Program-made: the position numbers and the translations under genes
Virus record (IMG/VR): IMGVR_UViG_2565956711_000006
Span: 1 to 31,175 of that record
Source: a virus
Lineage: Duplodnaviria; Heunggongvirae; Uroviricota; Caudoviricetes
DNA length: 31,175 bases
Strand: one strand, 5' to 3'
In this document: positions 1 through 31,175 of the stretch, piece after piece
Layout: the number at the start of each line of letters is the position of its first letter
Numbering within the stretch: the stretch's first letter is position 1
Notes under the pieces: model-generated
Told to the model about the DNA's origin: nothing
What the model saw: the letters and a program-made list of their open reading frames with translations, nothing else
The model's database searches: none

Positions 1-648
1 ATGGAAACAATCATCACCGTTATCGCCGCTGTTGCTGGGATCGCTTTTTGGGTTGGGCTAATCAATCCCAAATGGGTTTTTATGCCAAATCGAAAGCGCT
101 CATCTGCTATATACTTCGGGGTGTGCCTCTTGGCAGCAATCATAGGTTCAATGGTTGCACCAGTCGCGCCGAAAGCTGTTGCTGAAAATAAACCCCAGCC
201 AGCAGTGACAAACACAGAACAAACACAACCCGCGGCTAAACCCAAAGAACAATTAACAACCACTATCGACTTTTCAGAAGCGACTAATCAACTTCCCCTT
301 GCCTTATCCAAGGCGCTCGGAGATCTGAATCTCACAGTTAAACCAGTCATTTACAACAAAGCCTTAGTAGTTGCATTCAATTTTGACAGCATAGAAGAAC
401 TACAGGCGAAAAGTGCCGTTCAGTCCGTATGCATCAGCTATTTCAATCACGGGGAATCTAACAGGGCTTGGAAGGCTGGTTTATTCGATCATATTTATGT
501 GACTAACGACATTTTAACCAAAGGCTACGTTTTTCAGGGCGGTGAATCTTCGTGTGATATCTGGGGCAAAAAGGCCGGGGATAGTGGCGATCAATATTTA
601 AGTGAAAACCTTACACGATCAAGGTTTGTAGCCATAAACATGAAATAA
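1..648 (+). CDS. hypothetical membrane-anchored protein (two N-terminal hydrophobic helices, Pro/Gln/Thr-rich linker, C-terminal globular domain)
   Basis: ORF from ATG at position 1 to TAA 646-648; hydrophobic segments IITVIAAVAGIAFWVGL and IYFGVCLLAAIIGSMVA; no family recognised; visibly more AT-rich than adjacent phage genes; 5' end may be cut by the window edge. Confidence 0.5.
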   Translation: METIITVIAAVAGIAFWVGLINPKWVFMPNRKRSSAIYFGVCLLAAIIGSMVAPVAPKAVAENKPQPAVTNTEQTQPAAKPKEQLTTTIDFSEATNQLPLALSKALGDLNLTVKPVIYNKALVVAFNFDSIEELQAKSAVQSVCISYFNHGESNRAWKAGLFDHIYVTNDILTKGYVFQGGESSCDIWGKKAGDSGDQYLSENLTRSRFVAINMK

Positions 649-651
649 ATA

Positions 652-678
652 AAGGCCCCATTTAGGGGCCGCTTTTAT
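652..678. terminator. bidirectional intrinsic terminator shared by the convergent ORF 1..648 and ogr
   Basis: GC stem GGCCCC (654-659) / GGGGCC (665-670) with 5-nt loop, followed by a T-run on the plus strand (gcttttat) and on the minus strand (tttatttattt). Confidence 0.6.
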
Positions 679-917
679 AATGCCAGCGATAACTGATCTT
701 CGCCGTGGTGACTTCTTGGAAAAGCTTCTTGTGGCACCATCGCGCCGGGCGCTGGCTGGGTCTGGTTTAGTGAACCGTCTATTTCCGTCATGCTGGTGAA
801 ACAGTACCCGCACAACATATTTTGACACTGGTGATAGCTGCGCCGCACAAGCAAACTCAGCTCAACACTGGTTCTGGTTTTTGCTATTGCACGGCAGCGA
901 GGACAGCGCATTGCCAT
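675..917 (-). CDS. ogr: late-gene transcriptional activator, Ogr/Delta zinc-finger family
   Basis: 80-aa product MAMRCPRCRAIAKTRTSV...YHQCQNMLCGYCF with C-X2-C-X22-C-X4-C spacing as in P2 Ogr (recalled); AGGAGG 7 nt upstream of ATG at 917; lies directly downstream of D as in P2. Confidence 0.8.
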   Translation of the reverse strand: MAMRCPRCRAIAKTRTSVELSLLVRRSYHQCQNMLCGYCFTSMTEIDGSLNQTQPAPGAMVPQEAFPRSHHGEDQLSLAL

Positions 918-965
918 ACGCGGGCCTCCTTTCAGGATTGGTTAATATCAACGCAAGTATAACGC

Positions 966-2084
966 TTAAGACGTTGAATCGTCACTCTCCGCTGTCCAGT
1001 CGTCGATTTTTACTTCCAGTTCCAGCGACGTGGTAAACCCTCCCCCGCCAATATCGTGAACGCACCGCGTTATCGTCCAGTTCCCACTGTCGATCGTGGA
1101 CTTAAAGCCGTAGACGCTGGCGGGCTGTTCCGGGTACAAATCTGCGCGGCCACGCGCCAGGGTGATACTGAACGTCGCCGCTCCACGCTGCAACTCCCGC
1201 CACTTAGCCGCAGCGGCACGCTTCGCCGCCTTTTCCGTCTTGAAGGTTTTACGGATAACAAAAACGTTACCTTCGGCCCCGGCCAGATAATCACCCTCTT
1301 TTTTGCTGGATGCAGGCTCTTTCTTTTTGGCCTGGCTGGTTCGTCGCCTGCGGGTGGTTTTCTTCACGGTAGTGGATGGTTTTTTGCCAAAGTTGAGATC
1401 AAGCCAGTATGCAGTTACGCCTGTGTACGCGTCGCGGTCAGCTACGTTAAACCGATGTTTATCACCGCTTGACCGGACGATCTCGATTACCGGCAGCGGC
1501 TTGCCACTCTGCGTCACTCCCTTGCCCGGCGTGATAAACAGAAGCATACCGTTTTTAATGGTTGCCACCGCGCCCAGCATTTCGGCCATGCGCGTTAAGA
1601 AGCTGATATCTGATTCACTCGTCTGATCAGCGTGGTCTATCTCAATCTTCGCCAGTTCTTCGCTGACGCCCGCACGCAGATCGTAGCGGCTGGCAATGCT
1701 GGCGACCACATCCCCCACGGTAATATCGTGCCAGCTATATTCCCTCTTCACGTTGAAGGTATCGCGGAAATCTGCGCTTCTGGCACTGATCGTTAGCTGG
1801 TCAGGCGGGCCAGCGTGTCCGATTTCGTCAACCGTATACACTCCCTTAAAAACCAATGGATCATTATCCCAGCCCAGCGCCACCGATATCTTTGCGCCGC
1901 GTGATGGTAATGCTACCTGCCCGTCAGCATCATCCAGAGTCAGATCCAGCGTGTCCGCTTCAAAGCCCCGGTTATCTGTCAGAGAAAGGGAGATCAGCCG
2001 GTTATCCAGCGCCGTAAGCTGCTTACCCTCAATCTCAATACTGAACGCCGGGCGCGGCGAATATCGGTTTTCTGTCGTGTCCAT
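966..2084 (-). CDS. D: tail protein gpD (late control gene D family)
   Basis: 372-aa ORF; N-terminus MDTTENRYSPRPAFSIEIEGKQLTALDNRL matches remembered P2 gpD/Mu N-type tail proteins; SD GAAGGAG upstream of ATG 2084; D-ogr order as in P2. Confidence 0.88.
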   Translation of the reverse strand: MDTTENRYSPRPAFSIEIEGKQLTALDNRLISLSLTDNRGFEADTLDLTLDDADGQVALPSRGAKISVALGWDNDPLVFKGVYTVDEIGHAGPPDQLTISARSADFRDTFNVKREYSWHDITVGDVVASIASRYDLRAGVSEELAKIEIDHADQTSESDISFLTRMAEMLGAVATIKNGMLLFITPGKGVTQSGKPLPVIEIVRSSGDKHRFNVADRDAYTGVTAYWLDLNFGKKPSTTVKKTTRRRRTSQAKKKEPASSKKEGDYLAGAEGNVFVIRKTFKTEKAAKRAAAAKWRELQRGAATFSITLARGRADLYPEQPASVYGFKSTIDSGNWTITRCVHDIGGGGFTTSLELEVKIDDWTAESDDSTS

Positions 2085-2151
2085 ATCAACTCCTTCATCA
2101 TGATGGGGTACATCGTCGCCACGCGCGCGCGCATGAACAACGCCCCGTCAT

Positions 2152-2169
2152 TGTTGCAGGTTGCTGACA
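2152..2169. promoter_or_regulatory. TGT-N12-ACA dyad, candidate Ogr-dependent late-promoter activator site, between divergent D and FI
   Basis: tgt tgcaggttgctg aca read directly; centre 2160.5; candidate -10 gatatt at 2207-2212 (FI side) and gatgta on the minus strand at 2109-2114 (D side), each 46.5 bp from the dyad centre. Confidence 0.55.
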
Positions 2170-2241
2170 ACCCTTATTCATCGCATCGGCCTGCCATTGC
2201 CGCAATGATATTCGCAGTCATTAAACTGGCGAGGCAAATAC

Positions 2242-3435
2242 ATGGCCACTAACTACCATCACGGTGTAACCGTCACGGAAACCACCGACCTTAGCACGAT
2301 GATCACCGACATTGATTCGGCGGTGATCGGCGTTGTCTGCACCGCTGATGATGCGGACGAAACAGCGTTCCCGCTGGATACCCCTGTACTGATCACCCGC
2401 GTGGCTAACATGCTGGGCAAGGCAGGTAAAACCGGCACCCTGTTTACCACCCTGAAAGCGATTTCAGACCAGACCAGCCCGCAAACCATTGTGATCCGCG
2501 TTGCTGATGCTGCAAATATCGAACCGCCAGAAGGCGGCACCGCACAGACACAGGATCAACTGGTTATTGGCGGCACCGATGCAAACGGACGCTTTACCGG
2601 CATGTACGCGCTGCTGTCTGCCGAAATGCGCGTAGGCGTGCGCCCGCGTGTGCTGGCTGTTCCCGGTCTTGATACGGAAGCGGTGGCCGCACAACTCGGC
2701 GTCATTGCCGAAAAGCTGCGCGCGTTTGCTTACGTGGCAGCGAACGGCTGCAACAGCATCGCCGAAGTGAAGGAATACCGCGAACAGTTCTCCCAGCGTG
2801 AAATGATGGTTATCTGGCCTAATTTCATCTGCTACGACACCAACGCCGGAGCGAATGCCACCGTGCCCGTGGGTGCCCATGCGGTTGGGATGCGCGCCAA
2901 AATCGACGCAACGCAGGGCTGGCATAAAACCATTTCCAACGTGCCCGTTAATAACGTGCTGGGGATGGATCGGGATATCTATTTCACGTTGCAGGGCACC
3001 GATACCGACGCCGACGAACTGAACGCAGCAGGCGTTACCACGCTGATCAAGCAGGACGGCTACCGCATCTGGGGATCGCGTACCTGCGACGCGGAAACGT
3101 ATATCTTCGAAAGCTATACCCGAACCGCGCAGATCGTTGCGGATACCGTCGCCGAAGCACATTTCGCCTATGTTGATAAACCGCTTACCCCGTCGCTGGT
3201 AAAGGACATTGTGGACGGTATCAATAAGAAGCTGACCTCATATGTGACGGCTGGCAAGCTGCTGGGCGCCCGCTGCTGGTATGACCCGGAACCGAATACC
3301 TCGGAAACCCTGCGCAATGGTCAACTGACCATTAAGTACAACTACACCCCTGTTCCACCGCTGGAAAATCTCAGCCTGGTACAGGAGTTCACCGACGAAT
3401 ATTTCGCTACGTTTTCCAGCGCAGTGAATAACTAA
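2242..3435 (+). CDS. FI: contractile tail sheath protein gpFI
   Basis: 397-aa ORF; MATNYHHGVTVTETTDLSTMI... resembles P2 FI; followed by tube and E/E' genes. Confidence 0.92.
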   Translation: MATNYHHGVTVTETTDLSTMITDIDSAVIGVVCTADDADETAFPLDTPVLITRVANMLGKAGKTGTLFTTLKAISDQTSPQTIVIRVADAANIEPPEGGTAQTQDQLVIGGTDANGRFTGMYALLSAEMRVGVRPRVLAVPGLDTEAVAAQLGVIAEKLRAFAYVAANGCNSIAEVKEYREQFSQREMMVIWPNFICYDTNAGANATVPVGAHAVGMRAKIDATQGWHKTISNVPVNNVLGMDRDIYFTLQGTDTDADELNAAGVTTLIKQDGYRIWGSRTCDAETYIFESYTRTAQIVADTVAEAHFAYVDKPLTPSLVKDIVDGINKKLTSYVTAGKLLGARCWYDPEPNTSETLRNGQLTIKYNYTPVPPLENLSLVQEFTDEYFATFSSAVNN

Positions 3436-3447
3436 CCGGGGGCGCTT

Positions 3448-3963
3448 ATGGCACTGCCTAAGAAACTCAAATATTTCAATATGTTCTTTGACGGGGATAA
3501 CTACTTCGGCATGGTGCCGGAAATCACCCCCGCCAAACTCACCAAAAAAACCGAAGACTACCAGGCGGGCGGTATGCCGGGTTCGGTTGCGGTGGATCTG
3601 GGCTTCGACGCTGGCGCCCTGGATATGGATATCACGCTGGGCGGCATGGATGCAGGGCTAATGAAAAAATGGGGCGTTACCACTGCGGACGGAATGCAGG
3701 TGCGCTTTGCTGGCTCTTACCAGGACGATGCGACCGGCGACGCCGTACCGTGCGAAATCCAGACGCGTGGCCGCTTCACTGAACTGGATCCCGGTTCGGC
3801 AAAGGTTGGGGATGATACTTCGCATAAGTACACCCTGAAAAACACCTATTACAAGCTGACCATCAATAGCGAAGAAATTATCGAAATTGATGTGCTCAAC
3901 ATGATCTACAAAGTTGCCGGTGTGGATGTGCTGGAAAAACACCGCGCTAACATCGGCTTATAA
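3448..3963 (+). CDS. FII: tail tube protein gpFII
   Basis: 171-aa ORF MALPKKLKYFNMFFDGDNYFGMVPEITPA..., P2 FII-like size and position. Confidence 0.9.
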   Translation: MALPKKLKYFNMFFDGDNYFGMVPEITPAKLTKKTEDYQAGGMPGSVAVDLGFDAGALDMDITLGGMDAGLMKKWGVTTADGMQVRFAGSYQDDATGDAVPCEIQTRGRFTELDPGSAKVGDDTSHKYTLKNTYYKLTINSEEIIEIDVLNMIYKVAGVDVLEKHRANIGL

Positions 3964-3977
3964 GGAAACCCGGCACC

Positions 3978-4313
3978 ATGAGCAAGACCAAAGAAAACAC
4001 CGTTATTCTTACCGCCCCTATTACGCGCGGTAAGACCAAAATCACCGAAGTGGCGATCACTTCCGTGCTTAAACAGGCTGGATCACTGCGCGGCTTAAAA
4101 GCCTATGACGTGCTGACGTCCAACTATGACGCGCTGGTTATTCTGCTGCCCCGCGTTACCGCTCCGGCACTAACCGCCGATGAGATTGCCCGAATGGATA
4201 CCTGGGATTTTTGCCAGTTAGCCAACGCGGTGGTTGATTTTTTGCAACCCTCTTCGGATCTGACCGCGACGGATACGGGCAACGAATCATCCGATGCCCC
4301 TGCGAACGCATAG
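3978..4313 (+). CDS. E: tail assembly chaperone gpE (zero-frame product)
   Basis: 111-aa ORF between tube and tape-measure genes; contains slippery TTTTTTG at 4238-4244. Confidence 0.8.
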   Translation: MSKTKENTVILTAPITRGKTKITEVAITSVLKQAGSLRGLKAYDVLTSNYDALVILLPRVTAPALTADEIARMDTWDFCQLANAVVDFLQPSSDLTATDTGNESSDAPANA

Positions 4314-4438
4314 AAGACCTGATGGCAGATATCGCCGTCATATTCCACTGGCGGCCGGTAGAGATGGACGCCATGACGGTACAGGAAATACTGTTATGGC
4401 GTGATCAGGCGGCTGCGCGCAGTGGTGGAGATCACTAA
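3978..4438 (+). CDS. E': tail assembly chaperone gpE+E', predicted programmed -1 frameshift product
   Basis: After T6G (4238-4244) the -1 frame stays open to TAA 4436-4438, encoding ...EDLMADIAVIFHWRPVEMDAMTVQEILLWRDQAAARSGGDH, and ends 1 nt before the tape-measure ATG (4439); canonical chaperone frameshift arrangement. Confidence 0.7.
4238..4244 (+). other. slippery heptamer T TTT TTG for -1 ribosomal frameshift
   Basis: ttttttg read in E frame as ..D-F-L..; the -1 frame is open downstream. Confidence 0.7.
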
Positions 4439-7372
4439 ATGGCAGACCGCAATTTAAATATCAGGGTGGCATTCAGCGCCCTGAATAATATGTCCCGCCC
4501 TGTCAACGCGGCGCGCCAGAGTGCCGCCGCGTTGGCGTCTCAAATCAATCAGACCAAAACCAGCATCAAAGGGCTTGAGCGTCAGGCAACCAGCTTCGAC
4601 CGCCTCACCGCAGCCAATAAAAAAACCACCGAACAACTGGCCCAGGCGAAAGAACAGGCCCGGCAAATGGCGGCGGCTTATGGCCCGTTACGCCAGCGCA
4701 GCGCCGAACAGGTTGCCGCCCTCAATCAGCAACGTGCAGCCATTCGCCAGTTAACCCAGCAGCAGAAAGGTGAGCAGACGCAGCTTAATCAGTTGCGCGC
4801 CAGCTTCTACAGCGAAGGCATTGCGATCCGCAGCGCCAGCCGGGCGACGGAACAGATCAACCAGCGCACTGCGCAATACAATCGCCAGCTTGCCGAACAG
4901 CAGCGACGGCTTGACGCTGTAAACCAGGCGCAGGCCCGTTACAGCCGCGCCAAAGAAACCGGCGAAAAGATGATGAGCGGGGGAATGAAAACCGCCGCAG
5001 TGGGTGCGGCAACCCTCGCACCTGTCGCCGCTGCGGTGAAATCCTACAGCAGTCTTGAAGACGCGATGAAGGGCGTAGCCAAACAGGTAAACGGCTTGCG
5101 TGACGACAGCGGCAACCGCACCCCGCAATATGAAGAAATGCAGCGGGCGATCATGGATGCCAGCGAAAAGCTGCCAATGGCAAACGGTGCTGTTGACTAT
5201 GCCGCCCTGGTCGAAGGCGGCGCACGTATGGGCGTCGCAAACAGCGATGATCCGTGGGAAAAACAAAAAGCCGATCTGCTGTCTTTCGCCAGCATGGCGG
5301 CAAAGGCTTCTGTTGCCTTCGAACTTCCCGCCGACCAGCTTTCTGAAAGTCTCGGTAAGATTGCCGGGCTGTATAAAATCCCAACCCAAAACATTGAACA
5401 GTTAGGCGACGCCATAAACTACCTGGACGATAACGCGAAGTCGAAAGGCTCCGATATTATCGACGTGCTCCAGCGCGTTGGCGGACTTGCCAGCCAACTG
5501 GATTACAAGCAAGCCGCCGCGCTGGGTTCCACCTTTCTGACGCTTGGATCACCTGCCGAAGTTGCCGCCAGCGCAACCAATGCAATGGTGCGCGAACTAT
5601 CGATCGCCACAGTACAAAGCGATAAATTTTTTGGTGCGCTGGATGAAATCGGCGTCAATGCTGAAAAAGTCCAGAAAAGCATGTCAGTGGACGCGATGGG
5701 CACAATCATTTCAGTGCTGGAAGCGTCCAAAAAACTTGCACCAGATAAGCAGGTAGCCAACCTTACTCAAATTTTCGGTAAAGAGTTCGGCGATGATGCG
5801 CAGAAACTTGCGAACAACCTGCCCGAACTACGCCGCCAAATAGAACTGACGCAGGGCGCAGCCGCCAAAGGTTCTATGAATCGGGAATCTGATATCAATA
5901 AAGATTCCCTTTCAGCTCAGTGGCAACTGACCAAAACCGGCGCGGTTAACGCATTGAGTTCAGCAGGGGAAACGCTCCGCGAACCGCTGATGGATATCAT
6001 GCTTACCGTCAGTAAGGTAGTTGGCAGCGTCCGCCGCTGGGTTGAGGCAAATCCGGCTCTGGTTGGCTCAATCATGAAAGTCACCGCAGCCATAGGCGCG
6101 TTGCTGGTTGTCGTGGGTGGCCTGATGCTGACCATCGGCGCAGTGCTCGGCCAGATGGCACTTGTTCGCCTCAGCTTCACCACGTTGGCCGGTGAAGGAG
6201 GAATAGCGCGGCTGACTGGTGGAGTAATGCGCCTGGGTGGTGCATTCCAGTGGCTTGCTGGCTCGCCTATGCAGGCATTGTTAAGCGCCGGTCGCATGGT
6301 ATTCTGCCCGCTTATCACGCTACTGGCTGGCATTTCTGCACCCGTCTGGGGGCTGATTGCTCTCTTTGCTGCGGCAGCAGTGGCCGTCATTAAATTCTGG
6401 GAACCAATACAGGCATTTTTCACTGGTTTCTTTAACGGCATCATGACGGGCTTACAACCTGTATTTGATGCTTTCAACGCTGTTTTCGCTCCATTAGCCC
6501 CAATCTTTGACGCGATAGGCTCCGCTATTAGCGGCGTTTGGGATTGGTTTACAAAATTGCTTGAACCGATCAAATTTTCCAGCGATGCGCTAGAAACTTG
6601 CACTACTGTTGGCGAAACATTTGGGAGGGTTCTGGGTACTGCAATAAGCGGTTTGCTTTGGCCGCTACAAAAACTGATGGAGGGTGTCGGCTGGGTACTG
6701 GAGAAACTTGATCTAATTCCTGCTGGACTTGATGCAGCAAACGCCAAAGCAGAAAGCCTTAAAAAAGATCCCGTTGTCTGGGAGTGGGATCCGCAGCAAA
6801 AGAAAATGGTTAAAAAGGATTGGCACTGGTCGCCGGATAAACCAAACCAACCTAAACCGCCAAAACCACCAATAACTCCGAAGCCAGTTGGCATCCCAGA
6901 CCTTATGGGAGCGCCAAACTTAACGCCGAAGATGAGCAAGAGTCTGGATAAAATCGCAGACAACACGGGAAAAATGGCGGCAAAAGACGGCCCCGGCGAA
7001 ATCGTCTTCAAGAATAAGCAGCCCTATATCCCGATCCGGGGCGGATATTCGGAACCGCTTAAGCAGGCGCAGCGCCAGCTACCATCCCTTACCGATTGGG
7101 TGACGCAGCAGACCGGATCGCTGATCGCTTCCGTTACACCGTGGCAGGTTGAGAAGCCCGCCGCACGGGTTCCCGTTTCGGCGTCGCCCTCTGCGGCTTC
7201 CGTCGCTGCGCTAATGCCTGCGCCGGGTGGCGATGTATATAACCTTAACTTCGACTTTAGCGGCCAGAAACTGGATGAAGAAACCATTATCAGGCGCGTG
7301 CGCGAAGAACTTGCGTTAGCGAAGCAGCAAGCCGACCGGCGCAAGCGTTCCCAACTGACCGATCACGTCTAA
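4439..7372 (+). CDS. T: tail tape measure protein gpT
   Basis: 977-aa ORF, coiled-coil-rich N-terminus, hydrophobic central region, Pro-rich segment; position after E/E'. Confidence 0.9.
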   Translation: MADRNLNIRVAFSALNNMSRPVNAARQSAAALASQINQTKTSIKGLERQATSFDRLTAANKKTTEQLAQAKEQARQMAAAYGPLRQRSAEQVAALNQQRAAIRQLTQQQKGEQTQLNQLRASFYSEGIAIRSASRATEQINQRTAQYNRQLAEQQRRLDAVNQAQARYSRAKETGEKMMSGGMKTAAVGAATLAPVAAAVKSYSSLEDAMKGVAKQVNGLRDDSGNRTPQYEEMQRAIMDASEKLPMANGAVDYAALVEGGARMGVANSDDPWEKQKADLLSFASMAAKASVAFELPADQLSESLGKIAGLYKIPTQNIEQLGDAINYLDDNAKSKGSDIIDVLQRVGGLASQLDYKQAAALGSTFLTLGSPAEVAASATNAMVRELSIATVQSDKFFGALDEIGVNAEKVQKSMSVDAMGTIISVLEASKKLAPDKQVANLTQIFGKEFGDDAQKLANNLPELRRQIELTQGAAAKGSMNRESDINKDSLSAQWQLTKTGAVNALSSAGETLREPLMDIMLTVSKVVGSVRRWVEANPALVGSIMKVTAAIGALLVVVGGLMLTIGAVLGQMALVRLSFTTLAGEGGIARLTGGVMRLGGAFQWLAGSPMQALLSAGRMVFCPLITLLAGISAPVWGLIALFAAAAVAVIKFWEPIQAFFTGFFNGIMTGLQPVFDAFNAVFAPLAPIFDAIGSAISGVWDWFTKLLEPIKFSSDALETCTTVGETFGRVLGTAISGLLWPLQKLMEGVGWVLEKLDLIPAGLDAANAKAESLKKDPVVWEWDPQQKKMVKKDWHWSPDKPNQPKPPKPPITPKPVGIPDLMGAPNLTPKMSKSLDKIADNTGKMAAKDGPGEIVFKNKQPYIPIRGGYSEPLKQAQRQLPSLTDWVTQQTGSLIASVTPWQVEKPAARVPVSASPSAASVAALMPAPGGDVYNLNFDFSGQKLDEETIIRRVREELALAKQQADRRKRSQLTDHV

Positions 7373-7382
7373 GGGCAATATC

Positions 7383-7832
7383 ATGATGATGATTCTGGGG
7401 ATGTTCCCCTTTTCACTGCAAACCACGCCTTACCAGAGTGCGAATAAAACCAACTCATGGCGGCACGTCAAAAACGATCGCGTGGGGAAATCCCCGCGCT
7501 ATCAGTTCATCGGCGCTGATGAAGAACCGTTCGTACTCAGCGGCACGCTGTACCCCGAAATAAGCGGCGGTGATGTGTCGCTTGTCATGCTGGAAACTAT
7601 GGCTTTTTCCGGGCGCCCGTGGCCCCTGATTGAAGGCACGGGCAGGATCTACGGCATGTATGTAATTGAGCAGATTACGCAAAACCGGACGGAATTTTTT
7701 AAGGACGGGAAGGCAAAGAAAATTGATTTTACGCTCAACCTGAAACGGGTAAGCGAGGACATACGGGAAAAGCTGGCGGAAATCACCAATGATGATGTGC
7801 TGTCTATGGTGAAAGCGGGGGTGAATTTCTAA
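7383..7832 (+). CDS. U: tail protein gpU
   Basis: 149-aa ORF MMMILGMFPFSLQTTPYQSANKTNSWRHV... immediately after T. Confidence 0.85.
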   Translation: MMMILGMFPFSLQTTPYQSANKTNSWRHVKNDRVGKSPRYQFIGADEEPFVLSGTLYPEISGGDVSLVMLETMAFSGRPWPLIEGTGRIYGMYVIEQITQNRTEFFKDGKAKKIDFTLNLKRVSEDIREKLAEITNDDVLSMVKAGVNF

Positions 7833-7943
7833 CTTTATTTTTTATGGCCAATACGTTCATTGTTGGCAGTGTGGTACCGAAATCTTCGGGCACCGTCACT
7901 TTTAACCGTGCTACAGCACGGTCATTTATGGCGGTGCTGTAGC

Positions 7944-7969
7944 TTCTATCAAAGGTTGGTTTGGGAGAA
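7944..7969. repeat. hix/gix-like 26-bp crossover site (left end of invertible tail-fibre segment)
   Basis: ttctatcaaagg tt ggtttgggagaa; inner 14 bp (7956-7969) is the exact reverse complement of 9791-9804. Confidence 0.7.
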
Positions 7970-8290
7970 GCGGCAAAACGGAATGTGGGAACAGGGGAAA
8001 ATCAGATACCTGATATGTCATCATATGCATCAGGTTCAGGCTGGCGAAAAATGCCAGATGGTTCAATTGAACAGTGGGGACGAATTAGTTTTCCTGGTGA
8101 ACACGGGCCTGTATCCGCCAATGTTTCATTCCCGATTCCATTTACACAGACACCGGGCATTGTAATTGTGTGCGATGGTGGTTTCGGGGGCGGGAATATG
8201 TGGGGGGCGACCAACTGGAGCACTACCGGCTTCATAGCTCACTGCAATTATGGTCTTGAAGGTGGTGCGTTTTTCGCTAAGGGCTGGTAA
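7958..8290 (+). CDS. alternative tail-fibre C-terminal exon (Hv'), silent in this orientation, no start codon of its own
   Basis: Frame open from the crossover site: [16 protein letters not shown]...[20 protein letters not shown]; shares LGLGE junction with H; stop TAA 8288-8290 overlaps the G' ATG. Confidence 0.7.
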
Positions 8291-8733
8291 TGATGAAATA
8301 TCTGTACGTAAACAACCTGGCATATCCTTACGAACTTCAGTCTCTTTATGTTGAAAAAGGTGAATGGCCTGAAGAAAAAGGTGTTGATATAGACGAAGTA
8401 ATTTTCAGGGAATATTTCTATGACACACCACCAGAAGGAAAATACAGATGTGTTGGAGAAGATGGACTGCCTGCATGGGCAGATATTCCTCCACCAACAC
8501 GTGAAGAACAAATTGCATCAGCCGAAACTAAAAAGCAGCAATTGATTAACCAGGCCAACGAATACATCAACAGTAAACAATGGCCAGGTAAAGCATCAAT
8601 TGGTCGTCTGAAAGGTGAGGAACTGGCGCAATATAATTTGTGGCTGGATTATCTGGACGCACTGGAGCTGGTCGATACTTCCAGTGCGCCAGATATTGAA
8701 TGGCCTACGCCTCCGGCAGTTCAGGCCAGATGA
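8290..8733 (+). CDS. alternative tail-fibre assembly chaperone (G'/Tfa')
   Basis: 147 aa; C-terminal LDALELVDTSSAPDIEWP parallels IDAVTATDTSTAPDVIWP of the minus-strand G; converges with and overlaps the 3' end of G. Confidence 0.8.
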   Translation: MMKYLYVNNLAYPYELQSLYVEKGEWPEEKGVDIDEVIFREYFYDTPPEGKYRCVGEDGLPAWADIPPPTREEQIASAETKKQQLINQANEYINSKQWPGKASIGRLKGEELAQYNLWLDYLDALELVDTSSAPDIEWPTPPAVQAR

Positions 8734-9307
8734 CATCCGGCGCGGTGCTGGTATCTGTTGCCGTCACCGCGTCAATGTAATTCAGCACAGCGTTAAGTCG
8801 GGTGTTTTCTGTCTGCATCAGCTTCCGCCCGGCCTGTAATTTCAGTTGAATCAGACTAATGGAAGCCATTGCAGTATCAATCAGTGACTGACGCTGTGCT
8901 TCTGCCGCGCCTACTGCGGCGCTATGCTGTGCCTCGGTATCCGTCACCCATTTCTCACCATCCCATTCATCGTATGGCGTTAATGGGGCGATAGTGGTTG
9001 TATTTTCAGGGTAATCACCCGGAACTGTGATTTCTTTGGTATCTCCCGTTTCGGTACTATAGACAACTTCACCGCGATGGTCTGGCACATATTCCCATGA
9101 ATTTAAATCTACAGAGCGACAGATTGCATAACCAGCTTTATGTGTACCTGGTGCATCCAGACAGGAACATGCCGGGATACCGACGCCGACAGCGAGATAT
9201 TCAGTTGATGTAGAAATATATTCCCGCGTTTCGCCATCATAGTTATGTACGATGATTTCCCCATCATTTAAAGCGTAACCGTCTTTTCCCAAAATAGCCT
9301 GTTCCAT
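8705..9307 (-). CDS. G: tail-fibre assembly chaperone gpG (expressed orientation)
   Basis: 200-aa ORF starting immediately after the H stop; conserved Tfa C-terminal motif. Confidence 0.85.
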   Translation of the reverse strand: MEQAILGKDGYALNDGEIIVHNYDGETREYISTSTEYLAVGVGIPACSCLDAPGTHKAGYAICRSVDLNSWEYVPDHRGEVVYSTETGDTKEITVPGDYPENTTTIAPLTPYDEWDGEKWVTDTEAQHSAAVGAAEAQRQSLIDTAMASISLIQLKLQAGRKLMQTENTRLNAVLNYIDAVTATDTSTAPDVIWPELPEA

Positions 9308-10852
9308 TTATGCAGCCCTCACAATGTAGTTAAATGCAATGTTTCGCGGGCTACCATCACCGGCGCCGGAACTGACATGATTGGTTCTATCCATTCGTTT
9401 ACTGTCATTTGTTGTTCCACTCCCATCCTTCCACGAATACAATAACCCGCCATCGCCAATGCTCAACTGCACCGCAAATACGGATGAACCGGATGAATAA
9501 ACATCTCCAGCCATGAGTGGGTTCCCTGTCCATCCATGCATTTCATGGTTATGTTCAAGGATAGATGCTGCCTGACTTGAAAGCAGCAGTCTCGCGGAAT
9601 CAACACCTCGCCCATCATCCCACCCGCGAATAAACTCACCGCGCAAATCCGGTAATTTTAACTTTGGGTAAGCCTTTGCCAGTTTTGGGTACTCTTCGGC
9701 AGAAAAAGGTGCACCGTTGCATTTCAGCCAGCCTGTTGGTGGTGTGGCTGAAGGCCACGGAACAGGCACACCAACGGGTAACGCTGAGCCTTCTCCCAAA
9801 CCAAGGTATTGGAGAATGCCGTTAACTGTCTTTCCCGATAAATCAGTTAAAGTGCTATCAAGCGGCTGCTTACCCGCCAGCGCATTCGTTACAGTGGTGG
9901 CAAAGTTTGGATCATTTCCCAGCGCTGCCGCCAATTCATTCAGCGTGTCCAGTGCAGCCGGGGATGATGCTACCAGTGCAGCAATTGCTGATTTCACAAA
10001 TTCCGTTGTGGCAATCTGCGTATTATTCACTGTCTGCGCCGCAGTAGGTGCGGTGGGTGTTCCGGTCATAGCTGGGCTTGCCAGCGGAGCTTTCAACGCA
10101 AGAGCGTTGTTAATGGTTGCACTGAAATTAGGATCATTGTTGATTGCAGTAGCAATTTCTTTCAGTGTATCCAACGTGGCGGGCGCACCTCCAATCACAG
10201 CAACCAACGCCGCCTGAACAAATGCGGTATTCGCCAGCTGTGTGGAGTTATTACCAGCCGTAGCAGTCGGCGCTGTAGGCGTTCCCGTCAGGGCCGGGCT
10301 TGCCTTTGGTGCATATTGTTTATGAGGGTCTGCCGCTGCGATGTGCGCCGCCAGTTGCTGATCTACGAAGGCTTTAACCTGGATTATCTGGTCATCAACA
10401 TACTGACGAGTCGCCAGTACTACCGAAGGGTCAATTTTCAGCGTCACGGCGGCGGTGCTGCTGACAATCAGGATCATGCGTACAACCTGTACGCGCCCGC
10501 TTCCCTCCTGTAACTGCGGCTTATACGTTTCCGCACAGTTGGCTACGGCAATCATATCGCCGTCTTTATCGAATAAACCGATTTCACGGATCCACCACCC
10601 GCCCTCGTCTTCAGGTATCACCTGCTCGGCAATAATCTGGTTGGCGTTATTCGGGTCAATGCTCAGACTATTAAGCGGCTTGCGGCGCAGCTCATGAACC
10701 AGCGCCGTTTGTGCCGGGTTCGGCGTCGGCAACACGCCGTTACCATCGCCTACAGCCATCTTGGTGATTTCAACCTGCGCACCCAATGCCGTGGCATTTG
10801 CCAGTTTCGCCGCGCCCACATTGGTTAGCACGGCATAATATTTAGTCGCCAC
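9308..10852 (-). CDS. H: tail fibre protein gpH (constant N-terminal part plus currently joined variable tip Hv)
   Basis: N-terminal region resembles P2 H (..AVLTNVGAAKLANATALGAQVEITKMAVGDG..); C-terminal tip has tail-collar-like motifs (PWP..GWLKCNGAPFS..LPDLRGEFIRGWDDGRGVD); the track starts at TTG 10873, but GTG at 10852 with GGAG upstream aligns better with the P2 H start. Confidence 0.85.
   Translation of the reverse strand: MATKYYAVLTNVGAAKLANATALGAQVEITKMAVGDGNGVLPTPNPAQTALVHELRRKPLNSLSIDPNNANQIIAEQVIPEDEGGWWIREIGLFDKDGDMIAVANCAETYKPQLQEGSGRVQVVRMILIVSSTAAVTLKIDPSVVLATRQYVDDQIIQVKAFVDQQLAAHIAAADPHKQYAPKASPALTGTPTAPTATAGNNSTQLANTAFVQAALVAVIGGAPATLDTLKEIATAINNDPNFSATINNALALKAPLASPAMTGTPTAPTAAQTVNNTQIATTEFVKSAIAALVASSPAALDTLNELAAALGNDPNFATTVTNALAGKQPLDSTLTDLSGKTVNGILQYLGLGEGSALPVGVPVPWPSATPPTGWLKCNGAPFSAEEYPKLAKAYPKLKLPDLRGEFIRGWDDGRGVDSARLLLSSQAASILEHNHEMHGWTGNPLMAGDVYSSGSSVFAVQLSIGDGGLLYSWKDGSGTTNDSKRMDRTNHVSSGAGDGSPRNIAFNYIVRAA
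9791..9816. repeat. hix/gix-like 26-bp crossover site inside H (right end of invertible segment)
   Basis: ttctcccaaacc aa ggtattggagaa, near-perfect palindrome; encodes ILQYLGLGE in the H frame; resembles remembered hixL/gix sites. Confidence 0.7.
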
Positions 10853-11456
10853 TTGCGATCTCCACGGTGTCAATTAAATGGATTGCCGCCCCGGTGTAAT
10901 CATCACCGCCCACGGCTATGGTTTCAGGAAAATACGGGTACACGGTTAGCGTATCGCCGGAATAACTGCCCGCGCCGATATACAGATCGCCGGTTGTTTG
11001 CAGGTGAAGAGACATTCCCAGCATATGACGGCTGCACGGCTTCACATCGGCGATCAGGCGTTCAAGTTCCTGATAGGTTTCTTCACTAATGCCCTGGTCT
11101 TCCACGCCAATATCCAGCGTGAAGGTGCCCGGTGCGGTGTCGATGTTCCACCACTCGTTAACCCGGATGAAGAAGCCGAACGGCTCCACAACCCGGCGCA
11201 TGGCGCCCGTTGTACCCTTGTACTTATGCAGGTAAAACGCATCGGCCACCGCCTTTCGTTTTGTGTTTATCGGCCAGGCCTCATCCCAGCGATCAACGGA
11301 GAAGGCCCACGCCAGATAGGGCAACAGATCAGCCCGACACGTCCACGGGTTCCACAACTGGCGCAGCGGCACGGGCACTTCACCCAACGACGCACAGACG
11401 CGCGCGGCGACGCGCTCCATTCGGCTGGCGCTGGGTGGTAACAGGTCATTACTCAT
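10842..11456 (-). CDS. I: baseplate assembly protein gpI
   Basis: ORF after J; ATG at 11456 (MSNDLLPP...) overlaps the J stop; position and size fit P2 I. Confidence 0.8.
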   Translation of the reverse strand: MSNDLLPPSASRMERVAARVCASLGEVPVPLRQLWNPWTCRADLLPYLAWAFSVDRWDEAWPINTKRKAVADAFYLHKYKGTTGAMRRVVEPFGFFIRVNEWWNIDTAPGTFTLDIGVEDQGISEETYQELERLIADVKPCSRHMLGMSLHLQTTGDLYIGAGSYSGDTLTVYPYFPETIAVGGDDYTGAAIHLIDTVEIASGD

Positions 11457-12360
11457 CGTAACCACCCACCGTTATGGTGTATTCGGTGCAGTGCGATGCC
11501 TGGTAGTCACTCAGCACAATATCCGCAACAGGCTGCGCCAGTTCCACGCGCTGGACGCCTTCGACGTGCAGGGCGGCGTAGATAGCTGAAAGACGGATAT
11601 CGCGCCCTAAGCGATTCTGCGCGGCAATATACGCCTGTAACTGCTGTTCCGATGCCTGCCGGACGGGTTCAGCTTCCGGCCCCGGATAGATGTAAAGCGT
11701 TGCATCAATCTGATACGGCACGATCTCCGCAGACTGCACCGTTACCCTGTCGGCCACCGGGCGCACTTCTTCATCGTTCAGGGCAGCAGCGACCACGGAA
11801 AGCAGATCATCGCTGGCCGTTCCGTCACCTTCGCGCGACAGCACCGAAATGGTGACGCAGGCAGGCGTAGGACTCACCGCCGAAATATCAGCTACGCGCC
11901 CGTCTGCTGAACGCCCCCAAAATTCATACGCCGCAGTTGGCCCGGCCACGCTCAGACCTTCAAAAGCCTGCTGGGTACGCGTGCGTAAATCTGGGTCTGA
12001 CTCCATCACGGCTTCAATTGGCGGTGTAACGCTGTCGTCTTCTTCCTGAATGGTCAGACGTTCAACGTTGAAATTGACCGCCAGATTATCCAGATCGCTA
12101 TCCGTGGAATAAGCCAGCATCACCGCGCGGGCTGCTTCATTCACCCGCTGGCGCAACAGCAATTCGCGATAGCAATTCTCTTCCAGCAGCATGGTGATCG
12201 GCTCCGATTCAAGCTCAAGCGTGCGGGCGATCTCTTCCTGCTCGTCTTCCGGGTACATCGCAATAAATGCCGCCTTGCGCTGCGCGAAAAGCGTTTCGAA
12301 GTCCAGCGGTTCAACCACCACGGGCGGCGGTAGCTGCGATAAATCGATCGTGCCGCTCAT
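11449..12360 (-). CDS. J: baseplate assembly protein gpJ
   Basis: 303-aa ORF MSGTIDLSQLPPPVVVEPLDFETLFAQRKAAF...; ATGA overlap with W stop. Confidence 0.88.
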   Translation of the reverse strand: MSGTIDLSQLPPPVVVEPLDFETLFAQRKAAFIAMYPEDEQEEIARTLELESEPITMLLEENCYRELLLRQRVNEAARAVMLAYSTDSDLDNLAVNFNVERLTIQEEDDSVTPPIEAVMESDPDLRTRTQQAFEGLSVAGPTAAYEFWGRSADGRVADISAVSPTPACVTISVLSREGDGTASDDLLSVVAAALNDEEVRPVADRVTVQSAEIVPYQIDATLYIYPGPEAEPVRQASEQQLQAYIAAQNRLGRDIRLSAIYAALHVEGVQRVELAQPVADIVLSDYQASHCTEYTITVGGYDE

Positions 12361-12719
12361 GCCTGGCCCCTCAATGTAATATCAGCGTTAAATGGCGTCT
12401 GATTGTCGGTGCGATTGGCCTGGATAGTGGCAACCAGCCGACCGGCACCCGGCGCGCTCAGGGTGATACTGGTCAGAGAGATCCGCGGTTCCCATAAATA
12501 CAGGGCGCTGTAGATGGCAGACATAACGCGCAGCTTCGTTATGGCGTTATCGACCGGCTGATCTATCAGGTTGAAAAGCTGTGAACCGTAAGCGCGGCGC
12601 ATTACACGGGAACCGATCGGCGTTAACAGAATATCGCCGATAGACTGCGCTATATGCTCGTTGTCGGTGATGGCATGGCCTGAACTGGCATTCATGCCGC
12701 TGTAACGGACTGTACTCAT
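12357..12719 (-). CDS. W: baseplate protein gpW
   Basis: 120-aa ORF, ATGA overlap with V stop; W-like position and size. Confidence 0.82.
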   Translation of the reverse strand: MSTVRYSGMNASSGHAITDNEHIAQSIGDILLTPIGSRVMRRAYGSQLFNLIDQPVDNAITKLRVMSAIYSALYLWEPRISLTSITLSAPGAGRLVATIQANRTDNQTPFNADITLRGQA

Positions 12720-13345
12720 ACCGGGCCACCTGTATTACTACCACCGGACTGGACGCCGCTATGTTTGTGAGAATGGACAACGACACCATTAGACGAAAGC
12801 GATCCACCTGAATGGGTAATATTGCCCTTCATTTCCCCGCCCTTTTGCACTTCCAGCGTGGCGGTGATCAGCTTGTTGGTGCAGACCACTTCCGGCGTGT
12901 CCAGGGTAACGCGCGTATCTGCCTTGACCGTTACCACCGGCACGGTGGCGGTAATGGATTCCGACGCGGTGACGCTTGCCGTTTTCACCCCGCTGACAAC
13001 CAGCGCGCTGGCCTCCGGGTCATATGAGATACGGGCGCCATCCGGGTGCAGGATCACGCAGGTGGTAGCGCCAGCATCTGGCGGCGGTGCGTCTTCGCTG
13101 TAAAGGCTTCCGGCAATGAATGCCGTTTCCATCTCACCGCAGGGGCACAAAATATAAACCTGTTCGCCCACTGTCGGCGCCCACCACGTCACGGCTTCAC
13201 CGGCGCGCGGCACTGCCCAGCGGATCCAGTCGGTTTTGTTCTCGCCGGTTTCGACGCGTGCAAGATACTTTTTCGTGTCCACTTCCAGCACGGTGCCAAT
13301 GCGGGCGAGATTGCAGATAAGGCGATAGAGTTCGTTTAAATTCAT
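12716..13345 (-). CDS. V: baseplate spike/central hub protein gpV
   Basis: 209-aa ORF MNLNELYRLICNLARIGTVLEVD...; first gene of V-W-J-I-H-G operon. Confidence 0.85.
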   Translation of the reverse strand: MNLNELYRLICNLARIGTVLEVDTKKYLARVETGENKTDWIRWAVPRAGEAVTWWAPTVGEQVYILCPCGEMETAFIAGSLYSEDAPPPDAGATTCVILHPDGARISYDPEASALVVSGVKTASVTASESITATVPVVTVKADTRVTLDTPEVVCTNKLITATLEVQKGGEMKGNITHSGGSLSSNGVVVHSHKHSGVQSGGSNTGGPV

Positions 13346-13483
13346 AGTGCTGACTGTTTCCCGTGGTGCCGGTTACGCTGTCCGGCGTCGCTTCCGCCCG
13401 GTAGCAGGCTTTACGACCGTTTCGGCTTTTGGGTTATGCAGTCAGTATCAGGAGTCGCGCGCGCGCAAACAACGCGGCGCCAT

Positions 13484-13501
13484 TGTGGCAGGTTGGTGAC
13501 A
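13484..13501. promoter_or_regulatory. TGT-N12-ACA dyad, candidate Ogr box for the V-operon late promoter
   Basis: tgt ggcaggttggtg aca; 20 of 22 nt identical to the FI-proximal element (cattgtNgcaggttgNtgacaa); candidate -10 gatact on the minus strand at 13444-13449. Confidence 0.55.
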
Positions 13502-13502
13502 A

Positions 13503-14147
13503 TCAAATCTCTTGCATGAAGGCGACAACAGTATCGGCCAGCCAGTCTAAATCACCCTCGGTCATGCCCAGGAGTTCACGCACCGGGTAGCGTGCACGGG
13601 CACCCGGCACCACGTTATCGACTTCACCGTACTGGTGAACGCTGGCGATTTCGGCGGTATGCCCCTGAAAGCCAACCACTGCCATGCCGCCCGTACCGTA
13701 AGCCTTAAGAAAGCGTGCGGTGCGCAGCTTGCGGAACATCGGATCCTTTCTGGTGCGGTTCTGCTTGGACTGGTTGAGATTGATTTCAATATAGCGCTGG
13801 ATATCGCGCTTATAGAACGTGCGCAGGGCACCGCGATCCACGTCATAGCCGGTGATTGCGCGGTGCTCACCCCTGCCCGTGGTTCGCCAGTTGCGTAACT
13901 CCCTGGCCTCATCATTCCATATGAACTTTATCCCGCCCTGGGTGCGCAGGATTTTGCGGCGGCGGGCCGGATAGCTTTCACCGCTGGGGTTCTTCTGGCT
14001 GGCGATACGCTTTTGCTGGCGCTTACGCAGCCCGATCGCAACGTCGCGCGTCAGCTTGCGACGGTGCCCCGGCGAAAGCTGCGCGGCCACGCTGGCTAGC
14101 CAGTCGTCTAACTGCTGGAAGAGGGGATCGGTTTGTTGTCCTGCCAT
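13503..14147 (-). CDS. S: tail completion / virion morphogenesis protein (gpS-like)
   Basis: 214-aa ORF in the P2 S position between R and V; assignment by position and general resemblance, not a firm match. Confidence 0.65.
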   Translation of the reverse strand: MAGQQTDPLFQQLDDWLASVAAQLSPGHRRKLTRDVAIGLRKRQQKRIASQKNPSGESYPARRRKILRTQGGIKFIWNDEARELRNWRTTGRGEHRAITGYDVDRGALRTFYKRDIQRYIEINLNQSKQNRTRKDPMFRKLRTARFLKAYGTGGMAVVGFQGHTAEIASVHQYGEVDNVVPGARARYPVRELLGMTEGDLDWLADTVVAFMQEI

Positions 14148-14602
14148 GTTTCGCCGCTGACCTCATCAACAAATACCAGTGACCACGCGCCAATTTCTGG
14201 CCCCGGTGCAGGGTCAGCACGGTGACGGGTGACGATCTCGCCATCTTCACGGGTAACTATCACTGCTTCATCAGCCTGAATCTGGATCAGCACGTCCATC
14301 GTGCTGTTACTCAGAATATCGGCTTCAAATGTTATGCCGTTCTGCTGCCTGTCCGGGTTAAACAACAGATCAGGCTGATATAAGCGCGCCCATGCCAGCA
14401 CCGGCACGCTGATAGTATCCAGAGATTCAGGGTAATCCATCACCAGCACTTCCAGCGTATAGCGGTACTCAAACGCAGCAGCACGCTGGCCGGTGCTGAC
14501 CATACGACCTTTTCGCAGATAAACAGCCAGATTATCGGGATTCTCACGCAGCCAGGGCACATGCTGGCTTATCATCTGGCGCAGTAAATCGGGTTTAAGC
14601 AT
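14108..14602 (-). CDS. R: tail completion protein (gpR-like)
   Basis: 164-aa ORF in the P2 R position downstream of the lysis genes. Confidence 0.65.
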   Translation of the reverse strand: MLKPDLLRQMISQHVPWLRENPDNLAVYLRKGRMVSTGQRAAAFEYRYTLEVLVMDYPESLDTISVPVLAWARLYQPDLLFNPDRQQNGITFEADILSNSTMDVLIQIQADEAVIVTREDGEIVTRHRADPAPGPEIGAWSLVFVDEVSGETWQDNKPIPSSSS

Positions 14603-14606
14603 GGCA

Positions 14607-14789
14607 CTAACCCACTTTCGGCAATACTTCTACGCTAATAATCTGACAAATACGCTGCCTTGCCGCTTCGGCAACTTCCTGTCTTAATTCAGCGGTAAAT
14701 GGCCTGTCTGCATATTCGATCATGAGTTCAGCGTGAATACCGTTTAACTCTTCTTGCGTTGGACGACGAACACACAAAATAAAATCCAT
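14607..14789 (-). CDS. hypothetical small protein translationally coupled to the spanin gene
   Basis: 60-aa ORF; its ATG overlaps the i-spanin stop (TAATG); no family recognised. Confidence 0.45.
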   Translation of the reverse strand: MDFILCVRRPTQEELNGIHAELMIEYADRPFTAELRQEVAEAARQRICQIISVEVLPKVG

Positions 14790-15313
14790 TATTTCCCCCT
14801 GCTAATTGAATAATAAGCAGCTTCACAGGCTAACCCTCTGGCTCTTGCCTCGTCAGCATCTTTTGCCAGTTGTCCCGCTCGATCGTCAGCGCGGCGGAAC
14901 AGGTCGGCGAGCAGTACGGCGCCGCTGGTTTCTGCCTCGCTTCTGCCGGGAGTTCCGGCACCGCAGGCGCGTTCACGGTCTGCCAGTCGCCTGGCGAGTT
15001 TGTCGGCCCTGTCGTGCAGCCCACGAGAAGCAGCACGGGCACGATCGGCATCAGCCTGTACGCCAGCAAGCTGCTGGCTGGCTTGTTTTCTGATCGCATC
15101 AATTTCACCTTGTCGGCGTTGTTCTTCTGCCCTGGCCTCAGCCTGCCTTTGCGCCAGCGCGGTGGCGTCGCGTGCATCACGTTGCGCCCACTCTCCACGC
15201 CAGTGCTGATCGGCATCACCATAACCGGCGCTGTAACGCCAGTGGCTAAAACCCCAAACAGCAGCAGCGGCCAGCACAAGACAAACGATCACTTTCCAGC
15301 GTGACAACCCCAT
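14789..15313 (-). CDS. i-spanin (Rz/LysB-like)
   Basis: 174 aa; N-terminal TM helix (WKVIVCLVLAAAAVW) then Arg/Ala/Gln-rich coiled-coil; SD GAGAGG upstream. Confidence 0.8.
   Translation of the reverse strand: MGLSRWKVIVCLVLAAAAVWGFSHWRYSAGYGDADQHWRGEWAQRDARDATALAQRQAEARAEEQRRQGEIDAIRKQASQQLAGVQADADRARAASRGLHDRADKLARRLADRERACGAGTPGRSEAETSGAVLLADLFRRADDRAGQLAKDADEARARGLACEAAYYSISRGK
14830..15051 (-). CDS. o-spanin (Rz1-like lipoprotein) fully embedded in the i-spanin gene in another frame
   Basis: MPIVPVLLLVGC lipobox-like signal then Pro-rich periplasmic segment; start could instead be the upstream MRSENK Met (15099). Confidence 0.65.
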   Translation of the reverse strand: MPIVPVLLLVGCTTGPTNSPGDWQTVNAPAVPELPAEARQKPAAPYCSPTCSAALTIERDNWQKMLTRQEPEG

Positions 15314-15413
15314 CTCTAAACCTCTCGCCAGCTCGCACTGTCATTACCGGACGTGCTGGAGCACTGTCAAAAATGACCGCGCTCGATACGCACGGCCAGC
15401 ACAGTTAAAAATG

Positions 15414-15854
15414 TCAGGCCAGAAATAACGTGCGCTCGGCTTCCCGGCGCTTAACCAGACCCGTCAACACCTTGCCGCCTGCTTTATTCCATTTCGGAAA
15501 CTCAGCCGCAGCCCCGGCAAAATCGCCAGCATTCAGTTTTTTCAGCAGTGTGGAACCTTCCAGCGCCTTTACGCCCAGGTTGTAGGCAAAATCAACCAGC
15601 GCATCGAACTGATTTTGATTGATAGTGACTTTAACCAGCCCCGTAACGCCTTTTTCATACTGCACCAGACCGCTACGCAACAGGCTATCGGCAGTTTCCT
15701 GCGTGATGGTCATGCCCTTGCCAACCGGCACGCCGTTGACGGGTTGAGTCCATCCATAACCGATCGTCCAGACGCCTACAGAATCCTGATAAGCGGCCAG
15801 CCTGCACCCTTCAAAGCCTTTCAGCATGTTGATGCCGTTATTGCTCATCTCCAC
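15414..15854 (-). CDS. endolysin, T4/P22-type lysozyme
   Basis: 146 aa; MEMSNNGINMLKGFEGCRLAAYQDSVGVWTIGYGWT... closely parallels remembered P22 gp19 lysozyme with the catalytic E-8aa-D-5aa-T pattern. Confidence 0.88.
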   Translation of the reverse strand: MEMSNNGINMLKGFEGCRLAAYQDSVGVWTIGYGWTQPVNGVPVGKGMTITQETADSLLRSGLVQYEKGVTGLVKVTINQNQFDALVDFAYNLGVKALEGSTLLKKLNAGDFAGAAAEFPKWNKAGGKVLTGLVKRREAERTLFLA

Positions 15855-16173
15855 CTTTCATCCCTCCGATTCGGTTTTCGATAAACCCGGTAACTTTGTT
15901 GCGGACTTTATCCGCTCCCATAAATCCGATTGAGGCGCCCACGAACGTTACTGCGTTGGACGGAAGCCCCAGATATTCCAGCGAACCGGCCACAGCAAGC
16001 GTGACAATCCCACATACCAGCGATCCGGTGGCGGTTTTAAGCAAAGACTGCCCATCGTAAAGGCTCATTAGCGCCGAAATACTCAGCGCCGCACCAGCCG
16101 CAAACAGTGTCGGCAGACAAGTAGCGATCCATTTCATTGTTTGTTCGAGTAATCCCGGTGGTGTGTCGTGCAT
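15838..16173 (-). CDS. holin, lambda S-like class I
   Basis: Start taken at internal ATG 16173 (MHDTPPGLLEQTMKWIA...) with SD AAGGGGGAGGG upstream; three hydrophobic segments and charged C-terminal tail; the track's longer N-terminus has no SD. Confidence 0.78.
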   Translation of the reverse strand: MHDTPPGLLEQTMKWIATCLPTLFAAGAALSISALMSLYDGQSLLKTATGSLVCGIVTLAVAGSLEYLGLPSNAVTFVGASIGFMGADKVRNKVTGFIENRIGGMKGGDEQ

Positions 16174-16183
16174 ACCCTCCCCC

Positions 16184-16384
16184 TTAATCCCATAGCTGCA
16201 CGGTTTCCCGCTGGGCTGGCGGCTGGATCTCTGGCAGGTAGACAATCTGCCCGGCCTGCAACTCAGTGGCGGCGGAAATGCCCTTATTGGCATCGATCAC
16301 CGCCTCGGTAACGCCTGCTGTTCTGCCGTAATAGCGCCAGCAAAGCAGGTCGATCGTGTCGTTTTGCTGCGCCTGAACGTTCAT
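16184..16384 (-). CDS. X: tail protein X (gpX-like)
   Basis: 66-aa ORF between L and the holin, as in the P2 L-X-holin order; ATGA overlap with L stop. Confidence 0.75.
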   Translation of the reverse strand: MNVQAQQNDTIDLLCWRYYGRTAGVTEAVIDANKGISAATELQAGQIVYLPEIQPPAQRETVQLWD

Positions 16385-16872
16385 TACACCAACTCCGCCA
16401 GGCCCCGGCTTTCGTCCTGGATATCACGGATTGACCAGCGCACATCCCGCCACAGCGTATCGATCTGCGTGCTCAATGCCGCCGCGTGGTCTTCGCCTTT
16501 ACTGGTGGTGTCAATATCGCGGTAGCCTTCAATCAACAGCGCCTTAGTGAGTGAATACACGGCGTTTTTATAGCGCCATACCTTCACGGAAGTGCCATTC
16601 ACCGGACTGGCCGGAATTTCTGCCAATGACTCATAGCCCGCATCAATCTGCACCTGGCGCCACAGGAAAAGCTGATCATTAACATGGGCCACCGCTTCCA
16701 CCGTTCGCGACATCAGGCGATCGGTTGTCACCTGCCCATCAAGACGCATCGCGCGGCGTAGTTCAGCCAGCGAAATGACCGGCCAGAATGGCAGGCTTTC
16801 AACCTTCGCGCCGCCATCATCAGGCACTGGATCGGATGGTGGCCGTACTGGCTCAGTGGCTACCAGACTCAT
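16384..16872 (-). CDS. L: head completion/stabilisation protein gpL
   Basis: Start at ATG 16872 (MSLVATEPV...) with GGAG upstream; 162 aa; position after M. Confidence 0.8.
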   Translation of the reverse strand: MSLVATEPVRPPSDPVPDDGGAKVESLPFWPVISLAELRRAMRLDGQVTTDRLMSRTVEAVAHVNDQLFLWRQVQIDAGYESLAEIPASPVNGTSVKVWRYKNAVYSLTKALLIEGYRDIDTTSKGEDHAAALSTQIDTLWRDVRWSIRDIQDESRGLAELV

Positions 16873-16974
16873 GATCTCTACTCCGTATAAGTCAGGCGGT
16901 GGACGGCAGGACGAAGACGCGGCGTTGCCTGTTTTCGCCTGCCGTGCCGCCTGGGTGCGCGGGGGCACGTTCGG

Positions 16975-17823
16975 TTATGACGCCGCCTTCTGGCGGGCTG
17001 TCGTGGTTCTTTTCTTCGCTGCCGGCTTGCTTTTAGCGGCGGGCTTTTTGGTTTCCCGCTTCGCTTTTGGCTGGGCTGGCGGCGTTGCCGTCTGGGTTTC
17101 GGTGTTGTTTGCTTCTGGCTTGCCGTCTGCGCCCTCACCGTCAGCAGGTTGCCCGGACTTCTTAAGCGCACGTTGCAGAAGCTCAATATCACGGGTTACG
17201 CCTGCTTTTTTCGGGTTCAACACTGCCGCCTGGCGCAGGTATTCAACCGCAGCGGTAAGCGATTCAACGTTGTCAGTCAGGCGCAGCGTATACCCCAGCG
17301 CCTTAAGCAGCTTTGAGCGCACCTCATCCGGCATATCTTCGTTCAGGGTTAAGCCCCGTAACGCTTCCAGCAGGTCAGCGGCGACCGGCGCAACAGCCGG
17401 GTTAGCTTTGAATGCAGCCAGGACGGGATCGCAAATTTCTTCCACCAGTACGGTGGCAGTGGTGCGGCGATACTGATCCGGCATCGGCAACTTATGGCGC
17501 AAGACATACTGACCAATGCGCAGGGCTTCAGCGATGTTTCCGCAGTCACAGCACCAGATCATGACGGTGGTTAACACGTCGTCAGACTGGCCGGAATCTG
17601 CCGTAAGTACGCCTTCGATCCACGGCTGGTAGTCCGGCAGCAGTTCGCGTTTTAAATCCGCTTTAGCCTTCTGGGACTGGACACGGCTTAAACGGGCTTT
17701 ATCCAGTCGCAGGCGGTGAAGCATGGTTTCGTAGGCCGTCATTTCAAGCTGCGACGGCTCACGGCTGGCGTGGCGGCGTTCAGCCATCACGCGGTTAAAA
17801 TGTTGTTGAGCAGGTGTCAACAT
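16975..17823 (-). CDS. M: terminase small (endonuclease) subunit gpM
   Basis: 282 aa; P2 M-like position after N; SD GGGGG; long basic Lys/Ala/Pro-rich C-terminal tail. Confidence 0.82.
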   Translation of the reverse strand: MLTPAQQHFNRVMAERRHASREPSQLEMTAYETMLHRLRLDKARLSRVQSQKAKADLKRELLPDYQPWIEGVLTADSGQSDDVLTTVMIWCCDCGNIAEALRIGQYVLRHKLPMPDQYRRTTATVLVEEICDPVLAAFKANPAVAPVAADLLEALRGLTLNEDMPDEVRSKLLKALGYTLRLTDNVESLTAAVEYLRQAAVLNPKKAGVTRDIELLQRALKKSGQPADGEGADGKPEANNTETQTATPPAQPKAKRETKKPAAKSKPAAKKRTTTARQKAAS

Positions 17824-17865
17824 GATGCCCCCAAAGCGGCCAGCAGTTAGCTGGCCTGCGCTGAT

Positions 17866-18912
17866 TTATGGTGCCGGTGCTGGTTCGGCGGCGGTAATGC
17901 CTTCGATCAGACAGCCGAAGCCGTAATCTTCAACAACATAGGCATCATTTGACGAACTGTAAGTAGAGACGCGGTTATATTCCGGCTCTTCCACAATGCG
18001 GCGACGGTGCGCACCTTCCTGCCAGTAAATCGACAGGTTTTCCCACGAAGTGATAAACATGCTGCCATCAGGGAAGAAAGGCGCGATGAACGAAGGCAGG
18101 TTGCCGATCGTCTTACGCGATGCGATCAACTGACCGGCCAGCGCTTCGGAGTTCGGGTTATTGGTGCTGACAGCGTTGATGATCGGGAACGAACGGCTAA
18201 CCGTCAGGTTACGACCGGTGATCACCACCAGATTGGGCGAATCTTTGTACCACTCGTCCATCAGTGAGTTAACCGCGTCATAAACCAGCGAGTCGTAGTT
18301 ACCGTAATCACCTTTAGCGATCACCTGGTTGGAATCGTCGCGGCTGGTCACGGTGATATCTTTCATTACACGTTGCGGCGCGTTTGCGCGGTACTGTTGC
18401 AGCCAGCCGATGCCACAATCCTGCAAAAGCGGGTTGGCGTTGCGGTCTGACTTATCCGCGTAGCTGGTTCCGTTAAAGCCGATCATGATGCGATCAAGCG
18501 CGATACGCTGGATGATCTGATTGCTCAGACGCTGCTGGAAATCGTGGAATTTAGCCCAGGCATCAAGCTGCGCATAAGAGGCGAAAGTATCCGCGTTCAC
18601 CTTATTACAGGTGTACTTGTTTGAATCCAGCGCCGTGACGGAAACAGGCTGGCGGCGATCGGTGGTGGAATTGTTGGTGCTGGAGATCGGGCCGCTCACA
18701 CCCAGACCGATTTTTTCACCGGACTGATCGTTAACGCCGTAGATATTAATCTTCTTCAACATTTCGGAAGACTGCTGCACCTTGTCTTCAAGCGTCTGCT
18801 CAACGCTCGGATCAATGCTGAACGCCTTTGTTACGTGGGACTTATTGATGTGATTCAGTTCAGCTTGTCGCTCAAGATACGCATCAAACAATTCACGGGT
18901 AGAATTACGCAT
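17866..18912 (-). CDS. N: major capsid protein gpN
   Basis: 348 aa, P2 N-like size and position; SD AGGAAA upstream. Confidence 0.9.
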   Translation of the reverse strand: MRNSTRELFDAYLERQAELNHINKSHVTKAFSIDPSVEQTLEDKVQQSSEMLKKINIYGVNDQSGEKIGLGVSGPISSTNNSTTDRRQPVSVTALDSNKYTCNKVNADTFASYAQLDAWAKFHDFQQRLSNQIIQRIALDRIMIGFNGTSYADKSDRNANPLLQDCGIGWLQQYRANAPQRVMKDITVTSRDDSNQVIAKGDYGNYDSLVYDAVNSLMDEWYKDSPNLVVITGRNLTVSRSFPIINAVSTNNPNSEALAGQLIASRKTIGNLPSFIAPFFPDGSMFITSWENLSIYWQEGAHRRRIVEEPEYNRVSTYSSSNDAYVVEDYGFGCLIEGITAAEPAPAP

Positions 18913-18952
18913 AGTTATATTTCCTGTACTGTTCCTTCGTTACTGGCGGCGA

Positions 18953-19798
18953 TCAGCAGTCAGCAAGCTGGGCGTTAGAGTTTTCAGTTGCGCCGGTCGC
19001 TTCCGGGCGGCGGTATTTACTGGCGTCCTGGGTAGAAAGCTGCGCTTTCATCTCGTCGAACTCAGAGCGCAACTTATCCACCGCTTCGGCGGTCTGCTTG
19101 TTCTTAAGCTGCCCTGCGCTCAGTTTTTCCATCTTGTCCAGCAATTCACCCTGACTTTCCGCTACCAGTTCAACCGCCTGGCGGATATCGCCATTTTCAC
19201 GATCGAAGTGCTGGCGGGTTCCGGTCAGCATTTCCTTGATACGGGAAAAGAAATTCTTCCCGGTGTCGGACGCTGGCGGCTCTTCCTGCGCAAATTCGAG
19301 GGATGATTCCAGGGTTTCAGTGAAGAAGCATTCAGGTGCGTAGTGACGCGCAGCCAGTGGGTTGGCGCTGGCGTTCTGGGTGCAAAACTTCATCATTTCG
19401 GTGCCCAGGCTCGCCGGGTTATCGGTACAGGCCAGCCCCATAAGGTAGGCTTTTCCGGTGTCGGCAAAGGACGGATGCACCTCAATGCTATGGTAGATTT
19501 TCTGGCGTTTGCCTTTCAGTTCTACCAGTTCGTCCGTGGCGTCCACCTTCACCAGAAGCGCCAGTTTGCCCTTTAGCGGGCCCTCGGCAATCTCTTCTGC
19601 TTTGGCTTCAACCACGTCACCATACGCGCGGAAATCGCTTGTCGGCGACCAGCCTAAAATGTGCTCCAGATTGACGCGGGCGCCATATACCTGGGGATCG
19701 TACTGTTCGGCCATTTCGGTGATGTGCTGACGTTCCAGTACTCGACCGTCACAGGTTGCGCCCTCTACTGCGGCGCGGAAAAAATTTGTCATTGGCAT
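18953..19798 (-). CDS. O: capsid scaffolding protein gpO
   Basis: Start at ATG 19798 (MPMTNFFRAAVEGATCDGRVLERQHITEMAEQYDPQVYG...), which parallels the remembered P2 gpO N-terminus; the track's longer ORF extends upstream without support. Confidence 0.82.
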   Translation of the reverse strand: MPMTNFFRAAVEGATCDGRVLERQHITEMAEQYDPQVYGARVNLEHILGWSPTSDFRAYGDVVEAKAEEIAEGPLKGKLALLVKVDATDELVELKGKRQKIYHSIEVHPSFADTGKAYLMGLACTDNPASLGTEMMKFCTQNASANPLAARHYAPECFFTETLESSLEFAQEEPPASDTGKNFFSRIKEMLTGTRQHFDRENGDIRQAVELVAESQGELLDKMEKLSAGQLKNKQTAEAVDKLRSEFDEMKAQLSTQDASKYRRPEATGATENSNAQLADC

Positions 19799-19887
19799 GG
19801 TGACAAAGCTCCGGGTTGGTAAGCGATTGATATTAACCAGTGCCCCAATCATTCCCTTTGCGGCCGGAAGGCGCAAAGCCTTCACTT

Positions 19888-19905
19888 TGTCGGACTCAGG
19901 CGACA
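19888..19905. promoter_or_regulatory. TGT-N12-ACA dyad in the divergent O / P late-promoter region
   Basis: tgt cggactcaggcg aca; centre 19896.5, which is 98.5 bp from the O ATG and 55.5 bp from the P ATG. Confidence 0.5.
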
Positions 19906-19951
19906 ACCAGCGGCGATATTGTTGCGCGCGCGAGCGCGATAGCCTGTTGCC

Positions 19952-21664
19952 ATGAATACAGCCGAAGACCTCAGCACAAAAGCCAAAAGCCTCTACTGGC
20001 AGGCGTTTAGCATCACTCAGATTTCTAAGGAAATCGGGGTGAGCATTAACACGATCTACAGTTGGCGCCGCCGCTATGAATGGGATAAAGCTACCCCCAT
20101 GCAGCGGGTGCAGGATCGCACGCACGTTCGTTACCTGCGCCTGGTGGAAAAGGACGACAAAACCCCGAAGGACTTTAAAGAAATTGACCTGCTGGCGCGC
20201 CAGCTTGACCGCTTTGAACGGCATGAGCGACGCGACCAGGAGAAAGAGAAGAAGGCGAAGACCCCGAAAAACCATTTCACCGAAGAACAGATAACTCAGC
20301 TTCGCGCCCTGATCTTTGATTCGCTATACGAGCATCAAAAACGCTGGTTCAAACAGTGGAACCGGCGTAACCGCTTTATCCTCAAATCGCGCCAGATTGG
20401 TGCCACCTGGTACTTTGCCCGCGAAGCGCTGTTGCGTGCGCTGGAAACCGGAAATAATCAGATATTCCTGTCAGCCAGCCGCGCCCAGGCGTTCCAGTTC
20501 AAGCGGTTCATTCAGAAGCTGGCAAGGGAAATAGGAGTAGAACTTAAGGGCGGTGATGCCATTGAGTTAAGCAACGGTGCGATCCTGTATTTTCTCGGCA
20601 CCTCCGCCGCGACGGCCCAGAGCTACACCGGCGATCTGTACCTTGATGAAGCCTTCTGGATCAGTAATTTCATCAAACTGCGCTCGGTGGCCGCAGGCAT
20701 GGCGACACAAAAAGGACTGCGCCGCACCTACTTTTCGACGCCTTCCAGTGAAGAACATGAAGCCTATCCCTTCTGGACTGGCGATCAGTTCAATGAAAGC
20801 CGCCGCCGATCCGATCGGGTGGATATCGACACCAGTTATAAGGCACTGAAAAACGGCAAGCTATGCGGGGATAACATCTGGCGCCAGATAGTCACGCTGG
20901 AAGACGCCATGAAGCTCGGTTTCGATCTGGTTGATATTGATGAAATCCGTAGCGAAAACTCCCTTGACGAATACGCCAACCTGTACGGATGTACCTTCGT
21001 TAAAGCAGGGGAACGCGCCTTCGACTACAACACAATTTTGGGCTGCGGCGTTGATGGCTACATGCCGGACGCGTGGCCGGACTGGAACCCGTTTGCACCT
21101 CGCCCGCTGGGTAATCGCCCTGTCTGGGTTAGCTATGACCCCAACGGCAGCAGCGGCAAAGGCGACAGCGCCGGGCTGGTTGTGCTGGCCCCGCCAGCCG
21201 TGCCGGGTGGCAAGTTCCGCGCGGTAGAACGCCACCAGTTACGCGGCATGGAGTACGAAGAGCAGGCCAAATTTATTAAAGAGATCACCACCCGCTACAA
21301 CGTGCAGCACATTGCTATCGACGGCACAGGGATCGGCGATGCGGTTTATCAACTGGTGATCAAGTTCTTCCCGCAGGCGGTTAAATACAACTATTCACCG
21401 GTTCTTAAGCGGTCGATGGTGCTCAAAATGTTGATGGTCATTCGTGCCGGGCGCTTTGAGTTCGACGCCGGAATGATGGATCTCGCACAGTCGTTTATGA
21501 CCGTGCGTAAAGTCACCGCAGGCGGCGTTATTACCTACCAGTCCGATCGGGCCCGTGGCAGCAATCACGGCGATCTGGCATGGGCAACTATGCAGGGCAT
21601 TTACAACGAACCGATCGGCGCGGAAGTGACCGGCGATAACGGCAGTTTTGTGGAGGAGTTTTAA
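19952..21664 (+). CDS. P: terminase large (ATPase) subunit gpP
   Basis: 570 aa; N-terminal HTH-like segment then ATPase and nuclease regions; divergent from O as in P2. Confidence 0.9.
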   Translation: MNTAEDLSTKAKSLYWQAFSITQISKEIGVSINTIYSWRRRYEWDKATPMQRVQDRTHVRYLRLVEKDDKTPKDFKEIDLLARQLDRFERHERRDQEKEKKAKTPKNHFTEEQITQLRALIFDSLYEHQKRWFKQWNRRNRFILKSRQIGATWYFAREALLRALETGNNQIFLSASRAQAFQFKRFIQKLAREIGVELKGGDAIELSNGAILYFLGTSAATAQSYTGDLYLDEAFWISNFIKLRSVAAGMATQKGLRRTYFSTPSSEEHEAYPFWTGDQFNESRRRSDRVDIDTSYKALKNGKLCGDNIWRQIVTLEDAMKLGFDLVDIDEIRSENSLDEYANLYGCTFVKAGERAFDYNTILGCGVDGYMPDAWPDWNPFAPRPLGNRPVWVSYDPNGSSGKGDSAGLVVLAPPAVPGGKFRAVERHQLRGMEYEEQAKFIKEITTRYNVQHIAIDGTGIGDAVYQLVIKFFPQAVKYNYSPVLKRSMVLKMLMVIRAGRFEFDAGMMDLAQSFMTVRKVTAGGVITYQSDRARGSNHGDLAWATMQGIYNEPIGAEVTGDNGSFVEEF

Positions 21665-22714
21665 TTGAGCGGCAAAAAAAAATTCAGGGCGCCAACTGCT
21701 GCGCCAGCCAGCACGGCCAGCAACGCAGCCACCCCGCTGGAAAGCGTGGAATCTTTCAGCTTTGGCGACCCGATCGCAGTCAACGATCGCGCGTCTCTTA
21801 TGGAGTGCCTCGAATGCCATAACAATGGCCGCTGGTATGAACCACCGATCAGCCCCTACGGGCTGGCGCGCATGTTCGACGTTGCCGCCTATCACCAGTC
21901 ACCGCTGATATTTAAACGCAATGTTATCGCCAGTTGCTACATACCGCACCCGCTGTTGACCCGGCAGGAGTTCACCGCCTGGGTGCAGGATTATTTAATT
22001 TTCGGTAACTGTTACATGGAATGCCGCCGCAACCGACTCGGCCAGCCGATCGAGCTGCGGCACAGCCAGGCAAAATATACGCGGCGCGGCATAGACCCGG
22101 CGCAATTCTGGTTTGTTCCGCGCTACGTTGACGATCACGCGTTCGAACCGGGCAGCGTCTGCCAGATCAAGAACCCCAGCCCGCACCAGGAGATCTACGG
22201 TGCGCCGGAATATCTGGCCGCGCTACAAAGCGCCATGCTGAACGGTGAAGCAACGGTGTTCCGCCGCAACTACTACATTAACGGCAGTCATGCGGGTGTG
22301 ATCGTCTACCTCACTGACCCGGTGGCGAATAATAACGATGTGGAAAAGCTTAAGAAGTCGCTGAAAGATGCACGCGGCAACGGTGCTTTTAAAAACCTGT
22401 TTGTCTACGCGGCGGGCGGGAAAAAAGACGGCCTGCAAATTATGCCGTTCAGCCAGGTGGCGGCGAAGGATGAGTTTACCGGCATCAAAGACGCCACCCG
22501 CGACGACCTGTTAGCCGCGCACCGCGTGCCGCCCGTTCTGATGGGGGTAATGCCGAATAACTCCGGTGGCTTCGGCGACGTAGAGAAAGCGGCGAAGGTG
22601 TTTTCCATCAACGAACTGGCCCCGATACAAGAAAGCCTGAAAGAGTTAAACGACTGGCTGGGGATCGACGTGGTGCGCTTCAACCCTTACGCACTGTTGC
22701 AGGCAGCAATCTGA
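21665..22714 (+). CDS. Q: portal protein gpQ
   Basis: 349 aa; starts at TTG 21665 directly after the terminase TAA, with SD GGAGGAG 8 nt upstream. Confidence 0.88.
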   Translation: MSGKKKFRAPTAAPASTASNAATPLESVESFSFGDPIAVNDRASLMECLECHNNGRWYEPPISPYGLARMFDVAAYHQSPLIFKRNVIASCYIPHPLLTRQEFTAWVQDYLIFGNCYMECRRNRLGQPIELRHSQAKYTRRGIDPAQFWFVPRYVDDHAFEPGSVCQIKNPSPHQEIYGAPEYLAALQSAMLNGEATVFRRNYYINGSHAGVIVYLTDPVANNNDVEKLKKSLKDARGNGAFKNLFVYAAGGKKDGLQIMPFSQVAAKDEFTGIKDATRDDLLAAHRVPPVLMGVMPNNSGGFGDVEKAAKVFSINELAPIQESLKELNDWLGIDVVRFNPYALLQAAI

Positions 22715-22784
22715 CGCCAGCCCGGACACACCCACCACCACCGCGCAAAGGCCTACACGGCCATAACTGACCACACCGCACGTA

Positions 22785-22822
22785 AGCCCCTCAGCAGCCT
22801 GCTGGCAGGGGCTTTTCTTTTT
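22785..22822 (+). terminator. candidate intrinsic terminator after the P-Q operon
   Basis: GC-rich imperfect hairpin agcccctcagcagcctgctggcaggggc followed by ttttctttttcc. Confidence 0.45.
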
Positions 22823-22924
22823 CCTCAACCCACCACGGCGAACCGAAAACGACGTAGCAGCGAGGCGCAGCGGCGCGAAAATCGGCGCAGATAATACCGA
22901 CCCTATCCCACCCCTCAGCGCGCG

Positions 22925-22943
22925 CTCATTCCCCCGCCTCGCC
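22925..22943. other. candidate cos (cohesive end) site
   Basis: The minus strand reads GGCGAGGCGGGGGAATGAGC; the first 12 nt match my recollection of the P2 19-nt cohesive end (GGCGAGGCGGGGAAAGCAC); lies just past the Q 3' end as in P2. Confidence 0.5.
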
Positions 22944-23092
22944 CGCACGCAGAAACCCCGCTTTTTTGTGCAAATGTGCAGACCAGCGGAAGGCCCGCCC
23001 CGTCTGGTCTGCTCCTGAAAAATCACCATCATAAAATTTGTGCGGTTTTGCGCGAAATTTTGCACTGATTTTCAGCACTCCCGCAAAGCCAT

Positions 23093-23809
23093 TCACTGGC
23101 CTGCGTTAACCATGGCGGCGCGGCAGGCGTTCCATCCAATTTTTTGCTGAACGGTGCCGAATTGGCACAGCATTGCAGCGACCGCCATGAATGAGCCGAA
23201 CTCGTAATAGTTTGCCGGATCATTTCCCTGGTAATGACCCCCAACATGTTCAGCCCACTGCCCAAGTGTCCAGTTGAAGCGTTCGCTATGTTGCTCGTCC
23301 GGCAGCGATACCGGCGCTGGCTCAGTTTTCCAGCCGTGATACCACATAAATGCACAGTAAGCGGCAACATCCCGGGGGTCTCCCTTAGCTATATGCTGTT
23401 GAAAGTCTGCCTGGCATTGGCTTGGCCAACCATCTTGTTTCCAGTCCGCGTCATAGCCATATTTTAATTGAGCCTTGTACAACTTCTCAGCCAGGGCGGA
23501 GCTGAAGTCGGTCACCAGTTTCAGCGTATCAGGATGAAGCTCTGCCGGAACTACCGGCGCTGGCGTGGCGGAGTATAGCGGGGCGATATTTCTTTCCAGA
23601 TCGGTAATTACGCTCCATACAGGAATAGATTCAACACCCTGCTTAGCCATATCGCGGTAACTGTCTGCATAGGCCAGCACGGGATTTCGCCCTGACTCCT
23701 CCGCTTCGAGCGATGCCAGCGCGATACGCGCCAGCTCCTCCACCTCATCAAAGTTATATCCGCCGCCTGCTGCAATTTTTGCTGCGCGTTCTCTGGTAAT
23801 TTTGCTCAT
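23093..23809 (-). CDS. hypothetical protein, 238 aa, downstream of replication gene A
   Basis: Start at ATG 23809 (MSKITRERAAK...) with SD AGGAG; no family recognised; last gene before cos. Confidence 0.6.
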   Translation of the reverse strand: MSKITRERAAKIAAGGGYNFDEVEELARIALASLEAEESGRNPVLAYADSYRDMAKQGVESIPVWSVITDLERNIAPLYSATPAPVVPAELHPDTLKLVTDFSSALAEKLYKAQLKYGYDADWKQDGWPSQCQADFQQHIAKGDPRDVAAYCAFMWYHGWKTEPAPVSLPDEQHSERFNWTLGQWAEHVGGHYQGNDPANYYEFGSFMAVAAMLCQFGTVQQKIGWNACRAAMVNAGQ

Positions 23810-23861
23810 GCTGTCACTCCTGTTTCTTCTGAAAATGAATAAGCGAAGCCCCGGCACGCTG

Positions 23862-26219
23862 TTATGACGCACCGTTAAAGGCTTTTTTCATTCGGTTAAT
23901 AAGACTATTTGTCTGTTGCTTCGCCGCCATCACCTGCGACGGCAGCTTATCCAGCCCCGACGCGGCGCGGTTGCGCGATACCAGCCGCCCATCCTGCACT
24001 GTCATAACAAGATCGCCGCACGCCACTGACGCACCGGCCATCATCGATCTGACCATTCCGGCGCTGGCATCAATCCCACGCAGCGCCAGCAGTTCACTGA
24101 TCTGCTGCTCTTTCACGGATATCCCGGCCCCGTCTTCCCGTTCCGGTGGCCGTTTTTTCCGCTTACTTCGCACATCGTCACTTAGCCTCTGTGCCAGTTC
24201 CCGCTTTTCCTGCCGTGAAAGAGCATCAAAATTCACCGTCTCGCCCACTTCGTGATCGGCATGTTCAAGACCGTCAGCACCTGTCGCGGGATCCCGCGTA
24301 CAGTTATTGACAGAACTCCGAGGGGCGGCGTTGCCGCCTGAAAAACCAACGTCAACGGCCACACCGTCAGCGCTCTGGCGCTTCGGCACGATTTTGTATT
24401 GAGTGGTGCGGGTGAAGATCAAAGAGTCATTGCCCGTAATCGGGCAGTAAATACCAGTGATTCGCTGGACGTTATCGCCGTAGGCGTTGCCGTTTTCAGT
24501 GGTTTCATAATTCAGACGGATGCGCAGCTTATCGCGCTCAACCAACGGGCCACCCTGGGCTAATACGTAGTTATCCCATTCGCCACCGTTAGCGGCCTGC
24601 CGGGCGGTTTCCAGTTCAGGGTGTAACACCAGTTCGCGATCGCCCAAGCGGCGAAGTTCGCGATATACCGTGACCGGCGCACCGCCGATCTGCTGAAACT
24701 GACGAATAGCCCAGCGCGATGCCCACGCGCTAACGCGGAGTGACATTTCTTTCAGGTCTTCCCCGGTTTCGTCGTCCTTCTCACCATCCAGCGCGAAGCC
24801 GTCGATATTCTTCGAAATGTATTTCGCTATGTAGCCAGTTGCGCTGCCGTGGGCATCGTCGATCGGCACGACCTGAAAGCGGTTTTCCTGCGCTCCCGGT
24901 TCGTTGCCGTCTTCTTTCAGGGCATATTTACGGAAGATTTCGCGCGCCTGCTCGACGCATTCCGGGCGCATAAAAAGAAGCAAATGCCAGTGTGGCGTTG
25001 CATCGTGGTGCGGTTCGACCACGCGGAAACCAAAGACGCGGATCCCTTTTCTCTTCCATGCGGCGCGGGTTCTCGCCCAGACTTTGCAAAGATATTGCTG
25101 TGTCTCACGCGGCGACGCGCCACAGTATTTGTTATTACGGCGCCCGTTATGCTGCATAGCGTGATAGCGGGAAGGCGCTGTCAGCGTGTAGAAGTCACCG
25201 GCCAGCCCTTCCAGCTTCGCCAGATCTTCAAATCCGCGCATTCTCGTCATGAGTTCGCGGCGACGGTTGGCCGGATTGGCAACACTGCCGGCGACTTTAT
25301 CGATCAGCGAAATGCGCTCGCCCGTGTCCTGGTCTTCCAGTTCCATAGCCTTGAGGTATTCACGGTTAGCTTTTTTCTGGGCCAGCCATTCCGTAAGGCA
25401 CGGGGCGCTACTGTATGGGGAGGATTTTTTCTGGACGTATCCCGCTGCGATCATCAAATGCTCACGCCACCGGGCATGGATACGGCGCAGGCGGTTTAAC
25501 CACCACTGCGGTGACTCAAGACGGAGAACTGCGCGTAACGCGTCCTCCGCTTCAAGTTCTTCATTGCAATAAGCTGTCCAACCGGGGATCGGCGTTTTCA
25601 GATGCACTGCCAGCGATGCAATACGGCCATAGCCAGAAAGCGCCGCGAACTCAGGATCGCCGGTGCGCACCAACTGGTGATCGGACTCGCGTATAAACTC
25701 GCTCGTAAAGATATCGGCAAGCGTATAAGCCAGTCTTTTTAACTCTTTTTTCCCTGCCCAGAGCATACGGAAAAGCTGATCGCGAATTGGCAGCAGAATG
25801 CCGGGCATCACAGTATCAGGCTGGTAAACACTGTTCACGCTATCAATACGCGTTAATACGTGGCGCTCAAAGGTGTTAAGCAGCCAGTGATCTGCCGCTT
25901 TGCGGTCTTTCACATCCAGCGCATCAAGCTTCGCTGCAAAGTGGCGGCGGACATATTGCGGAAGAGAAGCCAGACGGCGACGCAGCAGCTTACTGCGTTC
26001 CGGCTTTTCGTCCTCCGCTACCAGTTCACTGAACGCAATATGCTTACGCGTGCCGTCCGGCATGAGATAGTCGAAACCATCCAGCCCCGGCGCTACATCA
26101 ACGCCAATCGGCTGGTATGATTTGTTCCCGCCATAAGCGTAAGGGATAGCATTGTCAGTGCTACCCGGATACGGTGGAGGTGGAGAAGGGGCGCGACGGC
26201 CACGGGTTGCCGTGGTCAT
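23862..26219 (-). CDS. A: replication initiation protein gpA (rolling-circle nicking endonuclease)
   Basis: 785 aa; contains ATPHWHLLLF (HUH-type) and GYIAKYISKN (catalytic Tyr) motifs typical of P2 A family. Confidence 0.92.
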   Translation of the reverse strand: MTTATRGRRAPSPPPPYPGSTDNAIPYAYGGNKSYQPIGVDVAPGLDGFDYLMPDGTRKHIAFSELVAEDEKPERSKLLRRRLASLPQYVRRHFAAKLDALDVKDRKAADHWLLNTFERHVLTRIDSVNSVYQPDTVMPGILLPIRDQLFRMLWAGKKELKRLAYTLADIFTSEFIRESDHQLVRTGDPEFAALSGYGRIASLAVHLKTPIPGWTAYCNEELEAEDALRAVLRLESPQWWLNRLRRIHARWREHLMIAAGYVQKKSSPYSSAPCLTEWLAQKKANREYLKAMELEDQDTGERISLIDKVAGSVANPANRRRELMTRMRGFEDLAKLEGLAGDFYTLTAPSRYHAMQHNGRRNNKYCGASPRETQQYLCKVWARTRAAWKRKGIRVFGFRVVEPHHDATPHWHLLLFMRPECVEQAREIFRKYALKEDGNEPGAQENRFQVVPIDDAHGSATGYIAKYISKNIDGFALDGEKDDETGEDLKEMSLRVSAWASRWAIRQFQQIGGAPVTVYRELRRLGDRELVLHPELETARQAANGGEWDNYVLAQGGPLVERDKLRIRLNYETTENGNAYGDNVQRITGIYCPITGNDSLIFTRTTQYKIVPKRQSADGVAVDVGFSGGNAAPRSSVNNCTRDPATGADGLEHADHEVGETVNFDALSRQEKRELAQRLSDDVRSKRKKRPPEREDGAGISVKEQQISELLALRGIDASAGMVRSMMAGASVACGDLVMTVQDGRLVSRNRAASGLDKLPSQVMAAKQQTNSLINRMKKAFNGAS

Positions 26220-26395
26220 ATTTGAACTACATCCCCTACTTTAACGGCTTTGGCTTCCTCTTCTGATTTCTTCAGAATTGTGGTTATTGACTCCCTTCCA
26301 TAAGCTGTTACTTTCGCCTCAACCAACCAATACGGCACAATCTCGCCACGACTCACGCTTATGATTTCAACGATCCAGGCGTCTACAAGATTCAT
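26216..26395 (-). CDS. hypothetical small protein (59 aa) coupled between dam and A
   Basis: Not in the ORF track (below cut-off); ATG overlaps dam stop (TAATG) and its TGA overlaps the A ATG (ATGA); MNLVDAWIVEIISVSRGEIVPYWLVEAKV... Confidence 0.45.
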   Translation of the reverse strand: MNLVDAWIVEIISVSRGEIVPYWLVEAKVTAYGRESITTILKKSEEEAKAVKVGDVVQI

Positions 26396-27366
26396 TAAAA
26401 CGCCTCCATATCGTCAAACGTGCCTGCCGCAACCATCGCGTTGTAAGTCGCATCACCCATCACGGCGCCACAATCAGGGCAACCGCCGCCGTAACGCCCG
26501 CAGCAGTCGCAGACAGGCAGCACGCCGATCACTTCTTTGGCCTTCTGGCGGTTGTCTTTGTCAGTGCTGACGGAACGTTGCACGCTGATTTCGTGCATCT
26601 TGAAAGGCTGATAAATCGCGCGGGTGGCTTCGGTGTCGCTGTTGGAAATGACAACCTTCACGCCATGCTTACGGTTAACTTCCAGCAGTGCCTGGACTAA
26701 CTGGCGGTGGTTGTCTTCCGTGAATGGTTCGGTGTGGTATTGGGTAAAATCGGCTGTTTTGCTTTCAGGCAGGTAAGGCGGATCGCAGTAAACGAGAACA
26801 TCGCCACCCGTGACGACCTGTAGAGAACGCTGGAACGGCGCGCAAAGAAATATTGCCTTTGTATCGTTGGCCTTTTCGGCAAACAGGCGGATTTCATTTT
26901 CAGGAAAGTAGACGCTCTTATACTTGCCAAACGGCACGTTAAAGCCGGTCTTACGGCTGTAACGGCATAAGCCGTTATAACCGTGGCGGTTCAGATACAG
27001 GAATTGAGCAGCACGCATGATGCGCGCCATTTCGACGCCATAACGCAACCCACAGCTTTTTACCGTACATACCTGCTTATTGAACGCGGCGCGGACTTCG
27101 TTGTACCCCTGCGGGCTGTTCTTGCTGTTGAACAGTTCGCGGGCCGCATCGATCACTAAGTCCGGGTAACGGGTGACTTTCCGATAAAGGTTAATAAGAT
27201 CCGGGTTGATATCAGCCAGCACATAGCGGCGGTACTCAGTCGCCAGAAATACCGATGCGCCGCCTACGAACGGTTCGATCAGGCAGTCGGCTTTAGGAAG
27301 GTGCGGCAGCAGGTCAGGAAGGACACGGGTTTTACCCCCTGCCCATTTGATGAACGGGCGGATCAT
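26395..27366 (-). CDS. dam: DNA adenine methyltransferase (Dam family) with Cys-rich C-terminal extension
   Basis: MIRPFIKWAGGK N-terminus, FVGGASV AdoMet motif, DPPY catalytic motif; extra C-terminal about 45 aa with CDCCGRYGGGCPDC. Confidence 0.85.
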   Translation of the reverse strand: MIRPFIKWAGGKTRVLPDLLPHLPKADCLIEPFVGGASVFLATEYRRYVLADINPDLINLYRKVTRYPDLVIDAARELFNSKNSPQGYNEVRAAFNKQVCTVKSCGLRYGVEMARIMRAAQFLYLNRHGYNGLCRYSRKTGFNVPFGKYKSVYFPENEIRLFAEKANDTKAIFLCAPFQRSLQVVTGGDVLVYCDPPYLPESKTADFTQYHTEPFTEDNHRQLVQALLEVNRKHGVKVVISNSDTEATRAIYQPFKMHEISVQRSVSTDKDNRQKAKEVIGVLPVCDCCGRYGGGCPDCGAVMGDATYNAMVAAGTFDDMEAF

Positions 27367-27367
27367 T

Positions 27368-27580
27368 TTACAGGACTCCGTAAGGGGAAGATGGAACAGC
27401 CGGACGCTGCAACGCCGTGGTAAGGCGCTGGCGCATGTCGTCGATAAAGCAGGAAACAGAGGGATCGTCAGAAGAAAGGGTTAACTCACCATCGCGGCGG
27501 GTTTTAATCGTCAGCCCTTCACGCTCAACAGCAGGTAAGAGAACGTGCAGGATGAAGTTATATTGATCGCGTTTAGTCAT
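27368..27580 (-). CDS. hypothetical protein (70 aa)
   Basis: ORF with SD GAGG 10 nt upstream; stop abuts the dam ATG; no family recognised. Confidence 0.5.
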   Translation of the reverse strand: MTKRDQYNFILHVLLPAVEREGLTIKTRRDGELTLSSDDPSVSCFIDDMRQRLTTALQRPAVPSSPYGVL

Positions 27581-27622
27581 GATTCGAAGCCTCAGAAATT
27601 GCCGGGTTTCCCCGGCAATCTG

Positions 27623-27805
27623 TTACTGGTGATCCGCTGATTGGTTAGCTGACTTGAGGGCAGGCCAGACAAGGAGAAGAAGAGCGCCAACGAAGAAGGC
27701 GTCGCCAATCACCGAAAGCAGGTAGCTGGTGAAATCCACTGCTACGACCATGAAGGCCAACAGCAGGGCCAGCGCCGGACGTAGTGAATCCAGCACGCGC
27801 AGCAT
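27623..27805 (-). CDS. small hydrophobic protein with two predicted TM helices (60 aa)
   Basis: MLRVLDSLRPALALLLAFMVVAVDFTSYLLSVIGDAFFVGALLLLVWPAL; ATG overlaps the TerB-like stop (TGATG). Confidence 0.55.
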   Translation of the reverse strand: MLRVLDSLRPALALLLAFMVVAVDFTSYLLSVIGDAFFVGALLLLVWPALKSANQSADHQ

Positions 27806-28239
27806 CAGAGATAATCCTCAACACGCAGCCCCAGACGGCGCCCGACCTCTTCCAGCACCTTCTGTTCTTCTGGTTCGATCTGGCCGTCCGCTTCGGCGAT
27901 AGTCAGCATGTTGACGAAGACTTCTTCGGCTTCTTTCGGATCGTTTTTGATGTCGTCGATTTCGCGCAAAATGTTCATGCGGCCAACGCGGAAGCCAGCT
28001 TCAAGCTGTTCCGTATAGCGGTTGATGGTGGATGTAATTTCATTGCCGAAATGCGCAAGGCGCGGGTTAGAGCGGATAAGCTGATCCAGCTTGCTGGTTT
28101 CTTCTTTTTCGATCTCGCCATCGGCGGCAGATACCAAAAGACAACCGCCGACAATAGCTTCCATAAGATCGCGATTTTCCACTTTCTTAAGTTCAACTTT
28201 TGCCGCTGCTACTTTTTTTCCAAACAGTTTATTAAACAT
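27805..28239 (-). CDS. TerB-like domain protein
   Basis: Start at ATG 28239 (MFNKLFGKK..); two repeats of the TerB-type helical motif (..GGCLLVSAADGEIEKEE.. and ..TIAEADGQIEPEEQKVL..) resembling remembered TerB; the plus-strand antisense ORF 27784..28257 is low-complexity. Confidence 0.65.
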   Translation of the reverse strand: MFNKLFGKKVAAAKVELKKVENRDLMEAIVGGCLLVSAADGEIEKEETSKLDQLIRSNPRLAHFGNEITSTINRYTEQLEAGFRVGRMNILREIDDIKNDPKEAEEVFVNMLTIAEADGQIEPEEQKVLEEVGRRLGLRVEDYL

Positions 28240-28274
28240 GCTATTTATCCTTTTTAGGATGAGTGAAAGCGCCA

Positions 28275-28290
28275 TCACTTAATTAAGTGA
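28275..28290. promoter_or_regulatory. 16-bp perfect palindrome, candidate operator
   Basis: tcacttaattaagtga is its own reverse complement; sits in the AT-rich gap 36-51 bp upstream of the TerB-like start. Confidence 0.4.
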
Positions 28291-28333
28291 CGACAGTGAA
28301 GACTGTTTTTTAATTACTATTTAACTGACGTTG

Positions 28334-28564
28334 TTAGCCGATTAAATCTCTCAAAGAATTAACAAGGTTAAAAAGCAATCCTTTGTTTATCTTCTTCGTA
28401 TAAACAAAGGGCTTACTCATTCCCTTAATAAATTGAACCTTGCTAGGCTCAGGTTTAAAGAATTGCCCGTCTGGTGTTTCCAGCCAGCCGCGTGAGTTTT
28501 TGAAGTGTGTAAACTGGCACCCGTGCTTAAGCAGGCTTGCCAGTGATGGGCCTTCATCGTGCAT
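28334..28564 (-). CDS. hypothetical protein (76 aa)
   Basis: ATG 28564 (MHDEGPSLASLLKHG...) with SD AGGGGG 6 nt upstream. Confidence 0.5.
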   Translation of the reverse strand: MHDEGPSLASLLKHGCQFTHFKNSRGWLETPDGQFFKPEPSKVQFIKGMSKPFVYTKKINKGLLFNLVNSLRDLIG

Positions 28565-28805
28565 TACTGCCCCCTTGCTTATACATCTGATCAACCGTGC
28601 GCATGGCTTCCGCTAAAGCAAAGTCACGCCCGTAATAATCGCCATTGCTGGAAATACGATAAGAGTGCTTAAACGTAAATGGATTACGCGGGCATTTCTG
28701 AATAGTGAAGCCACGATATAAATATGAATGACGACTTAACTGTATTAATTGCACAGCCACAAAAGCCCCCTCACATTCCCAATTTAAGCAATTCACCATC
28801 AACAT
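28554..28805 (-). CDS. hypothetical protein (83 aa), weakly supported
   Basis: Fills the gap between the flanking small genes but has no SD before either candidate ATG (28805/28799). Confidence 0.3.
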   Translation of the reverse strand: MLMVNCLNWECEGAFVAVQLIQLSRHSYLYRGFTIQKCPRNPFTFKHSYRISSNGDYYGRDFALAEAMRTVDQMYKQGGSNAR

Positions 28806-28974
28806 GGCGGGCCACGTCTTTGGTTATTTTCTTAATCAGCTTTTTATCCCTGATCATAAACTCGCCGCTATTGGTGCGAATCATGAAGCCCGTTTGCATA
28901 TCTTTTAAATGGGTGTCCAGAATGTCGTTGCATTCACGCACCCGGTTTTCGTGGTTGGCTGTTTTCTGGCTCAT
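28771..28974 (-). CDS. hypothetical protein (67 aa) immediately downstream of cox
   Basis: ATG 28974 (MSQKTANHENRVRECNDILD...) with SD GAGG; occupies the position of P2 orf78. Confidence 0.5.
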   Translation of the reverse strand: MSQKTANHENRVRECNDILDTHLKDMQTGFMIRTNSGEFMIRDKKLIKKITKDVARHVDGELLKLGM

Positions 28975-28984
28975 CGCGATAACC

Positions 28985-29266
28985 TCAAAGACCGATCCAC
29001 AGCAACCAAGCGTCGCGCTGCTCTCTCGGACGGTTGTAGTAGGCGTCACGCATTGCGCGGTTGAACTCAGGAATATAGATCCAGTTCTCAGCACGGGCGC
29101 CCAGGCTGTCCGGGTTCTTCCACGGGATGATCGGCAACTTACCGTCTTCAATCATGCTCTTAACCGTGGCGGGCTTCTTACCGATTAACTCGGCAAATTT
29201 AGGGTATGGAACCGCGTCAACGGCATGACGCACTTCAATGAACCCCTCTAACTCTTTGTCTGTCAT
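28985..29266 (-). CDS. cox: Cox/Apl-type excisionase and early-promoter regulator
   Basis: Start at ATG 29266 (MTDKELEGF..) with SD GAGAGGTGA; ..VPYPKFAELIGKKPATVKSMIEDGKLPII..RDAWLLWIGL resembles remembered P2 Cox. Confidence 0.72.
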   Translation of the reverse strand: MTDKELEGFIEVRHAVDAVPYPKFAELIGKKPATVKSMIEDGKLPIIPWKNPDSLGARAENWIYIPEFNRAMRDAYYNRPREQRDAWLLWIGL

Positions 29267-29362
29267 AGCGTTATCACCTCTCATTGAAGATATGCCGGGA
29301 TTTTTAGCCACGCCCGGCGCGTGGTATTCTGGAGTTTCCACACAACCAGAAAGGAGATCTTT

Positions 29363-29599
29363 ATGTCTCAGAAAGAAGTACCTATCTACATTCCTGCTGA
29401 ACTTGAATACCTCGTTGCTAATGACCTGGCTTGCTTACGCTTCCACTACCACTTAGCTACACCGACAAAACTGCCCGAAGCAGGCGAGTTGTTTACTGGT
29501 TTAACCATTGAGCAAGCAAAAGACACCGTAACCTTCCTCCAGCAATACATTGCTAAAGCTGAACTTGCTTCTTCACTGGCCCCGAAACGGAGCCACTAG
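29363..29599 (+). CDS. hypothetical protein (78 aa) between cox and C, on the C/int strand
   Basis: ATG 29363 with strong SD AAGGAG 6 nt upstream; MSQKEVPIYIPAELEYLVANDLACLRFHYHL...; no family recognised. Confidence 0.55.
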   Translation: MSQKEVPIYIPAELEYLVANDLACLRFHYHLATPTKLPEAGELFTGLTIEQAKDTVTFLQQYIAKAELASSLAPKRSH

Positions 29600-29804
29600 T
29601 TTTAACCGTCCCTGCATAACGTCCATTCCGGAAATAACTACGGCGGAATTCAGCAACATGGATTCCGTCACTTCTGTTGCCCCGCTCAAGTCTTCCACTC
29701 ATTTGTGCTAATCTCCGCATTAGCGCTAGGCGCTTATTTCGGCTTGTAACTGCTTATATTGGCGGTTGCTCATGGTAGAGATTACCACCCTTAAGGAGAA
29801 TGTT

Positions 29805-30125
29805 ATGGTAGAGATCCCTACCCCGTCAAGCGGCGTGGGTGAAAAAATCAGAGCTATCAGGGATGCGGAGGGGTTAACAAGGCAGCAATTCTTTGAATTA
29901 ACTGGAATACCTGCTGGCACGCAGAAGTATTACGAGACAGGAAGAGTGGAGAGTATTGGTAGCGATATCTTGCTTAAGATCACTCAGCATTCACGTTTCG
30001 CAAAATACACGCTCTGGCTTATGACTGATAAGACCGCCCCTCAAGCTGGTCAAATCGCACCGGCCCTCGCACACATTGGGCCAGAGTCAACTGGATCAGA
30101 CCGCTCCGAGAAACAAACTGGTTAA
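29805..30125 (+). CDS. C: immunity repressor, P2 C family
   Basis: ATG 29805 with SD AAGGAGA; C-terminal ..FAKYTLWLMTDKTAPQAGQIAPALAHIGPE..KQTG matches remembered P2 C (..FTKYTLWFMTNQIAPESGQIAPALAHFG..KTG). Confidence 0.75.
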   Translation: MVEIPTPSSGVGEKIRAIRDAEGLTRQQFFELTGIPAGTQKYYETGRVESIGSDILLKITQHSRFAKYTLWLMTDKTAPQAGQIAPALAHIGPESTGSDRSEKQTG

Positions 30126-30194
30126 CTGTTTATAAACATTACATTTTCACTATCTGTTATCAGGATGGGGAAATAAACGCCGGAGGGCTTTCTT

Positions 30195-31175
30195 ATGTCG
30201 ATTAAGAAGCTCGAAGGTGGTCAATATGAAGTGGACGTATGGCCGCGCGGACGTAACGGAAAACGTATCCGCAGGCGATTTGAGAAGAAACAAGAGGCAG
30301 TTCTTTTTGAGCGTTATGTATTAGCCAACGCCGACAAAAAAGAATGGCTGGGCGCGAGCGTTGACCGCCGCACCTTAAGCGAGTTGTTAGATACCTGGTG
30401 GCTGCTATATGGACAGACTCAGGAAAATGGCGAGATTGAAAAGCGGCACCTGAATAAAACAATCAGGGCGCTTGGTGATCCAGCCGTTAACCGACTGAAC
30501 AAGCGAATGATTGCACAGCACCGAAGCCAACGGCTGGAAGACGGTATCAGCGCAGCAACGATCAACCGGGATATTTACCGTTTGTCCGGGATGTTCAGCA
30601 CGTTGATAAAGCTGGAAGAGTTCAGAAAGGAAAACCCCTGTAAGGGTCTGGAACCACTGAAAGAAGCGCCGCCAGCTATGACTTATCTCGCCAAATCAGA
30701 GATCAGCAAATTGCTGGATACTCTGACCGGCGACGATCGACGTGTAGCACTGCTATGCCTCAGCACTGGCGCACGCTGGGGTGAAGGGAGCACGCTGCGA
30801 GGTGAGCAGGTTAATCACGGGCGTGTGACGTTCCTTAAGACCAAAAATGGGAAAAAGCGCACGGTGCCGATATCGGAAGAACTGGAGAAAGAGATCAAGA
30901 CCAGCGACACCGGGCCACTGTTCAAAGTTGACTATGAAAACTTCTGCGAACGGCTCAGGCTGGTTAAGCCTGACTTACCACGCGGGCAGGCCACGCATGT
31001 GCTTAGACATACGTTCGCAAGCTGGTTCATGATGAACGGGGGGAACATTATTGCGTTACAGCAAATTCTGGGGCACGCCAGCATACAACAGACGATGGTT
31101 TACGCTCACCTTGCACCTGATTACCTGCAACACGCAGTAACGTTAAACCCTCTTGGCGGCGGGCTGATGGTGTGA
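30195..31175 (+). CDS. int: tyrosine integrase, P2 Int family
   Basis: 326 aa; MSIKKLEGGQYEVDVWPRGRNGKRIRRRF.. and C-terminal ..HVLRHTFASWFMMNGGNIIALQQILGHASIQQTMVYAHLAPDYL with the R..H-X-X-R..Y catalytic pattern; SD GGAGGG; stop is the last codon of the window. Confidence 0.92.
   Translation: MSIKKLEGGQYEVDVWPRGRNGKRIRRRFEKKQEAVLFERYVLANADKKEWLGASVDRRTLSELLDTWWLLYGQTQENGEIEKRHLNKTIRALGDPAVNRLNKRMIAQHRSQRLEDGISAATINRDIYRLSGMFSTLIKLEEFRKENPCKGLEPLKEAPPAMTYLAKSEISKLLDTLTGDDRRVALLCLSTGARWGEGSTLRGEQVNHGRVTFLKTKNGKKRTVPISEELEKEIKTSDTGPLFKVDYENFCERLRLVKPDLPRGQATHVLRHTFASWFMMNGGNIIALQQILGHASIQQTMVYAHLAPDYLQHAVTLNPLGGGLMV

What the first reader, a model, noticed from the sequence alone, without database searches (positions are those of the whole stretch)
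1..680. AT-rich membrane-anchored gene convergent with ogr at the prophage edge
ORF 1-648 encodes a protein with two N-terminal TM helices, a Pro/Gln/Thr-rich linker and an unrecognised C-terminal domain. It is more AT-rich than the phage genes and shares a bidirectional terminator with ogr only 26 bp away. It could be a prophage-end moron or the first flanking host gene; the attachment site cannot be placed without the other end.
Basis: partly seen in the sequence, partly recalled or inferred. Interest (0 to 1): 0.5.

Follow-up and report, generated by a model that had tools for sequence, protein, structure and literature searches.

The report
Prophage cargo gene: membrane-anchored Orf97 chimera
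The gene at 1-648 is not a host gene but optional cargo carried just inside the end of a P2-family prophage; it encodes a membrane-anchored protein facing the periplasm, whose anchor comes from the phage 186 Orf97 family (reported to block phage infection) and whose outer domain is different and uncharacterised.

Summary
These are the 215-aa ORF, two N-terminal TM helices, a Pro/Gln/Thr linker, an unannotated C-terminal domain, 44% GC against 54% for the phage, and a hairpin shared with ogr in a 26-bp gap.

The open question, moron or host gene, is settled. A 45-bp att core (the cpxP terminator) lies 164-208 bp upstream of window position 1. A circular 32.3-kb copy of the same phage carries int-attP-ORF1-ogr. 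4593 of 5426 E. coli genomes have the uninterrupted fieF-cpxP site, and only 5 carry the gene.

Within this phage lineage the attP-ogr slot is a variable cargo site with at least five states:
- empty
- ORF1
- a true Orf97 orthologue
- a lipoprotein
- a Zn-ribbon + TagO pair

ORF1 is a chimera. Residues 1-57 are the conserved two-TM module of phage 186 Orf97. Residues ~86-215 belong to a rare family (PHROG 3807) that otherwise occurs as Sec-secreted 130-aa proteins just downstream of cI in 186-like prophages.

No fold or family match gives a function. My best inference is an envelope-level phage-exclusion protein, held with moderate confidence. It is an ordinary kind of element in a new domain combination.

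The parts
1..648 (+). ORF1 coding sequence (215 aa plus stop). It is a prophage cargo gene identical to RefSeq WP_016246766.1, annotated 'hypothetical protein'.
   Evidence: dN/dS 0.11; GC 44.1%
1..171 (+). N-terminal two-TM hairpin module (residues 1-57) with a basic loop, NPKWVFMPNRKRSS. It is homologous to the N-terminus of phage 186 Orf97 (PHROG 3403).
   Evidence: BLASTP: 39% identity, E=2e-17 to 186 Orf97. 61% identity to the Orf97-type allele in the same slot. phrog_3403 E=2.6e-18 over residues 1-76. Hydropathy. Invariant columns.
172..255 (+). Pro/Gln/Thr/Ala/Lys-rich linker (residues ~58-85), predicted disordered. The sequence is not conserved between alleles.
   Evidence: pLDDT 30-35; alignment A1/A3
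256..645 (+). C-terminal alpha/beta domain (residues ~86-215), with Cys144 invariant in the alignments and Cys185 conserved in nearly all homologues, assigned to PHROG 3807. It is predicted to be periplasmic, because stand-alone homologues carry Sec signal peptides.
654..670 (.). Bidirectional intrinsic-terminator hairpin shared by ORF1 (+) and ogr (-). It marks the downstream end of the cargo cassette; homology to empty-slot phages resumes at 674.
675..917 (-). ogr late-gene activator (80 aa), the first core phage gene next to the cargo slot.
   Evidence: Pfam Ogr_Delta E=1.5e-13. 100% identical to the ogr protein of a sister prophage, annotated there as WP_001251454.1.

Best explanation
SHOWN. 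ORF1 is an accessory (moron-type) gene of a P2-family prophage close to Salmonella phages SEN4/SEN5 (Senquatrovirus). The prophage is integrated at the cpxP terminator, between fieF and cpxP. ORF1 lies inside the element, in a variable cargo slot between attP/attR and ogr. It sits on a cassette of about 750 bp bounded by a strong upstream hairpin and a downstream bidirectional terminator.

SHOWN. The protein is a chimera. Its first ~57 residues are the conserved two-TM hairpin of the phage 186 Orf97 family. Its last ~130 residues belong to an unrelated, rare family that otherwise exists as Sec-secreted proteins of about 130 aa, encoded directly after the cI repressor gene of 186-like prophages.

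INFERRED (about 0.8). The basic loop faces the cytoplasm. The linker and C-terminal domain face the periplasm, tethered to the inner membrane.

INFERRED (about 0.4). It acts at the cell envelope of the lysogen to block infection by other phages, i.e. superinfection exclusion at or after adsorption, probably at DNA entry. The conserved membrane hairpin would supply a common membrane function and the exchangeable periplasmic domain would supply specificity.

The confidence given below is for the whole statement, including the functional part. The structural and genomic part alone stands at about 0.95.
For: Inside the phage:
- att core and attL/attR/attP reconstruction.
- The circular phage record carries int-attP-ORF1-ogr.
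- The empty attB is present in 4593 of 5426 genomes, while the gene is in only 5 genomes.

Variable slot. In 28 E. coli genomes with >=95% identical ogr+D, the slot takes these states:
- empty
- ORF1
- an Orf97 orthologue with 49% full-length identity to 186 Orf97
- a lipoprotein, as in SEN5
- a Zn-ribbon + TagO pair

Cassette limits come from alignment to an empty-slot relative. Homologues at 57% identity occupy the same position in Citrobacter and Enterobacter prophages.

Chimera: N-module homology. The two C-terminal domains are unrelated (hhalign probability 0.06%).

Periplasmic location: stand-alone homologues have signal peptides and the domain's two cysteines (the first invariant, the second in most). 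The TM1-TM2 loop carries four positive charges.

Function:
- The GenBank record of phage 186 annotates Orf97 with 'expression from plasmid blocks 186 infection'.
- Stand-alone homologues sit co-directionally just after cI, which is a lysogenically expressed position.
- Three of the four cargo types seen in the slot (ORF1, the Orf97 orthologue, the lipoprotein) are predicted envelope proteins; the Zn-ribbon + TagO pair was not examined.
- The gene is under purifying selection.
Against: No experiment bears on this protein.
- The Orf97 phenotype is known only from a database note. It may depend on Orf97's C-terminal domain, which ORF1 lacks.
- 186 orf97 is SOS-induced together with tum, so it is not a constitutive lysogen gene. 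ORF1 sits in a different regulatory context.
- No sigma-70-like promoter was found upstream on the + strand. Expression in the lysogen is therefore unproven.
- There is no hit to any PADLOC defence model.
- There is no structural relative of known function.
- The AlphaFold model rests on only 18 sequences (mean pLDDT 67).
Confidence: 0.45

Rival explanations
1. ORF1 is a lysogenic-conversion or fitness factor acting on the host envelope for a purpose other than phage exclusion. Examples would be protection against a periplasm-acting toxin (bacteriocin or T6SS effector), stress tolerance, or host-interaction functions.
For: It has the same anatomy: prophage cargo, periplasm-facing, AT-rich. One alternative cargo in the same slot is annotated as T6SS-associated TagO. 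No defence-system model matches.
Against: The only functional note for any relative concerns a block to phage infection. In every locus examined the N-module sits in a P2-family prophage, and so do the three stand-alone C-domain homologues whose context was looked up. Neither was seen in a chromosomal toxin/immunity or T6SS locus.
Confidence: 0.3
2. ORF1 serves the phage's own lytic cycle or induction. It might modify the envelope of induced cells, prevent re-adsorption or re-injection of progeny, or modulate lysis. In that case it would be expressed on induction rather than in the stable lysogen.
For: In phage 186 and its relatives the Orf97 gene is in the LexA-controlled SOS operon with the antirepressor tum, so it is switched on at induction. 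No constitutive promoter was detected upstream of ORF1.
Against: The gene is dispensable for the phage. Sister prophages have the slot empty or filled with unrelated genes. The window has no tum and no LexA-type operon. The cassette is insulated by hairpins on both sides.
Confidence: 0.15
3. ORF1 is the first flanking host gene, outside attR.
For: None remains after testing. The original grounds were only its position at the window edge and its lower GC content.
Against: The att core lies beyond ORF1, on the fieF side. The gene is carried on the circular phage record. It is absent from 5421 of 5426 E. coli genomes, whereas the fieF-cpxP junction is universal.
Confidence: 0.01
4. ORF1 is a decaying, non-functional recombination product left by cassette exchange.
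For: It is a chimera found in few genomes.
Against: dN/dS is 0.11. Intact orthologues at 57% identity persist at the same position in Citrobacter and Enterobacter. A strong SD sequence and a terminator are retained.
Confidence: 0.04

Closest known systems
Phage 186 Orf97 (NP_052294.1; PHROG 3403), second gene of the LexA-controlled p95 tum-orf97 SOS operon
   Same: The N-terminal two-TM module, with the motif GLI-P--V-MP-RK-SS, is homologous. Identity is 39% to 186 Orf97 and 61% to the Orf97 orthologue that occupies the very same attP-ogr slot in sister prophages. The overall plan is the same: membrane hairpin, low-complexity linker, then a domain with two cysteines. Both are carried by P2-family phages and are dispensable cargo.
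   Different: The C-terminal domain is unrelated (hhalign probability 0.06%) and shorter. The gene lies next to ogr and attP, not after tum. The window has no LexA operon and no tum. The reported phenotype of Orf97 (blocks 186 infection when expressed from a plasmid) has not been tested for this protein.
PHROG 3807 proteins: Sec-secreted proteins of about 130 aa in 186-like prophages of Serratia and Gibbsiella (e.g. EGO53_12760 of S. liquefaciens)
   Same: They are homologous to residues ~86-215 (profile E about 1e-38 to 1e-45; 26-34% identity) and share the domain's cysteines (the first invariant, the second in nearly all). They are prophage cargo at a prophage edge.
   Different: They have a cleavable signal peptide instead of the Orf97 membrane hairpin and linker. 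They lie directly after the cI repressor gene, sometimes as two tandem paralogues followed by a small YdcA-like secreted protein. Their function is unknown.
Classical P2 morons and non-essential genes (old, tin, Z/fun) and the cargo hotspots of P2-like phages (PMC9122126; bioRxiv 10.64898/2026.02.27.708500)
   Same: These are AT-rich, dispensable genes inserted between core genes of P2-family phages. They vary between close relatives and several of them exclude other phages.
   Different: The slot differs. It lies between attP and ogr, not between gpA and the portal gene, or after the tail-fibre genes. There is no sequence similarity and no match to a known defence system.
Membrane-anchored superinfection-exclusion proteins (T4 Imm/Sp, HK97 gp15, P22 SieA, lactococcal Sie2009). 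This comparison is from general knowledge and was not tested here.
   Same: They are small phage-encoded inner-membrane proteins with an extracytoplasmic part that block DNA entry. This is the proposed way of working.
   Different: No sequence or fold similarity was detected. The resemblance is architectural only.

Membership tests
Phage 186 Orf97 family (PHROG 3403) | Homologous N-terminal two-TM module with a conserved basic loop | tested here: met
   BLASTP E=2e-17, 39% identity. phrog_3403 E=2.6e-18 over profile positions 1-75 of 243. Invariant residues listed.
Phage 186 Orf97 family (PHROG 3403) | Orf97 C-terminal domain (profile positions ~76-243) | tested here: not met
   The PHROG match stops at residue 76. 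hhalign of the two C-domain alignments gives probability 0.06%.
Phage 186 Orf97 family (PHROG 3403) | Position downstream of tum in a LexA-controlled operon between gene A and cos | tested here: not met
   ORF1 lies between attP and ogr. There is no tum in the window. True Orf97 orthologues also occur in the ogr slot, so this feature does not hold across the whole family.
Phage 186 Orf97 family (PHROG 3403) | Expression blocks phage infection | not testable with these tools
   Only the GenBank feature note for 186 orf97 is available. The original paper is not held in the library.
PHROG 3807 secreted-domain family | Homologous alpha/beta domain of about 115 aa; first cysteine invariant, second conserved in nearly all members | tested here: met
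   phrog_3807 E=1.8e-6. phmmer E 1e-20 to 1e-22 to stand-alone members. Alignments.
PHROG 3807 secreted-domain family | Cleavable Sec signal peptide, free periplasmic protein | tested here: not met
   ORF1 has no basic n-region (it starts MET...). Instead it has two TM segments plus a linker. Stand-alone members have typical signal peptides.
Moron (autonomous cargo cassette in a phage genome) | Present or absent between otherwise near-identical phages, inserted between two core features | tested here: met
   Empty-slot relatives and four alternative contents. Cassette limits are window -76 to 673.
Moron (autonomous cargo cassette in a phage genome) | Base composition deviates from the phage | tested here: met
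   GC 44.1% against 54.1%; GC3 0.42 against 0.53-0.71 for the other tabulated phage genes except tail fibre H at 0.50.
Moron (autonomous cargo cassette in a phage genome) | Own terminator | tested here: met
   Hairpin at 654-670. Each alternative cargo has a different hairpin at this place.
Moron (autonomous cargo cassette in a phage genome) | Own promoter, expressed from the repressed prophage | tested here: inconclusive
   No + strand sigma-70 consensus match upstream. The 53-nt leader between the upstream hairpin and the ATG is nearly invariant across genera, but it also abuts the attP P' arm. No expression data are available.
Known anti-phage defence or superinfection-exclusion systems | Sequence or fold similarity to a described system | tested here: not met

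The most novel reading that the evidence does not exclude
The Orf97-type membrane hairpin would be the conserved working part of a modular phage-exclusion device. It might, for example, engage a host inner-membrane component or the incoming phage's DNA-injection machinery. The periplasmic domains would be interchangeable specificity modules that prophages swap by recombination within the linker. On this reading ORF1 shows that a normally free secreted prophage protein (PHROG 3807) can be recruited as a new specificity head. That would link two uncharacterised prophage protein families into one system.
Probability: 0.15. Interest if true: 0.6.

Novelty: new variant of a known kind. Interest (0 to 1): 0.3.

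Why it matters
The result places the prophage boundary exactly: attR lies just outside the window and the gene is phage cargo.

It also identifies the attP-ogr junction of SEN4-like P2-family phages as a small cargo hotspot. At least five interchangeable contents occur there, three of them predicted envelope proteins.

The gene gives a natural domain-swap pair. The same membrane anchor and leader carry either the Orf97 domain or the PHROG 3807 domain. That pair would be a convenient handle for finding out what the long-unexplained 186 Orf97 protein and the cI-linked secreted proteins do.

If the gene excludes phages, it would matter for phage-host range prediction in Enterobacteriaceae. Otherwise it is one more ordinary prophage accessory gene.

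Tried and rejected
- DNA search of 1-680 against 50,697 phage records found nothing, so no sequenced phage carries this allele.
- A protein search with the 59-aa N-module alone returned only one fragment. A scan of GTDB genomes was used instead.
- The afdb50 fold library was unavailable.
- A profile search of PDB sequences found nothing.
- The idea that the ORF1 and Orf97 C-terminal domains are distant homologues was suggested by a few aligned columns. hhalign rejected it.
- The idea that the SEN5 lipoprotein is related to the Orf97 C-terminal subdomain (shared M-D-S-K and NA-G motifs seen by eye) was not supported by hhalign.
- By eye I found no LexA box and no P2 late-promoter dyad (TGT-N12-ACA) at a usable distance in the upstream sequence shown. 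The consensus promoter scan was negative on the + strand.
- The original 186 SOS-operon paper (Brumby et al. 1996) is not held in the library.

Full report
**1. What is in the sequence**

Positions 1-648 (+) form an ATG-initiated ORF of 215 aa. The nearest in-frame stop upstream ends 15 nt before position 1. A GGAGG Shine-Dalgarno sequence lies 7 nt before the ATG. The start at position 1 is therefore the real start.

Hydropathy gives two membrane-spanning segments, about residues 3-21 and 37-57. They are separated by the loop NPKWVFMPNRKRSSA, which carries four positive charges. Residues ~58-85 are rich in Pro, Gln, Thr, Ala and Lys. Residues ~86-215 form a compact alpha/beta domain in the AlphaFold model, with pLDDT 79-89 over most of the domain. 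The linker scores about 30.

ORF1 is 44.1% GC (GC3 0.42). The rest of the window is 54.1% GC, and apart from tail fibre H (0.50) the other phage genes tabulated have GC3 of 0.53-0.71.

The convergent ORF at 675-917 (-) is ogr (Pfam Ogr_Delta, E=1.5e-13). The 26-bp gap between the two stop codons contains the hairpin GGCCCC-ATTTA-GGGGCC at 654-670, with T-rich tails in both directions. Its folding energy is -15.3 kcal/mol.

**2. Phage gene or host gene**

The window is a complete P2-family prophage read from the attR side (ORF1, ogr, D...) to int. Its first 6680 nt are identical to the chromosome of E. coli EC09. There fieF lies 286 bp to the left of ORF1. cpxP follows int on the right.

A 45-bp direct repeat, GATAAAAAAAACCCCCACATCATGTGGGGGAAGACAGGGATGGTG, occurs at two places. 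One copy is 164-208 bp upstream of window position 1. The other is 108 bp after the int stop codon. It contains the terminator hairpin of cpxP.

A circular 32,330-bp record from strain 2020N21-246-1 carries the same phage in the order int - 315 bp - ORF1 - ogr. That 315-bp interval is exactly the left part of attL, plus the core, plus the right part of attR. It is therefore attP.

The attB reconstructed by removing the prophage is contiguous in 4593 of 5426 complete E. coli genomes. ORF1 occurs in only 5 genomes.

ORF1 is therefore phage DNA, 163 bp inside attR. The host-gene alternative is refuted.

**3. A variable cargo slot**

Twenty-eight E. coli genomes carry ogr+D at >=95% identity to the window. 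In these sister prophages the interval between the attP P' arm and ogr takes one of these forms:
- empty
- ORF1
- a 237-aa gene that is a genuine orthologue of phage 186 Orf97, with 49% identity over the full length (7 genomes)
- a 127-aa lipoprotein gene on the other strand, as in the sequenced Salmonella phages SEN4/SEN5, the closest phage records (10 genomes)
- a two-gene cassette annotated as a zinc-ribbon protein plus TagO

Alignment with an empty-slot relative puts the cassette limits at 77 nt upstream of position 1 and at position 673.

The cassette starts with a 13-bp-stem hairpin followed by a T run (-25.3 kcal/mol, z = -5.5). Compensatory changes between alleles preserve that stem. 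The cassette ends with the bidirectional hairpin. Each alternative cargo brings a different hairpin to that position.

Orthologues of ORF1 at 57% identity occupy the same place, fieF | ORF | ogr | D, in Citrobacter freundii and Enterobacter hormaechei. dN/dS against a 93.6%-identical E. coli allele is 0.11. The gene is therefore maintained by selection.

**4. What the protein is**

No Pfam, NCBIfam or PADLOC model matches. PHROGs splits the protein in two. Residues 1-76 match positions 1-75 of the 243-position phrog_3403 profile (E=2.6e-18). Residues 98-203 match phrog_3807 (E=1.8e-6). Both PHROGs are of unknown function.

*N-terminal module.* phrog_3403 is the family of phage 186 Orf97. BLASTP gives 39% identity over the N-terminal module to 186 Orf97 (E=2e-17). 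It gives 61% identity to the Orf97-type allele in the same slot. The invariant residues are concentrated in the loop: F16, G19-L20-I21, P23, V26, M28-P29, R31-K32, S34-S35. That is more conservation than a passive anchor needs.

*C-terminal domains compared.* The C-terminal domains of ORF1 and Orf97 are unrelated (hhalign probability 0.06%).

*C-terminal domain family.* An exhaustive HMMER search of 1.84 billion representatives with the ORF1 C-terminal domain found only 12 clusters. Most are proteins of 127-145 aa that begin with a typical Sec signal peptide and keep the domain's cysteines, the first one in every sequence.

Three of these were placed in their genomes. Each lies in a 186-like prophage of Serratia or Gibbsiella, immediately downstream of and co-directional with the cI repressor gene, at the prophage edge. 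In Serratia there are two tandem paralogues followed by a small YdcA-like secreted protein.

*N-module elsewhere.* In the GTDB species representatives the N-module is otherwise always joined to the Orf97 domain. That gene lies either after A and tum, as in phage 186, or in the ogr slot.

ORF1 is thus a rare chimera. It has the leader and membrane hairpin of the slot's Orf97-type gene. Its periplasmic head is replaced by a PHROG 3807 domain that has lost its signal peptide.

**5. Topology and fold**

Two lines of evidence place the C-terminal domain in the periplasm, tethered to the inner membrane by the flexible linker. One is the positive-inside rule applied to the basic loop. The other is the signal peptides of the free homologues. 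This is inference, not measurement.

**6. How it most likely works**

The only functional statement for any relative is the GenBank feature note on 186 orf97: 'expression from plasmid blocks 186 infection'. The original paper could not be read.

Four other observations point the same way:
- The gene is dispensable prophage cargo.
- The protein is exposed to the periplasm.
- Free homologues sit right after cI.
- Three of the four cargo types seen in the slot are predicted envelope proteins.

The best-supported reading is therefore a superinfection-exclusion type protein acting at the envelope. I give this about 0.4.

The rivals are:
- an envelope conversion or fitness factor unrelated to phage (0.3)
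- a role in the phage's own induction or lysis, as the SOS control of 186 orf97 might suggest (0.15)
- a decaying remnant (0.04)
- a host gene (0.01)

Several weaknesses remain. No + strand promoter was found upstream. The Orf97 phenotype may reside in the domain that ORF1 lacks. No expression data exist.

**7. Comparison with what is known, and verdict**

This is a moron in the classical sense: composition, own terminator, and presence or absence among near-identical phages are all met. Its own promoter is unresolved.

It is only half a member of the Orf97 family, and half a member of PHROG 3807. It is best called a new domain-swap variant of a known, poorly understood kind of P2-family accessory protein.

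The slot between attP and ogr is not among the P2 hotspots named in PMC9122126. It is also absent from the passage of the 2026 preprint (10.64898/2026.02.27.708500) that I retrieved, which lists gpA-portal, int-att, int-primase, within the late genes, and downstream of gpL.

Integration at cpxP-fieF is already known for a P2-like prophage (Wphi1) of E. coli W (PMC3032704).

Nothing here would surprise a phage specialist. The useful outcomes are the exact boundary, the hotspot, and a natural domain-swap pair for studying Orf97. Interest is 0.3.

Noticed in passing
L002 (NZ_JBQJRQ010000002.1, 1-32330) and NZ_CM125665.1 around 4989974: E. coli strain 2020N21-246-1 has this phage both integrated in the chromosome and as a separate circular 32,330-bp record with an intact attP. 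The prophage therefore appears to excise and replicate spontaneously, or to be present as a tandem copy. Either way it looks like an active phage.
   Followed up: partly
window 2085-2241 and 966-7832: The tail genes FI-FII-E-T-U (2242-7832, + strand) are divergent from D and ogr (966-2084 and 675-917, - strand). In P2 itself (from my own knowledge, not checked here) these genes all run in one direction. Salmonella phage SEN5 shows the same split, so it is a feature of this lineage.
   Followed up: partly
window 7860-10873: The tail-fibre region has two facing sets. A tail-fibre C-terminal fragment (Gp53-like_C) plus an assembly gene lie on the + strand. An assembly gene plus the fibre gene H lie on the - strand. 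Window 8429-9229 matches the circular relative L002 in inverted orientation. L002 has a recombinase (invertase) gene after U that the window lacks. This looks like a Mu G-segment-like invertible host-range switch that is frozen in this copy.
   Followed up: partly
window 27805-29000: This is the second AT-rich island of the window (GC about 40% at 28000-28600), in the early operon downstream of cox. It includes a 157-aa TerB-domain protein (27805-28278, -, Pfam TerB E=3e-14), next to Fil and DUF4761 homologues. The TerB gene may be another cargo gene.
   Followed up: partly
L016 3682-5010 (NZ_OY754834.1): In one E. coli isolate an IS4 element is inserted between the ORF1 allele and ogr. It separates the two genes that share the terminator in the window.
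   Followed up: no
window 675-917; L001 6837-6917: The RefSeq annotation of EC09 marks ogr as a partial pseudogene of 27 codons. Yet the ORF is intact (80 aa) and its translation is 100% identical to the ogr protein of sister prophage EcPF16, annotated there as WP_001251454.1. This is probably an annotation artefact.
   Followed up: partly
L001 5838-5923 and L003 1482-1588 (outside the window, on both sides of the att core): Both arms of attP carry a tandem repeat of the type GTCTACA-N4-G(A/T)CTACAC: TCGTCTACATTTTGACTACAC in the P' arm and TTGTCTACATCTTGTCTACAC in the P arm. These are plausible arm-type binding sites for the integrase.
   Followed up: no
L017 3031-3414 (SEN5_30) and 186 Orf97 residues ~100-160 of its C-terminal domain: The lipoprotein that fills the same slot in SEN4/SEN5 shares short motifs with the Orf97 C-terminal domain, seen by eye (SMxDxxSxK[FH] ... 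G-x-NA-x-x-[FY]G[GA]). hhalign did not support homology, so the resemblance remains unexplained.
   Followed up: partly
L010 7567-8625 (Serratia liquefaciens CP033893): The 186-like prophages of Serratia that carry the free PHROG 3807 proteins show no integrase gene after cI. The order is cI, two secreted paralogues, a YdcA-like peptide, then apparently host genes. The way this prophage ends was not examined.
   Followed up: no

Follow-up and report, generated by a model that had tools for sequence, protein, structure and literature searches.

A fixed, probably ancient inversion of the FI–U tail operon in a SEN4/5-type P2-like prophage, with D and ogr as a probable separate late unit

The tail operon FI-FII-E-T-U of a P2-like prophage in Escherichia coli runs opposite to the genes on either side of it, and we confirm that this inversion relative to P2 is genuine, a real departure from the canonical gene order. 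It is nevertheless an ordinary, fixed lineage trait of one P2-like branch, neither an assembly error nor a new kind of system. We think it very probable that this is a SEN4/5-type prophage in which a single inversion of FI–U was fixed long ago, and in which D and ogr now form a unit of their own, driven from a shared Ogr box.

Results

The FI–U block is inverted relative to P2

The window, by which we mean the whole stretch of 31,175 bp analyzed here, is one complete P2-like (Peduoviridae) prophage. It is 100% identical to a part of the E. coli EC09 chromosome, where the prophage sits downstream of fieF. Within the window, ogr and D lie on the minus strand, FI, FII, E/E', T, and U on the plus strand (2242–7832), and G through V again on the minus strand (Table 1). 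Elsewhere in the window, the other tail genes, the lysis genes, and the head genes are encoded on the minus strand and P and Q on the plus strand; an early region and an integrase at the right end make up the rest. Scans of the window with Rfam and for tRNAs gave no matches.

Pfam recognizes intact homologs of all seven genes of interest (FI, FII, E, T, U, D, and ogr). The score for E is slightly below threshold, but we assign the gene because both its position and its frameshift site back the assignment; the E' frame is open right up to the first nucleotide of T. The 80-residue Ogr translation carries a C4 zinc finger with CX2CX22CX4C spacing (C5, C8, C31, and C36), which is the motif cited for Ogr/Delta proteins (PMC3931495), and an intact 243-bp ogr is annotated in a 95.5%-identical relative.

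In the P2 record (NC_001895), V-W-J-I-H-G, FI-FII-E-E'-T-U-D, and ogr all lie on one strand, with FI through D forming one operon transcribed from pF. An earlier note on this DNA had given the P2 genes as co-oriented, which is correct, and had read FI–U as lying on the plus strand with H/G and D/ogr on the minus strand, which the ORF strands and Pfam identities bear out. It had also described D as divergent from FI rather than last in the F operon, and U as adjoining the silent half of the fiber switch. Both descriptions are accurate; U ends 124 nt short of the switch's left crossover site. The window does not follow the canonical P2/186 layout of four late units, in which FI–D lie on one strand and are co-oriented with H/G. 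It does share with P2 and 186 the gene set, the Ogr zinc-finger activator, the T6G frameshift of E/E', and, as predicted here, a spacing of about 55 nt between TGT-N12-ACA boxes and the late transcription starts downstream of them. As in P2, ogr comes after D and is followed by a terminator, here a predicted one.

Table 1. Coordinates of genes, predicted control elements, and other features in the window.
Feature	Position	Strand	Remarks
Cargo ORF	1–648	+	215 aa; left end of window
Terminator-like hairpin	654–670	-	GGCCCC-loop-GGGGCC plus T run; just past ogr
ogr, late activator	675–917	-	Pfam Ogr_Delta, E 1.5e-13
D, baseplate hub / 'late control D'	966–2084	-	Pfam Phage_GPD; transcribed away from FI
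D/FI divergent control region	2085–2241		157 bp; between D and FI
Predicted P_D core	2109–2132	-	alternating GCGCGCGCGC block 2123–2132, then -10-like GACGAT/GATGTA 2117–2109
Predicted Ogr-type dyad	2152–2169		TGTTGCAGGTTGCTGACA, TGT-N12-ACA; sole one in spacer; center 2160.5
Predicted P_F -10	2207–2212	+	GATATT, 37 nt past dyad; predicted start ~2219–2221, by spacing
FI, tail sheath	2242–3435	+	Pfam sheath
FII, tail tube	3448–3963	+	Pfam Phage_tube
E, tail assembly chaperone	3978–4313	+	Pfam; 23.1 bits vs cut-off 25
E+E' -1 frameshift product	3978–4438	+	slip site TTTTTTG (T6G) 4238–4244
T, tape measure	4439–7372	+	Pfam
U, tail protein	7383–7832	+	Pfam P2_GpU
Structured spacer after U	7833–7955	+	three hairpins, including 10-bp stem 7909–7942
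Silent switch half	H'c 7961–8290, G' 8290–8733	+	adjoins U
G, H, I, J, W, V	8705–13345	-	gene block
G, tail fiber assembly	8705–9307	-	Pfam
H, tail-collar fiber	9308–10873	-	Pfam
V late promoter, P_D paralog	13457–13501	-	dyad 13484–13501 plus GC block 13457–13466
P/O shared dyad region	19888–19931	+	dyad 19888–19905; GC block on P side 19924–19931

The inverted order is the norm in one P2-like sublineage

The earlier note implied that the arrangement was anomalous and might reflect misassembly. That reading is unsupported, because reference P2-like genomes of a whole sublineage carry the same arrangement as their norm. Positions 673–11500 of the window are collinear with the Salmonella phages SEN4 and SEN5 (Senquatrovirus) at 93% identity, and the SEN4/5 annotation gives the same strands, in the order ogr, D / FI–U / fiber / I J W V, with D 99.7% identical in SEN5. 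Across positions 1–11500, nucleotide identity to SEN4/5 is 93.2% over 69% coverage, with the fiber and early regions differing. By general ICTV practice, membership of the genus Senquatrovirus would call for 70% or more nucleotide identity to SEN4 across the complete genome. Plaques and myovirus particles have been recovered for SEN4/5 (PMC5261728), so the inverted arrangement is functional. The same order is present in E. coli phage PhiR44_2 and Klebsiella phage Kp4876-2 (Reginaelenavirus).

Within E. coli, a 756-bp probe spanning the D/FI junction was contiguous in 31 of 5426 complete genomes, and 28 records are collinear with the window over at least 80% of positions 600–8000. One strain carries a circular 32,330-bp replicon, 95.5% identical to the window and with the same gene order, that is most simply taken as an excised phage genome. 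An artefact, in which the block is truly co-oriented and was flipped by the assembler, has practically no chance of being correct: the junction is contiguous in 31 independent complete genomes, which rules out misassembly, and the order recurs in isolated phages, in the 28 records, in the circular episome, and in the loci described next.

A scan with the window's own D protein, sampling one genome per bacterial species, identified 52 loci in more than 20 genera of Enterobacterales, with D 60–100% identical; 47–50 loci in this identity range have the inverted order. In every scanned locus that has both D and FI, the two form a divergent pair, with V-W-J-I-H upstream on the D strand. The D/FI spacer in the inverted clade is about 150–180 bp long and the 3' end of U points toward the fiber module; the window matches on both counts. 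One locus, from Trabulsiella (L050), shows a further rearrangement.

Set against P2-like references more broadly, the arrangement that the earlier note had singled out is thus the rule in one sublineage, whereas the five genera nearest to it (Peduovirus, Felsduovirus, Duonihilunusvirus, Piscesmortuivirus, and Tigrvirus) keep the canonical order. Among these canonical relatives, D is 55% identical to that of the window in SEN8 (Fels-2-like; Felsduovirus), 51% in Yersinia vB_YenM_201.16, 49% in P2, 47% in Aeromonas LPM4, and 42% in Burkholderia phi52237. The clean split, with the order inverted wherever D is at least 60% identical, carries an ascertainment bias because the survey was seeded with the window's D.

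Neighbor-joining trees built on tblastn segments of D and of FI each placed the inverted loci in one clade, apart from all five canonical references, in 100 of 100 bootstraps. The window grouped with SEN5, Salmonella s1, and Citrobacter NCU1, and the prophage belongs to the SEN4/5-type branch of Peduoviridae. The simplest reading of these sequences would be that one inversion took place in the distant past, starting from an ancestral canonical order.

A mosaic origin would account for the layout differently, with the FI–U block imported from some other phage and inserted in the opposite orientation. P2-like phages are mosaic, and the window itself carries a swapped fiber module as well as a recombination joint in the 3' part of U. 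However, the FI and D trees recover the same inverted clade with similar internal groups, both at 100/100, which argues that the block and its neighbors co-diverged, and FI, FII, U, and D are all comparably identical to their P2 counterparts (44–53% at the protein level). We therefore consider import of the block highly improbable, and favor a single inversion within the lineage.

The xenorhabdicin locus was considered as a further instance of the same arrangement and rejected; its sheath gene appears next to the fiber region.

The fiber switch beside U does not account for the inversion

The invertible fiber segment (7956–9804) has one copy of a 15-nt perfect inverted repeat at each end, TTGGTTTGGGAGAAG at 7956–7970 and its reverse complement at 9790–9804, and occurs in both orientations among relatives. 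SEN4/5 differ here, with a fiber module made up of a fiber, a macro-domain protein, and a chaperone, and no invertible segment. SEN8 (Felsduovirus) and the Yersinia Duonihilunusvirus do have an invertible H/G segment, along with an adjacent Hin/Gin-family invertase that the window has lost; neither the window nor 20 kb of its left flank contains an invertase gene. In these two phages the gene order is canonical and the invertase lies directly upstream of FI, whereas in the inverted clade the invertase, where present, lies by the 3' end of U. Several members of the clade carry it there, between U and the fiber switch.

The junction downstream of U has itself been remodeled. Compared with SEN5 and close relatives, the final codons of U (about a dozen) and the sequence downstream were replaced, which marks a recombination joint. 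SEN5 and its close relatives have a GC-rich hairpin terminator after U, but the window does not, and a 51-bp element found after U in relatives is inverted in the window, at 7886–7936. The spacer that follows U is structured (7826–7965 folds with a z of -5.8). Its T run is weak, so transcription may read through from U into the co-oriented silent H'c/G' half.

With a switch and its cix-like crossover sites adjoining the block, and with an invertase gene lying between U and the switch in relatives, beside the ancient left breakpoint, one might ask whether FI–U was inverted recently or reversibly, by a Hin/Gin-type invertase or through flanking inverted repeats. Several observations make this very unlikely. 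The only cix-like sites in the window are those at 7956–7969 and 9791–9804, with none near 2085–2241, and no invertase is encoded there. Between 2060–2260 and 7800–7990, exact inverted repeats reach 7 nt at most. All loci and genomes examined have FI–U in one orientation and form a monophyletic set. Finally, D has a conserved predicted promoter of its own (see below), the gain of which would imply a long-fixed state.

A single Ogr-type dyad lies between D and FI

The D/FI spacer contains one predicted dyad of the form TGT-N12-ACA, the consensus of Ogr-dependent late promoters (PMC3931495). The dyad is almost central, with its center 76.5 nt from the ATG of D and 81.5 nt from that of FI; in P2, the center of the pF box lies 83 nt from the FI ATG. 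Boxes of this form also stand at the heads of the other late operons of the window, at V and at P/O (Table 1). The number of bare TGT-N12-ACA matches in the window is at chance (6 found, 5.8 expected), so the case is built on position, a composite motif, and conservation.

The composite motif, a dyad with GCGCGCG within 12–30 nt, occurs at three sites in the window, where 0.08 are expected, and these are the heads of D, V, and P. The D-facing half of the spacer is identical to the window's own V late promoter at 42 of 47 positions (z 19.5), and the identity spans the dyad, a GTTGTT element, and the alternating GCGCGCGCG block. As judged by this alignment, the D face is a close paralog of the V promoter. 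The D/FI spacer was also compared with the P/O spacer as a possible duplicate, and that origin was rejected, as a short GC block alone aligns (z 3.0).

These features are conserved across the clade. An alternating-CG block is present in 42 of 42 unique D/FI spacers, compared to about 3.9 in shuffles, and is found on the D side in 41, and the D proteins of the loci with this conserved block have diverged to about 60% identity. Some 80 nt from the start codon of FI, members of the clade also retain a dyad, even with an altered sequence, as in Providencia, where the palindrome is GTTCTC...GAGAAC. Automatic anchoring of the spacers on palindromes was noisy, and we left out the information content derived from it.

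Both flanks of the dyad carry a -10-like hexamer 37 nt from its end, GATATT on the FI side and GACGAT/GATGTA on the D side, the latter a poor match to the sigma-70 consensus. Transcription from P_D is predicted to start near 2102–2105, and both predicted starts, P_D and P_F, fall 55–60 nt from the dyad center. The pF start of P2 lies 57–59 nt from the center of its activator site (NC_001895). The two faces of the dyad are not equivalent, because the FI side lacks the GC block present at D, V, and P.

The sharing of one dyad by two divergent late promoters is established in this family: P2 is annotated with a lone 'activator binding site; pO, pP promoters', flanked on both sides by starts 55–56 nt away. 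The same description of a shared activator site for divergent late promoters has been given for Smp131 (PMC3931495), and the P/O spacer of the window likewise holds one dyad only. The D/FI spacer resembles P2 pP/pO in having one dyad between divergent late operons with the same geometry; P2 has this design at P/O only, whereas D/FI is predicted to be a second place for it in the window.

D could instead depend on an Ogr-independent sigma-70 promoter, or the dyad could serve FI only. The weak -10 on the D side and the difference in sequence between the two faces would fit such a reading, as would a sigma-70-like match directed toward D at 2232–2205 (TCGCCA-16-TATCAT). Against this, a generic sigma-70 scan was at chance in the window, with 13 matches found and 10.4 expected. 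The D face also has the composite motif of the V and P late promoters, found nowhere else in the window; its identity to P_V includes the dyad itself; and the block on that side has been retained in all 42 spacers even as D proteins diverged. Moreover, D is a virion protein required late, as are the products of FI–U. We regard Ogr-independent expression of D as unlikely, and the D/FI spacer as most likely a second bidirectional Ogr-dependent control region.

The gap between D and ogr is 48 nt and contains no hairpin, and a strong hairpin with a T run follows ogr, which suggests that D and ogr are probably co-transcribed. This hairpin is likely the end of the D-ogr transcript; the P2 record has one 'terminator for ogr transcript and F operon'. 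A generic terminator scan was at chance level and was used solely for the hairpin at 654–670.

Discussion

We propose that a single inversion of the 5.6-kb FI-FII-E/E'-T-U operon, which happened long ago, became fixed in the lineage, with one breakpoint a short way upstream of the pF activator site and the other where U meets D. D would then no longer close the F operon and, cut off from it, would need a promoter. That need would be met in a short late unit running from P_D through D and ogr to the terminator past ogr. One box, centered at 2160.5, would activate RNA polymerase on both of its faces, with P_F firing rightward into FI–U and P_D leftward into D-ogr; the box most likely works both ways because the Ogr binding site is a dyad. 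From the sequence and its spacing we infer Ogr binding, the two start sites, and read-through from D to ogr. P2 has FI-FII-E-T-U-D as one operon alongside V–G, and four late units, whereas the window, with FI–U inverted and D-ogr set apart, would have five: two from a bidirectional P/O region, two from a bidirectional D/FI region, and one from a unidirectional V promoter.

A more speculative idea, which we think possible though somewhat improbable, is that an inversion with its breakpoint upstream of a symmetric box gave the stranded D an activator site at once, and with it created a short autoregulatory D-ogr unit. If so, Ogr would act on P_D in a unit of about 1.5 kb that carries D and then ogr itself, compared to P2, where ogr is at the end of a 6.5-kb operon, and such a short loop could sharpen or advance the late switch. 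The hypervariable fiber cassette would have been left between convergent operon ends, where module swaps harm no promoter. The lineage would also serve as a case study of operon inversions made viable by symmetric activator sites.

Public genomes classified by ICTV have shown the inverted order since 2015–2017, and it is a trait of an already-sampled lineage. Casjens and Grose (2016) reportedly set SEN4/5 in a P2-like subcluster of their own. We found no comment on the inverted gene order in the literature searched, which did not cover that paper, and the parts of the SEN4/5 paper searched (PMC5261728) contain no wording on inversion, orientation, or synteny. Only the promoter reading is possibly undescribed so far, and it would be a small extension of the pP/pO precedent.

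For regulation, the corollary would be a modest extension of the P2 late-transcription model, in which a fifth unit, D-ogr, is driven off the second face of the pF site; it opens no long-standing question. The finding matters mainly for annotation and comparative phage genomics, as P2 is the textbook template of the family. Readers and pipelines looking for H-G-FI-...-D-ogr on a single strand will mark the layout seen here as an error or a rearrangement, when it is standard for a widespread sublineage in Enterobacterales that includes viable isolates.

Tail-fibre switch and the sequence downstream of U

We found no invertase gene for the tail-fibre inversion switch anywhere in the prophage. 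A Hin/Gin-family recombinase is encoded between U and the fibre switch in relatives from the survey seeded with the window's D protein, namely prophage loci L062 (10352-10933), L012, L013, L024, L039, L040, L046 and L050. E. coli ECONIH4 shares the window's invertase-less junction, and its fibre segment points the other way. Two readings fit: flipping in trans, or orientations that both go back to before the invertase was lost.

After U, SEN5, Salmonella s1 and Citrobacter carry a GCGGGC-loop-GCCCGC terminator; the window differs from them here and over roughly the last dozen codons of U. Within this stretch lies a 51-bp element that is inverted relative to the copy 3' of U in relatives. The joint resembles what a fibre-module exchange or deletion would leave behind on reaching too far, into U.

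Features of the window discussed here, with coordinates
Feature	Coordinates	Location or gene
ORF, 215 aa	1-648	
ogr ORF	675-917	
ogr pseudogene call (PGAP)	837-917	
U 3' end and downstream joint	7790-7955	
51-bp inverted element	7886-7936	
Fibre-switch crossover sites	7956-7970, 9790-9804	within region 7833-9804
Alternating GC block	2123-2132	D; between Ogr dyad and -10
Alternating GC block	13457-13466	V; between Ogr dyad and -10
Alternating GC block	19924-19931	P; between Ogr dyad and -10
Alternating GC block, further copy	22918-22925	downstream of Q
O/P spacer	19853-19951	
Truncated-pseudogene calls (PGAP)	23285-23809, 26410-27366	early region

Late promoters and ogr

An alternating GCGCGCGC(GC) block is present in the predicted D, V and P promoters and absent from those of FI and O, and the window holds a sole further copy. 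On the D side the block is conserved in the inverted-order clade, in all 42 of 42 distinct spacers. The block may act as a spacer element, as a site for a second factor or as a supercoiling-sensitive element.

The O/P spacer, only about 99 bp long when its limits are set by the longest ORFs, contains one dyad, centred at 19896.5 and 55.5 nt from the P ATG. Given this distance, the P transcript, as predicted, would have almost no leader; alternatively, the real start codons of P and O are located further in. The PGAP annotation starts O at 19798. The P2 record likewise has V transcription starting at base 1 of the V coding sequence.

PGAP annotated the EC09 ogr as a truncated pseudogene. This call is probably an annotation artefact, because the intact 80-aa ORF retains all four of the zinc-finger cysteines and matches SEN5 at 100% identity, and because a 95.5%-identical relative has its copy annotated as intact.

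Cargo, possible decay and putative remnant prophages

The 215-aa ORF beside ogr, which has a hydrophobic segment at its N-terminus and no Pfam match, is phage cargo and not a host gene; a circular episome in strain 2020N21-246-1 carries the same protein (WP_016246766.1) between the integrase/attP region and ogr. The early region may be partly decayed. There, PGAP called one hypothetical gene and two DNA adenine methylase genes truncated pseudogenes, whereas SEN5 has two methyltransferases that are full-length.

Only one clade member, from Trabulsiella odontotermitis (L050, NZ_JNGH01000101.1), shows an additional rearrangement: I shares the FI-U strand with the N-terminal part of H, adjoining an invertase gene, and J is ~10 kb away, beyond D. 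Loci in Yersinia ruckeri, Erwinia amylovora, Brenneria and Providencia (L043, L044, L047 and L051) keep ogr and D, or a fragment of D, with no FI-U block nearby, and in Y. ruckeri V is fused beside a truncated D. These look like deletion remnants of an inverted-order prophage of the SEN4/5 type.

Follow-up and report, generated by a model that had tools for sequence, protein, structure and literature searches.

We identified a single symmetric sequence, a perfect TGT-N12-ACA dyad, between the divergent genes D (baseplate hub) and FI (tail sheath), and it probably serves as one activator site of the Ogr type for two late promoters. Judging from the promoter elements around it, the dyad would lie at about -55.5 of both promoters and drive D in one direction and FI in the other. 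The window (the whole stretch of DNA that was analysed, 31,175 nucleotides) is a P2-family prophage. Its positions 900-3500 share 95% identity with the Salmonella phages SEN4 and SEN5 (Peduoviridae, Senquatrovirus). Positions 1900-2450 are 100% identical to a prophage of E. coli EC09, and this stretch is found in 31 of 5,426 complete E. coli genomes. The use of one Ogr site for two divergent late promoters is already established in kind, from pP and pO of P2. New are a probable second shared site at D/FI, its origin with an inverted FI-U block, and its presence across a large clade.

The gap between D and FI comprises 157 bp (2085-2241), bounded by the D start codon (CAT on the plus strand, 2082-2084) and the FI ATG at 2242. 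The original prediction placed one perfect dyad in this gap, named the flanking genes D and FI, and noted Shine-Dalgarno sequences on both sides. The sequence and the Pfam matches (Phage_GPD and sheath domains) bear this out (Table 1), and no second TGT-N12-ACA was found in the gap, even at one mismatch. Genes downstream of FI, also on the plus strand, include matches to Phage_tube and GpU. According to the SEN5 annotation and the map of open reading frames, O to G, D and ogr share one strand, and FI-FII-E-T-U is on the opposite strand.

Table 1. Features of the D/FI region and of the late promoters used for comparison. Positions are those of the window; minus-strand promoter elements are given in the direction of transcription.
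Feature	Position	Strand	Remarks
Gene D (baseplate hub, "late control D")	966-2084	-	Pfam Phage_GPD, 6.6e-19; first gene of the D-ogr unit
Gene FI (tail sheath)	2242-3435	+	Pfam sheath domains; heads the FI-FII-E-T-U operon (to 7832)
Gene for ogr-type activator, 80 aa	675-917	-	Pfam Ogr_Delta, 1.5e-13; downstream of D, same strand
Terminator-like hairpin and T-run	654-670	-	Directly after ogr
Sigma-70-like site GTGACG-18-TATACT	956-985	-	Between D and ogr; 9/12 match, chance-level frequency in the stretch
Shine-Dalgarno of D, GGAG	2093-2090	-	
Shine-Dalgarno of FI, GAGG	2231-2234	+	
TGT-N12-ACA dyad, TGTTGCAGGTTGCTGACA	2152-2169		Perfect; centre 2160.5; proposed Ogr-type site
-10-like hexamer AATGAT, FI side	2204-2209	+	Centre 46 bp from dyad centre
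-10-like hexamer GACGAT, D side	2117-2112	-	Centre 46 bp from dyad centre
Alternating CG run, GCGCGCGCGCG	2122-2132		D-side spacer, about -29 to -17
PV hexamer GATACT	13449-13444	-	Dyad 13484-13501, TGTCACCAACCTGCCACA on the minus strand
P/O dyad	19888-19905		TAGCCT towards P, AATGAT towards O, symmetric
P2 hexamers at -12 to -7			pO GAAACT; pP TAGCCT

The prophage encodes its own candidate activator. The translated Ogr contains the cysteine motif C5-X2-C8-X22-C31-X4-C36, the CX2CX22CX4C pattern quoted in PMC3931495. It is 30% identical to Ogr of P2, and the shared-site reading assumes that its site preference is the same. By analogy with P2, the hairpin after ogr is probably the end of the D-ogr transcript; in the P2 record (NC_001895), the ogr transcript and the F operon share an annotated terminator in the corresponding position. 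The sigma-70-like site between D and ogr is a candidate for a promoter of ogr itself, as the P2 record gives -35 and -10 signals for ogr at the place equivalent to 956-985.

The interval between U and G contains about 670 bp more in the window than in SEN5 (window 7961-8733, plus strand, versus 8705-9307, minus strand). This additional DNA holds a C-terminal fragment of a tail fibre (Pfam Gp53-like_C) and another gene for tail-fibre assembly (Caudo_TAP), convergent with G. It resembles an alternative cassette for host range or what remains of an invertible segment.

The bare dyad pattern is not enriched in the window, with six perfect copies found (5.83 expected from shuffled sequence) and 109 at one mismatch (120 expected). 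Three of the six perfect copies are located in the three short gaps at the head of late operons, i.e., D/FI, upstream of V, and P/O (467 bp in total; Poisson P ~1e-4), and the other three are inside coding sequence. We give weight to the dyad for its position and conservation alone, and none for enrichment of the pattern. The D/FI dyad and the dyad of the V promoter (PV) agree at 16 of 18 positions.

To compare promoters, we aligned them on the dyad centre, set this centre at -55.5 and read the hexamer at -12 to -7. In P2, a single "activator binding site; pO, pP promoters" is recorded at 3057-3087 (NC_001895). The mapped starts of pO and pP are at 3016 (minus strand) and 3127 (plus strand), 111 bp apart, and the dyad between them (TGT-N12-cCA) is centred on 3071.5, which is -55.5 for both. 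All five window promoters, as well as P2 pO and pP, fit NANNNT in this register, a form that carries the two most important positions of a -10 element. The hexamer of P2 PF (GAAAAT) is shifted by 1 bp, to -11 to -6. NANNNT has a background frequency of 5%. The six perfect dyads of the window have 12 sides, exactly five of which carry NANNNT at -12 to -7; all five face late operons, and none of the other seven sides has it. The side of the PV dyad facing away from V is among those that lack it, and thus PV serves as a one-directional internal control.

On the two sides of the D/FI dyad, the hexamers in register match TATAAT at four (AATGAT, FI) and three (GACGAT, D) of six positions. No sigma-70 -35/-10 pair lined up with either of them in a scan for consensus sequences. 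The D side closely resembles PV of the same phage, from the dyad through the spacer, with GACGAT in the register of GATACT. From this alignment, the FI-side start is predicted near A2216 (leader of about 26 nt) and the D-side start near C2105 or A2104 (leader of about 20 nt), 111 bp apart. The distance from the dyad centre to the FI ATG is 81.5 bp, close to the 82.5 bp of P2 PF, and the FI side is thus the positional homologue of PF. The D/FI region combines the features of a late promoter (a dyad, weak -10 elements without -35, an encoded Ogr_Delta protein, and virion operons headed by the promoters) with those of a shared site (a single activator site and symmetric promoter elements in the same register).

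The original prediction tentatively had one symmetric site driving both transcripts, and this is supported by the geometry of P2 pP/pO, the likeness to PV and conservation in the 29 lineages described below. The hexamers that it proposed as -10 elements, gatatt (2207-2212) and gatgta (2114-2109, minus strand), are present, but the comparison favours hexamers 3 bp nearer to the dyad. Measured from the dyad centre, gatatt and gatgta have their near edges at 46.5 bp and their own centres at 49 bp.

Four aligned D proteins served as the query for a scan of genomes, one for each species, which returned 80 loci. FI is divergent from D-ogr at all 55 loci where D is at least about 59% identical to the window D, whereas all 25 loci with lower D identity have the P2 order U-D-ogr. 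Divergent loci occur in Salmonella, Citrobacter, Hafnia, Pectobacterium, Photorhabdus, Xenorhabdus, Yersinia, Providencia, Morganella, Serratia, Brenneria, Kosakonia, Klebsiella, Erwinia, Pantoea and Edwardsiella, and in the phages SEN4/5, Chuche, KSP20 and phiT5282H. Nearly every divergent locus has one dyad in the gap, TGT-N12-ACA or TGT-N12-AGA, about 82 bp from the FI ATG.

We grouped these loci into 29 lineages with spacers less than 80% alike. NANNNT is found exactly at -12 in 23 of the 29 lineages on the D side and in 27 on the FI side, counts that are not independent trials, as the lineages share ancestry. No other offset between -32 and +12 has NANNNT in more than six lineages. Dyads were chosen within 68-95 bp of the FI start, so the register on the FI side is partly fixed by this choice; the D-side result is fully independent of it. 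At two loci, L035 and L047, the dyad that was chosen is 3 bp off the common register. An in-register NANNNT on the D side is missing from four or five lineages (L018, L019/L020, L024 and L025), and in L055/L059 it is shifted by 1 bp. The distance from the D ATG to the dyad varies from 55.5 to 80.5 bp across lineages, but that from dyad to hexamer is kept. Thus, the position of the hexamer follows that of the dyad and not that of the ATG, as it should in a promoter. Matches to TATAAT average 3.5 on the FI side and 2.9 on the D side (FI better in 13 lineages, equal in 10 and worse in 4). Better -10 elements towards FI would suit a larger need for sheath than for hub protein.

Several individual loci have features of their own. 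The D ATG of Yersinia aleksiciae (L015) coincides with the predicted +1. The divergent FI/D-ogr layout with a single dyad is also present in Photorhabdus (L012-L014) and Xenorhabdus (L016, L017, L021-L023 and L026). Xenorhabdicin tailocin loci were defined in a 2026 paper as being flanked by araC and ogrK, and a shared D/FI late promoter may control these tailocins. In phiT5282H (L086, 28012-29228) and Chuche (L087, 28224-29437), the S-position and V-position genes either overlap or have just 11 bp between them, which leaves no room for a separate PV. All late genes of these two phages may be transcribed from just two shared dyads, P/O and D/FI.

We propose that the Ogr-type zinc-finger protein of the prophage binds the D/FI dyad and would recruit RNA polymerase to both sides, via the alpha subunit as in P2. 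P2 late promoters need the activator and the C-terminal domain of the RNA polymerase alpha subunit, as indicated by the phenotype of rpoA109. Given that both -10 elements are weak and that there is no recognisable -35, each promoter would be silent until Ogr is made. Transcription from the FI side, the homologue of PF, would then cover FI-FII-E-T-U. The D-side transcript would include D and then ogr and end at the hairpin. Read-through from D would keep the late transcription of ogr that P2 obtains from PF.

The arrangement probably originated by inversion of the promoter-bearing FI-U block, in an ancestor shared by a large set of enterobacterial P2-family phages. In P2, all of the genes compared (O to G, D, ogr and FI to U) are co-oriented, and D and ogr are still co-oriented with O to G here. 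The complete genomes of phiT5282H and Chuche have the same FI-U inversion, with D outside of the operon. Inversion of FI-U cuts D off from the PF operon. Everything upstream of D on its own strand is antisense to the 5.6-kb FI-U operon, and thus D needs its own promoter. We considered and rejected recombination between two dyads as the mechanism of inversion. Such an event should have left a solitary dyad past the end of U, yet in the window, SEN5, phiT5282H and Chuche this region has terminator hairpins and no dyad remnant in common.

A shared site could also be occupied on one side at a time, with FI and D-ogr in competition. Both promoters need the same 18-bp site, and the slightly better -10 elements on the FI side could bias the outcome towards sheath. 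However, the predicted starts are as far apart as those of P2 pP and pO, a distance at which the core polymerase footprints are separate. The sequence fits joint and alternate firing equally well, and the single-site precedent of CRP (see below) covers control of promoter pairs, not their simultaneous occupancy. We consider strict competition somewhat unlikely.

It is quite improbable that the dyad activates the FI operon alone, as a plain PF homologue, and that D has a separate promoter independent of Ogr. A sigma-70-like sequence (TCGCCA-16-TATCAT, minus strand, 2232-2205) with a 9/12 match could be this promoter. The weakness of GACGAT is consistent with such a reading, and a weak constitutive promoter might suffice for D, of which far fewer copies are needed than of sheath. 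However, three sigma-70-like sites in the stretch, where 1.6 are expected, is a chance level, and TATCAT is the reverse reading of the FI -10 element. Against this reading, too, the distance between D-side hexamer and dyad is fixed in most lineages despite variation elsewhere in the spacer and in the length of the leader, and the D side matches PV of the same phage. Moreover, D is a late structural gene, and its constitutive expression from a prophage would be unusual. Transcription of D by read-through from the V-G operon would have to cross the 5.6 kb of antisense FI-U. That the dyad is a chance match without any regulatory role is extremely unlikely, as its unremarkable overall frequency is set against the clustering in late intergenic gaps, the agreement with the PV dyad and a position conserved across genera. 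Thus, one Ogr-type site for both D and FI is the reading that we prefer.

The spacer on the D side contains an alternating CG run. Of the 29 lineages, 23 have such a run towards D and three have one towards FI. The run is 6-11 nt long and also occurs at PV (~13455-13470) and PP (~19920-19935) of the window, as well as in the P/O gap of phiT5282H (L086, 22320-22330) and Chuche (L087, 22830-22840), where it is on the P side. FI and O promoters almost always lack it. The run could be a second cis element, one that divides Ogr-dependent promoters into two classes, although we think this unlikely. If it is, one shared site could give different strength or timing in each direction, and the CG run could, for example, keep D-ogr and P-Q at a lower level than sheath and scaffold. 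It could also gate the ogr feedback loop, which the inversion would have rewired through the D promoter.

The promoters of the P/O gap (flanks 19799-19951) touch the coding sequences next to them. Transcription towards P is predicted to begin at 19952, a position that coincides with the A of the P start codon and points to a terminase mRNA without a leader. The V transcript of the P2 record likewise starts at base 1 of its coding sequence. On the other side, the start of O in annotation of the SEN5 type (ATG 19852, minus strand; 19850-19852) sits inside the predicted O-side -10 element AATGAT. The Pfam GPO match begins at residue 23 of this version of O. The ATG at 19798 (19796-19798), 18 codons downstream, is probably the real start.

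Similar overlaps occur in the annotation of the D/FI region. Hypothetical proteins are annotated across this promoter region, equivalent to 2100-2252 of the window, in SEN5 (12651-12803) and Chuche. We judged this small gene to be spurious. Open frames over the dyad differ between lineages in start, end and frame, and five of the 27 representative lineages that we checked have none. A structured RNA is also not indicated, with no Rfam matches in the whole window at gathering thresholds. The start of D in KSP20 (L004, 838-2268) seems to be extended about 276 nt upstream, so that it overlaps FI, and that of FI in phiT5282H (L005, 2938) seems to be 46 nt too far upstream. In SEN5 (L001, KT630646.2), a 39-aa frame on what looks like the wrong strand (11231-11350) is labelled "ogr"; the Ogr_Delta gene, of 80 aa, shares the strand of D. 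The promoter assignments proposed here would correct several database entries in which open reading frames or start codons lie over these promoters.

A text search of the literature found no relevant description of an inverted D or FI block, and the paper on SEN4/SEN5 has no mention of promoters, ogr or gene orientation. We considered BTP5, from a Salmonella dRNA-seq paper, as a source of mapped starts. Its gene numbering points to the standard P2/186 gene order and the prophage is barely transcribed, so it was set aside.

If the D/FI dyad functions as proposed, the P2 rule (one dyad at -55.5 for two promoters) is reusable at another locus, and a clade of enterobacterial P2-family phages and prophages would operate two of their late promoter pairs from two shared sites. 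This would explain how the essential gene D stayed under late control after the loss of its operon, and how read-through into ogr was kept. The model gives exact predictions of transcript starts. It leaves the accepted view of late activation unchanged.

The closest known system is pP/pO of P2. In both cases a single dyad lies midway between two mapped or predicted starts 111 bp apart, and the -10 elements are weak, in the same register and without -35. The P/O gap of the window repeats the P2 layout, with a P-side hexamer (TAGCCT) identical to that of P2 pP. The differences are in the genes served (P and O in P2, D and FI here, a pair that is absent from P2) and in the dyad, which is imperfect at P2 P/O and perfect at D/FI. 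The starts of pP and pO are mapped, whereas those at D/FI are predicted.

PF of P2 has its activator site at 17555-17583 and its starts at 17626-17628, upstream of FI (NC_001895). It shares with the FI side of the window a -10 element at 46-47 bp from the dyad centre. Unlike the proposed D/FI site, PF works one way, and its far side faces the non-essential gene fun(Z). The P2 PF operon includes D as its last gene, overlapping the end of U, whereas the window operon ends at U. In Stenotrophomonas phage Smp131, PP' and PO' are one TGT-N12-ACA-like element read on both strands (PMC3931495). This is again a P/O pair, predicted from sequence alone.

Outside of the phages, CRP offers a parallel, although it belongs to an unrelated activator family with other spacing rules; its class I sites are at -61.5 and beyond. 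CRP bound at one site drives divergent promoters (El-Robh & Busby, 2002, as cited in PMC3105977), and 11 natural E. coli cases of such single-site divergent control are described (PMC3105977). What CRP has in common with the arrangement proposed for D and FI is a symmetric activator, one site and two divergently aligned promoters.

Follow-up and report, generated by a model that had tools for sequence, protein, structure and literature searches.

How can an invertible tail-fibre segment be switched if no invertase gene accompanies it? This question is raised by the window, the whole stretch of DNA analyzed here (31,175 bp), which is a complete P2-like E. coli prophage related to Senquatrovirus SEN4/SEN5 (Peduoviridae). 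The best explanation, which we consider probable, is that the locus is a Din-family host-range switch flipped by an invertase of another prophage or element residing in the same cell. The anatomy of the locus, the lack of an invertase gene, and the occurrence of both orientations with crossover exactly at the cores are shown, whereas we infer which enzyme acts, how often flipping takes place, and that enhancer function is lacking.

Prophage backbone and surroundings of the segment

The first 25 kb of the window showed 95.4% identity to SEN4/SEN5 over 81%. The P2-type late genes D, FI, FII, E, T, U, V, W, J, I, and H were present in the P2-type order, along with capsid, terminase, and portal genes, A, cox, int, and ogr. 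The gene for the 149-aa tail protein gpU (7383..7832, plus strand) was identified by a Pfam match (PF06995) in the 100%-identical copy L014 and was annotated by PGAP as "phage tail protein" in the 99.6%-identical copy in strain EC09. It is the final gene of the sheath-tube-tape-measure operon and is convergent with the fibre operon; its last six codons are unlike those of sibling prophages. The two operons are also convergent in the Salmonella phages SEN4/SEN5, but the fibre cassette of these phages is non-invertible. A recent inversion of a large block from FI to U was considered as the cause of the missing invertase and rejected, since SEN4/SEN5 and all E. coli relatives have the same convergent order.

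Crossover sites and fibre cassettes

Two crossover sites were found. The left one occupies positions 7944-7969 (TTCTATCAAAGG TT GGTTTGGGAGAA, core TT at 7956-7957), and the right one occupies positions 9791-9816 (TTCTCCCAAACC AA GGTATTGGAGAA, core AA at 9803-9804) and falls within the reading frame of H (...ILQYLG|LGEG...). Both have the structure of Din-family sites: they are 26 bp long, consist of 12-bp half-sites around a 2-bp core, and are inverted, with matching cores. Compared to TTCTCCCAAACC, the half-sites have 4+0 mismatches in the left site and 0+2 in the right one, so that the outer half of the left site is weak (four mismatches to the consensus) and its inner half is perfect. No further site was found in the window with up to six mismatches to the consensus allowed. 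Sites of the Din-family type with a 2-bp core are substrates of serine invertases. The perfect inverted repeat at the sites is only 15 bp long, which is below the minimal homology for RecA and too little for homologous recombination.

The invertible DNA thus extends from 7956 to 9804 (1,849 bp with both cores counted), and where other phages have this segment, their homology to the window begins exactly at the left core. The limits given in the preliminary description (7833-10873) were too wide and correspond to the interval between gpU and H. Its description of the flanks and of intact-looking sites holds: gpU ends 111 bp to the left of the left site, H-constant is on the right-hand side, and both sites are present.

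The segment contains two mirror-image cassettes, each comprising a fibre tip and its own assembly protein, and both tips fuse in frame with the constant part of H. The silent cassette on the plus strand includes Sv', an alternative C-terminal fibre part of 109 codons (7961..8290, Pfam Gp53-like_C), and the paired 147-aa assembly protein tfa' (8290..8733, Pfam PF02413 Caudo_TAP). The cassette on the minus strand consists of Sv, the variable C-terminal portion of H that is expressed at present (9308..9802, about 165 codons, Collar domain), and the 200-aa assembly protein tfa of this tip (8705..9307, Pfam Caudo_TAP_N and Caudo_TAP). The N-terminal constant part, H-constant (9805..10852, minus strand; Pfam Phage_tail_fib and Collar, also annotated by PGAP), stays outside the inverting DNA. 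In the present orientation, whole H is encoded at 9308-10852 and comprises 514 aa. Upon in silico inversion, Sv' joined H-constant in frame, and an open reading frame for a 460-aa protein, H', appeared.

In the proposed mechanism, inversion of the 1.85 kb with the two mirror-image tip and chaperone cassettes between the inverted 26-bp sites would fuse either tip in frame to H-constant. The two products would be a 514-aa fibre with a Collar-domain tip and a 460-aa fibre with a Gp53-like tip.

Absence of an invertase gene

No serine invertase gene was found beside the segment or elsewhere in the window. A tblastn search of the window with the 193-aa invertase of sibling prophages and with Hin yielded best E values of 0.15-1.2, compared to 1e-120 for the positive control. 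A profile HMM built from seven Din-family invertases was run with the --max option on all six-frame stop-to-stop segments of at least 25 aa; it revealed no serine invertase in any frame of the window (best E value 0.55), while an intact gene was detected at 9e-106 and the halves of a frameshifted pseudogene at 4e-62 and 6e-38. Pfam scans of the unannotated ORFs of the window found a tyrosine integrase as the sole recombinase, and the PGAP annotation of the EC09 copy contained no recombinase besides the integrase. The earlier statements that the window lacks an invertase gene and any ORF with a serine-recombinase-like N-terminus are therefore supported by searches with strong controls.

Several ORFs of the window had no Pfam match (1-648, 22646-23065, 23029-23370, 23093-23872, and 28724-29188), and one of these hypothetical proteins, or the tyrosine integrase, might be an unrecognised recombinase that inverts the segment. 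This is extremely unlikely, since sites of this textbook Din-family type, with a 2-bp core, are acted on by serine invertases, no frame gives a serine-recombinase signal, and siblings carry a conventional invertase at the same position.

These siblings are Senquatrovirus-like E. coli prophages (e.g., in strains 2020N21-246, 1332KP, and 0H26) with the same gene order and convergent tail operons as the window, flanks 93%-97% identical to it, and a homologous two-site segment. Unlike the window, they have a gene for a 193-aa invertase in the interval from gpU to the left site, so the preliminary description was correct in that the invertase normally abuts the segment, and this is true within this lineage too. 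A Resolvase-domain gene adjoins the Sv'/tfa' cassette in 8 of 10 other contexts. The order in siblings is gpU (plus strand), 106 bp, the invertase gene (minus strand), about 60 bp, and then the site; together, about 750 bp, including the 582-bp invertase gene, take the position of a 111-bp spacer in the window (7833..7943). Homology between siblings and the window breaks off at 7814 and restarts at 7951.

Since no serine invertase is encoded in the prophage, strand exchange would have to be the work of a Din-family invertase that some other prophage or element of the same cell provides.

Near-identical prophages with the segment in either orientation

Evidence on orientation came throughout from the comparison of assemblies; no heterogeneity within a sample was observed. 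Upon in silico inversion at the cores, the resulting 85-nt left junction was matched exactly in five independent assemblies (L021, L024, L027, L028, and L029), and the right junction was matched in L021. The flipped junction has the sequence GCTGTAGCTTCTATCAAAGGTTGGTTTGGGAGAAGGCTCAGCG. L021 is 100% identical to the window at 1961-7970, with no mismatches in 6,010 bp; it then continues with the window sequence from 9804 to 7956 inverted, at 99.2% identity (15 positions differ). It encodes the 460-aa H', with 454 of 460 residues as predicted. Sv appears as an orphan 163-aa ORF, which is a marker of flipped copies. Thus, in near-identical prophages, the invertase-less junction of gpU, spacer, and site occurs with either orientation of the segment, with the exchange at the core.

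Tail-fibre cassettes of this lineage are highly mosaic, and the 15 differences in the L021 segment might suggest homologous recombination or gene conversion with segments of other phages, or an assembly error, instead of inversion. We consider this very unlikely. The crossovers lie exactly at the 2-bp cores of canonical 26-bp sites with the short perfect repeat, and the flipped part of L027 is 100% identical to the window segment over 737 bp. The L021 contig covers both junctions unbroken, and assemblers are not misled by a repeat as short as 15 bp.

The same junction with both orientations was also observed in a second, more diverged lineage (L038 versus ECONIH4, NA3664, and CAVP776), although here part of the orientation differences could reflect cassette replacement, as the segments are 88%-90% identical.

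The presence of both orientations with the same invertase-less junction indicates that inversion happened without a cis-encoded invertase. Judging from the assembled sequences, the switch is not frozen in this prophage lineage. Of the two options left by the preliminary description, an invertase supplied in trans and a frozen switch, the former is thus favoured for the lineage.

Source of the enzyme and the Fis enhancer

Of 5,426 complete E. coli genomes, 3,798 (70%) contained a detectable homologue of the invertase gene. A query consisting of the anchor plus the invertase matched four places in EC09, whose own copy is invertase-less, which suggests about three invertase-like loci elsewhere in this genome. 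The corresponding numbers were six for ECONIH4, two for NA3664, and five for CAVP776, and in these three cases cross-matching gpU sequences confound the result.

The wild-type Hin, Gin, and Cin enzymes require the canonical Fis enhancer, which in these systems is located within the invertase gene itself; such enhancers are effective from many kilobases away (PMC3798978). This enhancer occupies the 5' part of the gene, and therefore the loss of the invertase gene in the window means the loss of this enhancer as well. No homology to the 5' region of the sibling invertase gene was found in the window. Pairs of Fis-like motifs 48 bp apart were absent from the window (0 found, 0.6 expected), but the motif also missed the expected pair in the sibling gene, so that this absence is uninformative. 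Efficient flipping is not expected without the canonical enhancer, and inversion should be rare unless a cryptic enhancer exists. In the proposed mechanism, flipping without a nearby enhancer would probably be infrequent.

The absence of the canonical enhancer is also in line with a switch that is effectively frozen in this particular host, with no compatible invertase or a negligible enhancer-less rate, so that only the 514-aa fibre is made and the silent cassette persists as a decaying remnant. In about 30% of the complete E. coli genomes, no invertase homologue is detectable at the DNA level, and the system does decay in relatives: SEN5 has no segment and retains only about 95 nt of the 3' end of the invertase gene, and in L011, L016, and L012 the left outer half-site is joined to non-site DNA. 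Nevertheless, we regard a frozen switch as unlikely. Both sites, the tips, and the chaperone ORFs are intact, 13 contigs of other prophages contain the exact 91-aa Sv' product with the 147-aa tfa' gene beside it, and at least five assemblies include flipped copies whose flanks are identical, so that the lineage overall has not become frozen.

Origin of the spacer

The spacer is strongly structured (-50.4 kcal/mol for the RNA fold of 7826-7960, z = -6.15) and includes a short palindromic repeat element in a single copy (7886-7943). Together with the outer half-site, it aligned with a score of 80 to the reverse complement of the sibling region that runs from the gpU end through the spacer to the 3' end of the invertase gene, compared to 24.8 +/- 4.6 for shuffled sequences; the 51-bp core of this homology is a repeated element, present at 15352-15410 as well. 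Siblings have a quasi-site where gpU ends (GTGAAAACC AA CCTTTCGATA). We tentatively suggest that the junction may have arisen by a secondary inversion between the left site and this quasi-site, after which the invertase gene was deleted. The right half predicted by this model fits the reverse-complement alignment of the spacer, but the predicted left junction was not seen. No match to the junction was obtained among species-representative genomes, and no phage of the phage collection has the combination of gpU tail and spacer.

Possible exchange of cassettes at the sites

On the right of TTCTATCAAAGG followed by T(T), at least 10 unrelated sequences occur, and their divergence begins precisely at the core. 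In L043, identity is 99.975% to the left of the segment and 97% to its right, yet a different segment lies between the two sites. In other prophages, the same inner sequence is joined to four different outer half-sites. These findings point to cassette exchange at the sites. It is possible, though rather doubtful, that the two fixed outer half-sites of the invertase-less lineage serve as docking points where borrowed invertases both flip the segment and swap it, in whole or in part, for cassettes of other phages, a natural recombinase-mediated cassette exchange operating with no canonical enhancer in cis.

Under the preferred explanation, inversion by an enzyme supplied in trans, a phage host-range switch can persist and flip after the loss of its own recombinase by means of the enzymes of co-resident prophages. 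If so, the receptor specificity of released particles would depend on the other prophages of the host. The locus is also a natural substrate for asking how far Din-family inversion needs a nearby Fis enhancer in vivo. For annotation, it is a warning that an invertible segment with orphan 3' fibre fragments can be active without an invertase gene nearby.

Comparison with known inversion systems

The window shares with the G segment of Mu (Gin), the C segment of P1 (Cin), and the P segment of e14 (Pin) the 26-bp imperfectly palindromic inverted sites with a 2-bp core, the constant N-terminal part of the fibre outside the segment, and two mirror-image tip-plus-chaperone cassettes with an in-frame joint at the conserved ...GLGE... 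motif. It differs from them in the absence of an adjacent invertase gene, and hence of a gene-internal Fis enhancer, and in the weak outer half of the left site with its four mismatches. Multiple-inversion systems, such as Min of p15B and the shufflons, need more than two crossover sites, whereas the window has only two.

Other parallels are systems in which the acting invertase is encoded elsewhere in the genome, as proposed here. Prophage Phi4 of EC958 inverts although its invertase is truncated, and its authors inferred action in trans (PMC4134206), while the P segment of prophage e14 is subject to inversion by PinQ, an invertase from prophage Qin (PMC12529663). The Phi4 invertase lacks only the HTH domain, so the 5' enhancer region is presumably still there, and e14 retains pinE, while the prophage in the window has lost the whole gene. 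Flipping in trans is thus an already documented kind of borrowing, of which this prophage would be a further case.

Prophage organization and the invertible segment

All 31,175 bp of the window make up one complete P2-like prophage. A 99.6%-identical copy is located between fieF and cpxP in E. coli EC09, KI530595.1 (GCA_000488015.1) is 100% identical to window 2383–12832, and the first 25 kb share 95.4% identity over 81% with the Salmonella phages SEN4 and SEN5 (Peduoviridae, Senquatrovirus). The FI-FII-E-T-U operon (2242–7832, plus strand) converges on the V-W-J-I-H-tfa operon (13345–8705, minus strand). This order is a lineage trait, since it is common to SEN5 and all E. coli relatives, which rules out a recent rearrangement. 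The tape-measure gene (4439–7372) exists in 977-aa and 1,056-aa versions among the window and related loci L011–L019, with gpU identical throughout. An intact 80-aa Ogr/Delta zinc-finger ORF (675–917, minus strand; Pfam E = 1.5e-13) is a partial pseudogene according to PGAP in the EC09 copy. Beyond it, at the prophage end, a 215-aa cargo ORF (1–648) with a predicted N-terminal membrane helix had no Pfam match and is carried by very few E. coli genomes.

Two crossover sites, 7944–7969 (TTCTATCAAAGG TT GGTTTGGGAGAA) and 9791–9816 (TTCTCCCAAACC AA GGTATTGGAGAA), are in inverted orientation and share a 15-bp perfect inverted repeat; no further sites of this type were found in the window. The currently expressed variable end of the tail fibre gene H (9308–9802, minus strand; Collar domain) is accompanied by a 200-aa assembly protein (8705–9307, minus strand), and the silent alternative end (7961–8290, plus strand; Gp53-like domain) by a 147-aa one (8290–8733, plus strand). 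The H reading frame contains the right site (...ILQYLG|LGEG...), and the silent end begins in the same phase. In-silico inversion of 7956–9804 creates an open 460-aa H' replacing the 514-aa H. Since only 7956–9804 inverts, the segment of 7833–10873 proposed in the preliminary description corresponds to the whole gpU-to-H interval rather than to the inverting DNA.

Absence and loss of the invertase gene

Over 20 complete E. coli genomes contain sibling Senquatrovirus-like prophages with the order gpU (plus strand), 106 bp, a 193-aa invertase (minus strand), about 60 bp, and the left site. The enzyme, annotated as "recombinase family protein," is 63% identical to Hin. The window has a 111-bp spacer at this position: homology to the siblings ends at 7814, in the last codons of gpU, and restarts at 7951. 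Tblastn searches of the window with the sibling invertase and Hin gave a best E of 0.15 (control, 1e-120). Unfiltered screening of all six-frame window segments with a profile HMM built on seven Din-family invertases detected no invertase (best E, 0.55), while recovering an intact gene at 9e-106 and pseudogene halves at 4e-62 and 6e-38. A tyrosine integrase was the sole recombinase match of Pfam among the unannotated window ORFs, and PGAP annotated no recombinase besides the integrase in the EC09 copy. The earlier claim that the window carries no serine invertase thus agrees with all four analyses. The exact silent tip and assembly cassette occurred in 13 contigs; among the matches listed, a Resolvase/HTH_7 gene preceded it in 8 of 10, the other two being the genome that carries the window and a single relative.

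The region 7826–7960 has a strong predicted fold (z = -6.15). A GC-rich short palindromic element (...CCGTGCTACAGCACGG...TTAAAAGTGAC...), which may be a terminator or protein-binding site, is present at 7886–7943 and, in the opposite orientation, at 15352–15410; siblings and SEN5 likewise have it, in the gap separating gpU from the invertase. One sibling prophage forms a separate 32,330-bp record (NZ_JBQJRQ010000002.1, E. coli 2020N21-246-1) besides a chromosomal copy in the same assembly, suggesting an excised circular form and hence an active phage lineage.

Reverse-complemented, the sibling stretch from the gpU end through the spacer to the 3' end of the invertase gene aligns with the window spacer plus outer half-site at a score of 80 (shuffled control, 24.8 ± 4.6); within the gpU end of siblings there is also a sequence resembling a crossover site, GTGAAAACC AA CCTTTCGATA. 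These alignments suggest that the invertase may have been lost via secondary inversion followed by deletion. Counting against this model, part of the spacer homology is the repeated element also found at 15352–15410; the other predicted junction was not found. In SEN5, a ~95-nt remnant of the sibling-type invertase gene, from its 3' end (~14936–15030), directly adjoins the tail-fibre assembly gene; therefore, the invertase was lost at least twice in the group. The SEN5 fibre cassette is non-invertible, and its loss of both invertase and invertible segment was an independent event. In a different P2-like prophage (GCA_036811495.1, 5306–5877), the same expressed-type tip occupies the silent position and adjoins an invertase gene with a frameshift, which tblastn matched as two fragments, each in its own frame.

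Inversion in related prophages

To mark flipped copies, we used the expressed tip in its orphan form, a 163-aa ORF with a TTG start at 9799. Locus L021 (GCA_040425755.1) matches window 1961–7970 without mismatches over 6,010 bp, then continues with 9804 to 7956 inverted at 99.2% and 9790–14452 at 98.5%; 454 of 460 residues of its 460-aa H' are as predicted. Four further sequences, two from Logan assemblies and two from metagenomes (L024, L027, L028, and L029; the latter two sources as assembled contigs), also carry the exact 85-nt in-silico left junction; over 737 bp, the flipped part of L027 matches the window at 100% identity. Both orientations also occur in a second lineage that has this junction and is more diverged: the segment is unflipped in L038 and flipped in ECONIH4, NA3664, and CAVP776, with segments 88%–90% identical. 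No invertase was found in the loci compared for orientation (flipped copies and L038). Because both orientations occur at the invertase-less junction, comparison of these loci indicates that inversion occurred after this junction arose, probably more than once. Exchange points in flipped copies are exactly at the cores, and RecA-dependent recombination needs more homology than a 15-bp repeat offers.

Source of the enzyme

Among complete E. coli genomes, 3,798 of 5,426 had DNA homologues of the sibling invertase gene, at up to 9 places each. With a combined query of the unique cargo gene and the invertase gene, matching places were counted per genome: prophage-only records had 1 or 2, as expected, and EC09 had 4, implying some three invertase-like loci in other parts of its genome. 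The enzymes Gin, Cin, Pin, and Hin cross-react. Of the two options proposed earlier, supply in trans or a frozen switch, the former is the best-supported and likely account: a borrowed invertase would drive a standard Din-type switch, consistent with both orientations in the invertase-less lineage. Where the host supplies no compatible invertase, the switch would be locked, which is improbable for this particular host.

In Hin, Gin, and Cin systems the enhancer is within the invertase gene, towards its 5' end, and no homologue of the corresponding sibling region was found in the window. The Fis-bound enhancer of characterised Din systems is 65 bp long, lies roughly 100 bp from one of the sites, is required by the wild-type enzyme, and can also work from many kilobases away (PMC3798978). 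Flipping driven by a borrowed invertase is therefore expected to be slow without the canonical enhancer, which fits the single-orientation assemblies.

Possible cassette exchange and comparison with known switches

The outer half-site TTCTATCAAAGG with the core (window 7944–7957; ~5562–5575 in L010–L019; also L040–L043) is a fixed joint, to the right of which 14 contigs of this gpU lineage carry at least 10 unrelated sequences, split exactly at the core. Some contain full two-site segments, others no inner half-site, and in L016 the tfa stop codon is 6 nt from the core. Contig OGSC01000304.1 is 99.975% identical to window 1–7968 and 97% to 9790–12084, with a different 1.5-kb segment (8161–9746, versus window 7944–9816) between the same outer half-sites; therefore, the whole cassette was swapped within crossover-site bounds. 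In L030–L037 (~1430–1460, versus window 7944–7969), the identical inner sequence TT GGTTTGGGAGAAGCGGCAAAACGG... has four different outer half-sites attached to it, and all of these other prophages have an invertase ~130 bp away. Since sequence breakpoints coincide with cores, we hypothesize that conserved outer half-sites may serve cassette exchange.

Prophage Phi4 of EC958 flips despite a truncated invertase, from which its authors inferred trans action (PMC4134206), and the P segment of e14 is inverted by PinQ of Qin (PMC12529663). In structure, the window matches the G/C/P-segment family throughout, apart from lacking the adjacent invertase and the canonical enhancer. Since inversion of tail-fibre segments in trans is already documented, its switch belongs to a known kind, and what is unusual is only that the gene is wholly missing, coupled with a possible enhancer requirement.

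Follow-up and report, generated by a model that had tools for sequence, protein, structure and literature searches.

A probable Pin-type tail-fibre cassette without an invertase gene of its own in a complete Senquatrovirus prophage

Organization of the tail-fibre locus

The DNA analyzed here, a stretch of 31,175 nucleotides referred to as the window, is a whole 31-kb prophage of the genus Senquatrovirus in the family Peduoviridae (the P2 family), and the region is 93% identical to the Salmonella phages SEN4 and SEN5 of the same genus. Its fibre genes form a P2-family H/G module, as indicated by the Phage_tail_fib N-terminal domain of H, the Phage_P2_GpU domain and the neighbouring genes I, J, W, V, gpU, D and the sheath and tube genes. 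The tail operon ends with gpU (7383-7832, plus strand; Pfam Phage_P2_GpU, E=4.5e-39), and the FI-U operon and the fibre genes are convergent, which is the Senquatrovirus order. A large inversion through the left of the two crossover sites described below, or an assembly artefact, was considered for this opposition and rejected because the order is kept in many E. coli prophages and in SEN4 and SEN5.

The constant part of the tail-fibre gene H (9805-10873, minus strand; Pfam Phage_tail_fib N-terminal domain, E=3e-65) starts at 10873 in the mechanical open reading frame; for the near-identical copy in E. coli EC09 (GCF_057125265.1), which matches this region at 99-100% identity, RefSeq places the start at the equivalent of 10852. 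It is joined to the currently expressed variable tip of 164 codons (9308-9802, minus strand; Pfam Collar, E=2e-14, H residues 368-415), which is 52% identical to StfE of e14, and then comes the chaperone gene of this tip, G (8705-9307, minus strand; 200 aa; Pfam Caudo_TAP, E=1.5e-29), whose product is 85% identical to e14 TfaE across 200 aa. A second module lies tail to tail with the first on the plus strand and consists of a silent alternative tip of 110 codons (7958-8290; Pfam Gp53-like_C, E=1e-7) and its chaperone gene G' (8290-8733; 147 aa; Pfam Caudo_TAP, E=1e-33), which shares 60% identity with e14 TfaP across 98 aa. The tails of G and G' overlap by 29 bp, the same as those of tfaE and tfaP in e14. 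The silent tip lacks a start of its own and there is an in-frame TAG at 7940-7942; annotation pipelines currently call it a free-standing gene. In MS10860 and ECONIH4 it is found naturally joined to the constant part of H. Neither silent open reading frame is disrupted, and each is 98-99% identical to its counterparts in active systems.

The two modules are flanked by two inverted 26-bp sites, which a preliminary description of this DNA had assigned to the Hin/Gin/Cin layout and which are confirmed at 7944-7969 and 9791-9816. The left site consists of the outer half-site TTCTATCAAAGG, the core TT (7956-7957) and the inner half-site GGTTTGGGAGAA; the right site, inside H, consists of the inner half-site TTCTCCCAAACC, the core AA (9803-9804) and the outer half-site GGTATTGGAGAA. 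The 12-bp half-sites are imperfect and the 2-bp cores match, TT and AA being one dinucleotide in inverted register. The inverted repeat shared by the sites had been put at 14 bp; a repeat search found it to be perfect, as described, and one base longer (15 nt; 7956-7970 and 9790-9804), and by our own arithmetic chance alone would produce about 0.007 perfect inverted repeats of 15 nt in 4 kb. The right site does lie, on the minus strand, in the H codons for ILQYLGLGE, and the palindrome that had been called near-perfect counts 10/12. The exact 14-mer occurs at just two positions within the 31-kb window, those of the crossover sites, and no third, shufflon-type site was found in or near the fibre region with up to three mismatches to the 14-mer allowed. 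With two copies, the locus falls outside the class of multiple-inversion systems, which have more than two crossover sites and more than two arrangements; Min of p15B and the three-repeat locus in EPEC are examples of such shufflons.

Flipping the segment in silico (7958-9802 between the cores; 1849 bp core to core, including both cores) reproduced the swap that had been predicted. The result is an uninterrupted H' that reads on through ILQYLGLGE into the 110-codon tip, which replaces the 164-codon tip, while G' replaces G downstream of H; a Collar tip is exchanged in frame for a Gp53-like_C tip, each with a Caudo_TAP chaperone. In the cell, a serine invertase of the Hin/Gin/Cin/Pin family would exchange strands at the 2-bp cores and turn the present orientation, with the Collar tip and G, into one in which the constant part of H is fused in frame to the gp53-like tip and followed by G'. 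Such a flip would give the fibre a different receptor-binding end, and probably a different receptor.

Known inversion systems and the missing invertase

The segment resembles the P segment of e14, a cryptic prophage of E. coli K-12, both in arrangement (one pair of tip and chaperone followed by a second pair that reads the other way) and in size (1849 bp compared with 1829 bp in e14, core to core). The e14 segment is inverted by PinE in cis and by PinQ of the Qin prophage in trans (PMC12529663). The comparison with pix that had been proposed proved informative: TTCTCCCAAACC AA, the inner half-site plus core, is an exact match to the e14 P-segment (pix) sites, whereas the gix sites (TTATCCAAAACC TC GGTTTACAGGAA) differ in sequence. 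Moreover, the 14-mer is present exactly twice, inverted, in every pix-type two-tip/two-chaperone locus compared (L001, L003, L005-L008 and e14) and is not present in the single-tip relatives L002, L004 and SEN5. Since it is paired in two-tip loci and absent from single-tip ones, the repeat is more than conserved coding sequence, the alternative that the preliminary description had itself raised. The two systems also differ. The pinE gene directly adjoins the e14 segment, and no invertase is encoded in the window; the window is a complete P2-family prophage and e14 a lambdoid remnant; and the second tip is a gp53-like domain in the window but StfP in e14.

The G segment of Mu (Gin) and the C segment of P1 (Cin) likewise join a constant fibre N-terminus to one of two tips, each with a chaperone, by means of 26-bp sites with a 2-bp core. 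Their tips are unrelated to those of the window, only G' being weakly similar to Mu U' (30% over 73 aa), and, unlike the window, Mu and P1 each encode their own invertase. Contrary to what had been supposed, switches of this kind are not new to the P2 family. Sequencing and PCR in EPEC E2348/69 (Goldberg et al. 2014; PMC4272514) have documented phase-variable tail-fibre inversions for two P2-like prophages, invertases and inverted neighbouring genes are frequent in the P2 Z/fun hotspot (bioRxiv 10.1101/2024.10.15.618418), and a programmed inversion is likely in Fels-2 (PMC7953296). In the P2-like prophages of EPEC, ST131 strain 4224, MS10860 and Fels-2, the P2-family H gene is interrupted by the same kind of segment as in the window. 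These prophages have the canonical P2 order, with the segment and the sheath gene FI on either side of the invertase, whereas the window has the Senquatrovirus order and no invertase. The works cited in PMC4272514 include Kutsukake 2006 on Fin of Fels-2 and Nguyen 2001 on carotovoricin Er.

The preliminary description took the switch to be intact, which it is not. A tblastn search of the whole window with a sibling invertase returned no invertase (best E=5), and blastn detected no DNA in the window resembling five invertase genes or their leaders (best E=0.06). An invertase gene is present in the siblings L002, L003, L004, L023 and L024, and also in L005-L007; in the siblings it encodes a 193-aa serine invertase and is situated between gpU and the left site. 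The siblings 2020N21-246, 2020N21-246-1 and 730V1 share with the window the fieF-adjacent integration site, the first open reading frame and a backbone that is 95-96% identical, and they also have a two-tip/two-chaperone cassette with equivalent sites. They differ in carrying the invertase (WP_021567694.1) and in their left outer half-site, TTTTCAAAAACG, where the window has TTCTATCAAAGG. The latter is within the range of the invertase-proximal half-sites of relatives (for example, CCTTTTTTATAA in LR-33, outward from the core) and, as a point against the reading preferred below, is unlike those of most relatives; it is a candidate binding half-site.

The 5' part of an invertase gene is where the Fis enhancer is normally located, and nothing homologous to such 5' regions was found in the window. 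Hin-family invertases need this enhancer, bound by Fis and placed some 100 bp away from one of the sites (PMC3798978). A degenerate scan for Fis motifs spaced 48 bp apart had no power, as it also missed the positive controls, Mu gin and e14 pinE. A cryptic cis enhancer that is not recognisable by sequence may be present, for instance in the near-invariant spacer between gpU and the left site. Paired tips and chaperones with pix-type sites need an invertase and an enhancer before a working switch can be inferred.

Orientation and cassette exchange in relatives

Both orientations occur within the cassette family. The P2-like prophages L006 and L007, which have an adjacent invertase, contain the same cassette with identical Tfa proteins in opposite orientations, at 95-99% identity to that of the window. 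Matches in other prophages (up to 98-99% identity) break off at the two sites, and the segment is inverted relative to its own flanks in L007, L003 and L008. In particular, 2020N21-246 and 2020N21-246-1, two isolates of the same E. coli strain, carry an invertase-bearing sibling prophage (L023 and L024) whose two copies agree at 100% identity across 11,414 bp save for an inversion in situ: a block of 1,826 bp, delimited by the equivalent sites, is exactly reverse-complemented. In 5,426 E. coli genomes, at a coverage threshold of at least 80%, the native-type junction was found in 124 and the flipped-type junction in 10.

Opposite orientations are also seen among invertase-less relatives (the window and EC09 versus ECONIH4 and NA3664), with collinear flanks. 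These could reflect continued flipping without a cis invertase, or cassettes that were independently acquired. Between ECONIH4 and the window the segment is 87-89.5% identical and the flanks are 96-97.5% identical, and the greater divergence of the segment fits independent acquisition rather than flipping in situ. Scans of E. coli genomes and of contigs of metagenomic and viral origin gave no near-identical invertase-less prophage with a flipped cassette; the best flipped relative in those scans is 90% identical and thus no twin.

The spacer between gpU and the left site (7833-7943), the position of the invertase gene in the siblings, holds a 34-bp palindrome (7910-7943) that went unflagged in a scan for terminators. 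It also holds, at 7885-7937, an inverted 51-bp copy of the spacer that separates gpU from the invertase gene in invertase-bearing relatives. Excision by the invertase of its own gene was explored through a search for TTCTATCAAAGG around the 3' ends of invertase genes in relatives, where it was not found, and this candidate gained no support; L003 is a poor ancestor proxy at that position. Homology ends exactly past the left core in 14 related sequences. In a rare invertase-less clade, the near-invariant left flank stops at the crossover core and then leads into nine different cassettes; all nine continuations begin at the core, which points to recombination there later than the origin of the flank. 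L016, for instance, is identical to the window at 99.9% in the left flank and 97.4% in the constant part of H, and has a different cassette throughout between the sites. In addition, copies 98-99% identical to the cassette of the window sit between unrelated outer flanks, which rules out flanking homology as the origin of the junction. Because the flank ends at the core in nine contexts and the cassette of L016 differs between the same sites, the sequences suggest that prophages exchange receptor-binding modules with one another at these sites.

State and significance of the switch

Our preferred reading, with a probability of roughly 0.8, is that the window contains a genuine Pin-type (e14-like) cassette in the H gene of a complete Senquatrovirus prophage that has lost its own invertase. 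The Fis-dependent enhancer would have been lost with the invertase gene, and the loss of both would make the switch non-autonomous. It would then be locked in the Collar/G state unless the invertase of a co-resident prophage acts on it, and because there would be no enhancer in cis, such flipping should be rare.

The alternative that survives best, and that we regard as only a little less than an even bet, is that of a frozen relic, in which no meaningful inversion rate persisted after the loss of invertase and enhancer and the silent tip and G' have not yet decayed. The lack of an invertase or homologous DNA in the window, the dependence of Hin-family enzymes on a Fis-bound enhancer (PMC3798978) and the failure of our scans to return a near-identical invertase-less pair with opposite orientations all favour it. 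So do some of the invertase-less relatives, with degenerate inner repeats in L016 (GGTTTGGAAGAT versus GGTCTGGGAGAA) and ECONIH5 (CAATTGGGAGAA versus GGTCTGGGAACG), and the loss of the second cassette in L014, L015, L018 and L021. In the window, however, both inner half-sites are perfect and the silent reading frames are intact and close to active copies, and the nine continuations that start at the core of the invertase-less flank also speak against a relic.

A more tentative possibility is that the switch still inverts and exchanges through the Pin-family invertases of other prophages, its left flank serving for docking. PinQ of Qin acts in trans on an e14 segment with the same inner repeat, and pinE-like DNA is found in 4,826 of the 5,426 E. 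coli genomes (89%; median copy number 2), so that an enzyme able to act in trans is at hand in most cases. The two orientations of invertase-less relatives between collinear flanks, the different cassette of L016 beside a near-identical flank and constant part of H, and the occurrence of the window's cassette within unrelated outer flanks are also in line with this possibility. Against it, e14 keeps its own pinE, and probably its enhancer, in cis and none is recognisable in the window, and the segment of ECONIH4 is more diverged than its flanks. Far less probable than either is that the repeat is mere conserved coding sequence (the GLGE motif of fibre tips) or chance: both copies do lie in, or in frame with, fibre coding sequence and encode LGLGE, but this reading is effectively refuted by the distribution of the 14-mer, always an inverted pair at cassette borders, and by the exact L023/L024 inversion ending in these sites, and is further opposed by the identity to the experimentally inverted e14 sites and the homology breakpoints at the cores.

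Taken as an invertible cassette, the locus follows a textbook logic (Mu, P1, e14), and since host-range switches in P2-type H genes are already documented in P2-like prophages, it extends the list of examples without adding a principle. The evolutionary lead, that cores may serve as points of cassette exchange, is more interesting than the switch itself. In its most specific form, which we consider rather unlikely, the invertase-less Senquatrovirus clade would keep a near-invariant flank for docking, made up of the final 45 bp of gpU, the 124-bp spacer that contains the palindrome, the outer half-site and the core, and the invertases of co-resident prophages would flip and swap whole cassettes at the 2-bp cores. 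If true, this would be a natural form of recombinase-mediated cassette exchange, in which host range is a shared resource serviced in trans. Exchange at these sites would bear on how host range changes in temperate phages, and in the tailocins or therapeutic phages derived from them.

Crossover sites and the two fibre tips

Two 26-bp crossover sites, each made up of a half-site, a 2-bp core and a second half-site, bound a cassette that reaches into the P2-type tail-fibre gene H. The left site lies at 7944-7969 (TTCTATCAAAGG TT GGTTTGGGAGAA) and the right site at 9791-9816 (TTCTCCCAAACC AA GGTATTGGAGAA), where the minus strand codes for ILQYLGLGE within H. Their cores are 1849 bp apart, in agreement with the segment length in the preliminary description, and the inverted repeat that they share, described there as 14 bp long, is perfect over 15 nt (7956-7970 and 9790-9804) in a repeat search of the window. 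The exact 14-mer has no further copies in the window. Every fetched pix-type locus with two tips and two chaperones (L001, L003, L005-L008 and the E. coli K-12 cryptic prophage e14) contains exactly two copies of it, inverted to each other, and the single-tip relatives L002, L004 and SEN5 contain none. Matches to the segment in hundreds of other prophages (up to 98-99% identity), some with unrelated backbones, end at both sites. Conservation of coding sequence alone does not, therefore, account for the repeat.

In gene H (mechanically called ORF 9308-10873, minus strand), the N-terminal fibre domain is of the P2 type (E=3e-65) and the current tip contains a Collar domain; for the near-identical copy in the E. 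coli EC09 prophage, RefSeq places the start of H at the equivalent of 10852. The silent tip (7958-8290, 110 codons) contains a Gp53-like_C domain, and Caudo_TAP chaperones are encoded by both G' (8290-8733), which belongs to the silent tip, and G (8705-9307), which belongs to the current one. The upstream gene was identified as gpU by domain search. Reversing the DNA between the cores in silico yields an uninterrupted H' in which ILQYLGLGE runs on into the silent tip, the 110-codon tip takes the place of the 164-codon tip, and the gene downstream of H becomes G' instead of G. The in-frame exchange of tip and chaperone proposed from the sequence alone is thereby reproduced.

Two further features were observed near these genes. 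A 32-codon ORF at 7844-7942 (MANTFIVGSVVPKSSGTVTFNRATARSFMAVL), outside the cassette, is in the frame of the silent tip, with a single TAG and five codons between them; in e14 the stfE ORF also starts outside the invertible P segment. An 18-nt inverted repeat (94% complementary; 8905-8922 and 10036-10053) between G and the constant part of H is probably a compositional effect, since both arms are GC-rich alanine-codon runs.

Inversion in related prophages and known systems

The most direct evidence for both orientations is a sibling prophage in two isolates of one E. coli strain, 2020N21-246 and 2020N21-246-1 (L023 and L024), which has the integration site and first ORF of the window, a backbone 95-96% identical to it, and a 193-aa serine invertase encoded between gpU and the left site. 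The two copies are 100% identical over 11,414 bp apart from one 1,826-bp block (locus positions 8610-10435) that is an exact reverse complement and whose endpoints fall within the equivalent sites. This inversion is a natural demonstration of switching in an invertase-bearing sibling prophage. Two canonical P2-like prophages, in ST131 strain 4224 and MS10860, also contain the cassette of the window, with an invertase beside it and Tfa proteins that are identical, but in opposite orientations relative to the constant part of H and the invertase. A count over 5,426 complete E. coli genomes, at a coverage threshold of 80% or more, gave 124 with the native-type H junction and 10 with the flipped type.

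A 99% identical copy of the cassette, with its own invertase, is present in LR-33 (L005, 2886-5622) within a non-P2-like prophage remnant, which has baseplate J/gp47 and DUF2612 genes and adjoins tonB and yciI. As this copy shows, the cassette moves among tail modules that are unrelated to one another.

When aligned to known families, the sites match e14 pix in their inner half-site and core, which are identical to those of the P-segment sites fetched from MG1655 (CTCTCGAAAACC TT GGTTTGGGAGAA and TTCTCCCAAACC AA CGTTTATGAAAA), whereas the gix sites of Mu have the same architecture but a different sequence. A 2025 paper gives the e14 repeats as TTGGTTTGGGAGAAGG / CCTTCTCCCAAACCAA, the same as in MG1655, and documents by sequencing and qPCR that the P segment is inverted by PinE and, in trans, by PinQ of the Qin prophage (PMC12529663). 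Identity to the e14 proteins is 85% for G (against TfaE), 52% for the H tip of the window (against StfE) and 60% over 98 aa for G' (against TfaP). Mu G/Gin, P1 C/Cin and e14 P/Pin share this mechanism. [quoted passage not shown]

The observation in the preliminary description is, as a whole, borne out by the sequence. Its interpretation stands as regards a Pin-type, in-frame switch of tip and chaperone, but the recombinase is absent from the window and the claim of novelty for the P2 family fails, since such switches are already documented: phase-variable tail-fibre inversions in two P2-like EPEC prophages, one with three repeats (Goldberg et al. 2014, PMC4272514); the P2 Z/fun hotspot, which often encodes a DNA invertase and has adjacent genes inverted (2024 preprint, bioRxiv 10.1101/2024.10.15.618418); and a likely programmed inversion in Fels-2 (PMC7953296).

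Prophage backbone

The window consists of one complete prophage (ogr through int), whose integration site adjoins fieF and pfkA, and the EC09 prophage is 99.5% identical to it across the first 11 kb of the window. The closest isolated relatives are the Salmonella phages SEN4 and SEN5 (93% identity; genus Senquatrovirus, family Peduoviridae). The gene order is the unusual one of Senquatrovirus: the FI-FII-E-E'-T-U tail operon (2242-7832), from sheath FI through gpU, is on the plus strand, and the minus strand carries D (966-2084) and the fibre and baseplate genes (8705-14147). This arrangement makes the tail operon and G convergent, and the operon is inverted relative to canonical P2. An artefact can be rejected, as the same order is kept in many E. 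coli prophages and in SEN4 and SEN5.

At the prophage end beside ogr, a 215-aa ORF (1-648) with a hydrophobic N-terminus has no Pfam match; the same protein (WP_016246766.1) is found in sibling prophages, and the ORF may, therefore, be cargo (a moron). The ogr-like zinc-finger ORF (675-917, minus strand) is full length in the window (80 aa), but is annotated by RefSeq as a truncated pseudogene in the EC09 prophage (L001, 3837-3917).

Loss of the invertase and fate of the cassette

No invertase was detected in the window by tblastn with a sibling invertase (best E=5), and five invertase genes, searched by blastn together with their leaders, returned only chance matches of 13-28 nt. In the siblings L002, L003, L004, L023 and L024 the invertase is encoded between gpU and the left site, an interval of only 111 bp in the window. 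In the Hin, Gin and Cin systems the enhancer is situated inside the invertase gene, in its 5' part, and, by analogy, that of the window would have been lost along with the gene. In Hin, the Fis-bound enhancer lies ~100 bp from one site and is required for activation of the wild-type enzyme (PMC3798978). A degenerate Fis scan missed its positive controls and so has no power.

The left flank of the window is rare, occurring in 5 of 5,426 genomes (EC09, ECONIH5, ECONIH4, NA3664 and CAVP776), 4 metagenome contigs and 6 IMG/VR prophage contigs, and the DNA fetched from these carriers contains no invertase. In an alignment of 14 of them, ~7790-7957 (the last ~45 bp of gpU and a 124-bp spacer including the core) is almost invariant, with 4 variable columns, even though half of these sequences reach only ~78% identity in the remainder of gpU. 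Homology stops exactly past AAAGGTT in all 14, with nine different continuations. L016, for instance, is 99.9% identical to the window in the left flank and 97.4% in the constant part of H, with a completely different cassette between the sites; in ECONIH4 collinear flanks (96-97.5%) enclose an inverted cassette (87-89.5%), whose breakpoints lie at 7956-7970 and 9790-9804. Four members of this clade have a single chaperone only, abutting the core, and the inner repeats are degenerate in several. Because the cassette of the window is 98-99% identical to copies with unrelated outer flanks, its left junction must have formed at the core itself. Such a junction would be the expected product of site-specific recombination at a quasi-site, a type of site that P1 Cin is known to use.

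The spacer also hints at how the gene was lost. At 7885-7937, the gpU-invertase spacer of the relatives L003, L002 and SEN5 recurs as a 51-bp inverted copy with ~86% identity (local alignment score 62 inverted and 31 forward; best of 300 shuffles, 24), which would fit an ancestor whose invertase region was first inverted and whose gene was then lost. SEN5 itself has a single-tip fibre but still retains, between gpU and its chaperone gene (L012, about 12750-12850), a ~100-bp 3' remnant of the invertase gene. A 34-bp near-perfect palindrome at 7910-7943 (GCTACAGCACGGTCAT TT ATGGCGGTGCTGTAGC) directly abuts the left site of the window and was not flagged by a terminator scan.

That the cassette is now effectively frozen is a reading to which we give slightly less than even odds. 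Rare flipping or exchange in trans is a more tentative proposal: 89% of E. coli genomes contain pinE-like DNA (median, two copies), so that an enzyme acting in trans is usually available, but the apparent lack of a cis enhancer points to flipping that is rare at most. The peculiarity of the locus is that it is an orphan, in which the recombinase is absent and competent-looking sites and two intact modules are retained. The best-supported mechanism, with a probability of roughly 0.8, is a Pin-type inversion switch, non-autonomous in the present copy.

Follow-up and report, generated by a model that had tools for sequence, protein, structure and literature searches.

A predicted Ogr-type late promoter upstream of the V operon in a SEN4/SEN5-like P2-family prophage, and its likeness to a divergent D/FI site

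The region between genes S and V of this viral DNA raises the question of whether an element repeated almost perfectly at a distant, divergent gene pair marks an activator-dependent late promoter, and which operons such a promoter would serve. The window, as the whole analysed stretch of 31,175 nucleotides is called here, carries CATTGTGGCAGGTTGGTGACAA at 13481-13502 and CATTGTTGCAGGTTGCTGACAA at 2149-2170, both on the plus strand. As an earlier note on this DNA had reported, the two 22-mers differ at 2 of 22 positions; these are 22-mer positions 7 and 16, and both fall within the 12-nt interior of the perfect TTGT-N12-ACAA dyad that each 22-mer holds. A third copy at three or fewer mismatches was not found in the window, and 100 shuffles yielded zero such pairs. 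Taken as a whole, the comparisons described below make it very probable that, in a SEN4-like prophage of the P2 family, the V-operon late promoter has its upstream activator site at 13483-13502.

Most of the window aligns with the Salmonella phages SEN4 and SEN5 (Peduoviridae, genus Senquatrovirus) at 95-97% identity, and on this identity the source of the window is a SEN4/SEN5-like (Senquatrovirus) P2-family Salmonella prophage. P2-type R, S, V, D, FI, U and O were assigned by Pfam, as was a homologue of the activator gene ogr. The genes that matter here are the following:

675-917, minus strand: ogr homologue (Pfam PF04606), the predicted late activator gene, downstream of D and on the same strand
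966-2084, minus strand: D (Pfam)
2242-3435, plus strand: FI (Pfam)
7383-7832, plus strand: U (Pfam)
12716-13345, minus strand: V, the baseplate spike gene (Pfam Phage_base_V, Phage_spike, Apex), which heads the V-W-J-I-H-G operon
13503-14147, minus strand: S-like virion morphogenesis gene (Pfam Phage_tail_S), which ends the O operon
14108-14602, minus strand: R (Pfam)
within 18953-20275, minus strand: O (Pfam)

Comparison with the P2 record showed the FI-FII-E-T-U block to lie in the orientation opposite to that of P2, and because of this inversion transcription of D, with ogr after it, diverges from that of FI. The same divergent D/FI layout was present in 80 of the 80 related loci (L035-L114) found with the D protein at 65-100% identity, and thus defines a large clade of P2-like phages.

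Other parts of the gene map differ from SEN5. A 215-aa ORF with a hydrophobic N-terminus occupies 1-648, just beyond ogr and outside the SEN5-aligned region (the megablast match starts at 673); a Pfam search with this ORF gave no match, and it may be cargo or flanking host DNA. Between U and G, within 7833-8733, about 670 bp is missing from SEN5, and two tail-fibre genes are found here:

7961-8290, plus strand: tail-fibre C-terminal fragment (Pfam Gp53-like_C)
8290-8733, plus strand: second tail-fibre assembly gene (Pfam Caudo_TAP)

Both are convergent with the active H-G pair, and the layout of 7833-8733 resembles that of an invertible tail-fibre segment's silent half; a search of the window for a partner crossover site and for an invertase gene found neither. 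About 80 bp past the U stop codon there is an inverted repeat of 16 nt, nearly perfect and with a loop of 2 nt (7910-7943), which may be the terminator of the FI-U operon.

The sequence TGT-N12-ACA is the consensus of the P2 late promoters PP, PO, PV and PF, all of them dependent on Ogr, a zinc-finger activator with the motif CX2CX22CX4C (PMC3931495). The bare motif is not enriched in the window, with 6 occurrences against 5.8 expected; the extended form TTGT-N12-ACAA is enriched, with 3 found against 0.61 expected and three or more in only 2 of 100 shuffles. The window has no further perfect copy, and the three fall between S and V, D and FI, and O and P, the intergenic regions in which late promoters are located in P2:

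2151-2170: D/FI dyad, perfect TTGT-N12-ACAA, centre 2160.5
13483-13502: S/V dyad, perfect TTGT-N12-ACAA, centre 13492.5, adjoining the S stop codon
19887-19906: O/P dyad, perfect TTGT-N12-ACAA, in the divergent O/P intergenic region

The V element had been described as overlapping the 3' end of the S-like gene. The TGA stop codon of that gene lies at 13505-13503, directly next to 13502, the last base of the 22-mer; the two adjoin and share no base.

A candidate activator is encoded in the window itself. The 80-aa product of the minus-strand ORF at 675-917 is an Ogr/Delta zinc-finger protein (PF04606 Ogr_Delta, E 1.5e-13) with cysteines spaced C5-X2-C8-X22-C31-X4-C36, that is, CX2CX22CX4C. This product is just 30% identical to P2 Ogr, which could speak for binding of the dyad by another protein, such as an immunity repressor, Cox or a host factor. 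The dyad is, however, the exact Ogr/Delta consensus, is located as are the annotated activator sites of P2, and occurs only before late operons; a different protein at these sites is thus highly improbable, and the Ogr homologue is the preferred candidate. The TGT-N12-ACA/Ogr system has been known since the 1980s, and kindred late promoters are B-dependent in coliphage 186 and Delta-dependent in satellite P4 (Psid and PLL). In P2, recruitment of polymerase by Ogr goes through the alpha subunit.

The P2 record (NC_001895) places activator sites upstream of V, upstream of FI, and at one position common to pO and pP. The window shares with P2 pV and pF a TGT-N12-ACA-type dyad about 55 bp before the start, placed before V and FI, with 81.5 bp separating the FI ATG from the dyad centre in the window and 83 bp in P2; in both, an Ogr-family activator is encoded near D. 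The dyads of the window are perfect and extended to TTGT/ACAA, whereas those of P2 are imperfect, with TGT-N12-CCA at pF and pO/pP. Related late-promoter motifs have been reported in P2-like phages of Ralstonia (PMC5694545). Smp131 (TGT-N12-ACA) and phiRSA1/phiRSY1 (TGTTGT-N13-ACAACA) have, as here, a dyad before late operons together with a C4 zinc-finger activator, although the Ralstonia phages differ from the window in arm length, spacing and gene order.

The spacing between dyad and -10 hexamer was examined with a geometric rule calibrated on the mapped starts of the P2 record, in which the hexamer centred 46 bp from the dyad centre occupies -12 to -7. The rule predicts the P2 starts at 3016 (PP, hexamer TAGCCT) and 3127 (PO, hexamer GAAACT) exactly, while P2 pF has an offset of 47-48 bp. 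Within the window an xAxxxT hexamer is centred at exactly 46 bp in five of five directions, an offset predicted to place each dyad at -55.5:

13449-13444, minus strand: V -10-like GATACT, predicted start near 13437 (minus)
2117-2112, minus strand: D -10-like GACGAT, predicted start near 2105 (minus)
2204-2209, plus strand: FI -10-like AATGAT, predicted start near 2216 (plus)
19940-19945, plus strand: P -10-like TAGCCT, predicted start 19952 (plus)
19853-19848, minus strand: O -10-like AATGAT, predicted start 19841 (minus)

The earlier note had paired the two elements with gatact (minus strand, 13449-13444) and gatatt (plus strand, 2207-2212), and both hexamers are indeed found toward the operon, at distances of about 42.5 and 47.5 bp from the 22-mer centre. 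The proposal of GATATT as the FI -10 did not hold, as its offset is 49 bp, a position at which A2 and T6 persist in 13% of relatives, compared with 100% at 46 bp. The hexamer that relatives conserve as the FI -10 is AATGAT (2204-2209), 3 bp upstream of GATATT.

The D/FI region provides the clearest view of this geometry. In 23 non-redundant relatives, the hexamer at offset 46 has both A2 and T6 on the FI side in every case (23/23, 100%) and on the D side in 91%, compared with 0-17% at the remaining offsets between 38 and 55; as a pattern among sequences, this specificity is the strongest result of the analysis. A single perfect TGT-N12-ACA dyad is found in 79 of 80 related D/FI regions, with an interior that is free to change from one lineage to another. 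The FI ATG is 80.5-85.5 bp away from the centre of the dyad in all of these loci, and the D ATG 75-84 bp away in most of them. One dyad flanked on either side, at exactly 46 bp, by a -10-like hexamer implies a bidirectional pair of late promoters, and the single dyad at 2151-2170 most likely serves both D and FI. The site had previously been termed the FI element. Its interpretation as a late promoter stands, but its setting is the divergent D/FI one, and its extended likeness to the V element runs toward D (42/47), not toward FI, along this feature:

2112-2140, minus strand: D-ward core promoter, with TTGTTC (2140-2135), a 17-nt spacer containing a CG tract (2122-2132), and GACGAT (2117-2112)

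The predicted leaders on the two sides are 21 nt for D (start near 2105 to the ATG at 2084) and 26 nt for FI (start near 2216 to the ATG at 2242). A scan of the D/FI region returned two weak sigma-70-like matches elsewhere and a 5-bp "terminator" that is the dyad arm, all judged to be chance.

D closes the F operon in P2 and lacks a separate promoter there, whereas in the window D, and then ogr, needs one and would use the FI dyad. Because D has no other possible promoter in the present gene order, an Ogr-dependent D promoter is a near necessity, and since ogr shares the strand of D and follows it at a distance of 48 bp, such a promoter would give ogr late positive feedback. It is conceivable that one Ogr site here drives a fifth late unit, D-ogr, created by inversion of the FI-U block. 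P2 itself has an arrangement of this kind at pP/pO (site annotated at 3057-3087), where one dyad lies midway with a -10-like hexamer 46 bp to each side, like the O/P region of the window and the D/FI pair proposed here.

In the S/V region the dyad is followed, in the direction of V, by a -35-like hexamer, a spacer and a predicted leader:

13467-13472, minus strand: V -35-like TTGTTT, 17 bp upstream of the -10-like GATACT
13456-13466: alternating CG tract CGCGCGCGCGC, in the V promoter spacer
13346-13436, minus strand: predicted 5' leader of the V-operon mRNA, about 92 nt

The core TTGTTT-17-GATACT matches the sigma-70 consensus at 3/6 and 4/6 positions. A consensus scan of 13250-13650 found no sigma-70-like promoter, and a terminator scan of the same interval found no match, including after S. 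The lack of both a strong sigma-70 promoter and a terminator in this region fits a weak, activator-dependent promoter, while the -35-like TTGTTT at 17-bp spacing makes some activator-independent activity possible. The predicted fold of the V leader has a z-score of -0.47, with no significant structure. Two differences from P2 are seen here: the P2 record sets the V start site at the V start codon, compared with the leader of about 92 nt in the window, and the S-V gap holds a terminator and orf30 in P2, compared with a dyad directly after the S stop codon in the window.

The conservation of this region was assessed in SEN4-like phages and prophages, one Salmonella and one Citrobacter genome among them, which gave 23 distinct S/V intergenic sequences. 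GATACT has no variable positions (0/6), the -35-like TTGTTT has one (1/6) and the 17-nt spacer two (2/17); the dyad interior varies at 7 of 12 positions, and both substitutions and indels occur in the leader, from which 38 nt are deleted in L028. The dyad arms are invariant (0/8 positions variable), a result of limited statistical weight because the SEN4-like relatives differ so little, with S proteins 87-100% identical. Judged by a deletion of 38-41 nt in L028 and L130, and by +2 and -1 indels elsewhere, the leader appears to be partly dispensable. The sequence footprint from the D/FI site is stronger than that from the V site. In other lineages, dyads upstream of V have an xAxxxT hexamer at offset 46, namely GAAACT (L132), CAGCAT (L145) and CACCAT/CATCAT (L180/L186); in many relatives of P2 proper, as in P2, the dyads are all imperfect.

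With palindromic ends, a position directly after the S stop codon and a 50-aa CDS (SEN5_13) annotated there in SEN5, the element might also be taken for an RNA hairpin or terminator ending the O operon, or for part of a small protein-coding gene. A hairpin, however, would pair over only 4-5 bp, with a 10-12 nt loop and without a T run, in an interval where the terminator scan was empty, and the same dyad occurs in divergent intergenic regions entered by no upstream transcript; the 50-aa frame, for its part, has no Pfam match and is broken in relatives by indels of +2, -1 and -38 nt. There is next to no chance that the element is of either kind. A Rho-independent terminator at S/V was rejected, as 13250-13650 contains no G+C-rich stem-loop with a T run, and an Rfam scan of the whole window gave no match; the 50-aa ORF at 13347-13499 (plus strand) was rejected on its lack of a Pfam match and the frame-breaking indels. 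The SEN5 record (NC_028701.2; L001) annotates one 50-aa "hypothetical protein" CDS in the S/V region, SEN5_13 (9265-9417), and another in the D/FI region, SEN5_27 (20707-20859); both are probably spurious calls over promoter regions.

Since S has no terminator after it, a substantial share of V expression could come from transcription that begins at the O promoter and reads through. In a stronger version of this idea the S/V dyad binds the activator but is auxiliary, with the V operon transcribed mainly by read-through. The scan, which found no terminator-like site between S and V, would agree with this, as would a set of Edwardsiella-type relatives: in an Edwardsiella piscicida genome (L005) and two viral contigs (L032, L033), whose S-like protein is 44-47% identical, S directly adjoins V with no TGT-N12-ACA, and the V operon is presumably part of the O transcription unit. 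Because these relatives have contiguous S and V genes and no dyad, a separate V promoter is neither indispensable nor universal in the family. On the other hand, P2 has a separate pV, and in the 23 SEN4-like sequences the arms, -35-like and -10 hexamers are invariant or nearly so while the interior and the leader vary, with indels. A merely auxiliary role for the dyad is therefore unlikely, and an activated V promoter at 13483-13502 remains the preferred reading.

The likeness between the V and D/FI sites is longer than 22 bp, with 42 of 47 aligned bases identical and a 2-nt gap between 13456-13502 and 2122-2170. When the 50 bp downstream of each dyad was compared, read toward each gene, the V, D and P sides were alike (z = 6.3 for V vs D, 3.6 for V vs P, and 3.3 for D vs P); in this 50-bp comparison the FI and O sides had no likeness to them. 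The V, D and P sides have a module in common: TTGTY lies 23 bp away from the centre of the dyad and is followed by the 17-nt spacer, which holds an alternating CG tract, and by the -10. The tracts are 9-11 nt in length and lie at 2122-2132 (D), 13456-13466 (V) and 19924-19932 (P); the window holds four alternating CG runs of at least 8 nt, three of which flank the three dyads. Among diverged lineages, a CG run of at least 6 nt is present on the D side in 16/23 and on the FI side in 5/23. A CG spacer of this kind is Z-DNA-prone and supercoil-sensitive, and that it is functional, perhaps tuning or gating late transcription via template topology, is a speculative and distinctly doubtful suggestion. 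Late transcription in P2 depends on phage DNA replication, a requirement on which this topology idea might bear.

The V and D/FI dyads are identical at 10 of 12 interior bases. Because the interiors are alike though unconstrained among relatives, we infer that the promoter module was duplicated or converted in the lineage of the window, that is, that its copies share common descent. A shared V and D/FI interior as a general rule was rejected, as it fails in the one other lineage compared by eye; in IMGVR_UViG_3300029943_000317, the V dyad TGTTACCCACCCCTGACA and the D/FI dyad TGTCAGCAGACCGCAACA have unlike interiors. The same interior identity, despite a free interior in relatives, and the 47-bp likeness in one orientation, both of which point to common descent, could mean that the V copy is only a remnant of duplication or gene conversion (for example at the FI-U inversion) without promoter function. 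Function is nonetheless compatible with common descent: both the arms and the -10 hexamer show conservation, the spacing of 46 bp is kept exactly, and other lineages with unrelated interiors also have V-upstream dyads with xAxxxT at offset 46. A functionless V copy is very improbable on this evidence; beside the common descent of the module, the arms appear to be under functional constraint as well.

In the O/P region, the promoter of P (large terminase) has TAGCCT at the 46-bp offset, the same hexamer and offset as P2 PP. The predicted P start, 19952, is the A of the P start codon, and because the start falls on the start codon, with no Shine-Dalgarno sequence and no alternative start codon, the P mRNA may be leaderless. 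On the other side, SEN5 probably has the start of gene O misannotated, at the equivalent of 19852 in the window. The ATG at 19798 or 19792 is where homology to P2 gpO starts, the frame from 19852 to 19798 is broken in relatives by 13-nt and 1-nt insertions, and the predicted O transcription start at 19841 falls downstream of 19852.

The motif, the synteny, the presence of an Ogr gene, the 46-bp geometry and the combination of conserved arms with a free interior all agree with the earlier proposal that both elements are activator-dependent late promoters. By analogy with P2, we infer binding by the Ogr homologue, dependence on that activator, and the start sites. Late in infection, the Ogr-family protein encoded at 675-917 would bind the TGT-N12-ACA dyad centred at about -55.5 and, once bound, would recruit host sigma-70 RNA polymerase to the weak TTGTTT-17 bp-GATACT core. 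Transcription would then begin near 13437 on the minus strand and proceed through V-W-J-I-H-G. The near-identical site at 2151-2170 would be of the same kind, most likely activating both D and FI.

In summary, the predicted V promoter is, by its sequence, an ordinary P2-type late promoter, previously unannotated in Senquatrovirus; the SEN4/SEN5 paper mentions neither promoters nor ogr. The analysis yields a late-promoter map with predicted starts for Senquatrovirus, which includes SEN4/SEN5 and many Salmonella/Citrobacter prophages, and its practical value is modest: two RefSeq "hypothetical protein" CDSs are probably promoter regions, and the start of gene O is corrected. The conceptual gain is small, with some interest attaching to the proposed bidirectional D/FI pair across a large FI-U-inverted clade of P2-like phages.

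Follow-up and report, generated by a model that had tools for sequence, protein, structure and literature searches.

A single late-activator site probably serves both divergent promoters between genes O and P of a P2-like prophage

The stretch of DNA analysed here (31,175 nt; hereafter the window) is a P2-like Peduoviridae prophage, with Pfam matches for O, P, portal, capsid, sheath, spike and gpD. Over 1 kb it is 95.6% identical to the Salmonella phages SEN4/SEN5 (genus Senquatrovirus), and several E. coli chromosomes, among them those of strains AR_0128 and CX08, carry a prophage that is 100% identical to it across the 501 bp compared (19650-20150). Of 5,426 E. coli genomes available in complete form, 28 contain the SEN4/SEN5-like lineage. 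Promoters go unmentioned in the SEN4/SEN5 paper, and our search of the literature returned no promoter analysis for this lineage. A sequence-only reading had rightly described the 153-bp gap between the capsid scaffold gene O and the terminase gene P as a divergent control region. The genes concerned are:

675-917, minus strand: Ogr/Delta-family zinc-finger late activator, 80 aa, with the motif C-X2-C-X22-C-X4-C
17866-18912: major capsid gene, next in the O operon and followed by downstream late genes
18953-19798, minus strand: gene O, capsid scaffold/protease, 281 aa (Pfam Phage_GPO, E = 1.6e-96)
19798, minus strand: ATG of O
19952-21664, plus strand: gene P, terminase large subunit, 570 aa (Pfam Terminase_5, Terminase_6N, Terminase_6C)

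The same O and P starts are given in the RefSeq/PGAP annotation of near-identical E. coli prophages. The gpP of the window is 47% identical to that of P2, its residue 5 aligning with P2 residue 11. Late promoters of the P2/186 type require an Ogr/Delta C4 zinc-finger gene, and the window has one: the reading frame at 675-917 matches PF04606 (E = 1.5e-13; 50.9 bits versus a cut-off of 26.3), and its product is the presumed dyad-binding protein. Within the gap and at its edges, we annotate the following elements:

19809-19812, minus strand: GGAG Shine-Dalgarno of O, read from the sequence, 10 nt upstream of the ATG
19841, minus strand: predicted pO start (an A), from P2 geometry
19848-19853, minus strand: -10-like hexamer AATGAT of pO, exactly 34 nt from the dyad, 4/6 consensus positions
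19856-19878, no strand: second inverted repeat CTTTGCG-N9-CGCAAAG, centre 19867, at -15 to -37 of the predicted pO
19871-19876, minus strand: -35-like TTGCGC of pO, 17 bp upstream of AATGAT
19888-19905, no strand: 18-bp partial dyad TGTCGGACTCAGGCGACA, putative Ogr-family site common to pO and pP, centre 19896.5
19922-19939, plus strand: GC-rich block TTGCGCGCGCGAGCGCGA in the pP spacer, about -30 to -13
19940-19945, plus strand: -10-like hexamer TAGCCT of pP, exactly 34 nt from the dyad, 3/6 consensus positions
19952, plus strand: predicted pP start, the A of the P ATG, from promoter geometry

The TGT-N12-ACA dyad, whose arms extend to TTGTCG/CGACAA (19887-19892 and 19901-19906), lies where the sequence-only reading had placed it. 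So do the second repeat, a GATATT hexamer at 19915-19920 (48 bp from 19867) and the 55.5 bp that separate the centre of the TGT dyad from the P ATG. The bare pattern is not enriched in the window (six matches versus 5.8 expected) and its count is uninformative; position and geometry were therefore used instead. The gap holds only one Ogr-type dyad, and its centre is 55.5 bp from both predicted starts, 19841 and 19952. On either side, the same ungapped register leads from the dyad across 34 nt to a -10-like hexamer and, after 6 further nt, to an A, so that the two hexamers are placed symmetrically.

Phage P2 offers the closest annotated counterpart. Its RefSeq record (NC_001895) places the P start at 3016 on the minus strand, the O start at 3127 on the plus strand and one ‘activator binding site; pO, pP promoters’ at 3057-3087. 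The P2 dyad, TGTGTCAGTGATAAGCCA (3063-3080), is likewise centred 55.5 bp from both annotated starts, and the pO leader comprises 40 nt. P2 and the window share homologous flanking genes (gpO scaffold, gpP terminase), one 18-bp partial dyad, starts 111 bp apart, a 34-nt spacer between dyad and -10 hexamer on both sides, TAGCCT at pP, a GC-rich block in the pP spacer and an Ogr-family activator. They differ in that the P2 dyad is imperfect (TGT-N12-CCA) whereas that of the window is perfect, and in that P2 pP has a 23-nt leader with a GAGG Shine-Dalgarno whereas the window has neither, its ATG coinciding with the predicted +1. Moreover, a -35-like TTG at the pO of the window is missing in P2, the two activators are 30% identical, and the starts in the window are predicted.

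Two further phages bear on the comparison. In the record of phage 186 (NC_001317), one B-protein site (3798-3817) is annotated for ‘activation of pV and p12 promoters’ between divergent O and P homologues, and p12 has the hexamer TAGCCT; unlike in the window, the P-homologue side has a leader of ~23 nt with a Shine-Dalgarno, and the site does not match strict TGT-N12-ACA. For Stenotrophomonas phage Smp131, the promoters PP' and PO' were assigned to the same 18 bp (nt 4381-4398) in both directions (PMC3931495), in this case by prediction only and in a distant host and genome. The sequence-only reading had taken each promoter to need an element of its own. This contrasts with the P2 and 186 records, which annotate one common site, and with the symmetric geometry of the window. 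Known P2/186 biology thus answers the puzzle of the two dyads with no need to assign the second element to a promoter.

We compared the gap across 14 prophage relatives (gpP identity 66-98%) from Salmonella, Citrobacter, Xenorhabdus, Photorhabdus, Providencia and Morganella, and extended this set by P2 and five further phage records. The intermediate relatives came from bacterial genomes; a search of phage collections with the O-P gap gave alignments to SEN4/SEN5 only, and a protein search, which covered roughly 490 phage records that encode gpP, gave none with an identity between 59% and 99%. Every one of the 14 relatives has an 18-bp dyad here, either TGT-N12-ACA or, in Providencia, TCT-N12-AGA, and the succession of dyad, 34-nt spacer and hexamer is kept on both sides in all of them although the rest of the gap has diverged. 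When IMG/VR was scanned for the Providencia-type GTTCTCA-N8-TGAGAAC, in search of a phage with this dyad at several late promoters, the matches listed included unspecific single-site ones only.

The same register recurs at other late operons of the window:

2152-2169, no strand: second common late-activator dyad, TGTTGCAGGTTGCTGACA, between the divergent pF and pD
2216, plus strand: predicted start of pF (tail sheath), with a -10-like AATGAT identical to that of pO
about 2105, minus strand: predicted start of pD (gpD, then the ogr homologue)
13484-13501, minus strand: pV dyad (baseplate spike operon), with a -10-like GATACT at 13449-13444 and a predicted start at 13437

Three of the six TGT-N12-ACA sites (19888, 2152 and 13484) fall within the non-coding 8.6% of the window, and each of these three precedes late genes, namely the O/P, F/D and V operons. 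At the non-coding sites, xAxxxT stands exactly 34 nt from the dyad in five of six orientations, while at the three coding sites it is absent from all six; the chance of finding it at a given position is about 0.053. The 34-nt spacer is found at all five window promoters, whose starts are predicted, and equals the register of P2 promoters with mapped starts. For the SEN4/SEN5-like lineage, this allows five predicted late promoters to be added to the annotation, along with their three putative activator sites. The internal bases of the O/P dyad differ from those of the pF/pD and pV dyads.

We conclude that the O-P gap is probably a P2-type bidirectional late-promoter region, in which a single activator site would turn on both genes. 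What we observe directly are the elements and the exact distances between them, and that they recur at other late promoters and are kept in relatives; from this we infer activator binding to the dyad, both transcription starts (extrapolations from P2), leaderless translation and contact with the alpha subunit. In the proposed mechanism, the Ogr-family protein encoded at 675-917 on the minus strand would bind TGT-N12-ACA at 19888-19905, midway between two divergent, weak sigma-70-type promoters, each 55.5 bp from the dyad centre. P2 Ogr contacts the C-terminal domain of the RNA polymerase alpha subunit and, by analogy, the bound activator would recruit RNA polymerase to both pO and pP. The pO transcript would run left from 19841 through a 43-nt leader with GGAG into O, the capsid gene and the late genes, while pP would read right from 19952 and give a leaderless terminase/portal mRNA. 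Scanning 19700-20050 for sigma-70 consensus promoters yielded zero matches, with partial hexamers only, as expected of activator-dependent promoters. The model further implies that neither dyad is transcribed; an Rfam scan of 19600-20150 (E up to 1) returned no RNA family.

On the leftward side, the earlier proposal that the TGT dyad more plausibly serves O than P is supported in its fit to pO and not supported where it sets P aside. The motif xAxxxT occupies the exact pO register in 14/14 relatives and in P2 (GAAACT), and all nine clade members aligned, SEN8 and YenM_31.17 have a TTG at spacer positions 12-14, as do the pD and pV of the window. An alternative -10 for pO, TAATAT (19835-19830, minus strand), was rejected: the dyad centre would be near -73.5, neither a -35 nor a TGn accompanies it, and no hexamer occupies this register in the relatives. 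As hexamers, TAATAT and GATATT look better than the weak -10-like ones.

The -35-like TTGCGC of pO falls within the right arm of the second inverted repeat, which we regard as most likely incidental rather than regulatory, its right arm being the -35-like element and its left arm unconserved spacer. One might instead suppose that CTTTGCG-N9-CGCAAAG is a genuine operator for another phage or host protein, repressing or tuning pO independently of pP. Its form and place are suggestive: a perfect 7-bp repeat around a 9-bp centre overlaps the -35/spacer region of the predicted pO, and repressors often bind there. As single-stranded DNA it folds with a z-score of -2.8 (2 of 200 shuffles fold equally well), and none of the seven close sequences has a change in its 6-bp core, CTTTGC-N11-GCAAAG. 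However, perfect inverted repeats of at least 7 bp with a 3-15-nt loop arise in 11.3% of dinucleotide shuffles of the 153-bp region and in 12.3% of the window's 153-bp tiles. The window contains no recurring half-site and no further copy within two mismatches; three others have three mismatches each, and the resulting total of four matches with up to three mismatches shows no excess over the roughly three expected. Nor is the core's conservation informative: close relatives show 99% conservation over the entire O-P gap and for this reason say little for or against the second dyad. Where they do vary, five of the seven close sequences have an A at 19862 that breaks the inner pair without a compensating change, and four of the eight variable gap columns cluster in the centre (19862-19871). 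The prophages of Xenorhabdus, Photorhabdus, Providencia and Morganella, and P2, have no dyad at the equivalent place, whereas distant relatives keep the TTG beneath its right arm, which the conserved -35-like element already explains. Judged as an operator, then, the repeat is neither unexpected, nor recurring, nor conserved as a dyad, and we consider such a role improbable. Two further candidate functions were discarded: as a terminator, the repeat has no T-run and gave no match in a terminator scan of 19700-20050, and as a degenerate Ogr site it matches at best three of the six specified bases.

The second repeat also figured in the suggestion of the sequence-only reading that it forms the P promoter together with GATATT. 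According to this two-element view, the TGT dyad would serve pO only, and the second dyad, with GATATT as -10, would drive P from a start near 19927 through a leader of ~25 nt. GATATT is indeed nearer to the -10 consensus than TAGCCT and is also found in Photorhabdus prophages, and such a leader would resemble the 23-nt leader of P2 pP. Yet with GATATT as -10 the centre of the second dyad would be near -60, about half a helical turn off the -55.5 register predicted for every other late promoter, and the dyad itself is unlike TGT-N12-ACA, imperfect in most close relatives and missing in distant ones. GATATT is likewise absent from the Xenorhabdus, Providencia and Morganella prophages and from P2, whereas the hexamer at N34 is kept. 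The ~25-nt leader would still lack a Shine-Dalgarno, and P2 and 186 make do with a single site. With GATATT poorly conserved across relatives and the second dyad off register, we rejected this hexamer as the pP -10 and hold the two-element view to be very improbable.

For pP we thus retain TAGCCT. P2 pP has the identical hexamer in the same register, with its annotated start 7 nt downstream, and TAGCCT is also found in Photorhabdus prophages and in Yersinia phage vB_YenM_31.17. At the position of the GC-rich block, a CGCGCGGGCG-like block is kept in the clade, P2 has CGCGGGGCGCGA, and the pV and pD spacers of the window hold a similar block. With the predicted start at the A of the ATG, a leaderless P mRNA is implied, and it is this that the 55.5-bp distance from dyad to ATG suggests. 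The earlier reading had instead taken so short a distance as a reason to assign the dyad to O. Against this stands P2 gene V, whose transcript is annotated to start at the first base of its ATG, 55.5 bp downstream of the centre of the activator site. Moreover, each of the 14 prophage relatives has its P ATG at the predicted +1 or +2, and so do SEN8 and vB_YenM_31.17, two of the five further phage records. As leaderless late messages occur in P2-like phages, the distance from activator site to ATG is unfit to exclude a promoter there. Christie & Calendar 1985 is among the works cited by a paper on leaderless transcripts (PMC4633059).

Gene P also has the properties looked for in a leaderless message, namely an AUG start, no usable Shine-Dalgarno and no alternative start upstream. 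It begins with ATG in the window, as it does in each of the 16 relatives whose ATG lies at the predicted start; no GGAG-like Shine-Dalgarno occurs in 19930-19951 of the window; and the TAG at 19940-19942 is an in-frame stop four codons before the ATG, so that no P start codon is possible upstream of 19952. It could still be that the dyad is common to both promoters, as in P2, and that the P mRNA is not leaderless, starting at least a few bases upstream, or that P is translated from another transcript. Start-site choice may shift by 1-2 nt, the prophages of Xenorhabdus, Photorhabdus and Morganella have the A of the ATG eighth rather than seventh after the hexamer in our register, and leaderless translation is generally inefficient in E. 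coli. We nevertheless think a leader unlikely, given an ATG no more than 1 nt from the predicted +1 in 16 genomes of at least three phage genera with diverged flanks, together with the invariable ATG, the missing Shine-Dalgarno and the in-frame stop of the window, and the precedent of P2 gene V.

In a broader, two-part reading, a leaderless mRNA of the P-Q operon would be a feature of several Peduoviridae genera, extending over Senquatrovirus, Felsduovirus, Graikaemvirus and the clade of Morganellaceae/Xenorhabdus/Photorhabdus prophages, and, as its less likely part, an acquired operator at 19856-19878 would tune pO separately. For this reading we see the balance as about even. If it is true, leaderless P would represent a precise loss of the 23-nt leader of P2 and 186, which perhaps limits the amount of terminase compared with that of the capsid proteins expressed from pO. 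A terminase ATG at the predicted +1 across several genera bears on the stoichiometry of terminase to capsid and on natural leaderless translation in enterobacteria. The leaderless gene would not be the same in the two phages: in P2 it is the baseplate spike gene V, in the window the terminase gene P, and for gene V of the window a leader of about 92 nt is predicted.

Over positions 19400-20400, the window shares 95.6% identity with Salmonella phages SEN4/SEN5 (genus Senquatrovirus), and the stretch 19650-20150, matched at 100% identity by several E. coli chromosomes, is present in 28 of 5,426 complete E. coli genomes. The O/P region is part of a P2-like (Peduoviridae) prophage. Its gpP is 47% identical to that of P2, with the Terminase_5 domain starting at residue 10; a portal gene follows P and a P2-family major capsid gene follows O. 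In near-identical E. coli prophages, PGAP annotation assigns identical O and P start codons and leaves the gap empty. Pfam domains, neighbours and PGAP starts thus bear out the gene names O and P and delimit 19799-19951 as a 153-bp gap between divergent genes, with the following features:

Start codon end at 19798, minus strand: gpO capsid scaffold gene (Pfam Phage_GPO, E = 1.6e-96)
From 19952, plus strand: gpP large terminase gene (Pfam Terminase_5, Terminase_6N and Terminase_6C domains)
19888-19905: TGT dyad (TGT-N12-ACA), TGTCGGACTCAGGCGACA, centre 19896.5
19940-19945, plus strand: TAGCCT of pP, the predicted late promoter of P, after a 34-nt spacer from the dyad; predicted +1 at A 19952
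19853-19848, minus strand: AATGAT of pO, the predicted late promoter of O, after a 34-nt spacer from the dyad; predicted +1 at A 19841
19856-19878: second dyad, CTTTGCG-N9-CGCAAAG, centre 19867
19915-19920: GATATT, at -37 to -32 of predicted pP

Both inverted repeats are real and lie exactly where the sequence-only reading had placed them, but only the TGT dyad exceeds chance, and it does so through its context; the bare TGT-N12-ACA pattern is no more frequent in the window than expected (6 matches versus 5.8). When the promoters were aligned without gaps and anchored on this dyad, the two -10-like hexamers and their exact spacing were directly visible. From the dyad centre to the first base of the P ATG is 55.5 bp, and the placement of the dyad at -55 holds relative to the -10-like hexamers, the starts being predicted. 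These predicted pO and pP starts are 111 bp apart, equal to the P2 spacing, and the pO message would carry a 43-nt leader (P2: 40 nt) with GGAG 10 nt 5' of the O ATG. The dyad had been judged more plausible as an element of O; it does fit pO, but most likely serves pP too. We consider it probable that one TGT dyad is common to the divergent pO and pP.

The RefSeq record of P2 annotates:

3016, minus strand: transcription start of the P operon
3127, plus strand: transcription start of the O operon
3057-3087: 'activator binding site; pO, pP promoters'

The P2 dyad TGTGTCAGTGATAAGCCA (3063-3080, centre 3071.5) lies 55.5 bp from both starts, themselves 111 bp apart, and P2 pP, like that of the window, has TAGCCT in this register, 7 nt upstream of the start (annotated in P2). 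The 186 record gives a single B-protein site, located where its O and P homologues diverge and labelled 'activation of pV and p12 promoters', and the Smp131 authors placed PP' and PO' on one 18-bp stretch, used in either direction (PMC3931495). In P2-like phages one dyad serves both divergent promoters, so that asking which element serves which promoter, with one element for each, started from a wrong premise. Compared with P2 and 186, the window differs in its perfect TGT...ACA dyad, a -35-like TTG in pO, the predicted lack of a pP leader and a divergent activator (30% identity to P2 Ogr), encoded as follows:

675-917, minus strand: Ogr homologue of 80 aa with C-X2-C-X22-C-X4-C (Pfam Ogr_Delta, E = 1.5e-13)

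In P2, Ogr makes contact with the RNA polymerase alpha subunit at its C-terminal domain. Once replication has taken place and the activator has been made, the homologue would bind 19888-19905 and, presumably through an alpha-subunit contact like that of P2 Ogr, bring polymerase to the weak promoters on either side. From pO would then come an ordinary mRNA with a leader, for scaffold, capsid and the genes after them, and from pP an mRNA beginning 5'-AUG for terminase and portal. At the sequence level, the O/P region shows every feature of an Ogr-dependent late promoter pair of the P2/186 type (an activator gene, the dyad, its location ahead of late operons, a weak core promoter and a single site for both promoters) and, as posed, is an ordinary case of a known late-promoter type.

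The same register recurs, as a direct observation, at other late promoters of the window. Three of the six TGT-N12-ACA matches fall in non-coding DNA, which makes up 8.6% of the window:

2152-2169: in the space separating gpD from the tail sheath gene
13484: upstream of the spike/baseplate gene V
19888: in the O/P gap

The hexamer xAxxxT (chance ~0.053 per position) stands exactly 34 nt from the dyad in five of six orientations at the non-coding sites versus none of six at the coding sites; the sole non-coding orientation without it faces the 3' end of a convergent gene. Two predicted promoters flank the 2152 dyad:

AATGAT, predicted start 2216: pF, for the sheath operon
GACGAT after 34 nt, strand opposite pF, predicted start ~2105: pD, for gpD (966-2084, minus strand) and the ogr homologue (675-917, minus strand)

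With hexamers at this distance on both sides, the 2152 dyad would likewise be common to a divergent pair, making a single dyad used both ways a repeated design in this phage. pD and pV, the predicted promoter of V (13501-13437, minus strand), are near-identical cassettes. The ogr homologue would belong to a late operon that its own product switches on, a positive feedback. From its predicted start at 13437, the pV message would have an ~92-nt leader to the V ATG at 13345 (minus strand); in P2, V has no leader. Among P2-like lineages, the leaderless state seems to have shifted from one late operon to another. The 12 nt right after the dyad, ACCCTTATTCAT, are identical in window pF (2170-2181) and in pP of a Providencia rustigianii prophage (locus L008, ~1452-1463), and this match between different promoters of different phages hints that the activator/polymerase contact region reaches past the 18-bp dyad.

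Scanning bacterial genomes with the first 300 gpP residues yielded 14 usable prophage loci, with gpP identities of 97-98% in Salmonella and Citrobacter and 66-71% in Xenorhabdus, Photorhabdus, Providencia and Morganella. Beyond close relatives the gap has almost wholly diverged; conservation of dyad, 34-nt spacer and hexamer on both sides is seen directly in every locus (ungapped, anchored on the 18-bp dyad). O-side hexamers comprise GAACAT, GATGAT, GATTAT, GAAGAT, GAATAT and GATAGT (P2: GAAACT), and P-side hexamers TAGCCT, GGAAAG (better read as GAAAGT, one base later) and CAAAGT. In the Providencia prophages (L008, L012, L013 and L014; ~1434-1451), TCT-N12-AGA replaces TGT-N12-ACA in the same register, one example, TCTCATAGCGCTATGAGA, being a perfect 18-bp palindrome. 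Such a replacement would be expected under site-activator co-evolution and may reflect a change of activator specificity. Further copies of the Providencia-type dyad were sought in phage contigs, where the matches listed were unspecific.

The 55.5 bp to the ATG had been held against a role of the dyad at P. This objection probably falls away given the conserved ATG placement and P2 V, leaderless at equal distance: its transcript is annotated to start at 10308, right on the first base of its CDS, and the centre of its activator site (10239-10266) lies 55.5 bp before that. Christie & Calendar 1985 is among the references of a paper on leaderless transcripts (PMC4633059). In the window and 14 of 14 prophage loci, the P ATG stands at +1 or +2 of the predicted pP start, in the order -10-like hexamer, 6-7 nt, ATG and lacking a Shine-Dalgarno sequence (window 19940-19954; L003-L016 ~1480-1506). 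Two phages share this layout, again lacking a Shine-Dalgarno sequence: Salmonella phage SEN8 (Felsduovirus), with the P ATG 55.5 bp from the centre, and Yersinia phage vB_YenM_31.17 (Graikaemvirus), with TAGCCT-N6-ATG at 56.5 bp; P2, 186 and Enterobacter phage phiT5282H have a 20-23-nt P leader with a Shine-Dalgarno sequence. Reading the sequence before the window P ATG revealed no Shine-Dalgarno sequence, an in-frame TAG (19940-19942) precludes an upstream P start, and all genomes whose P start codon stands at the predicted start use ATG. Judged from geometry and conservation, the distance has the look of a leaderless P2-type late message, and the arrangement suggests a conserved P-Q mRNA that would be translated without a leader across several genera. 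A limited literature search returned no published description of a terminase ATG at the predicted +1; we regard its occurrence in several genera as a modest side observation.

As control elements, the second dyad and GATATT, earlier paired and placed towards P, find no support in chance frequency, register or conservation. A perfect inverted repeat of at least 7 bp with a 3-15 nt loop occurs in 11.3% of shuffles of the 153-bp region and in 12.3% of 153-bp window tiles, and the window holds no other copies of this dyad beyond chance at up to 3 mismatches. A further perfect 7-bp repeat with a 9-nt loop, TTTGTCA/TGACAAA, lies across the O start codon (19785-19807), so such repeats are common in this region. 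Taken as a late-promoter site, the second dyad points rightward, over 55.5 bp, to 19922-19923, with no hexamer in place, and leftward to ~19811-19812, on the O Shine-Dalgarno sequence; with GATATT as -10, its centre falls near -60. GATATT is kept only in Photorhabdus prophages among the relatives. Lying upstream of both predicted transcripts, the dyad would not be an RNA element; it has no Rfam match, and a scan shows no terminator-like site.

That the second dyad is the site of a repressor of pO strikes us as quite improbable. In its favour stands only that it covers -15 to -37 of predicted pO, where such a repressor could sit, and that this perfect 7-bp repeat folds well as single-stranded DNA (z = -2.8). 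Among seven close sequences, 99% identical over the gap, four of the eight variable columns fall within 19862-19871, and an A at 19862 in five of the seven breaks the innermost pair with no compensation at 19872; distant relatives have small inverted repeats at other positions of the spacer. The left arm is unconserved, most relatives having ATTGC there, a TGn extended -10 missing in the window. For pO as served by the TGT dyad, the right arm reads CTTTGCG on the O strand (spacer positions 10-16) and coincides with AA.gcTTTGag, the one block that relatives conserve in the O-side spacer. Its TTG, at spacer positions 12-14 and exactly 17 bp upstream of the -10-like hexamer, makes this a -35-like element: TTGCGC in the window, TTGCCA, TTGAGT, TTGAGC or TTGAAC in relatives, TTGTTT in SEN8 and TTGTTG in vB_YenM_31.17. 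Window pD (TTGTTC) and pV (TTGTTT) have TTG at identical spacer positions.

Two minor features lie beside these promoters. TATCAATCGCTTA (19820-19832, minus strand), at +9 to +21 of the predicted pO leader, is the sole match in the 31-kb window to the IHF core consensus WATCAANNNNTTR (0.92 expected per window) and is not kept in distant relatives. An alternating GC block, TTGCGCGCGCGAGCGCGA (19922-19939; clade consensus CGCGCGgGc), occupies ~-30 to -13 of pP and recurs there in every relative, despite divergence elsewhere in the gap. The spacers of pV (~13458-13471) and pD (~2119-2135) contain similar blocks, those of pF and pO none, and P2 has a comparable block, CGCGGGGCGCGA.

Follow-up and report, generated by a model that had tools for sequence, protein, structure and literature searches.

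Cohesive ends in the P2 family and the prophage analysed here

Passages of PMC3931495 and PMC5694545 that cite Padmanabhan 1974 and Ziermann & Calendar 1990 state that P2-related phages have 19-nt 5′-extruding ends, and, citing Ziermann & Calendar 1990, that a conserved 55-bp core is needed for their packaging. In the P2 record NC_001895, cosL is annotated at 1-19 as GGCGAGGCGGGGAAAGCAC; the overhang of phage 186 reads GGCGTGGCGGGGAAAGCAT, and that of the satellite P4 has the P2 sequence. P4 encodes no terminase. It has only cos in common with P2, and the P2 terminase packages it (PMC9122126).

The described phages most like the locus considered here are SEN4 and SEN5 (Senquatrovirus SEN4, Peduoviridae; KT630645 and KT630646), plaque-forming phages that were grown on indicator strains and whose DNA was sequenced from purified particles (PMC5261728). 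Their sticky ends are given in the same paper as ggcgaggcgggggaacgag, 19 nt; the statement names no method, and we treat these ends as reported, not as demonstrated. The Pseudomonas phage phiCTX shares with our locus a GGCGTGGCGGGG word and a location close to the Q homologue; repeats and an IHF site are annotated around its cos. Unlike our locus, phiCTX has a 21-nt end that starts one base earlier and a cargo gene (ctx) between cosL and Q, and its right arm, with one GCAY word at the conserved offsets, cannot be aligned with ours. In phage lambda, whose cos comprises cosN, cosB and cosQ, the small terminase subunit has its recognition sites next to where the DNA is nicked, and staggered nicks by the large subunit give 5′ overhangs and unit-length genomes (PMC7617512). 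The likeness of our locus to lambda lies in the outline of the mechanism; the lambda overhang is 12 nt long, and its sequence and proteins are unrelated. Concatemers are the packaging substrate of lambda, whereas circular monomers are reported for P2.

The window analysed here is a stretch of 31,175 nt that runs from the first prophage gene to the int stop codon. As a whole it is 99.3% identical to a prophage of Escherichia coli EC09 integrated between fieF and cpxP, and positions 22600-23900, which cover the gap between Q and the cargo gene, are 100% identical to the EC09 chromosome. Its gene order follows that of Salmonella phage SEN5 (KT630646.2) collinearly at 86-97% nucleotide identity, a range given as 84-97% for the shared blocks; tail-fibre, cargo and several early-region segments are replaced. 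The SEN5 host belongs to the genus Salmonella, whereas the host of the window is E. coli, and in both phages the FI-U tail module runs opposite to that of P2. A Pfam search around the gap found a P2-type large terminase and portal on the plus strand, a scaffold, a capsid protein and a small terminase on the minus strand, and the gpA replication protein on the far side of the gap from the portal. The genes that matter for what follows are these:

675-917, minus strand: Ogr (PF04606)
7961-8733: alternative tail-fibre cassette, without the recombinase that a relative carries
16975-17823, minus strand: terminase small subunit, gpM homologue (Pfam PF05944 at 2e-42)
19952-21664, plus strand: terminase large subunit, gpP homologue (Pfam Terminase_6N, Terminase_6C and Terminase_5; PF03237/PF17289/PF06056)
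21665-22714, plus strand: portal, homologue of P2 gpQ (Pfam PF04860; 349/349 aa identical to SEN5 by tblastn)
23093-23809, minus strand: cargo gene of 238 aa between gpA and cos (likely start ATG 23809, with AGGAG 7 nt upstream)
23862-26219, minus strand: replication initiator, homologue of P2 gpA (Pfam PF05840 at 6e-106; 91% to SEN5 A, 794 aa)

We conclude that the gap between Q and the cargo gene is very probably the cos of a SEN4/5-like (Senquatrovirus, P2-family) temperate phage in E. coli, for which a packaging sequence is proposed below. The sequence, the synteny, the family-wide conservation, the intact enzymes and the likeness to a phage with reported sticky ends are directly established. 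As a feature this cos is ordinary and belongs to an already known phage type. It leaves the understanding of P2-family packaging unchanged, and its value lies mainly in annotation: the genome ends, a spurious open reading frame (ORF), the intactness of the prophage and the edge of the cargo slot.

The predicted cohesive end and its register among relatives

The elements of the gap discussed in this and the following sections are, in order of position:

22646-23065, minus strand: 139-codon ORF across the Q 3′ end, the terminator and cos; spurious
22784-22824, plus strand: predicted intrinsic terminator at the end of the P-Q operon, equivalent to tQ (hairpin 22784-22814, then TTTCTTTTT)
22911-22924, minus strand: left-arm flank CGCGCGCTGAGGGG, directly 3′ of the cohesive end (ungapped conservation in nine lineages including P2)
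22925-22943, minus strand: predicted 19-nt 5′ cohesive end GGCGAGGCGGGGGAATGAG (homology to SEN4/5 and P2)
22944-23009, minus strand: proximal right arm of cos (ungapped nine-lineage consensus; layout common to 186 and P4)
22978-23012, either strand: perfect 9-bp inverted repeat GCAGACCAG/CTGGTCTGC inside the right arm; lineage-specific
23040-23064, minus strand: distal right arm with three GCA words, each about a helical turn from the next; candidate array for binding of the small terminase subunit

An earlier note on this DNA had given the minus strand at 22924-22943 as GGCGAGGCGGGGGAATGAGC, which we confirmed letter for letter (the plus strand reads GCTCATTCCCCCGCCTCGCC), and had likened its first 12 nt to the P2 cohesive end. 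The cosL annotation of NC_001895 agrees with them at 12/12 positions. Across the whole 19-mer the ungapped match to P2 cosL falls to 15/19, the 3′ half of the overhang being where P2 differs, and the next nine bases past the end (GCGCGCTGA) likewise match P2. The reported SEN4/5 sticky end is matched more closely, at 18/19 positions of 22943-22925, with a sole change at position 16 (T in the window, C in SEN4/5). Moreover, the GenBank record of SEN5 begins at the base equivalent to 22943 on the minus strand and ends at the equivalent of 22944. Positions 22943-22925 of the minus strand have the sequence of a GC-rich P2-family 19-nt cohesive end beginning GGCG(A/T)GGCGGGG. The cos-like call of the note is borne out by the SEN4/5 match and the start of the SEN5 record, but homology gives an end of 19 nt (22925-22943), not the 20 nt that it had quoted. 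Among viral contigs with the cos core (25 matches), the SEN4/5 genome starts at the nick, and none of the 24 others has an end at the core.

We examined the placement of this site in relatives through a portal-based search with one genome per species, which returned 11 related prophage loci with portal identities from 99% to 50%. In eight of them (Salmonella, Citrobacter, Hafnia, Rouxiella, Photorhabdus, Serratia, Yersinia and Chromohalobacter), a GGCG(A/T/G)GG(C/A)GGGG word with the orientation of the window's site is found 169-287 nt downstream of the portal gene. In the Salinicola locus the word lies 1045 nt downstream, and two Chromohalobacter loci (L013 and L016) held no convincing motif up to 1.2 kb from the portal gene. 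G1 of the window's cos lies 229 nt from the Q stop codon. Its orientation is that of P2, 186 and SEN5: cos sits beside the Q 3′ end with its G-rich strand toward Q, and gpA and the cargo gene lie on the opposite side. P2 also has a terminator between cos and Q, as the window does, and a variable accessory slot (old/tin in P2) between cos and gpA; the P2 portal is only ~51% identical to that of the window.

When nine lineages including P2 were stacked without gaps, both flanks stayed in register across the 19-nt core, of which the first 12 positions were conserved and the last 7 (13-19) variable. The consensus reads ...gcG.GC. up to the first nick, GGCG.GGcGGGG.....a. across the core and.GCGcGctg..GG in the left-arm flank. 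A conserved core of ~55 bp is present in the window, with ungapped identities of 54/55 to SEN5, 35/55 to P2 and 29/55 to 186. SEN4/5, which have the same order of Q, terminator and cos, match the window at 69/70 positions over -30 to +40. (Negative offsets are counted from the nick toward the cargo gene.)

A GCGYGCG-like heptamer precedes each predicted nick on its own strand, as TGCGTGCG^G and AGCGCGCG^C in the window, and the left-arm consensus would give the bottom-strand nick the context GCGCGCG^ on the plus strand. The two-fold symmetry of these heptamers is present also in P2 and 186. Mainly because the 19-nt spacing of the flanks is fixed, we infer nicks between 22944 and 22943 on the minus strand and between 22924 and 22925 on the plus strand, which would place the ends of the mature genome at 22943 and 22925.

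Two other accounts of the site bear on this conclusion. Were it a GC-rich word that arose by chance and plays no part in packaging, matches such as that of the 12-mer would be unsurprising: with up to one mismatch, a P2-type 12-mer is expected 0.31 times in the window and was matched in 28 of 100 shuffles, and the 12-mer alone is weak evidence because the window is GC-rich and chance matches are not rare. The longer word behaves differently, since the SEN4/5 19-mer with up to three mismatches matched the window once, at this site and with one mismatch, and matched none of 100 shuffles. Position and orientation to Q are as in P2, the SEN5 genome ends coincide with the site, and the site is conserved in other genera with its flanks in register. 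The comparative data (register, position and SEN5 ends) exclude a chance match, to which we assign a negligible probability. The site could instead be a true cos with nicks other than those placed 19 nt apart at 22943/22925, either 20-21 nt apart or shifted by one base in the manner of phiCTX, whose cosL is annotated as 21 nt from one base upstream of the GGCG word. The 20 nt of the earlier note and the lack of a stated method for the SEN4/5 19-mer would fit such a shift. However, the P2 and 186 ends, which are annotated as experimentally cut, are 19 nt counted from GGCG, the window aligns to both phages free of gaps on both flanks, and the SEN4/5 authors give 19 nt. We therefore consider a shifted nick quite improbable and retain the 19-nt end at 22925-22943 as the prediction for the window.

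The right arm of cos and the cargo slot

On the gpA side of the nick, the proximal right arm carries the nick flank GCGTGCG (22944-22950) and then TGCACATTTGCACAAAAAA (22962-22980), a TGCA-N4-TGCA-A6 pair with GCAC words at -36 and -28. Farther out lie GGCGGGC at 22993-22999, an instance of a GGCGNGG word at about -55, and CCAG at 23004-23007, at about -64. A TGCA-N4-TGCA-A5/6 element on the gpA side of cos recurs across the lineages, and the nine-lineage consensus of the arm, written up to the nick, is ccaG....ggcg.gg..T.........tgca....tGCA.aaAAA....c...tt..gcG.GC. at its right-hand end. Phages 186 and P4 resemble the window in having GGCGCGG at about -55, a TGCA..TGCAT pair and GCG-rich nick flanks, whereas P2 has neither the GGCGNGG word at about -55 nor the first TGCA of the pair.

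The distal right arm of the window consists of GCAC at -100 (23043-23040), GCAA at -108 (23051-23048) and TGCAA at -121 (23064-23060). Words of the form GCAY stand at -120, -110 and -100 in P2, 186, P4, SEN5, Citrobacter, Hafnia, Rouxiella, Photorhabdus and Serratia. Chromohalobacter and Salinicola have them at two of these three offsets. The offsets are -122/-110/-100/-28 in P2 and -123/-110/-100/-28 in P4, with 186 alike; in 186 and P4 the three words at -123, -110 and -100 are all GCAT. Between -140 and -20, ten lineages (P4 being left out of this count) held 42 GCAY words against 9.8 expected from each locus's own background. The distal words at fixed offsets sit on the G-rich strand only, and the bottom-strand control gave 9 in the eight prophage lineages. 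It is this offset-specific analysis alone that is significant: as an 8-mer, TGCACAAA shows no excess across the entire window (17 occurrences against 37 expected, allowing one mismatch).

In the window itself, canonical GCAY words occur at -100, -36 and -28 only, and the words at about -120 and -108 read GCAA. The distal words are thus degenerate compared with the canonical ones of SEN5, and this could weaken terminase binding in the window. The identical variant of the distal words is carried by a circular replicon (L028), a separate 32,330-bp record named 'plasmid unnamed3' from E. coli 2020N21-246-1, a strain with a further copy in its chromosome.

Since P4 has only cos in common with P2, a word array found in both is most simply read as part of the packaging signal, and the array is plausibly a binding site for the small subunit gpM. 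The fuller proposal, in which the GCAY words at -120/-110/-100 together with the pair at -36/-28 would form the gpM recognition array (a cosB equivalent) and the outer edge of that array would bound the cargo/defence hotspot, is a tentative one that we hold to be possible but rather doubtful. The literature searched yielded no description of a P2 terminase binding site, only P22 material, and Ziermann & Calendar 1990 is known to us at second hand. The phased GCAY array shared by the family and P4 is only a mildly new element, and it offers a concrete target for tests of recognition.

The outer limit of the conserved block can be gauged from the cargo side. Thirty related loci could be scored, and in each of them similarity to the window on that side extends to -69 or farther; it typically stops at -100, -121, -129 or -168, and usually ~125 nt are kept beside the nick. 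In SEN5 it stops at -100 because the cargo differs beyond that point, whereas the cos of the circular replicon is identical to that of the window out to -168 despite a different cargo gene. Among loci with this cos, the sequence from about -175 to -125 is of at least six unrelated kinds. Each cargo context retains the GCA words at about -120/-110/-100, usually just inside the cargo module's own terminator. Because every context keeps GCA words to about -120, we place the putative functional cos block, ~155 bp long, at about 22911-23066.

The perfect inverted repeat at 22978-23012 folds as DNA with -13 kcal/mol (z = -4.2). We rejected it as a conserved structure, since SEN5, Photorhabdus and Rouxiella have kept the sequence words without the hairpin. 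A role as terminator for the gpA-cargo operon was considered as well; neither strand has a T-run at the repeat.

The slot between gpA and cos is variable. It holds four genes in SEN5, a methylase in the circular replicon and one 238-aa gene in the window, and this variable content between gpA and cos/gpQ corresponds to the P2 accessory/defence hotspot of Rousset et al. 2022. The 238-aa cargo gene thus occupies a known hotspot of this kind. A GTG at 23872 was disfavoured as its start in comparison with the ATG at 23809 and its AGGAG. The protein matches phrog_16519 (2e-47) and phrog_4838 (2e-45), two PHROG families of unknown function, and is absent from SEN5. Searches of Pfam, PADLOC and NCBIfam gave no match for it and did not place it in a recognised anti-phage system. 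An identical protein is recorded in 274 blocks, and in 4/4 of the places shown it lies between gpA and the portal gene. The cos site also gives the inner limit of the cargo slot, which in P2-like phages is a known reservoir of anti-phage systems.

Packaging genes, prophage integrity and the Q terminator

Cognate gpM/gpP terminase and a gpQ portal are encoded on the same element as the predicted cos, and all three are full-length. The gpP homologue is 98% identical to that of SEN5, without internal stops; its Pfam domains identify it as the packaging ATPase with an RNaseH-like nuclease domain, and it would act at the window's cos. The gpM homologue, which presumably recognises cos, is 97.9% identical to that of SEN5, and 281/283 of its positions are identical to gpM of the circular replicon. 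The portal gene, whose 3′ end points at cos as in P2, encodes a protein identical to that of the same replicon; with gpA, it brackets cos and the cargo region. Int, C and Cox are present in the window. When we mapped the SEN5 head, tail, lysis, terminase, portal, int, C, cox and A proteins onto the window, all of them mapped full-length and without frameshifts. The earlier note had judged the set of structural and packaging genes to be apparently complete, and the full-length SEN5 proteins and intact enzymes agree with this judgement. These sequence comparisons suggest that the prophage is packaging-competent, and it is best called an intact E. coli prophage with a complete gene set, not a remnant.

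The circular replicon adds an observation on this prophage type. Its sequence closes across attP. Over the stretch from the holin gene up to and including cos it shares 99.7% identity with the window, and its Ogr, gpM, gpP and gpQ are identical or nearly so to those of the window. Phages with exactly the window's cos variant are thereby shown to excise and persist as circles, a finding that speaks to excision and not to packaging.

It could still be argued that cos is intact in a cryptic prophage that does not excise, replicate or assemble, so that the site is a relic or can be used only with a related helper. Three observations lean that way. The near-identical EC09 prophage carries RefSeq 'partial' flags on ogr, the cargo gene and a dam methylase; the tail-fibre cassette at 7961-8733 has no counterpart to the relative's recombinase; and the two distal GCA words are non-canonical. 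The first of these loses its force for ogr. Ogr of the window is full-length and does not differ from the intact copy annotated in the circular replicon, and the EC09 ORF is identical too, so the flag on EC09 ogr is an annotation artefact; the other flagged genes, the methylase and the cargo gene, are accessory. Against a cryptic state there are also the full-length SEN5 virion, lysis, terminase, int, C, cox and A proteins and the relative with the same cos variant that was found excised and circular. We regard a cryptic prophage as unlikely, though less so than a shifted nick, and favour an intact prophage whose copy in the window would be inducible.

For an intact prophage of this kind we propose the following course of packaging. 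The prophage would excise and replicate as a circle, and terminase (gpM and gpP), expressed late, would bind the cos region of ~155 bp (about 22911-23066). The conserved right arm would most likely serve to position the small subunit, through the TGCA-N4-TGCA-A6 pair, the GGCGNGG word and the GCA array ~100-120 nt out. Terminase would then nick each strand with a 19-nt stagger, the minus strand 5′ of G22943 and the plus strand 5′ of C22925. The product would be a linear genome with the 5′ overhangs GGCGAGGCGGGGGAATGAG and its complement, and this genome would be pumped through the gpQ portal into a procapsid. After injection into a new host, the overhangs would anneal and be ligated. Ahead of cos, the hairpin and T-run at 22784-22824 would stop transcription of the P-Q operon.

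The 139-codon ORF at 22646-23065, which the earlier note had thought probably spurious, proved to be so. Its frame is broken by stops in seven relatives: Salmonella s1 (the locus with the 99% portal), Citrobacter, Hafnia, Rouxiella, Photorhabdus, Serratia and Yersinia. A Pfam search gave no match, and the RefSeq annotation of E. coli EC09 does not call the ORF. An equivalent 138-aa ORF was called automatically once, in a metagenomic contig (L025), and has no family match. The ORF should not be annotated.

The terminator that had been noticed in the gap is well supported by a terminator scan, its fold energy, its conserved position and pair-preserving changes in relatives; a promoter scan of 22500-23300 detected none. 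By the criteria of a hairpin followed by a U-run, the sequence is a predicted Rho-independent terminator: the hairpin AAGCCCCTCAGCAGCCTGCTGGCAGGGGCTT, 70 nt past the Q stop codon, folds as RNA with -18.9 kcal/mol (z = -2.36). The annotated terminators tQ of P2 and tW of 186 occupy the corresponding position. A hairpin with a T-run, 128-132 nt from cos G1, recurs in the loci of Salmonella s1, Citrobacter, Hafnia, Rouxiella and Photorhabdus, and the inner-stem substitutions in these five loci preserve pairing.

The cargo gene beside cos

The "hypothetical gene" that adjoins the predicted packaging site (cos) is a real gene.

23093-23809 (-), cargo gene, 238 aa; AGGAG 7 nt upstream of the ATG at 23809

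The collinear Salmonella phage SEN5 has no counterpart of it. The only matches of its product were to phrog_16519 and phrog_4838, phage families of unknown function, and none was found in Pfam, PADLOC or NCBIfam. An identical protein is encoded in 274 blocks of the collection, lying between the replication initiator gene (gpA) and the portal gene in all four places shown. RefSeq flags the copy in the E. coli EC09 prophage as "partial, missing C-terminus." Because the gene occupies the slot between gpA and cos/portal where P2-like phages are known to have a hotspot for anti-phage systems (Rousset et al. 2022), we regard it as a candidate accessory or defence gene.

The right arm of cos and its position in distant loci

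We found strand-specific GCAY words at fixed offsets from the predicted top-strand nick (-120, -110 and -100, and again -36 and -28) throughout the P2 family, in P2, 186 and the loci spanning SEN5 and related prophages (L005-L015), and also in satellite P4; over ten lineages, P4 not among them, 42 such words were observed versus 9.8 expected. At two of the three distal positions, the window reads GCAA. The GCA words of the window lie in two segments, and the same arm carries an inverted repeat.

23040-23064 and 22962-22980 (-), GCA-word segments of the right arm
22978-23012, perfect 9-bp inverted repeat GCAGACCAG/CTGGTCTGC within the right arm; DNA fold z = -4.2

The window shares a strong form of this repeat with Salmonella s1 and Citrobacter; its structure is not conserved in SEN5 or more distant relatives, and there is no T-run at it.

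Among the distant loci, that of Salinicola socius (L014, ~4502-5547) has a cos-like motif 1045 nt from the portal gene. This spacing implies that DNA has been inserted between Q and cos, an arrangement also seen in phiCTX (ctx) and in phiRSY1 of Ralstonia. In two loci from Chromohalobacter (L013 and L016), no cos motif was recognisable within 1.2 kb.

Integrated and circular relatives

In EC09, the prophage occupies the intergenic region between fieF and cpxP (2510-2795 and 33982-34158 of its locus), with att sites beyond the limits of the window. A circular relative, L028 (NZ_JBQJRQ010000002.1, 1-32330), is annotated as "plasmid unnamed3" of E. coli 2020N21-246-1. Despite this annotation, its sequence closes across attP and is a complete genome of the window's phage type. 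A further copy is present in the chromosome of that strain (NZ_CM125665.1), and L028 has the appearance of a prophage, excised or replicating, that came out of the assembly as a plasmid.

The tail-fibre cassette and other accessory genes

A second fibre fragment and its assembly gene are oriented head-on to the H and G genes.

7961-8290 (+), second tail-fibre C-terminal fragment, promoter-less; PF21882
8290-8733 (+), second tail-fibre assembly gene; PF02413
8705-10873 (-), expressed fibre gene H and chaperone G

In this arrangement, the 7961-8733 segment is reminiscent of a host-range cassette that can invert. At the corresponding position L028 carries a gene for a recombinase (24400-24981), whereas the window has none. 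Since no long inverted repeat was found flanking the segment in the window, the cassette may no longer be able to switch orientation.

Four further genes were noted.

1-648 (+), first ORF, 215 aa; matches only PHROGs of unknown function
675-917 (-), ogr, 80-aa Ogr/Delta zinc-finger gene; PF04606; intact
26395-27366, D12-class adenine methyltransferase, retained in the window
27805-28278 (-), TerB-domain protein of the early region; PF05099; phrog_632, "tellurite resistance"

The first ORF, which had no Pfam match, is a phage gene rather than a host gene, because its counterpart in circular L028 sits between int/attP and ogr; it is possibly a moron adjoining the attachment site. SEN5 differs from the window in lacking a TerB-domain protein and in having a cytosine methyltransferase, which the window lacks. 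RefSeq flags the EC09 counterpart of the adenine methyltransferase as partial. In the SEN5 record, the "ogr" label (22160-22279) is attached to an ORF of 39 aa that runs antisense to the real Ogr/Delta gene.

Follow-up and report, generated by a model that had tools for sequence, protein, structure and literature searches.

The cos-proximal slot between gpA and gpQ of P2-like prophages is a documented hotspot (Rousset et al. 2022, PMC9122126). According to a preprint of 2026, protection was seen for six of the eight loci of unknown content from the P4 hotspot, and an antiviral score was given to 15-32% of the unknown P2 proteins (10.64898/2026.02.27.708500). Among nucleotide-handling domains of phages, DUF5664 hydrolyses dATP, dUTP and dGTP to dNMP and PPi by itself, and it precedes DUF550 in the characterised enzyme of Acinetobacter phage SH-Ab 15497 (PMC12884076). 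Ea22 of lambda has been called pro-lysogenic, and its variants are built of an N-terminus, a helical region and a variable C-terminus (PMC10834534).

We compared these systems with a gene that fills the gpA-gpQ slot of a P2-like Escherichia coli prophage, in a window of 31,175 nt (the whole stretch of DNA analysed, IMG/VR record IMGVR_UViG_2565956711_000006). The features of the slot and its borders are the following.

23862-26219, minus strand: replication endonuclease gene A (785 aa), the upstream neighbour in the same orientation, from its open reading frame, PF05840 and the annotation in relatives.
23810..23861, minus strand: 52-nt spacer to A, with neither a sigma-70 consensus promoter nor a canonical intrinsic terminator.
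23821-23817, minus strand: Shine-Dalgarno sequence AGGAG, read from the sequence, with a 7-nt spacer to the ATG at 23809.
23093..23809, minus strand: coding sequence for a mosaic accessory protein of ea type (238 aa; stop codon at 23093-23095), from the list of open reading frames with translation, homologues and PHROGs.
23112..23831, no strand: exchangeable cassette, bounded by the loss of homology to the sister prophages L002, L003 and L009 that carry DNA adenine methylase (dam) (blastn).
23307..23737 (431 nt), minus strand: block 100% identical to a gene in the ea region of a P22-like phage contig, L007 (blastn).
~22925-22943, no strand: cos cohesive-end sequence, from the record ends of SEN4/SEN5.
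21665..22714, plus strand: portal gene (gpQ homologue), which bounds the hotspot on the other side, from its open reading frame and the annotation in relatives.

A 238-aa reading frame downstream of A, co-oriented with it and separated by 52 nt, had been proposed by the sequence-only reading, and it was found intact at 23093-23809 on the minus strand, without interruption over its 238 codons. The product reads from MSKITRERAAK at its start to GWNACRAAMVNAGQ at its end. The end coordinate 23861 given earlier comprises the gene and the 52-nt spacer to A, and the longest reading frame in the same frame begins at a GTG at 23872, overlapping A. Both ends of the Salmonella phage SEN4/SEN5 records fall at 22943|22944 of the window, where the minus strand reads GGCGAGGCGGGGGAATGAG, a sequence that we take to be similar to the P2 cos overhang. 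As the record ends map to this point and the sequence there resembles P2 cos, the gene is the last before cos, as had been stated, and its end lies 150 nt from cos.

The interval between A and the portal gene measures 1147 bp here against 688-5474 bp in 58 related loci, and its content differs widely. Sister prophages carry dam in the same slot instead, with or without a small ORF, while the cargo of other relatives includes IetAS, PDC-M11, ATPase-Toprim, a retron-type reverse transcriptase, AbiC, GmrSD, KAP NTPase, dCTP deaminase-like and HEPN genes and methylases. The 3' junction of the cassette lies within the last 5-6 codons of the gene, which are shared with the dam cargo of the sister prophages, and the first ~30 nt of the A-gene spacer are common to relatives bearing other cargo. 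The gpA-gpQ interval is thus a true cargo hotspot, and the earlier placement of the gene in the position of the P2 tin/old locus is right. The gene is also non-core: only 3 of the 5426 complete E. coli genomes have it at this locus, and in other species none of the 80 related P2-like loci has its core domain.

Homology searches identified 2760 homologues of the protein at E<=1e-5, a 99%-identity cluster had 43 member sequences, and the core alone was present in at least 1954 representatives of 50%-identity clusters. The open reading frame is a real gene and not a chance ORF, as shown by these homologues, an in-frame module exchange in a sister allele and an end-point after ACRAAM that many family members have in common. 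It matched PHROG 16519 (E 2.3e-47) and PHROG 4838 (E 2.1e-45), and the conserved core of ~80 aa is present in both. The earlier remark that the product has no recognisable motif held for Pfam, NCBIfam and PADLOC but did not hold for PHROGs. The whole protein gave no Pfam match even at E<=1, PF18909 included, and no NCBIfam match; profile searches of the PDB with full-length, core and DUF5664 alignments returned chance-level matches only, and Foldseek of the core model against the PDB found nothing. The family to which the gene belongs is large and uncharacterised, and consists of early accessory proteins of phages with a patchwork make-up.

Through alignment of the homologues, the protein was resolved into four modules.

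23699..23809, minus strand: module 1, aa 1-37, N-terminal helices closing in the junction motif ELARIALASLEAE, from breakpoints in the homologue alignment.
23558..23698, minus strand: module 2, aa 38-84, a swappable internal cassette, from the alignment with sister allele L004.
23312..23557, minus strand: conserved core, aa 85-166, a three-helix bundle, from conservation and an AF2 model (pLDDT 87).
23096..23311, minus strand: module 4, aa 167-238, a rare C-terminal module ending W-N-A-C-R-A-A-M, from the homologue collection.

Module 1 (AF2 pLDDT 70-77) matches PHROGs 660 and 3323; its closing motif is common to lambdoid EaA and hypothetical proteins, and exact matches of 36-39 nt link it to mEp043/mEp213 genes annotated as EaA protein or hypothetical. 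In the 220-aa sister allele, aa 38-84 are exchanged in-frame for an unrelated shorter segment between flanks that are 99.3-99.5% identical, and module 2 itself has 80-85% identity to unrelated Klebsiella phage proteins. The core carries the invariant residues K109, K116-Y117-G118, W123, W128, H139, K142-G143-D144-P145, D147, Y151 and W156, all of which are present in the product studied here. Module 4 was present in only ~10 of 238 collected homologues and is native to an ea-region gene of a P22-like phage (P0007); searched alone, it returned no candidates, and the sequence downstream of the stop codon held no convincing DUF551 remnants. The junction motifs ELARIALASLEAE, PAPVVPAELHPDT and W-x-ACRAAM are recombination points among the relatives. 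A Cys/His zinc site (C132, H139, C152 and H158, invariant in close relatives) was considered and rejected, as the remote members CcrBL9 and SAP012 lack C132 or H139. The AF2 model of the whole protein was poor (pLDDT 54) and only the core model was used. The protein is an all-helical 'beads-on-a-string' of two exchangeable N-terminal modules, the conserved core of ~80 aa and the rare C-terminal module.

Close relatives of this mosaic are lambdoid. Besides the 431-nt block, protein identity to the P22-like ea gene reaches 100% over aa 23-168, and that gene is placed between anti-RecBCD/Ead_Ea22 genes and int. The identical block indicates recent recombination. The close relatives P0010 and P0007 sit in ea regions, and close relatives are also encoded next to P22 Eai/Ead genes and in a nin region. 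Judged from these sequence comparisons, the gene is an intact single-gene cargo recombined from the lambdoid early accessory (ea/nin) pool into the P2-like prophage. The core is found more widely, in ~90-115-kb coliphage-type genomes, Stephanstirmvirinae, phiCbK-like jumbo phages and Casjensviridae, and some of these groups are presumably virulent.

All annotated genes from cox through the gene lie on the minus strand. The consensus scan found neither promoter nor terminator in the spacer, the lone promoter-like match being inside the gene, and the spacer folds into an 8-bp hairpin without an adjacent U-run. Since the spacer lacks a sigma-70 promoter and a canonical terminator, the gene is probably transcribed by read-through from A and would thus close the early lytic operon as its final cistron, although the 3' end of A may contain a weak promoter. 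With read-through from A, the protein would act during lytic development or induction and not in the resting lysogen.

In many relatives the core stands directly N-terminal to a DUF550 dATP/dGTP pyrophosphohydrolase domain, the place that DUF5664 holds in the SH-Ab 15497 enzyme; it is fused to HD_4 in Caulobacter phage CcrBL9 and adjoins MazG in Vibrio phage GR7B. For the comparison, a DUF5664 profile was built from 12 phage records, a search with the SH-Ab domain having given one match only. By hhalign against a 13-sequence profile, the co-linear match of core and DUF5664 rose from a Prob of 21% to 37% (P 3.6e-4) with added diversity, a value below any accepted threshold. HMM comparison was co-linear in both directions; its best match reached E 1.9e-5 and 14.5 bits, where 2600 shuffles gave 8.9 bits at most. 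The top-scoring DUF5664 members were the two that are themselves encoded beside purZ, and of these the SH-Ab one is fused to DUF550. A BFVD fold search of the core gave weak matches to dATP/dGTP diphosphohydrolases, the SH-Ab protein included.

The motifs KYG..(N/D)W, (R/Q)H(I) and G(E/D)xxD are common to the core and DUF5664. In SH-Ab numbering, the conserved DUF5664 positions are G31, K34, Y35, N39, W40, G43, R55, H56, G63, D67, G71 and H74, for which the core has the counterparts K116, Y117, W123, H139, G143, D144 (the acidic residue next to G) and D147. R55 is mostly Q in the core family and the G71/H74 loop has no counterpart. Of the four acidic residues that cluster in DUF5664, the core keeps only D144 and D147, and it has no ESGxxHxxH segment, so that catalysis may be lost. 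The EExxE...ExxD motif binds metal in MazG-type enzymes; it is absent from the core, where only the DxxD pair (D144, D147) and a semi-conserved E108 were found. DUF550 is a separate additional domain in the relatives, and the proposal that the core or the C-terminal module is a degenerate DUF550 (PF04447) was rejected (hhalign Prob <1%, no Pfam match). The likeliest reading makes the core a candidate distant relative, divergent and shortened, of the DUF5664 (PF18909) dNTP pyrophosphohydrolase domain.

The explanation that we favour, tentatively and at somewhat short of an even chance, is that of an early-expressed accessory protein of ea/nin derivation, expressed by read-through, whose DUF5664-like core acts on nucleotides for phage replication or counter-defence. 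The core would bind, and possibly hydrolyse, a nucleotide, for instance a dNTP or one of non-canonical or signalling type. Such handling would condition the nucleotide pool for replication of the phage, or weaken a host defence that works through nucleotides. Against this nucleotide-directed mechanism, the protein is without the DUF550 or HD partner domain of its relatives. An early accessory role of this kind is most likely when set beside that of a prophage defence gene.

Anti-phage cargo had been proposed by the sequence-only reading from location alone, and this part was not borne out: the scan of PADLOC-DB 2.0 returned 0 families at E<=1, no promoter of its own was detected for a gene that appears to end the early lytic operon, and the early lytic accessory regions of lambdoid phages are the native setting of its family. 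Nothing found points to an anti-phage function. That the gene is a single-gene defence or superinfection exclusion system in the tin/old slot, perhaps depleting or altering nucleotides, appears unlikely, even though the prior favours defence in a hotspot that holds defence-type genes in relatives, with the precedents of PMC9122126 and preprint 10.64898/2026.02.27.708500. The gene is also rare and variable, and a nucleotide-hydrolase-like core would suit a depletion-type defence. However, the protein is small and helical without a recognised effector, and its family extends into phage groups that are presumably virulent, so that a prophage-defence role would make no sense there. The slot also holds methylases. 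Phage methylases shield the phage's own DNA from restriction, so the slot is not purely a defence locus.

A more specific form of the nucleotide reading, which we regard as quite unlikely, makes the core a new shortened catalytic variant of DUF5664/MazG type that stands alone in phage-host conflict. It would either destroy a defence-derived nucleotide (a chain terminator or signalling nucleotide) on behalf of the phage, or deplete dNTPs as a one-gene defence in the P2 hotspot. If true, much of the lambdoid ea/nin 'dark matter' would consist of nucleotide-directed conflict genes.

It is improbable that the gene is non-functional recombination debris, a chimeric pseudogene left by exchange of cargo cassettes. 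RefSeq/PGAP marks 23285-23809 as a pseudogene fragment ('incomplete, missing C-terminus'), the gene is without the DUF550 or DUF551 domains of many relatives, the cassette junction falls inside its last codons in common with the dam cargo, and the same prophage carries a broken dam upstream of A and a truncated ogr. Yet the uninterrupted frame is preceded by a good ribosome-binding site, the invariant core residues are all intact, the module exchange of the sister allele is in-frame and the 99%-identity cluster counts 43 members. Many family members stop right after ACRAAM, P0031 ends ACRAAMVDAGQ in a non-P2 context, and the C-terminal module is complete in the ea-region gene of a P22-like phage. 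Given the intact frame and these natural ACRAAM end-points, the truncation called by PGAP was judged unlikely.

An Ea22-like developmental modulator is likewise an improbable reading. In it the N-terminal helices would oligomerise and protein contacts would bias the lysis-lysogeny or induction decision, as reported for lambda Ea22. In its favour, lambdoid genes annotated as EaA protein or hypothetical have the same N-terminal junction motif, some relatives carry PF13935 and relatives are also encoded beside Ead_Ea22 genes, and the mosaic architecture fits the Ea22 variants of PMC10834534. Against it, the protein has no PF13935 match (Pfam, E<=1), the element that is conserved is the core and not a coiled coil, and this core is also present in presumably virulent groups that take no lysogeny decision. 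P2-type phages use a different switch, C/Cox.

Location in a defence hotspot is widely used to predict anti-phage function, and such guilt by location can mislead, as this slot captured a lambdoid ea gene (431-nt block, 100% identical). The P2 cos-proximal slot can evidently also capture early accessory genes of unrelated lambdoid phages. Besides, the core gives a lead that can be put to the test for a large domain family, uncharacterised and without a Pfam model, that is present in thousands of phage proteins and often stands directly upstream of DUF550. If it is a cryptic DUF5664 relative, part of the lambdoid ea/nin gene content would be tied to nucleotide-pool manipulation.

When set beside the described systems, the gene shares traits with each. 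Lambda Ea22 (PMC10834534) is early-expressed, mosaic and largely helical with a variable C-terminal domain, as proposed for this protein, and Ead/Ea22-like genes neighbour its relatives; however, the Ea22 C-terminal domain has been solved as a mixed alpha-beta dimer whereas a three-helix bundle is predicted for the core, and Ead/Ea22 genes belong to the lambdoid exo-xis/ea region whereas this copy lies in a P2-like prophage. With DUF5664/PF18909 (dGTP_diPhyd_N; one example is the N-terminal domain of the SH-Ab 15497 dATP/dGTP diphosphohydrolase) the core is similar in size and helical nature and has the same position before DUF550, but the Pfam model does not detect it, and it has neither the ESGxxHxxH loop nor more than half of the acidic cluster. 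Like P2 tin/old and other cos-proximal cargo, the gene occupies the gpA-gpQ slot near cos and is non-essential and variable, but it has no sequence or domain relation to Old-type ATPase-Toprim or PADLOC models. The P2 lysogen expresses tin and old, whereas this gene is apparently the tail of the early lytic operon. From the lambdoid ea/nin proteins (EaA, Eaa1, Ead/Ea22-like and DUF551/DUF550-containing; PHROGs 16519, 4838 and 60) it differs in its place at the gpA-cos hotspot of a P2-like phage and in lacking their DUF551, DUF550 and Ead_Ea22 domains, and with them it shares the core, the junction motifs, the beads-on-a-string mosaicism and an equivalent position in the early operon.

The window is a complete P2-like prophage that encodes Cox, Fil and gpA as well as P2-type capsid and tail proteins and is inserted between fieF and cpxP, and the sequence of E. 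coli strain EC09 matches it with 100% identity. The last gene before the cohesive end and its surroundings are as follows.

23809 (ATG) to 23093-23095 (stop), minus strand: uninterrupted 238-codon ORF, product MSKITRERAAK...GWNACRAAMVNAGQ
7 nt upstream of ATG 23809, minus strand: AGGAG sequence
Ending at 23862, minus strand: gene A (replication endonuclease), separated from the 238-aa gene by a 52-nt spacer
22943/22944: cohesive end, ~150 nt past the stop of the 238-aa gene, located by mapping the ends of the Salmonella phage SEN4 and SEN5 records, which are linear
21665-22714, opposite strand to the 238-aa gene: portal gene

The coordinates of the ORF, A, cos and the portal gene bear out the sequence-only reading in its description of the gene and its position; the interval 23093-23861 that it assigned contains the gene, but its end takes in the 52-nt spacer. 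Between the stop codon and cos lies a strong GC-rich hairpin of 9 bp (GCAGACCAG...CTGGTCTGC, 22978-23012), within the flank common to dam-carrying relatives. It has no U-run on the strand of the 238-aa gene, the region folds with a z-score of -2.6, and a terminator and a packaging/cos element are both candidate roles.

The interval between A and the portal gene was compared across 80 loci encoding relatives of A, one genome per species. It spans 688-5474 bp in the 58 loci with a portal gene within reach, against 1147 bp in the window, and its larger ORFs (n=131) show a wide spread of family matches. These include IetA, type II methyltransferases (12 ORFs), PDC-M11 and ATPase-Toprim, further reverse transcriptase, AbiC, GmrSD and KAP NTPase, and also dCTP-deaminase-like, HEPN, HicB and other proteins. 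In two sister E. coli prophages a DNA adenine methylase (dam), with or without a small ORF, replaces the 238-aa gene. The variable hotspot named in the sequence-only reading agrees with both comparisons, and the survey reproduces the gpA-gpQ hotspot already described (PMC9122126). Homology to the methylase-carrying relatives is lost over 23112-23831, which delimits the exchangeable cassette. Its cos-side junction falls inside the CDS (23093-23111; 3394-3412 in the methylase-carrying loci L002/L003), and this gene and the unrelated dam cargo end in the same 5-6 codons, V(N/D)AGQ-stop. The conserved three-helix domain of the protein (aa 85-166, hereafter the core) was absent from all 80 P2-like loci of other species, and the gene occupies this locus in 3 of 5426 complete E. 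coli genomes. At the prophage edge on the fieF side, a 215-aa ORF (1-648, plus strand) without a match in Pfam or PADLOC could mark another cargo position. It adjoins an ogr/Delta-like zinc-finger late activator of which only a 27-codon fragment is annotated (837-917, minus strand, 'missing C-terminus'); if ogr is truly truncated, the prophage may fail to activate its late genes.

All annotated genes from cox (~28985-29266) to the 238-aa gene lie on the minus strand, in the order cox, fil, TerB, DUF3927, broken dam, A and the 238-aa gene. A consensus scan of the spacer and the 3' end of A found no promoter and no terminator, and the spacer folds as an 8-bp hairpin with no U-run adjacent. This arrangement suggests read-through from A, by which the gene would be expressed with the early lytic operon. 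The lambdoid PL (ea) and PR (nin) operons belong to the early expression class, and the gene would then share the class of its relatives there. The dam gene upstream of A is in fragments (26410-26514 and 26587-27366, minus strand; a pseudogene in the EC09 annotation), and three sister prophages (L004-L006) hold an intact 323-aa MethyltransfD12 gene at that position. The TerB-domain and DUF3927 genes between fil and dam (27623-28239, minus strand) are present in L005 and absent from L004 and L006, which makes them a second, smaller-scale site of variation within the early operon.

The core is likewise present in ~90-115-kb coliphage-type genomes (EP_H11, IME392, phiT5282EW and others), Stephanstirmvirinae (phi1_175008), Casjensviridae, a cyanophage, and phiCbK-like jumbo phages (CcrBL9, CcrSC). 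Several of these groups we take to be strictly virulent; a domain which they retain must therefore serve the infecting phage, which argues against a role meaningful only in a lysogen. The anti-phage function proposed in the sequence-only reading, that of a prophage defence gene, is supported by location only. The phages in which the family is found, the place of the gene in its operon and the absence of a match to any defence model all weigh against it, and we consider it unlikely; nothing in the analysis demonstrates such a function. The account with the best support is that of a captured, early-expressed ea-type gene whose product would act for the phage, by conditioning the nucleotide pool in replication or by counter-defence.

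The impression that the protein has no recognisable motif holds for Pfam, NCBIfam and PADLOC, where searches gave no match, but not for PHROGs, where families 16519 and 4838 match strongly over aa 70-166 and families 60, 660, 5117, 3323 and 11500 elsewhere, all of them of unknown function. Homologues numbered 2760 at E<=1e-5 among 5.8 billion proteins, and their alignment end-points bunch at aa 38, 74-85 and 162-175; the protein is therefore modular (aa 1-37, aa 38-84, core aa 85-166, C-terminal aa 167-238). Short motifs between the modules recur family-wide (ELARIALASLEAE, PAPVVPAELHPDT and W-x-ACRAAM), and relatives carry extra domains after ACRAAM or beside the core, namely DUF551 (PF04448), DUF550 (PF04447), Ead_Ea22 (PF13935), DUF3850/ASCH, WDGH and Lar. 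RefSeq labels the gene 'pseudogene, missing C-terminus'. That label is probably an artefact, produced by comparing the protein with longer relatives, because many relatives end directly after ACRAAM as this protein does, for example P0031, a homologue on a non-P2 contig that ends in ACRAAMVDAGQ with the next gene directly adjoining. That the gene is recombination debris we rate as quite improbable, and an intact gene remains the preferred reading.

Close relatives are found in lambdoid phages. The homologue P0010 is identical over residues 23-168, with 100% DNA identity over 431 nt. It belongs to the ea region of a P22-like phage, where it follows cIII, kil and anti-RecBCD genes, with Ead_Ea22 genes around it and int downstream. 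Another homologue, P0007, combines the core with the rare C-terminal module and adjoins P22 Eai and Ead-like genes. Within the phage collection, the protein that matches best over its full length is encoded in the nin region of a lambdoid Klebsiella phage, next to genes with the annotations 'Ead domain protein' and 'Eaa1'. A role as an Ea22-like developmental modulator we likewise rate as quite improbable. In three other P2-like prophage contigs the same slot is occupied by a 220-aa allele, in which the in-frame replacement of aa 38-84 is the sole difference and the flanks are 99.3-99.5% identical. The P22-like identity, this sister-allele swap, the absence from the 80 loci and the rarity in E. 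coli show that the gene was recently imported from the lambdoid early-accessory pool into the P2 cargo slot and is still recombining there. Such DNA exchange between the P2 hotspot and lambdoid ea regions means that location is no proof of defence.

A search with aa 81-172 against 1.84 billion cluster representatives retrieved 1954 proteins at E<=1e-3 (1525 at E<=1e-10). Across ~200 sequences, K109, K116-Y117-G118, W123, W128, C132, H139, K142-G143-D144-P145, D147-V148, Y151-C152, W156 and H158 are invariant or nearly so. AF2 predicted a confident three-helix bundle for the core (95 sequences; pLDDT 87, pTM 0.72), and its full-length model was poor (pLDDT 54).

In the characterised dATP/dGTP diphosphohydrolase from Acinetobacter phage SH-Ab 15497, DUF5664 (PF18909, 3-98) precedes DUF550 (170-244). 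The core holds the place of DUF5664, since in DUF550-bearing relatives it is immediately upstream of DUF550; in the homologue P0048 the alignment to aa 76 onwards begins at residue 74 and DUF550 spans 174-268. No similarity of the core to DUF550 itself was found. Against the whole 385-aa SH-Ab 15497 protein, HMMER and hhalign both place the core on the DUF5664 part (KYGydadW...HIaKGD against KYGRSNW...HIAqieKGE). With a DUF5664 profile of 13 sequences assembled here, hhalign gave Prob 21% (P 1.1e-3), and with seven remote phage core homologues added, Prob 37% (P 3.6e-4, 47-66 co-linear columns), both below accepted thresholds. Reciprocal HMM searches were co-linear (best E 1.9e-5 and 1.6e-4); the highest real score was 14.5 bits, and 2600 shuffled sequences reached at most 8.9 bits. 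The top-scoring DUF5664 sequences, from SH-Ab 15497 and PMBT28, are each encoded beside purZ, the former fused to DUF550. Elsewhere, a fusion of the core with an HD_4 (Rel/SpoT-type) phosphohydrolase domain is encoded beside a deoxyribonucleotidase gene in Caulobacter phage CcrBL9 (L106 1955-2755), and in Vibrio phage GR7B (L109 1252-2783) a MazG gene directly follows the gene for the core. DUF5664 alone hydrolyses dATP, dUTP and dGTP to monophosphates (PMC12884076). Compared with it, the core lacks the ESGxxHxxH segment and keeps only two clustered acidic residues, and the Pfam model search did not detect it as DUF5664. We hold homology to DUF5664 to be somewhat better than an even chance, and retained catalytic activity to be less likely than that; the core would be a helical domain related to DUF5664, probably nucleotide-binding and possibly nucleotide-hydrolysing. 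A very common unannotated phage domain may thus be a cryptic DUF5664-like module, a suggestion that is testable. The gene does not establish a new type of system: the family is already known, though functionally uncharacterised, and what is new is an additional member in an unusual genomic context.
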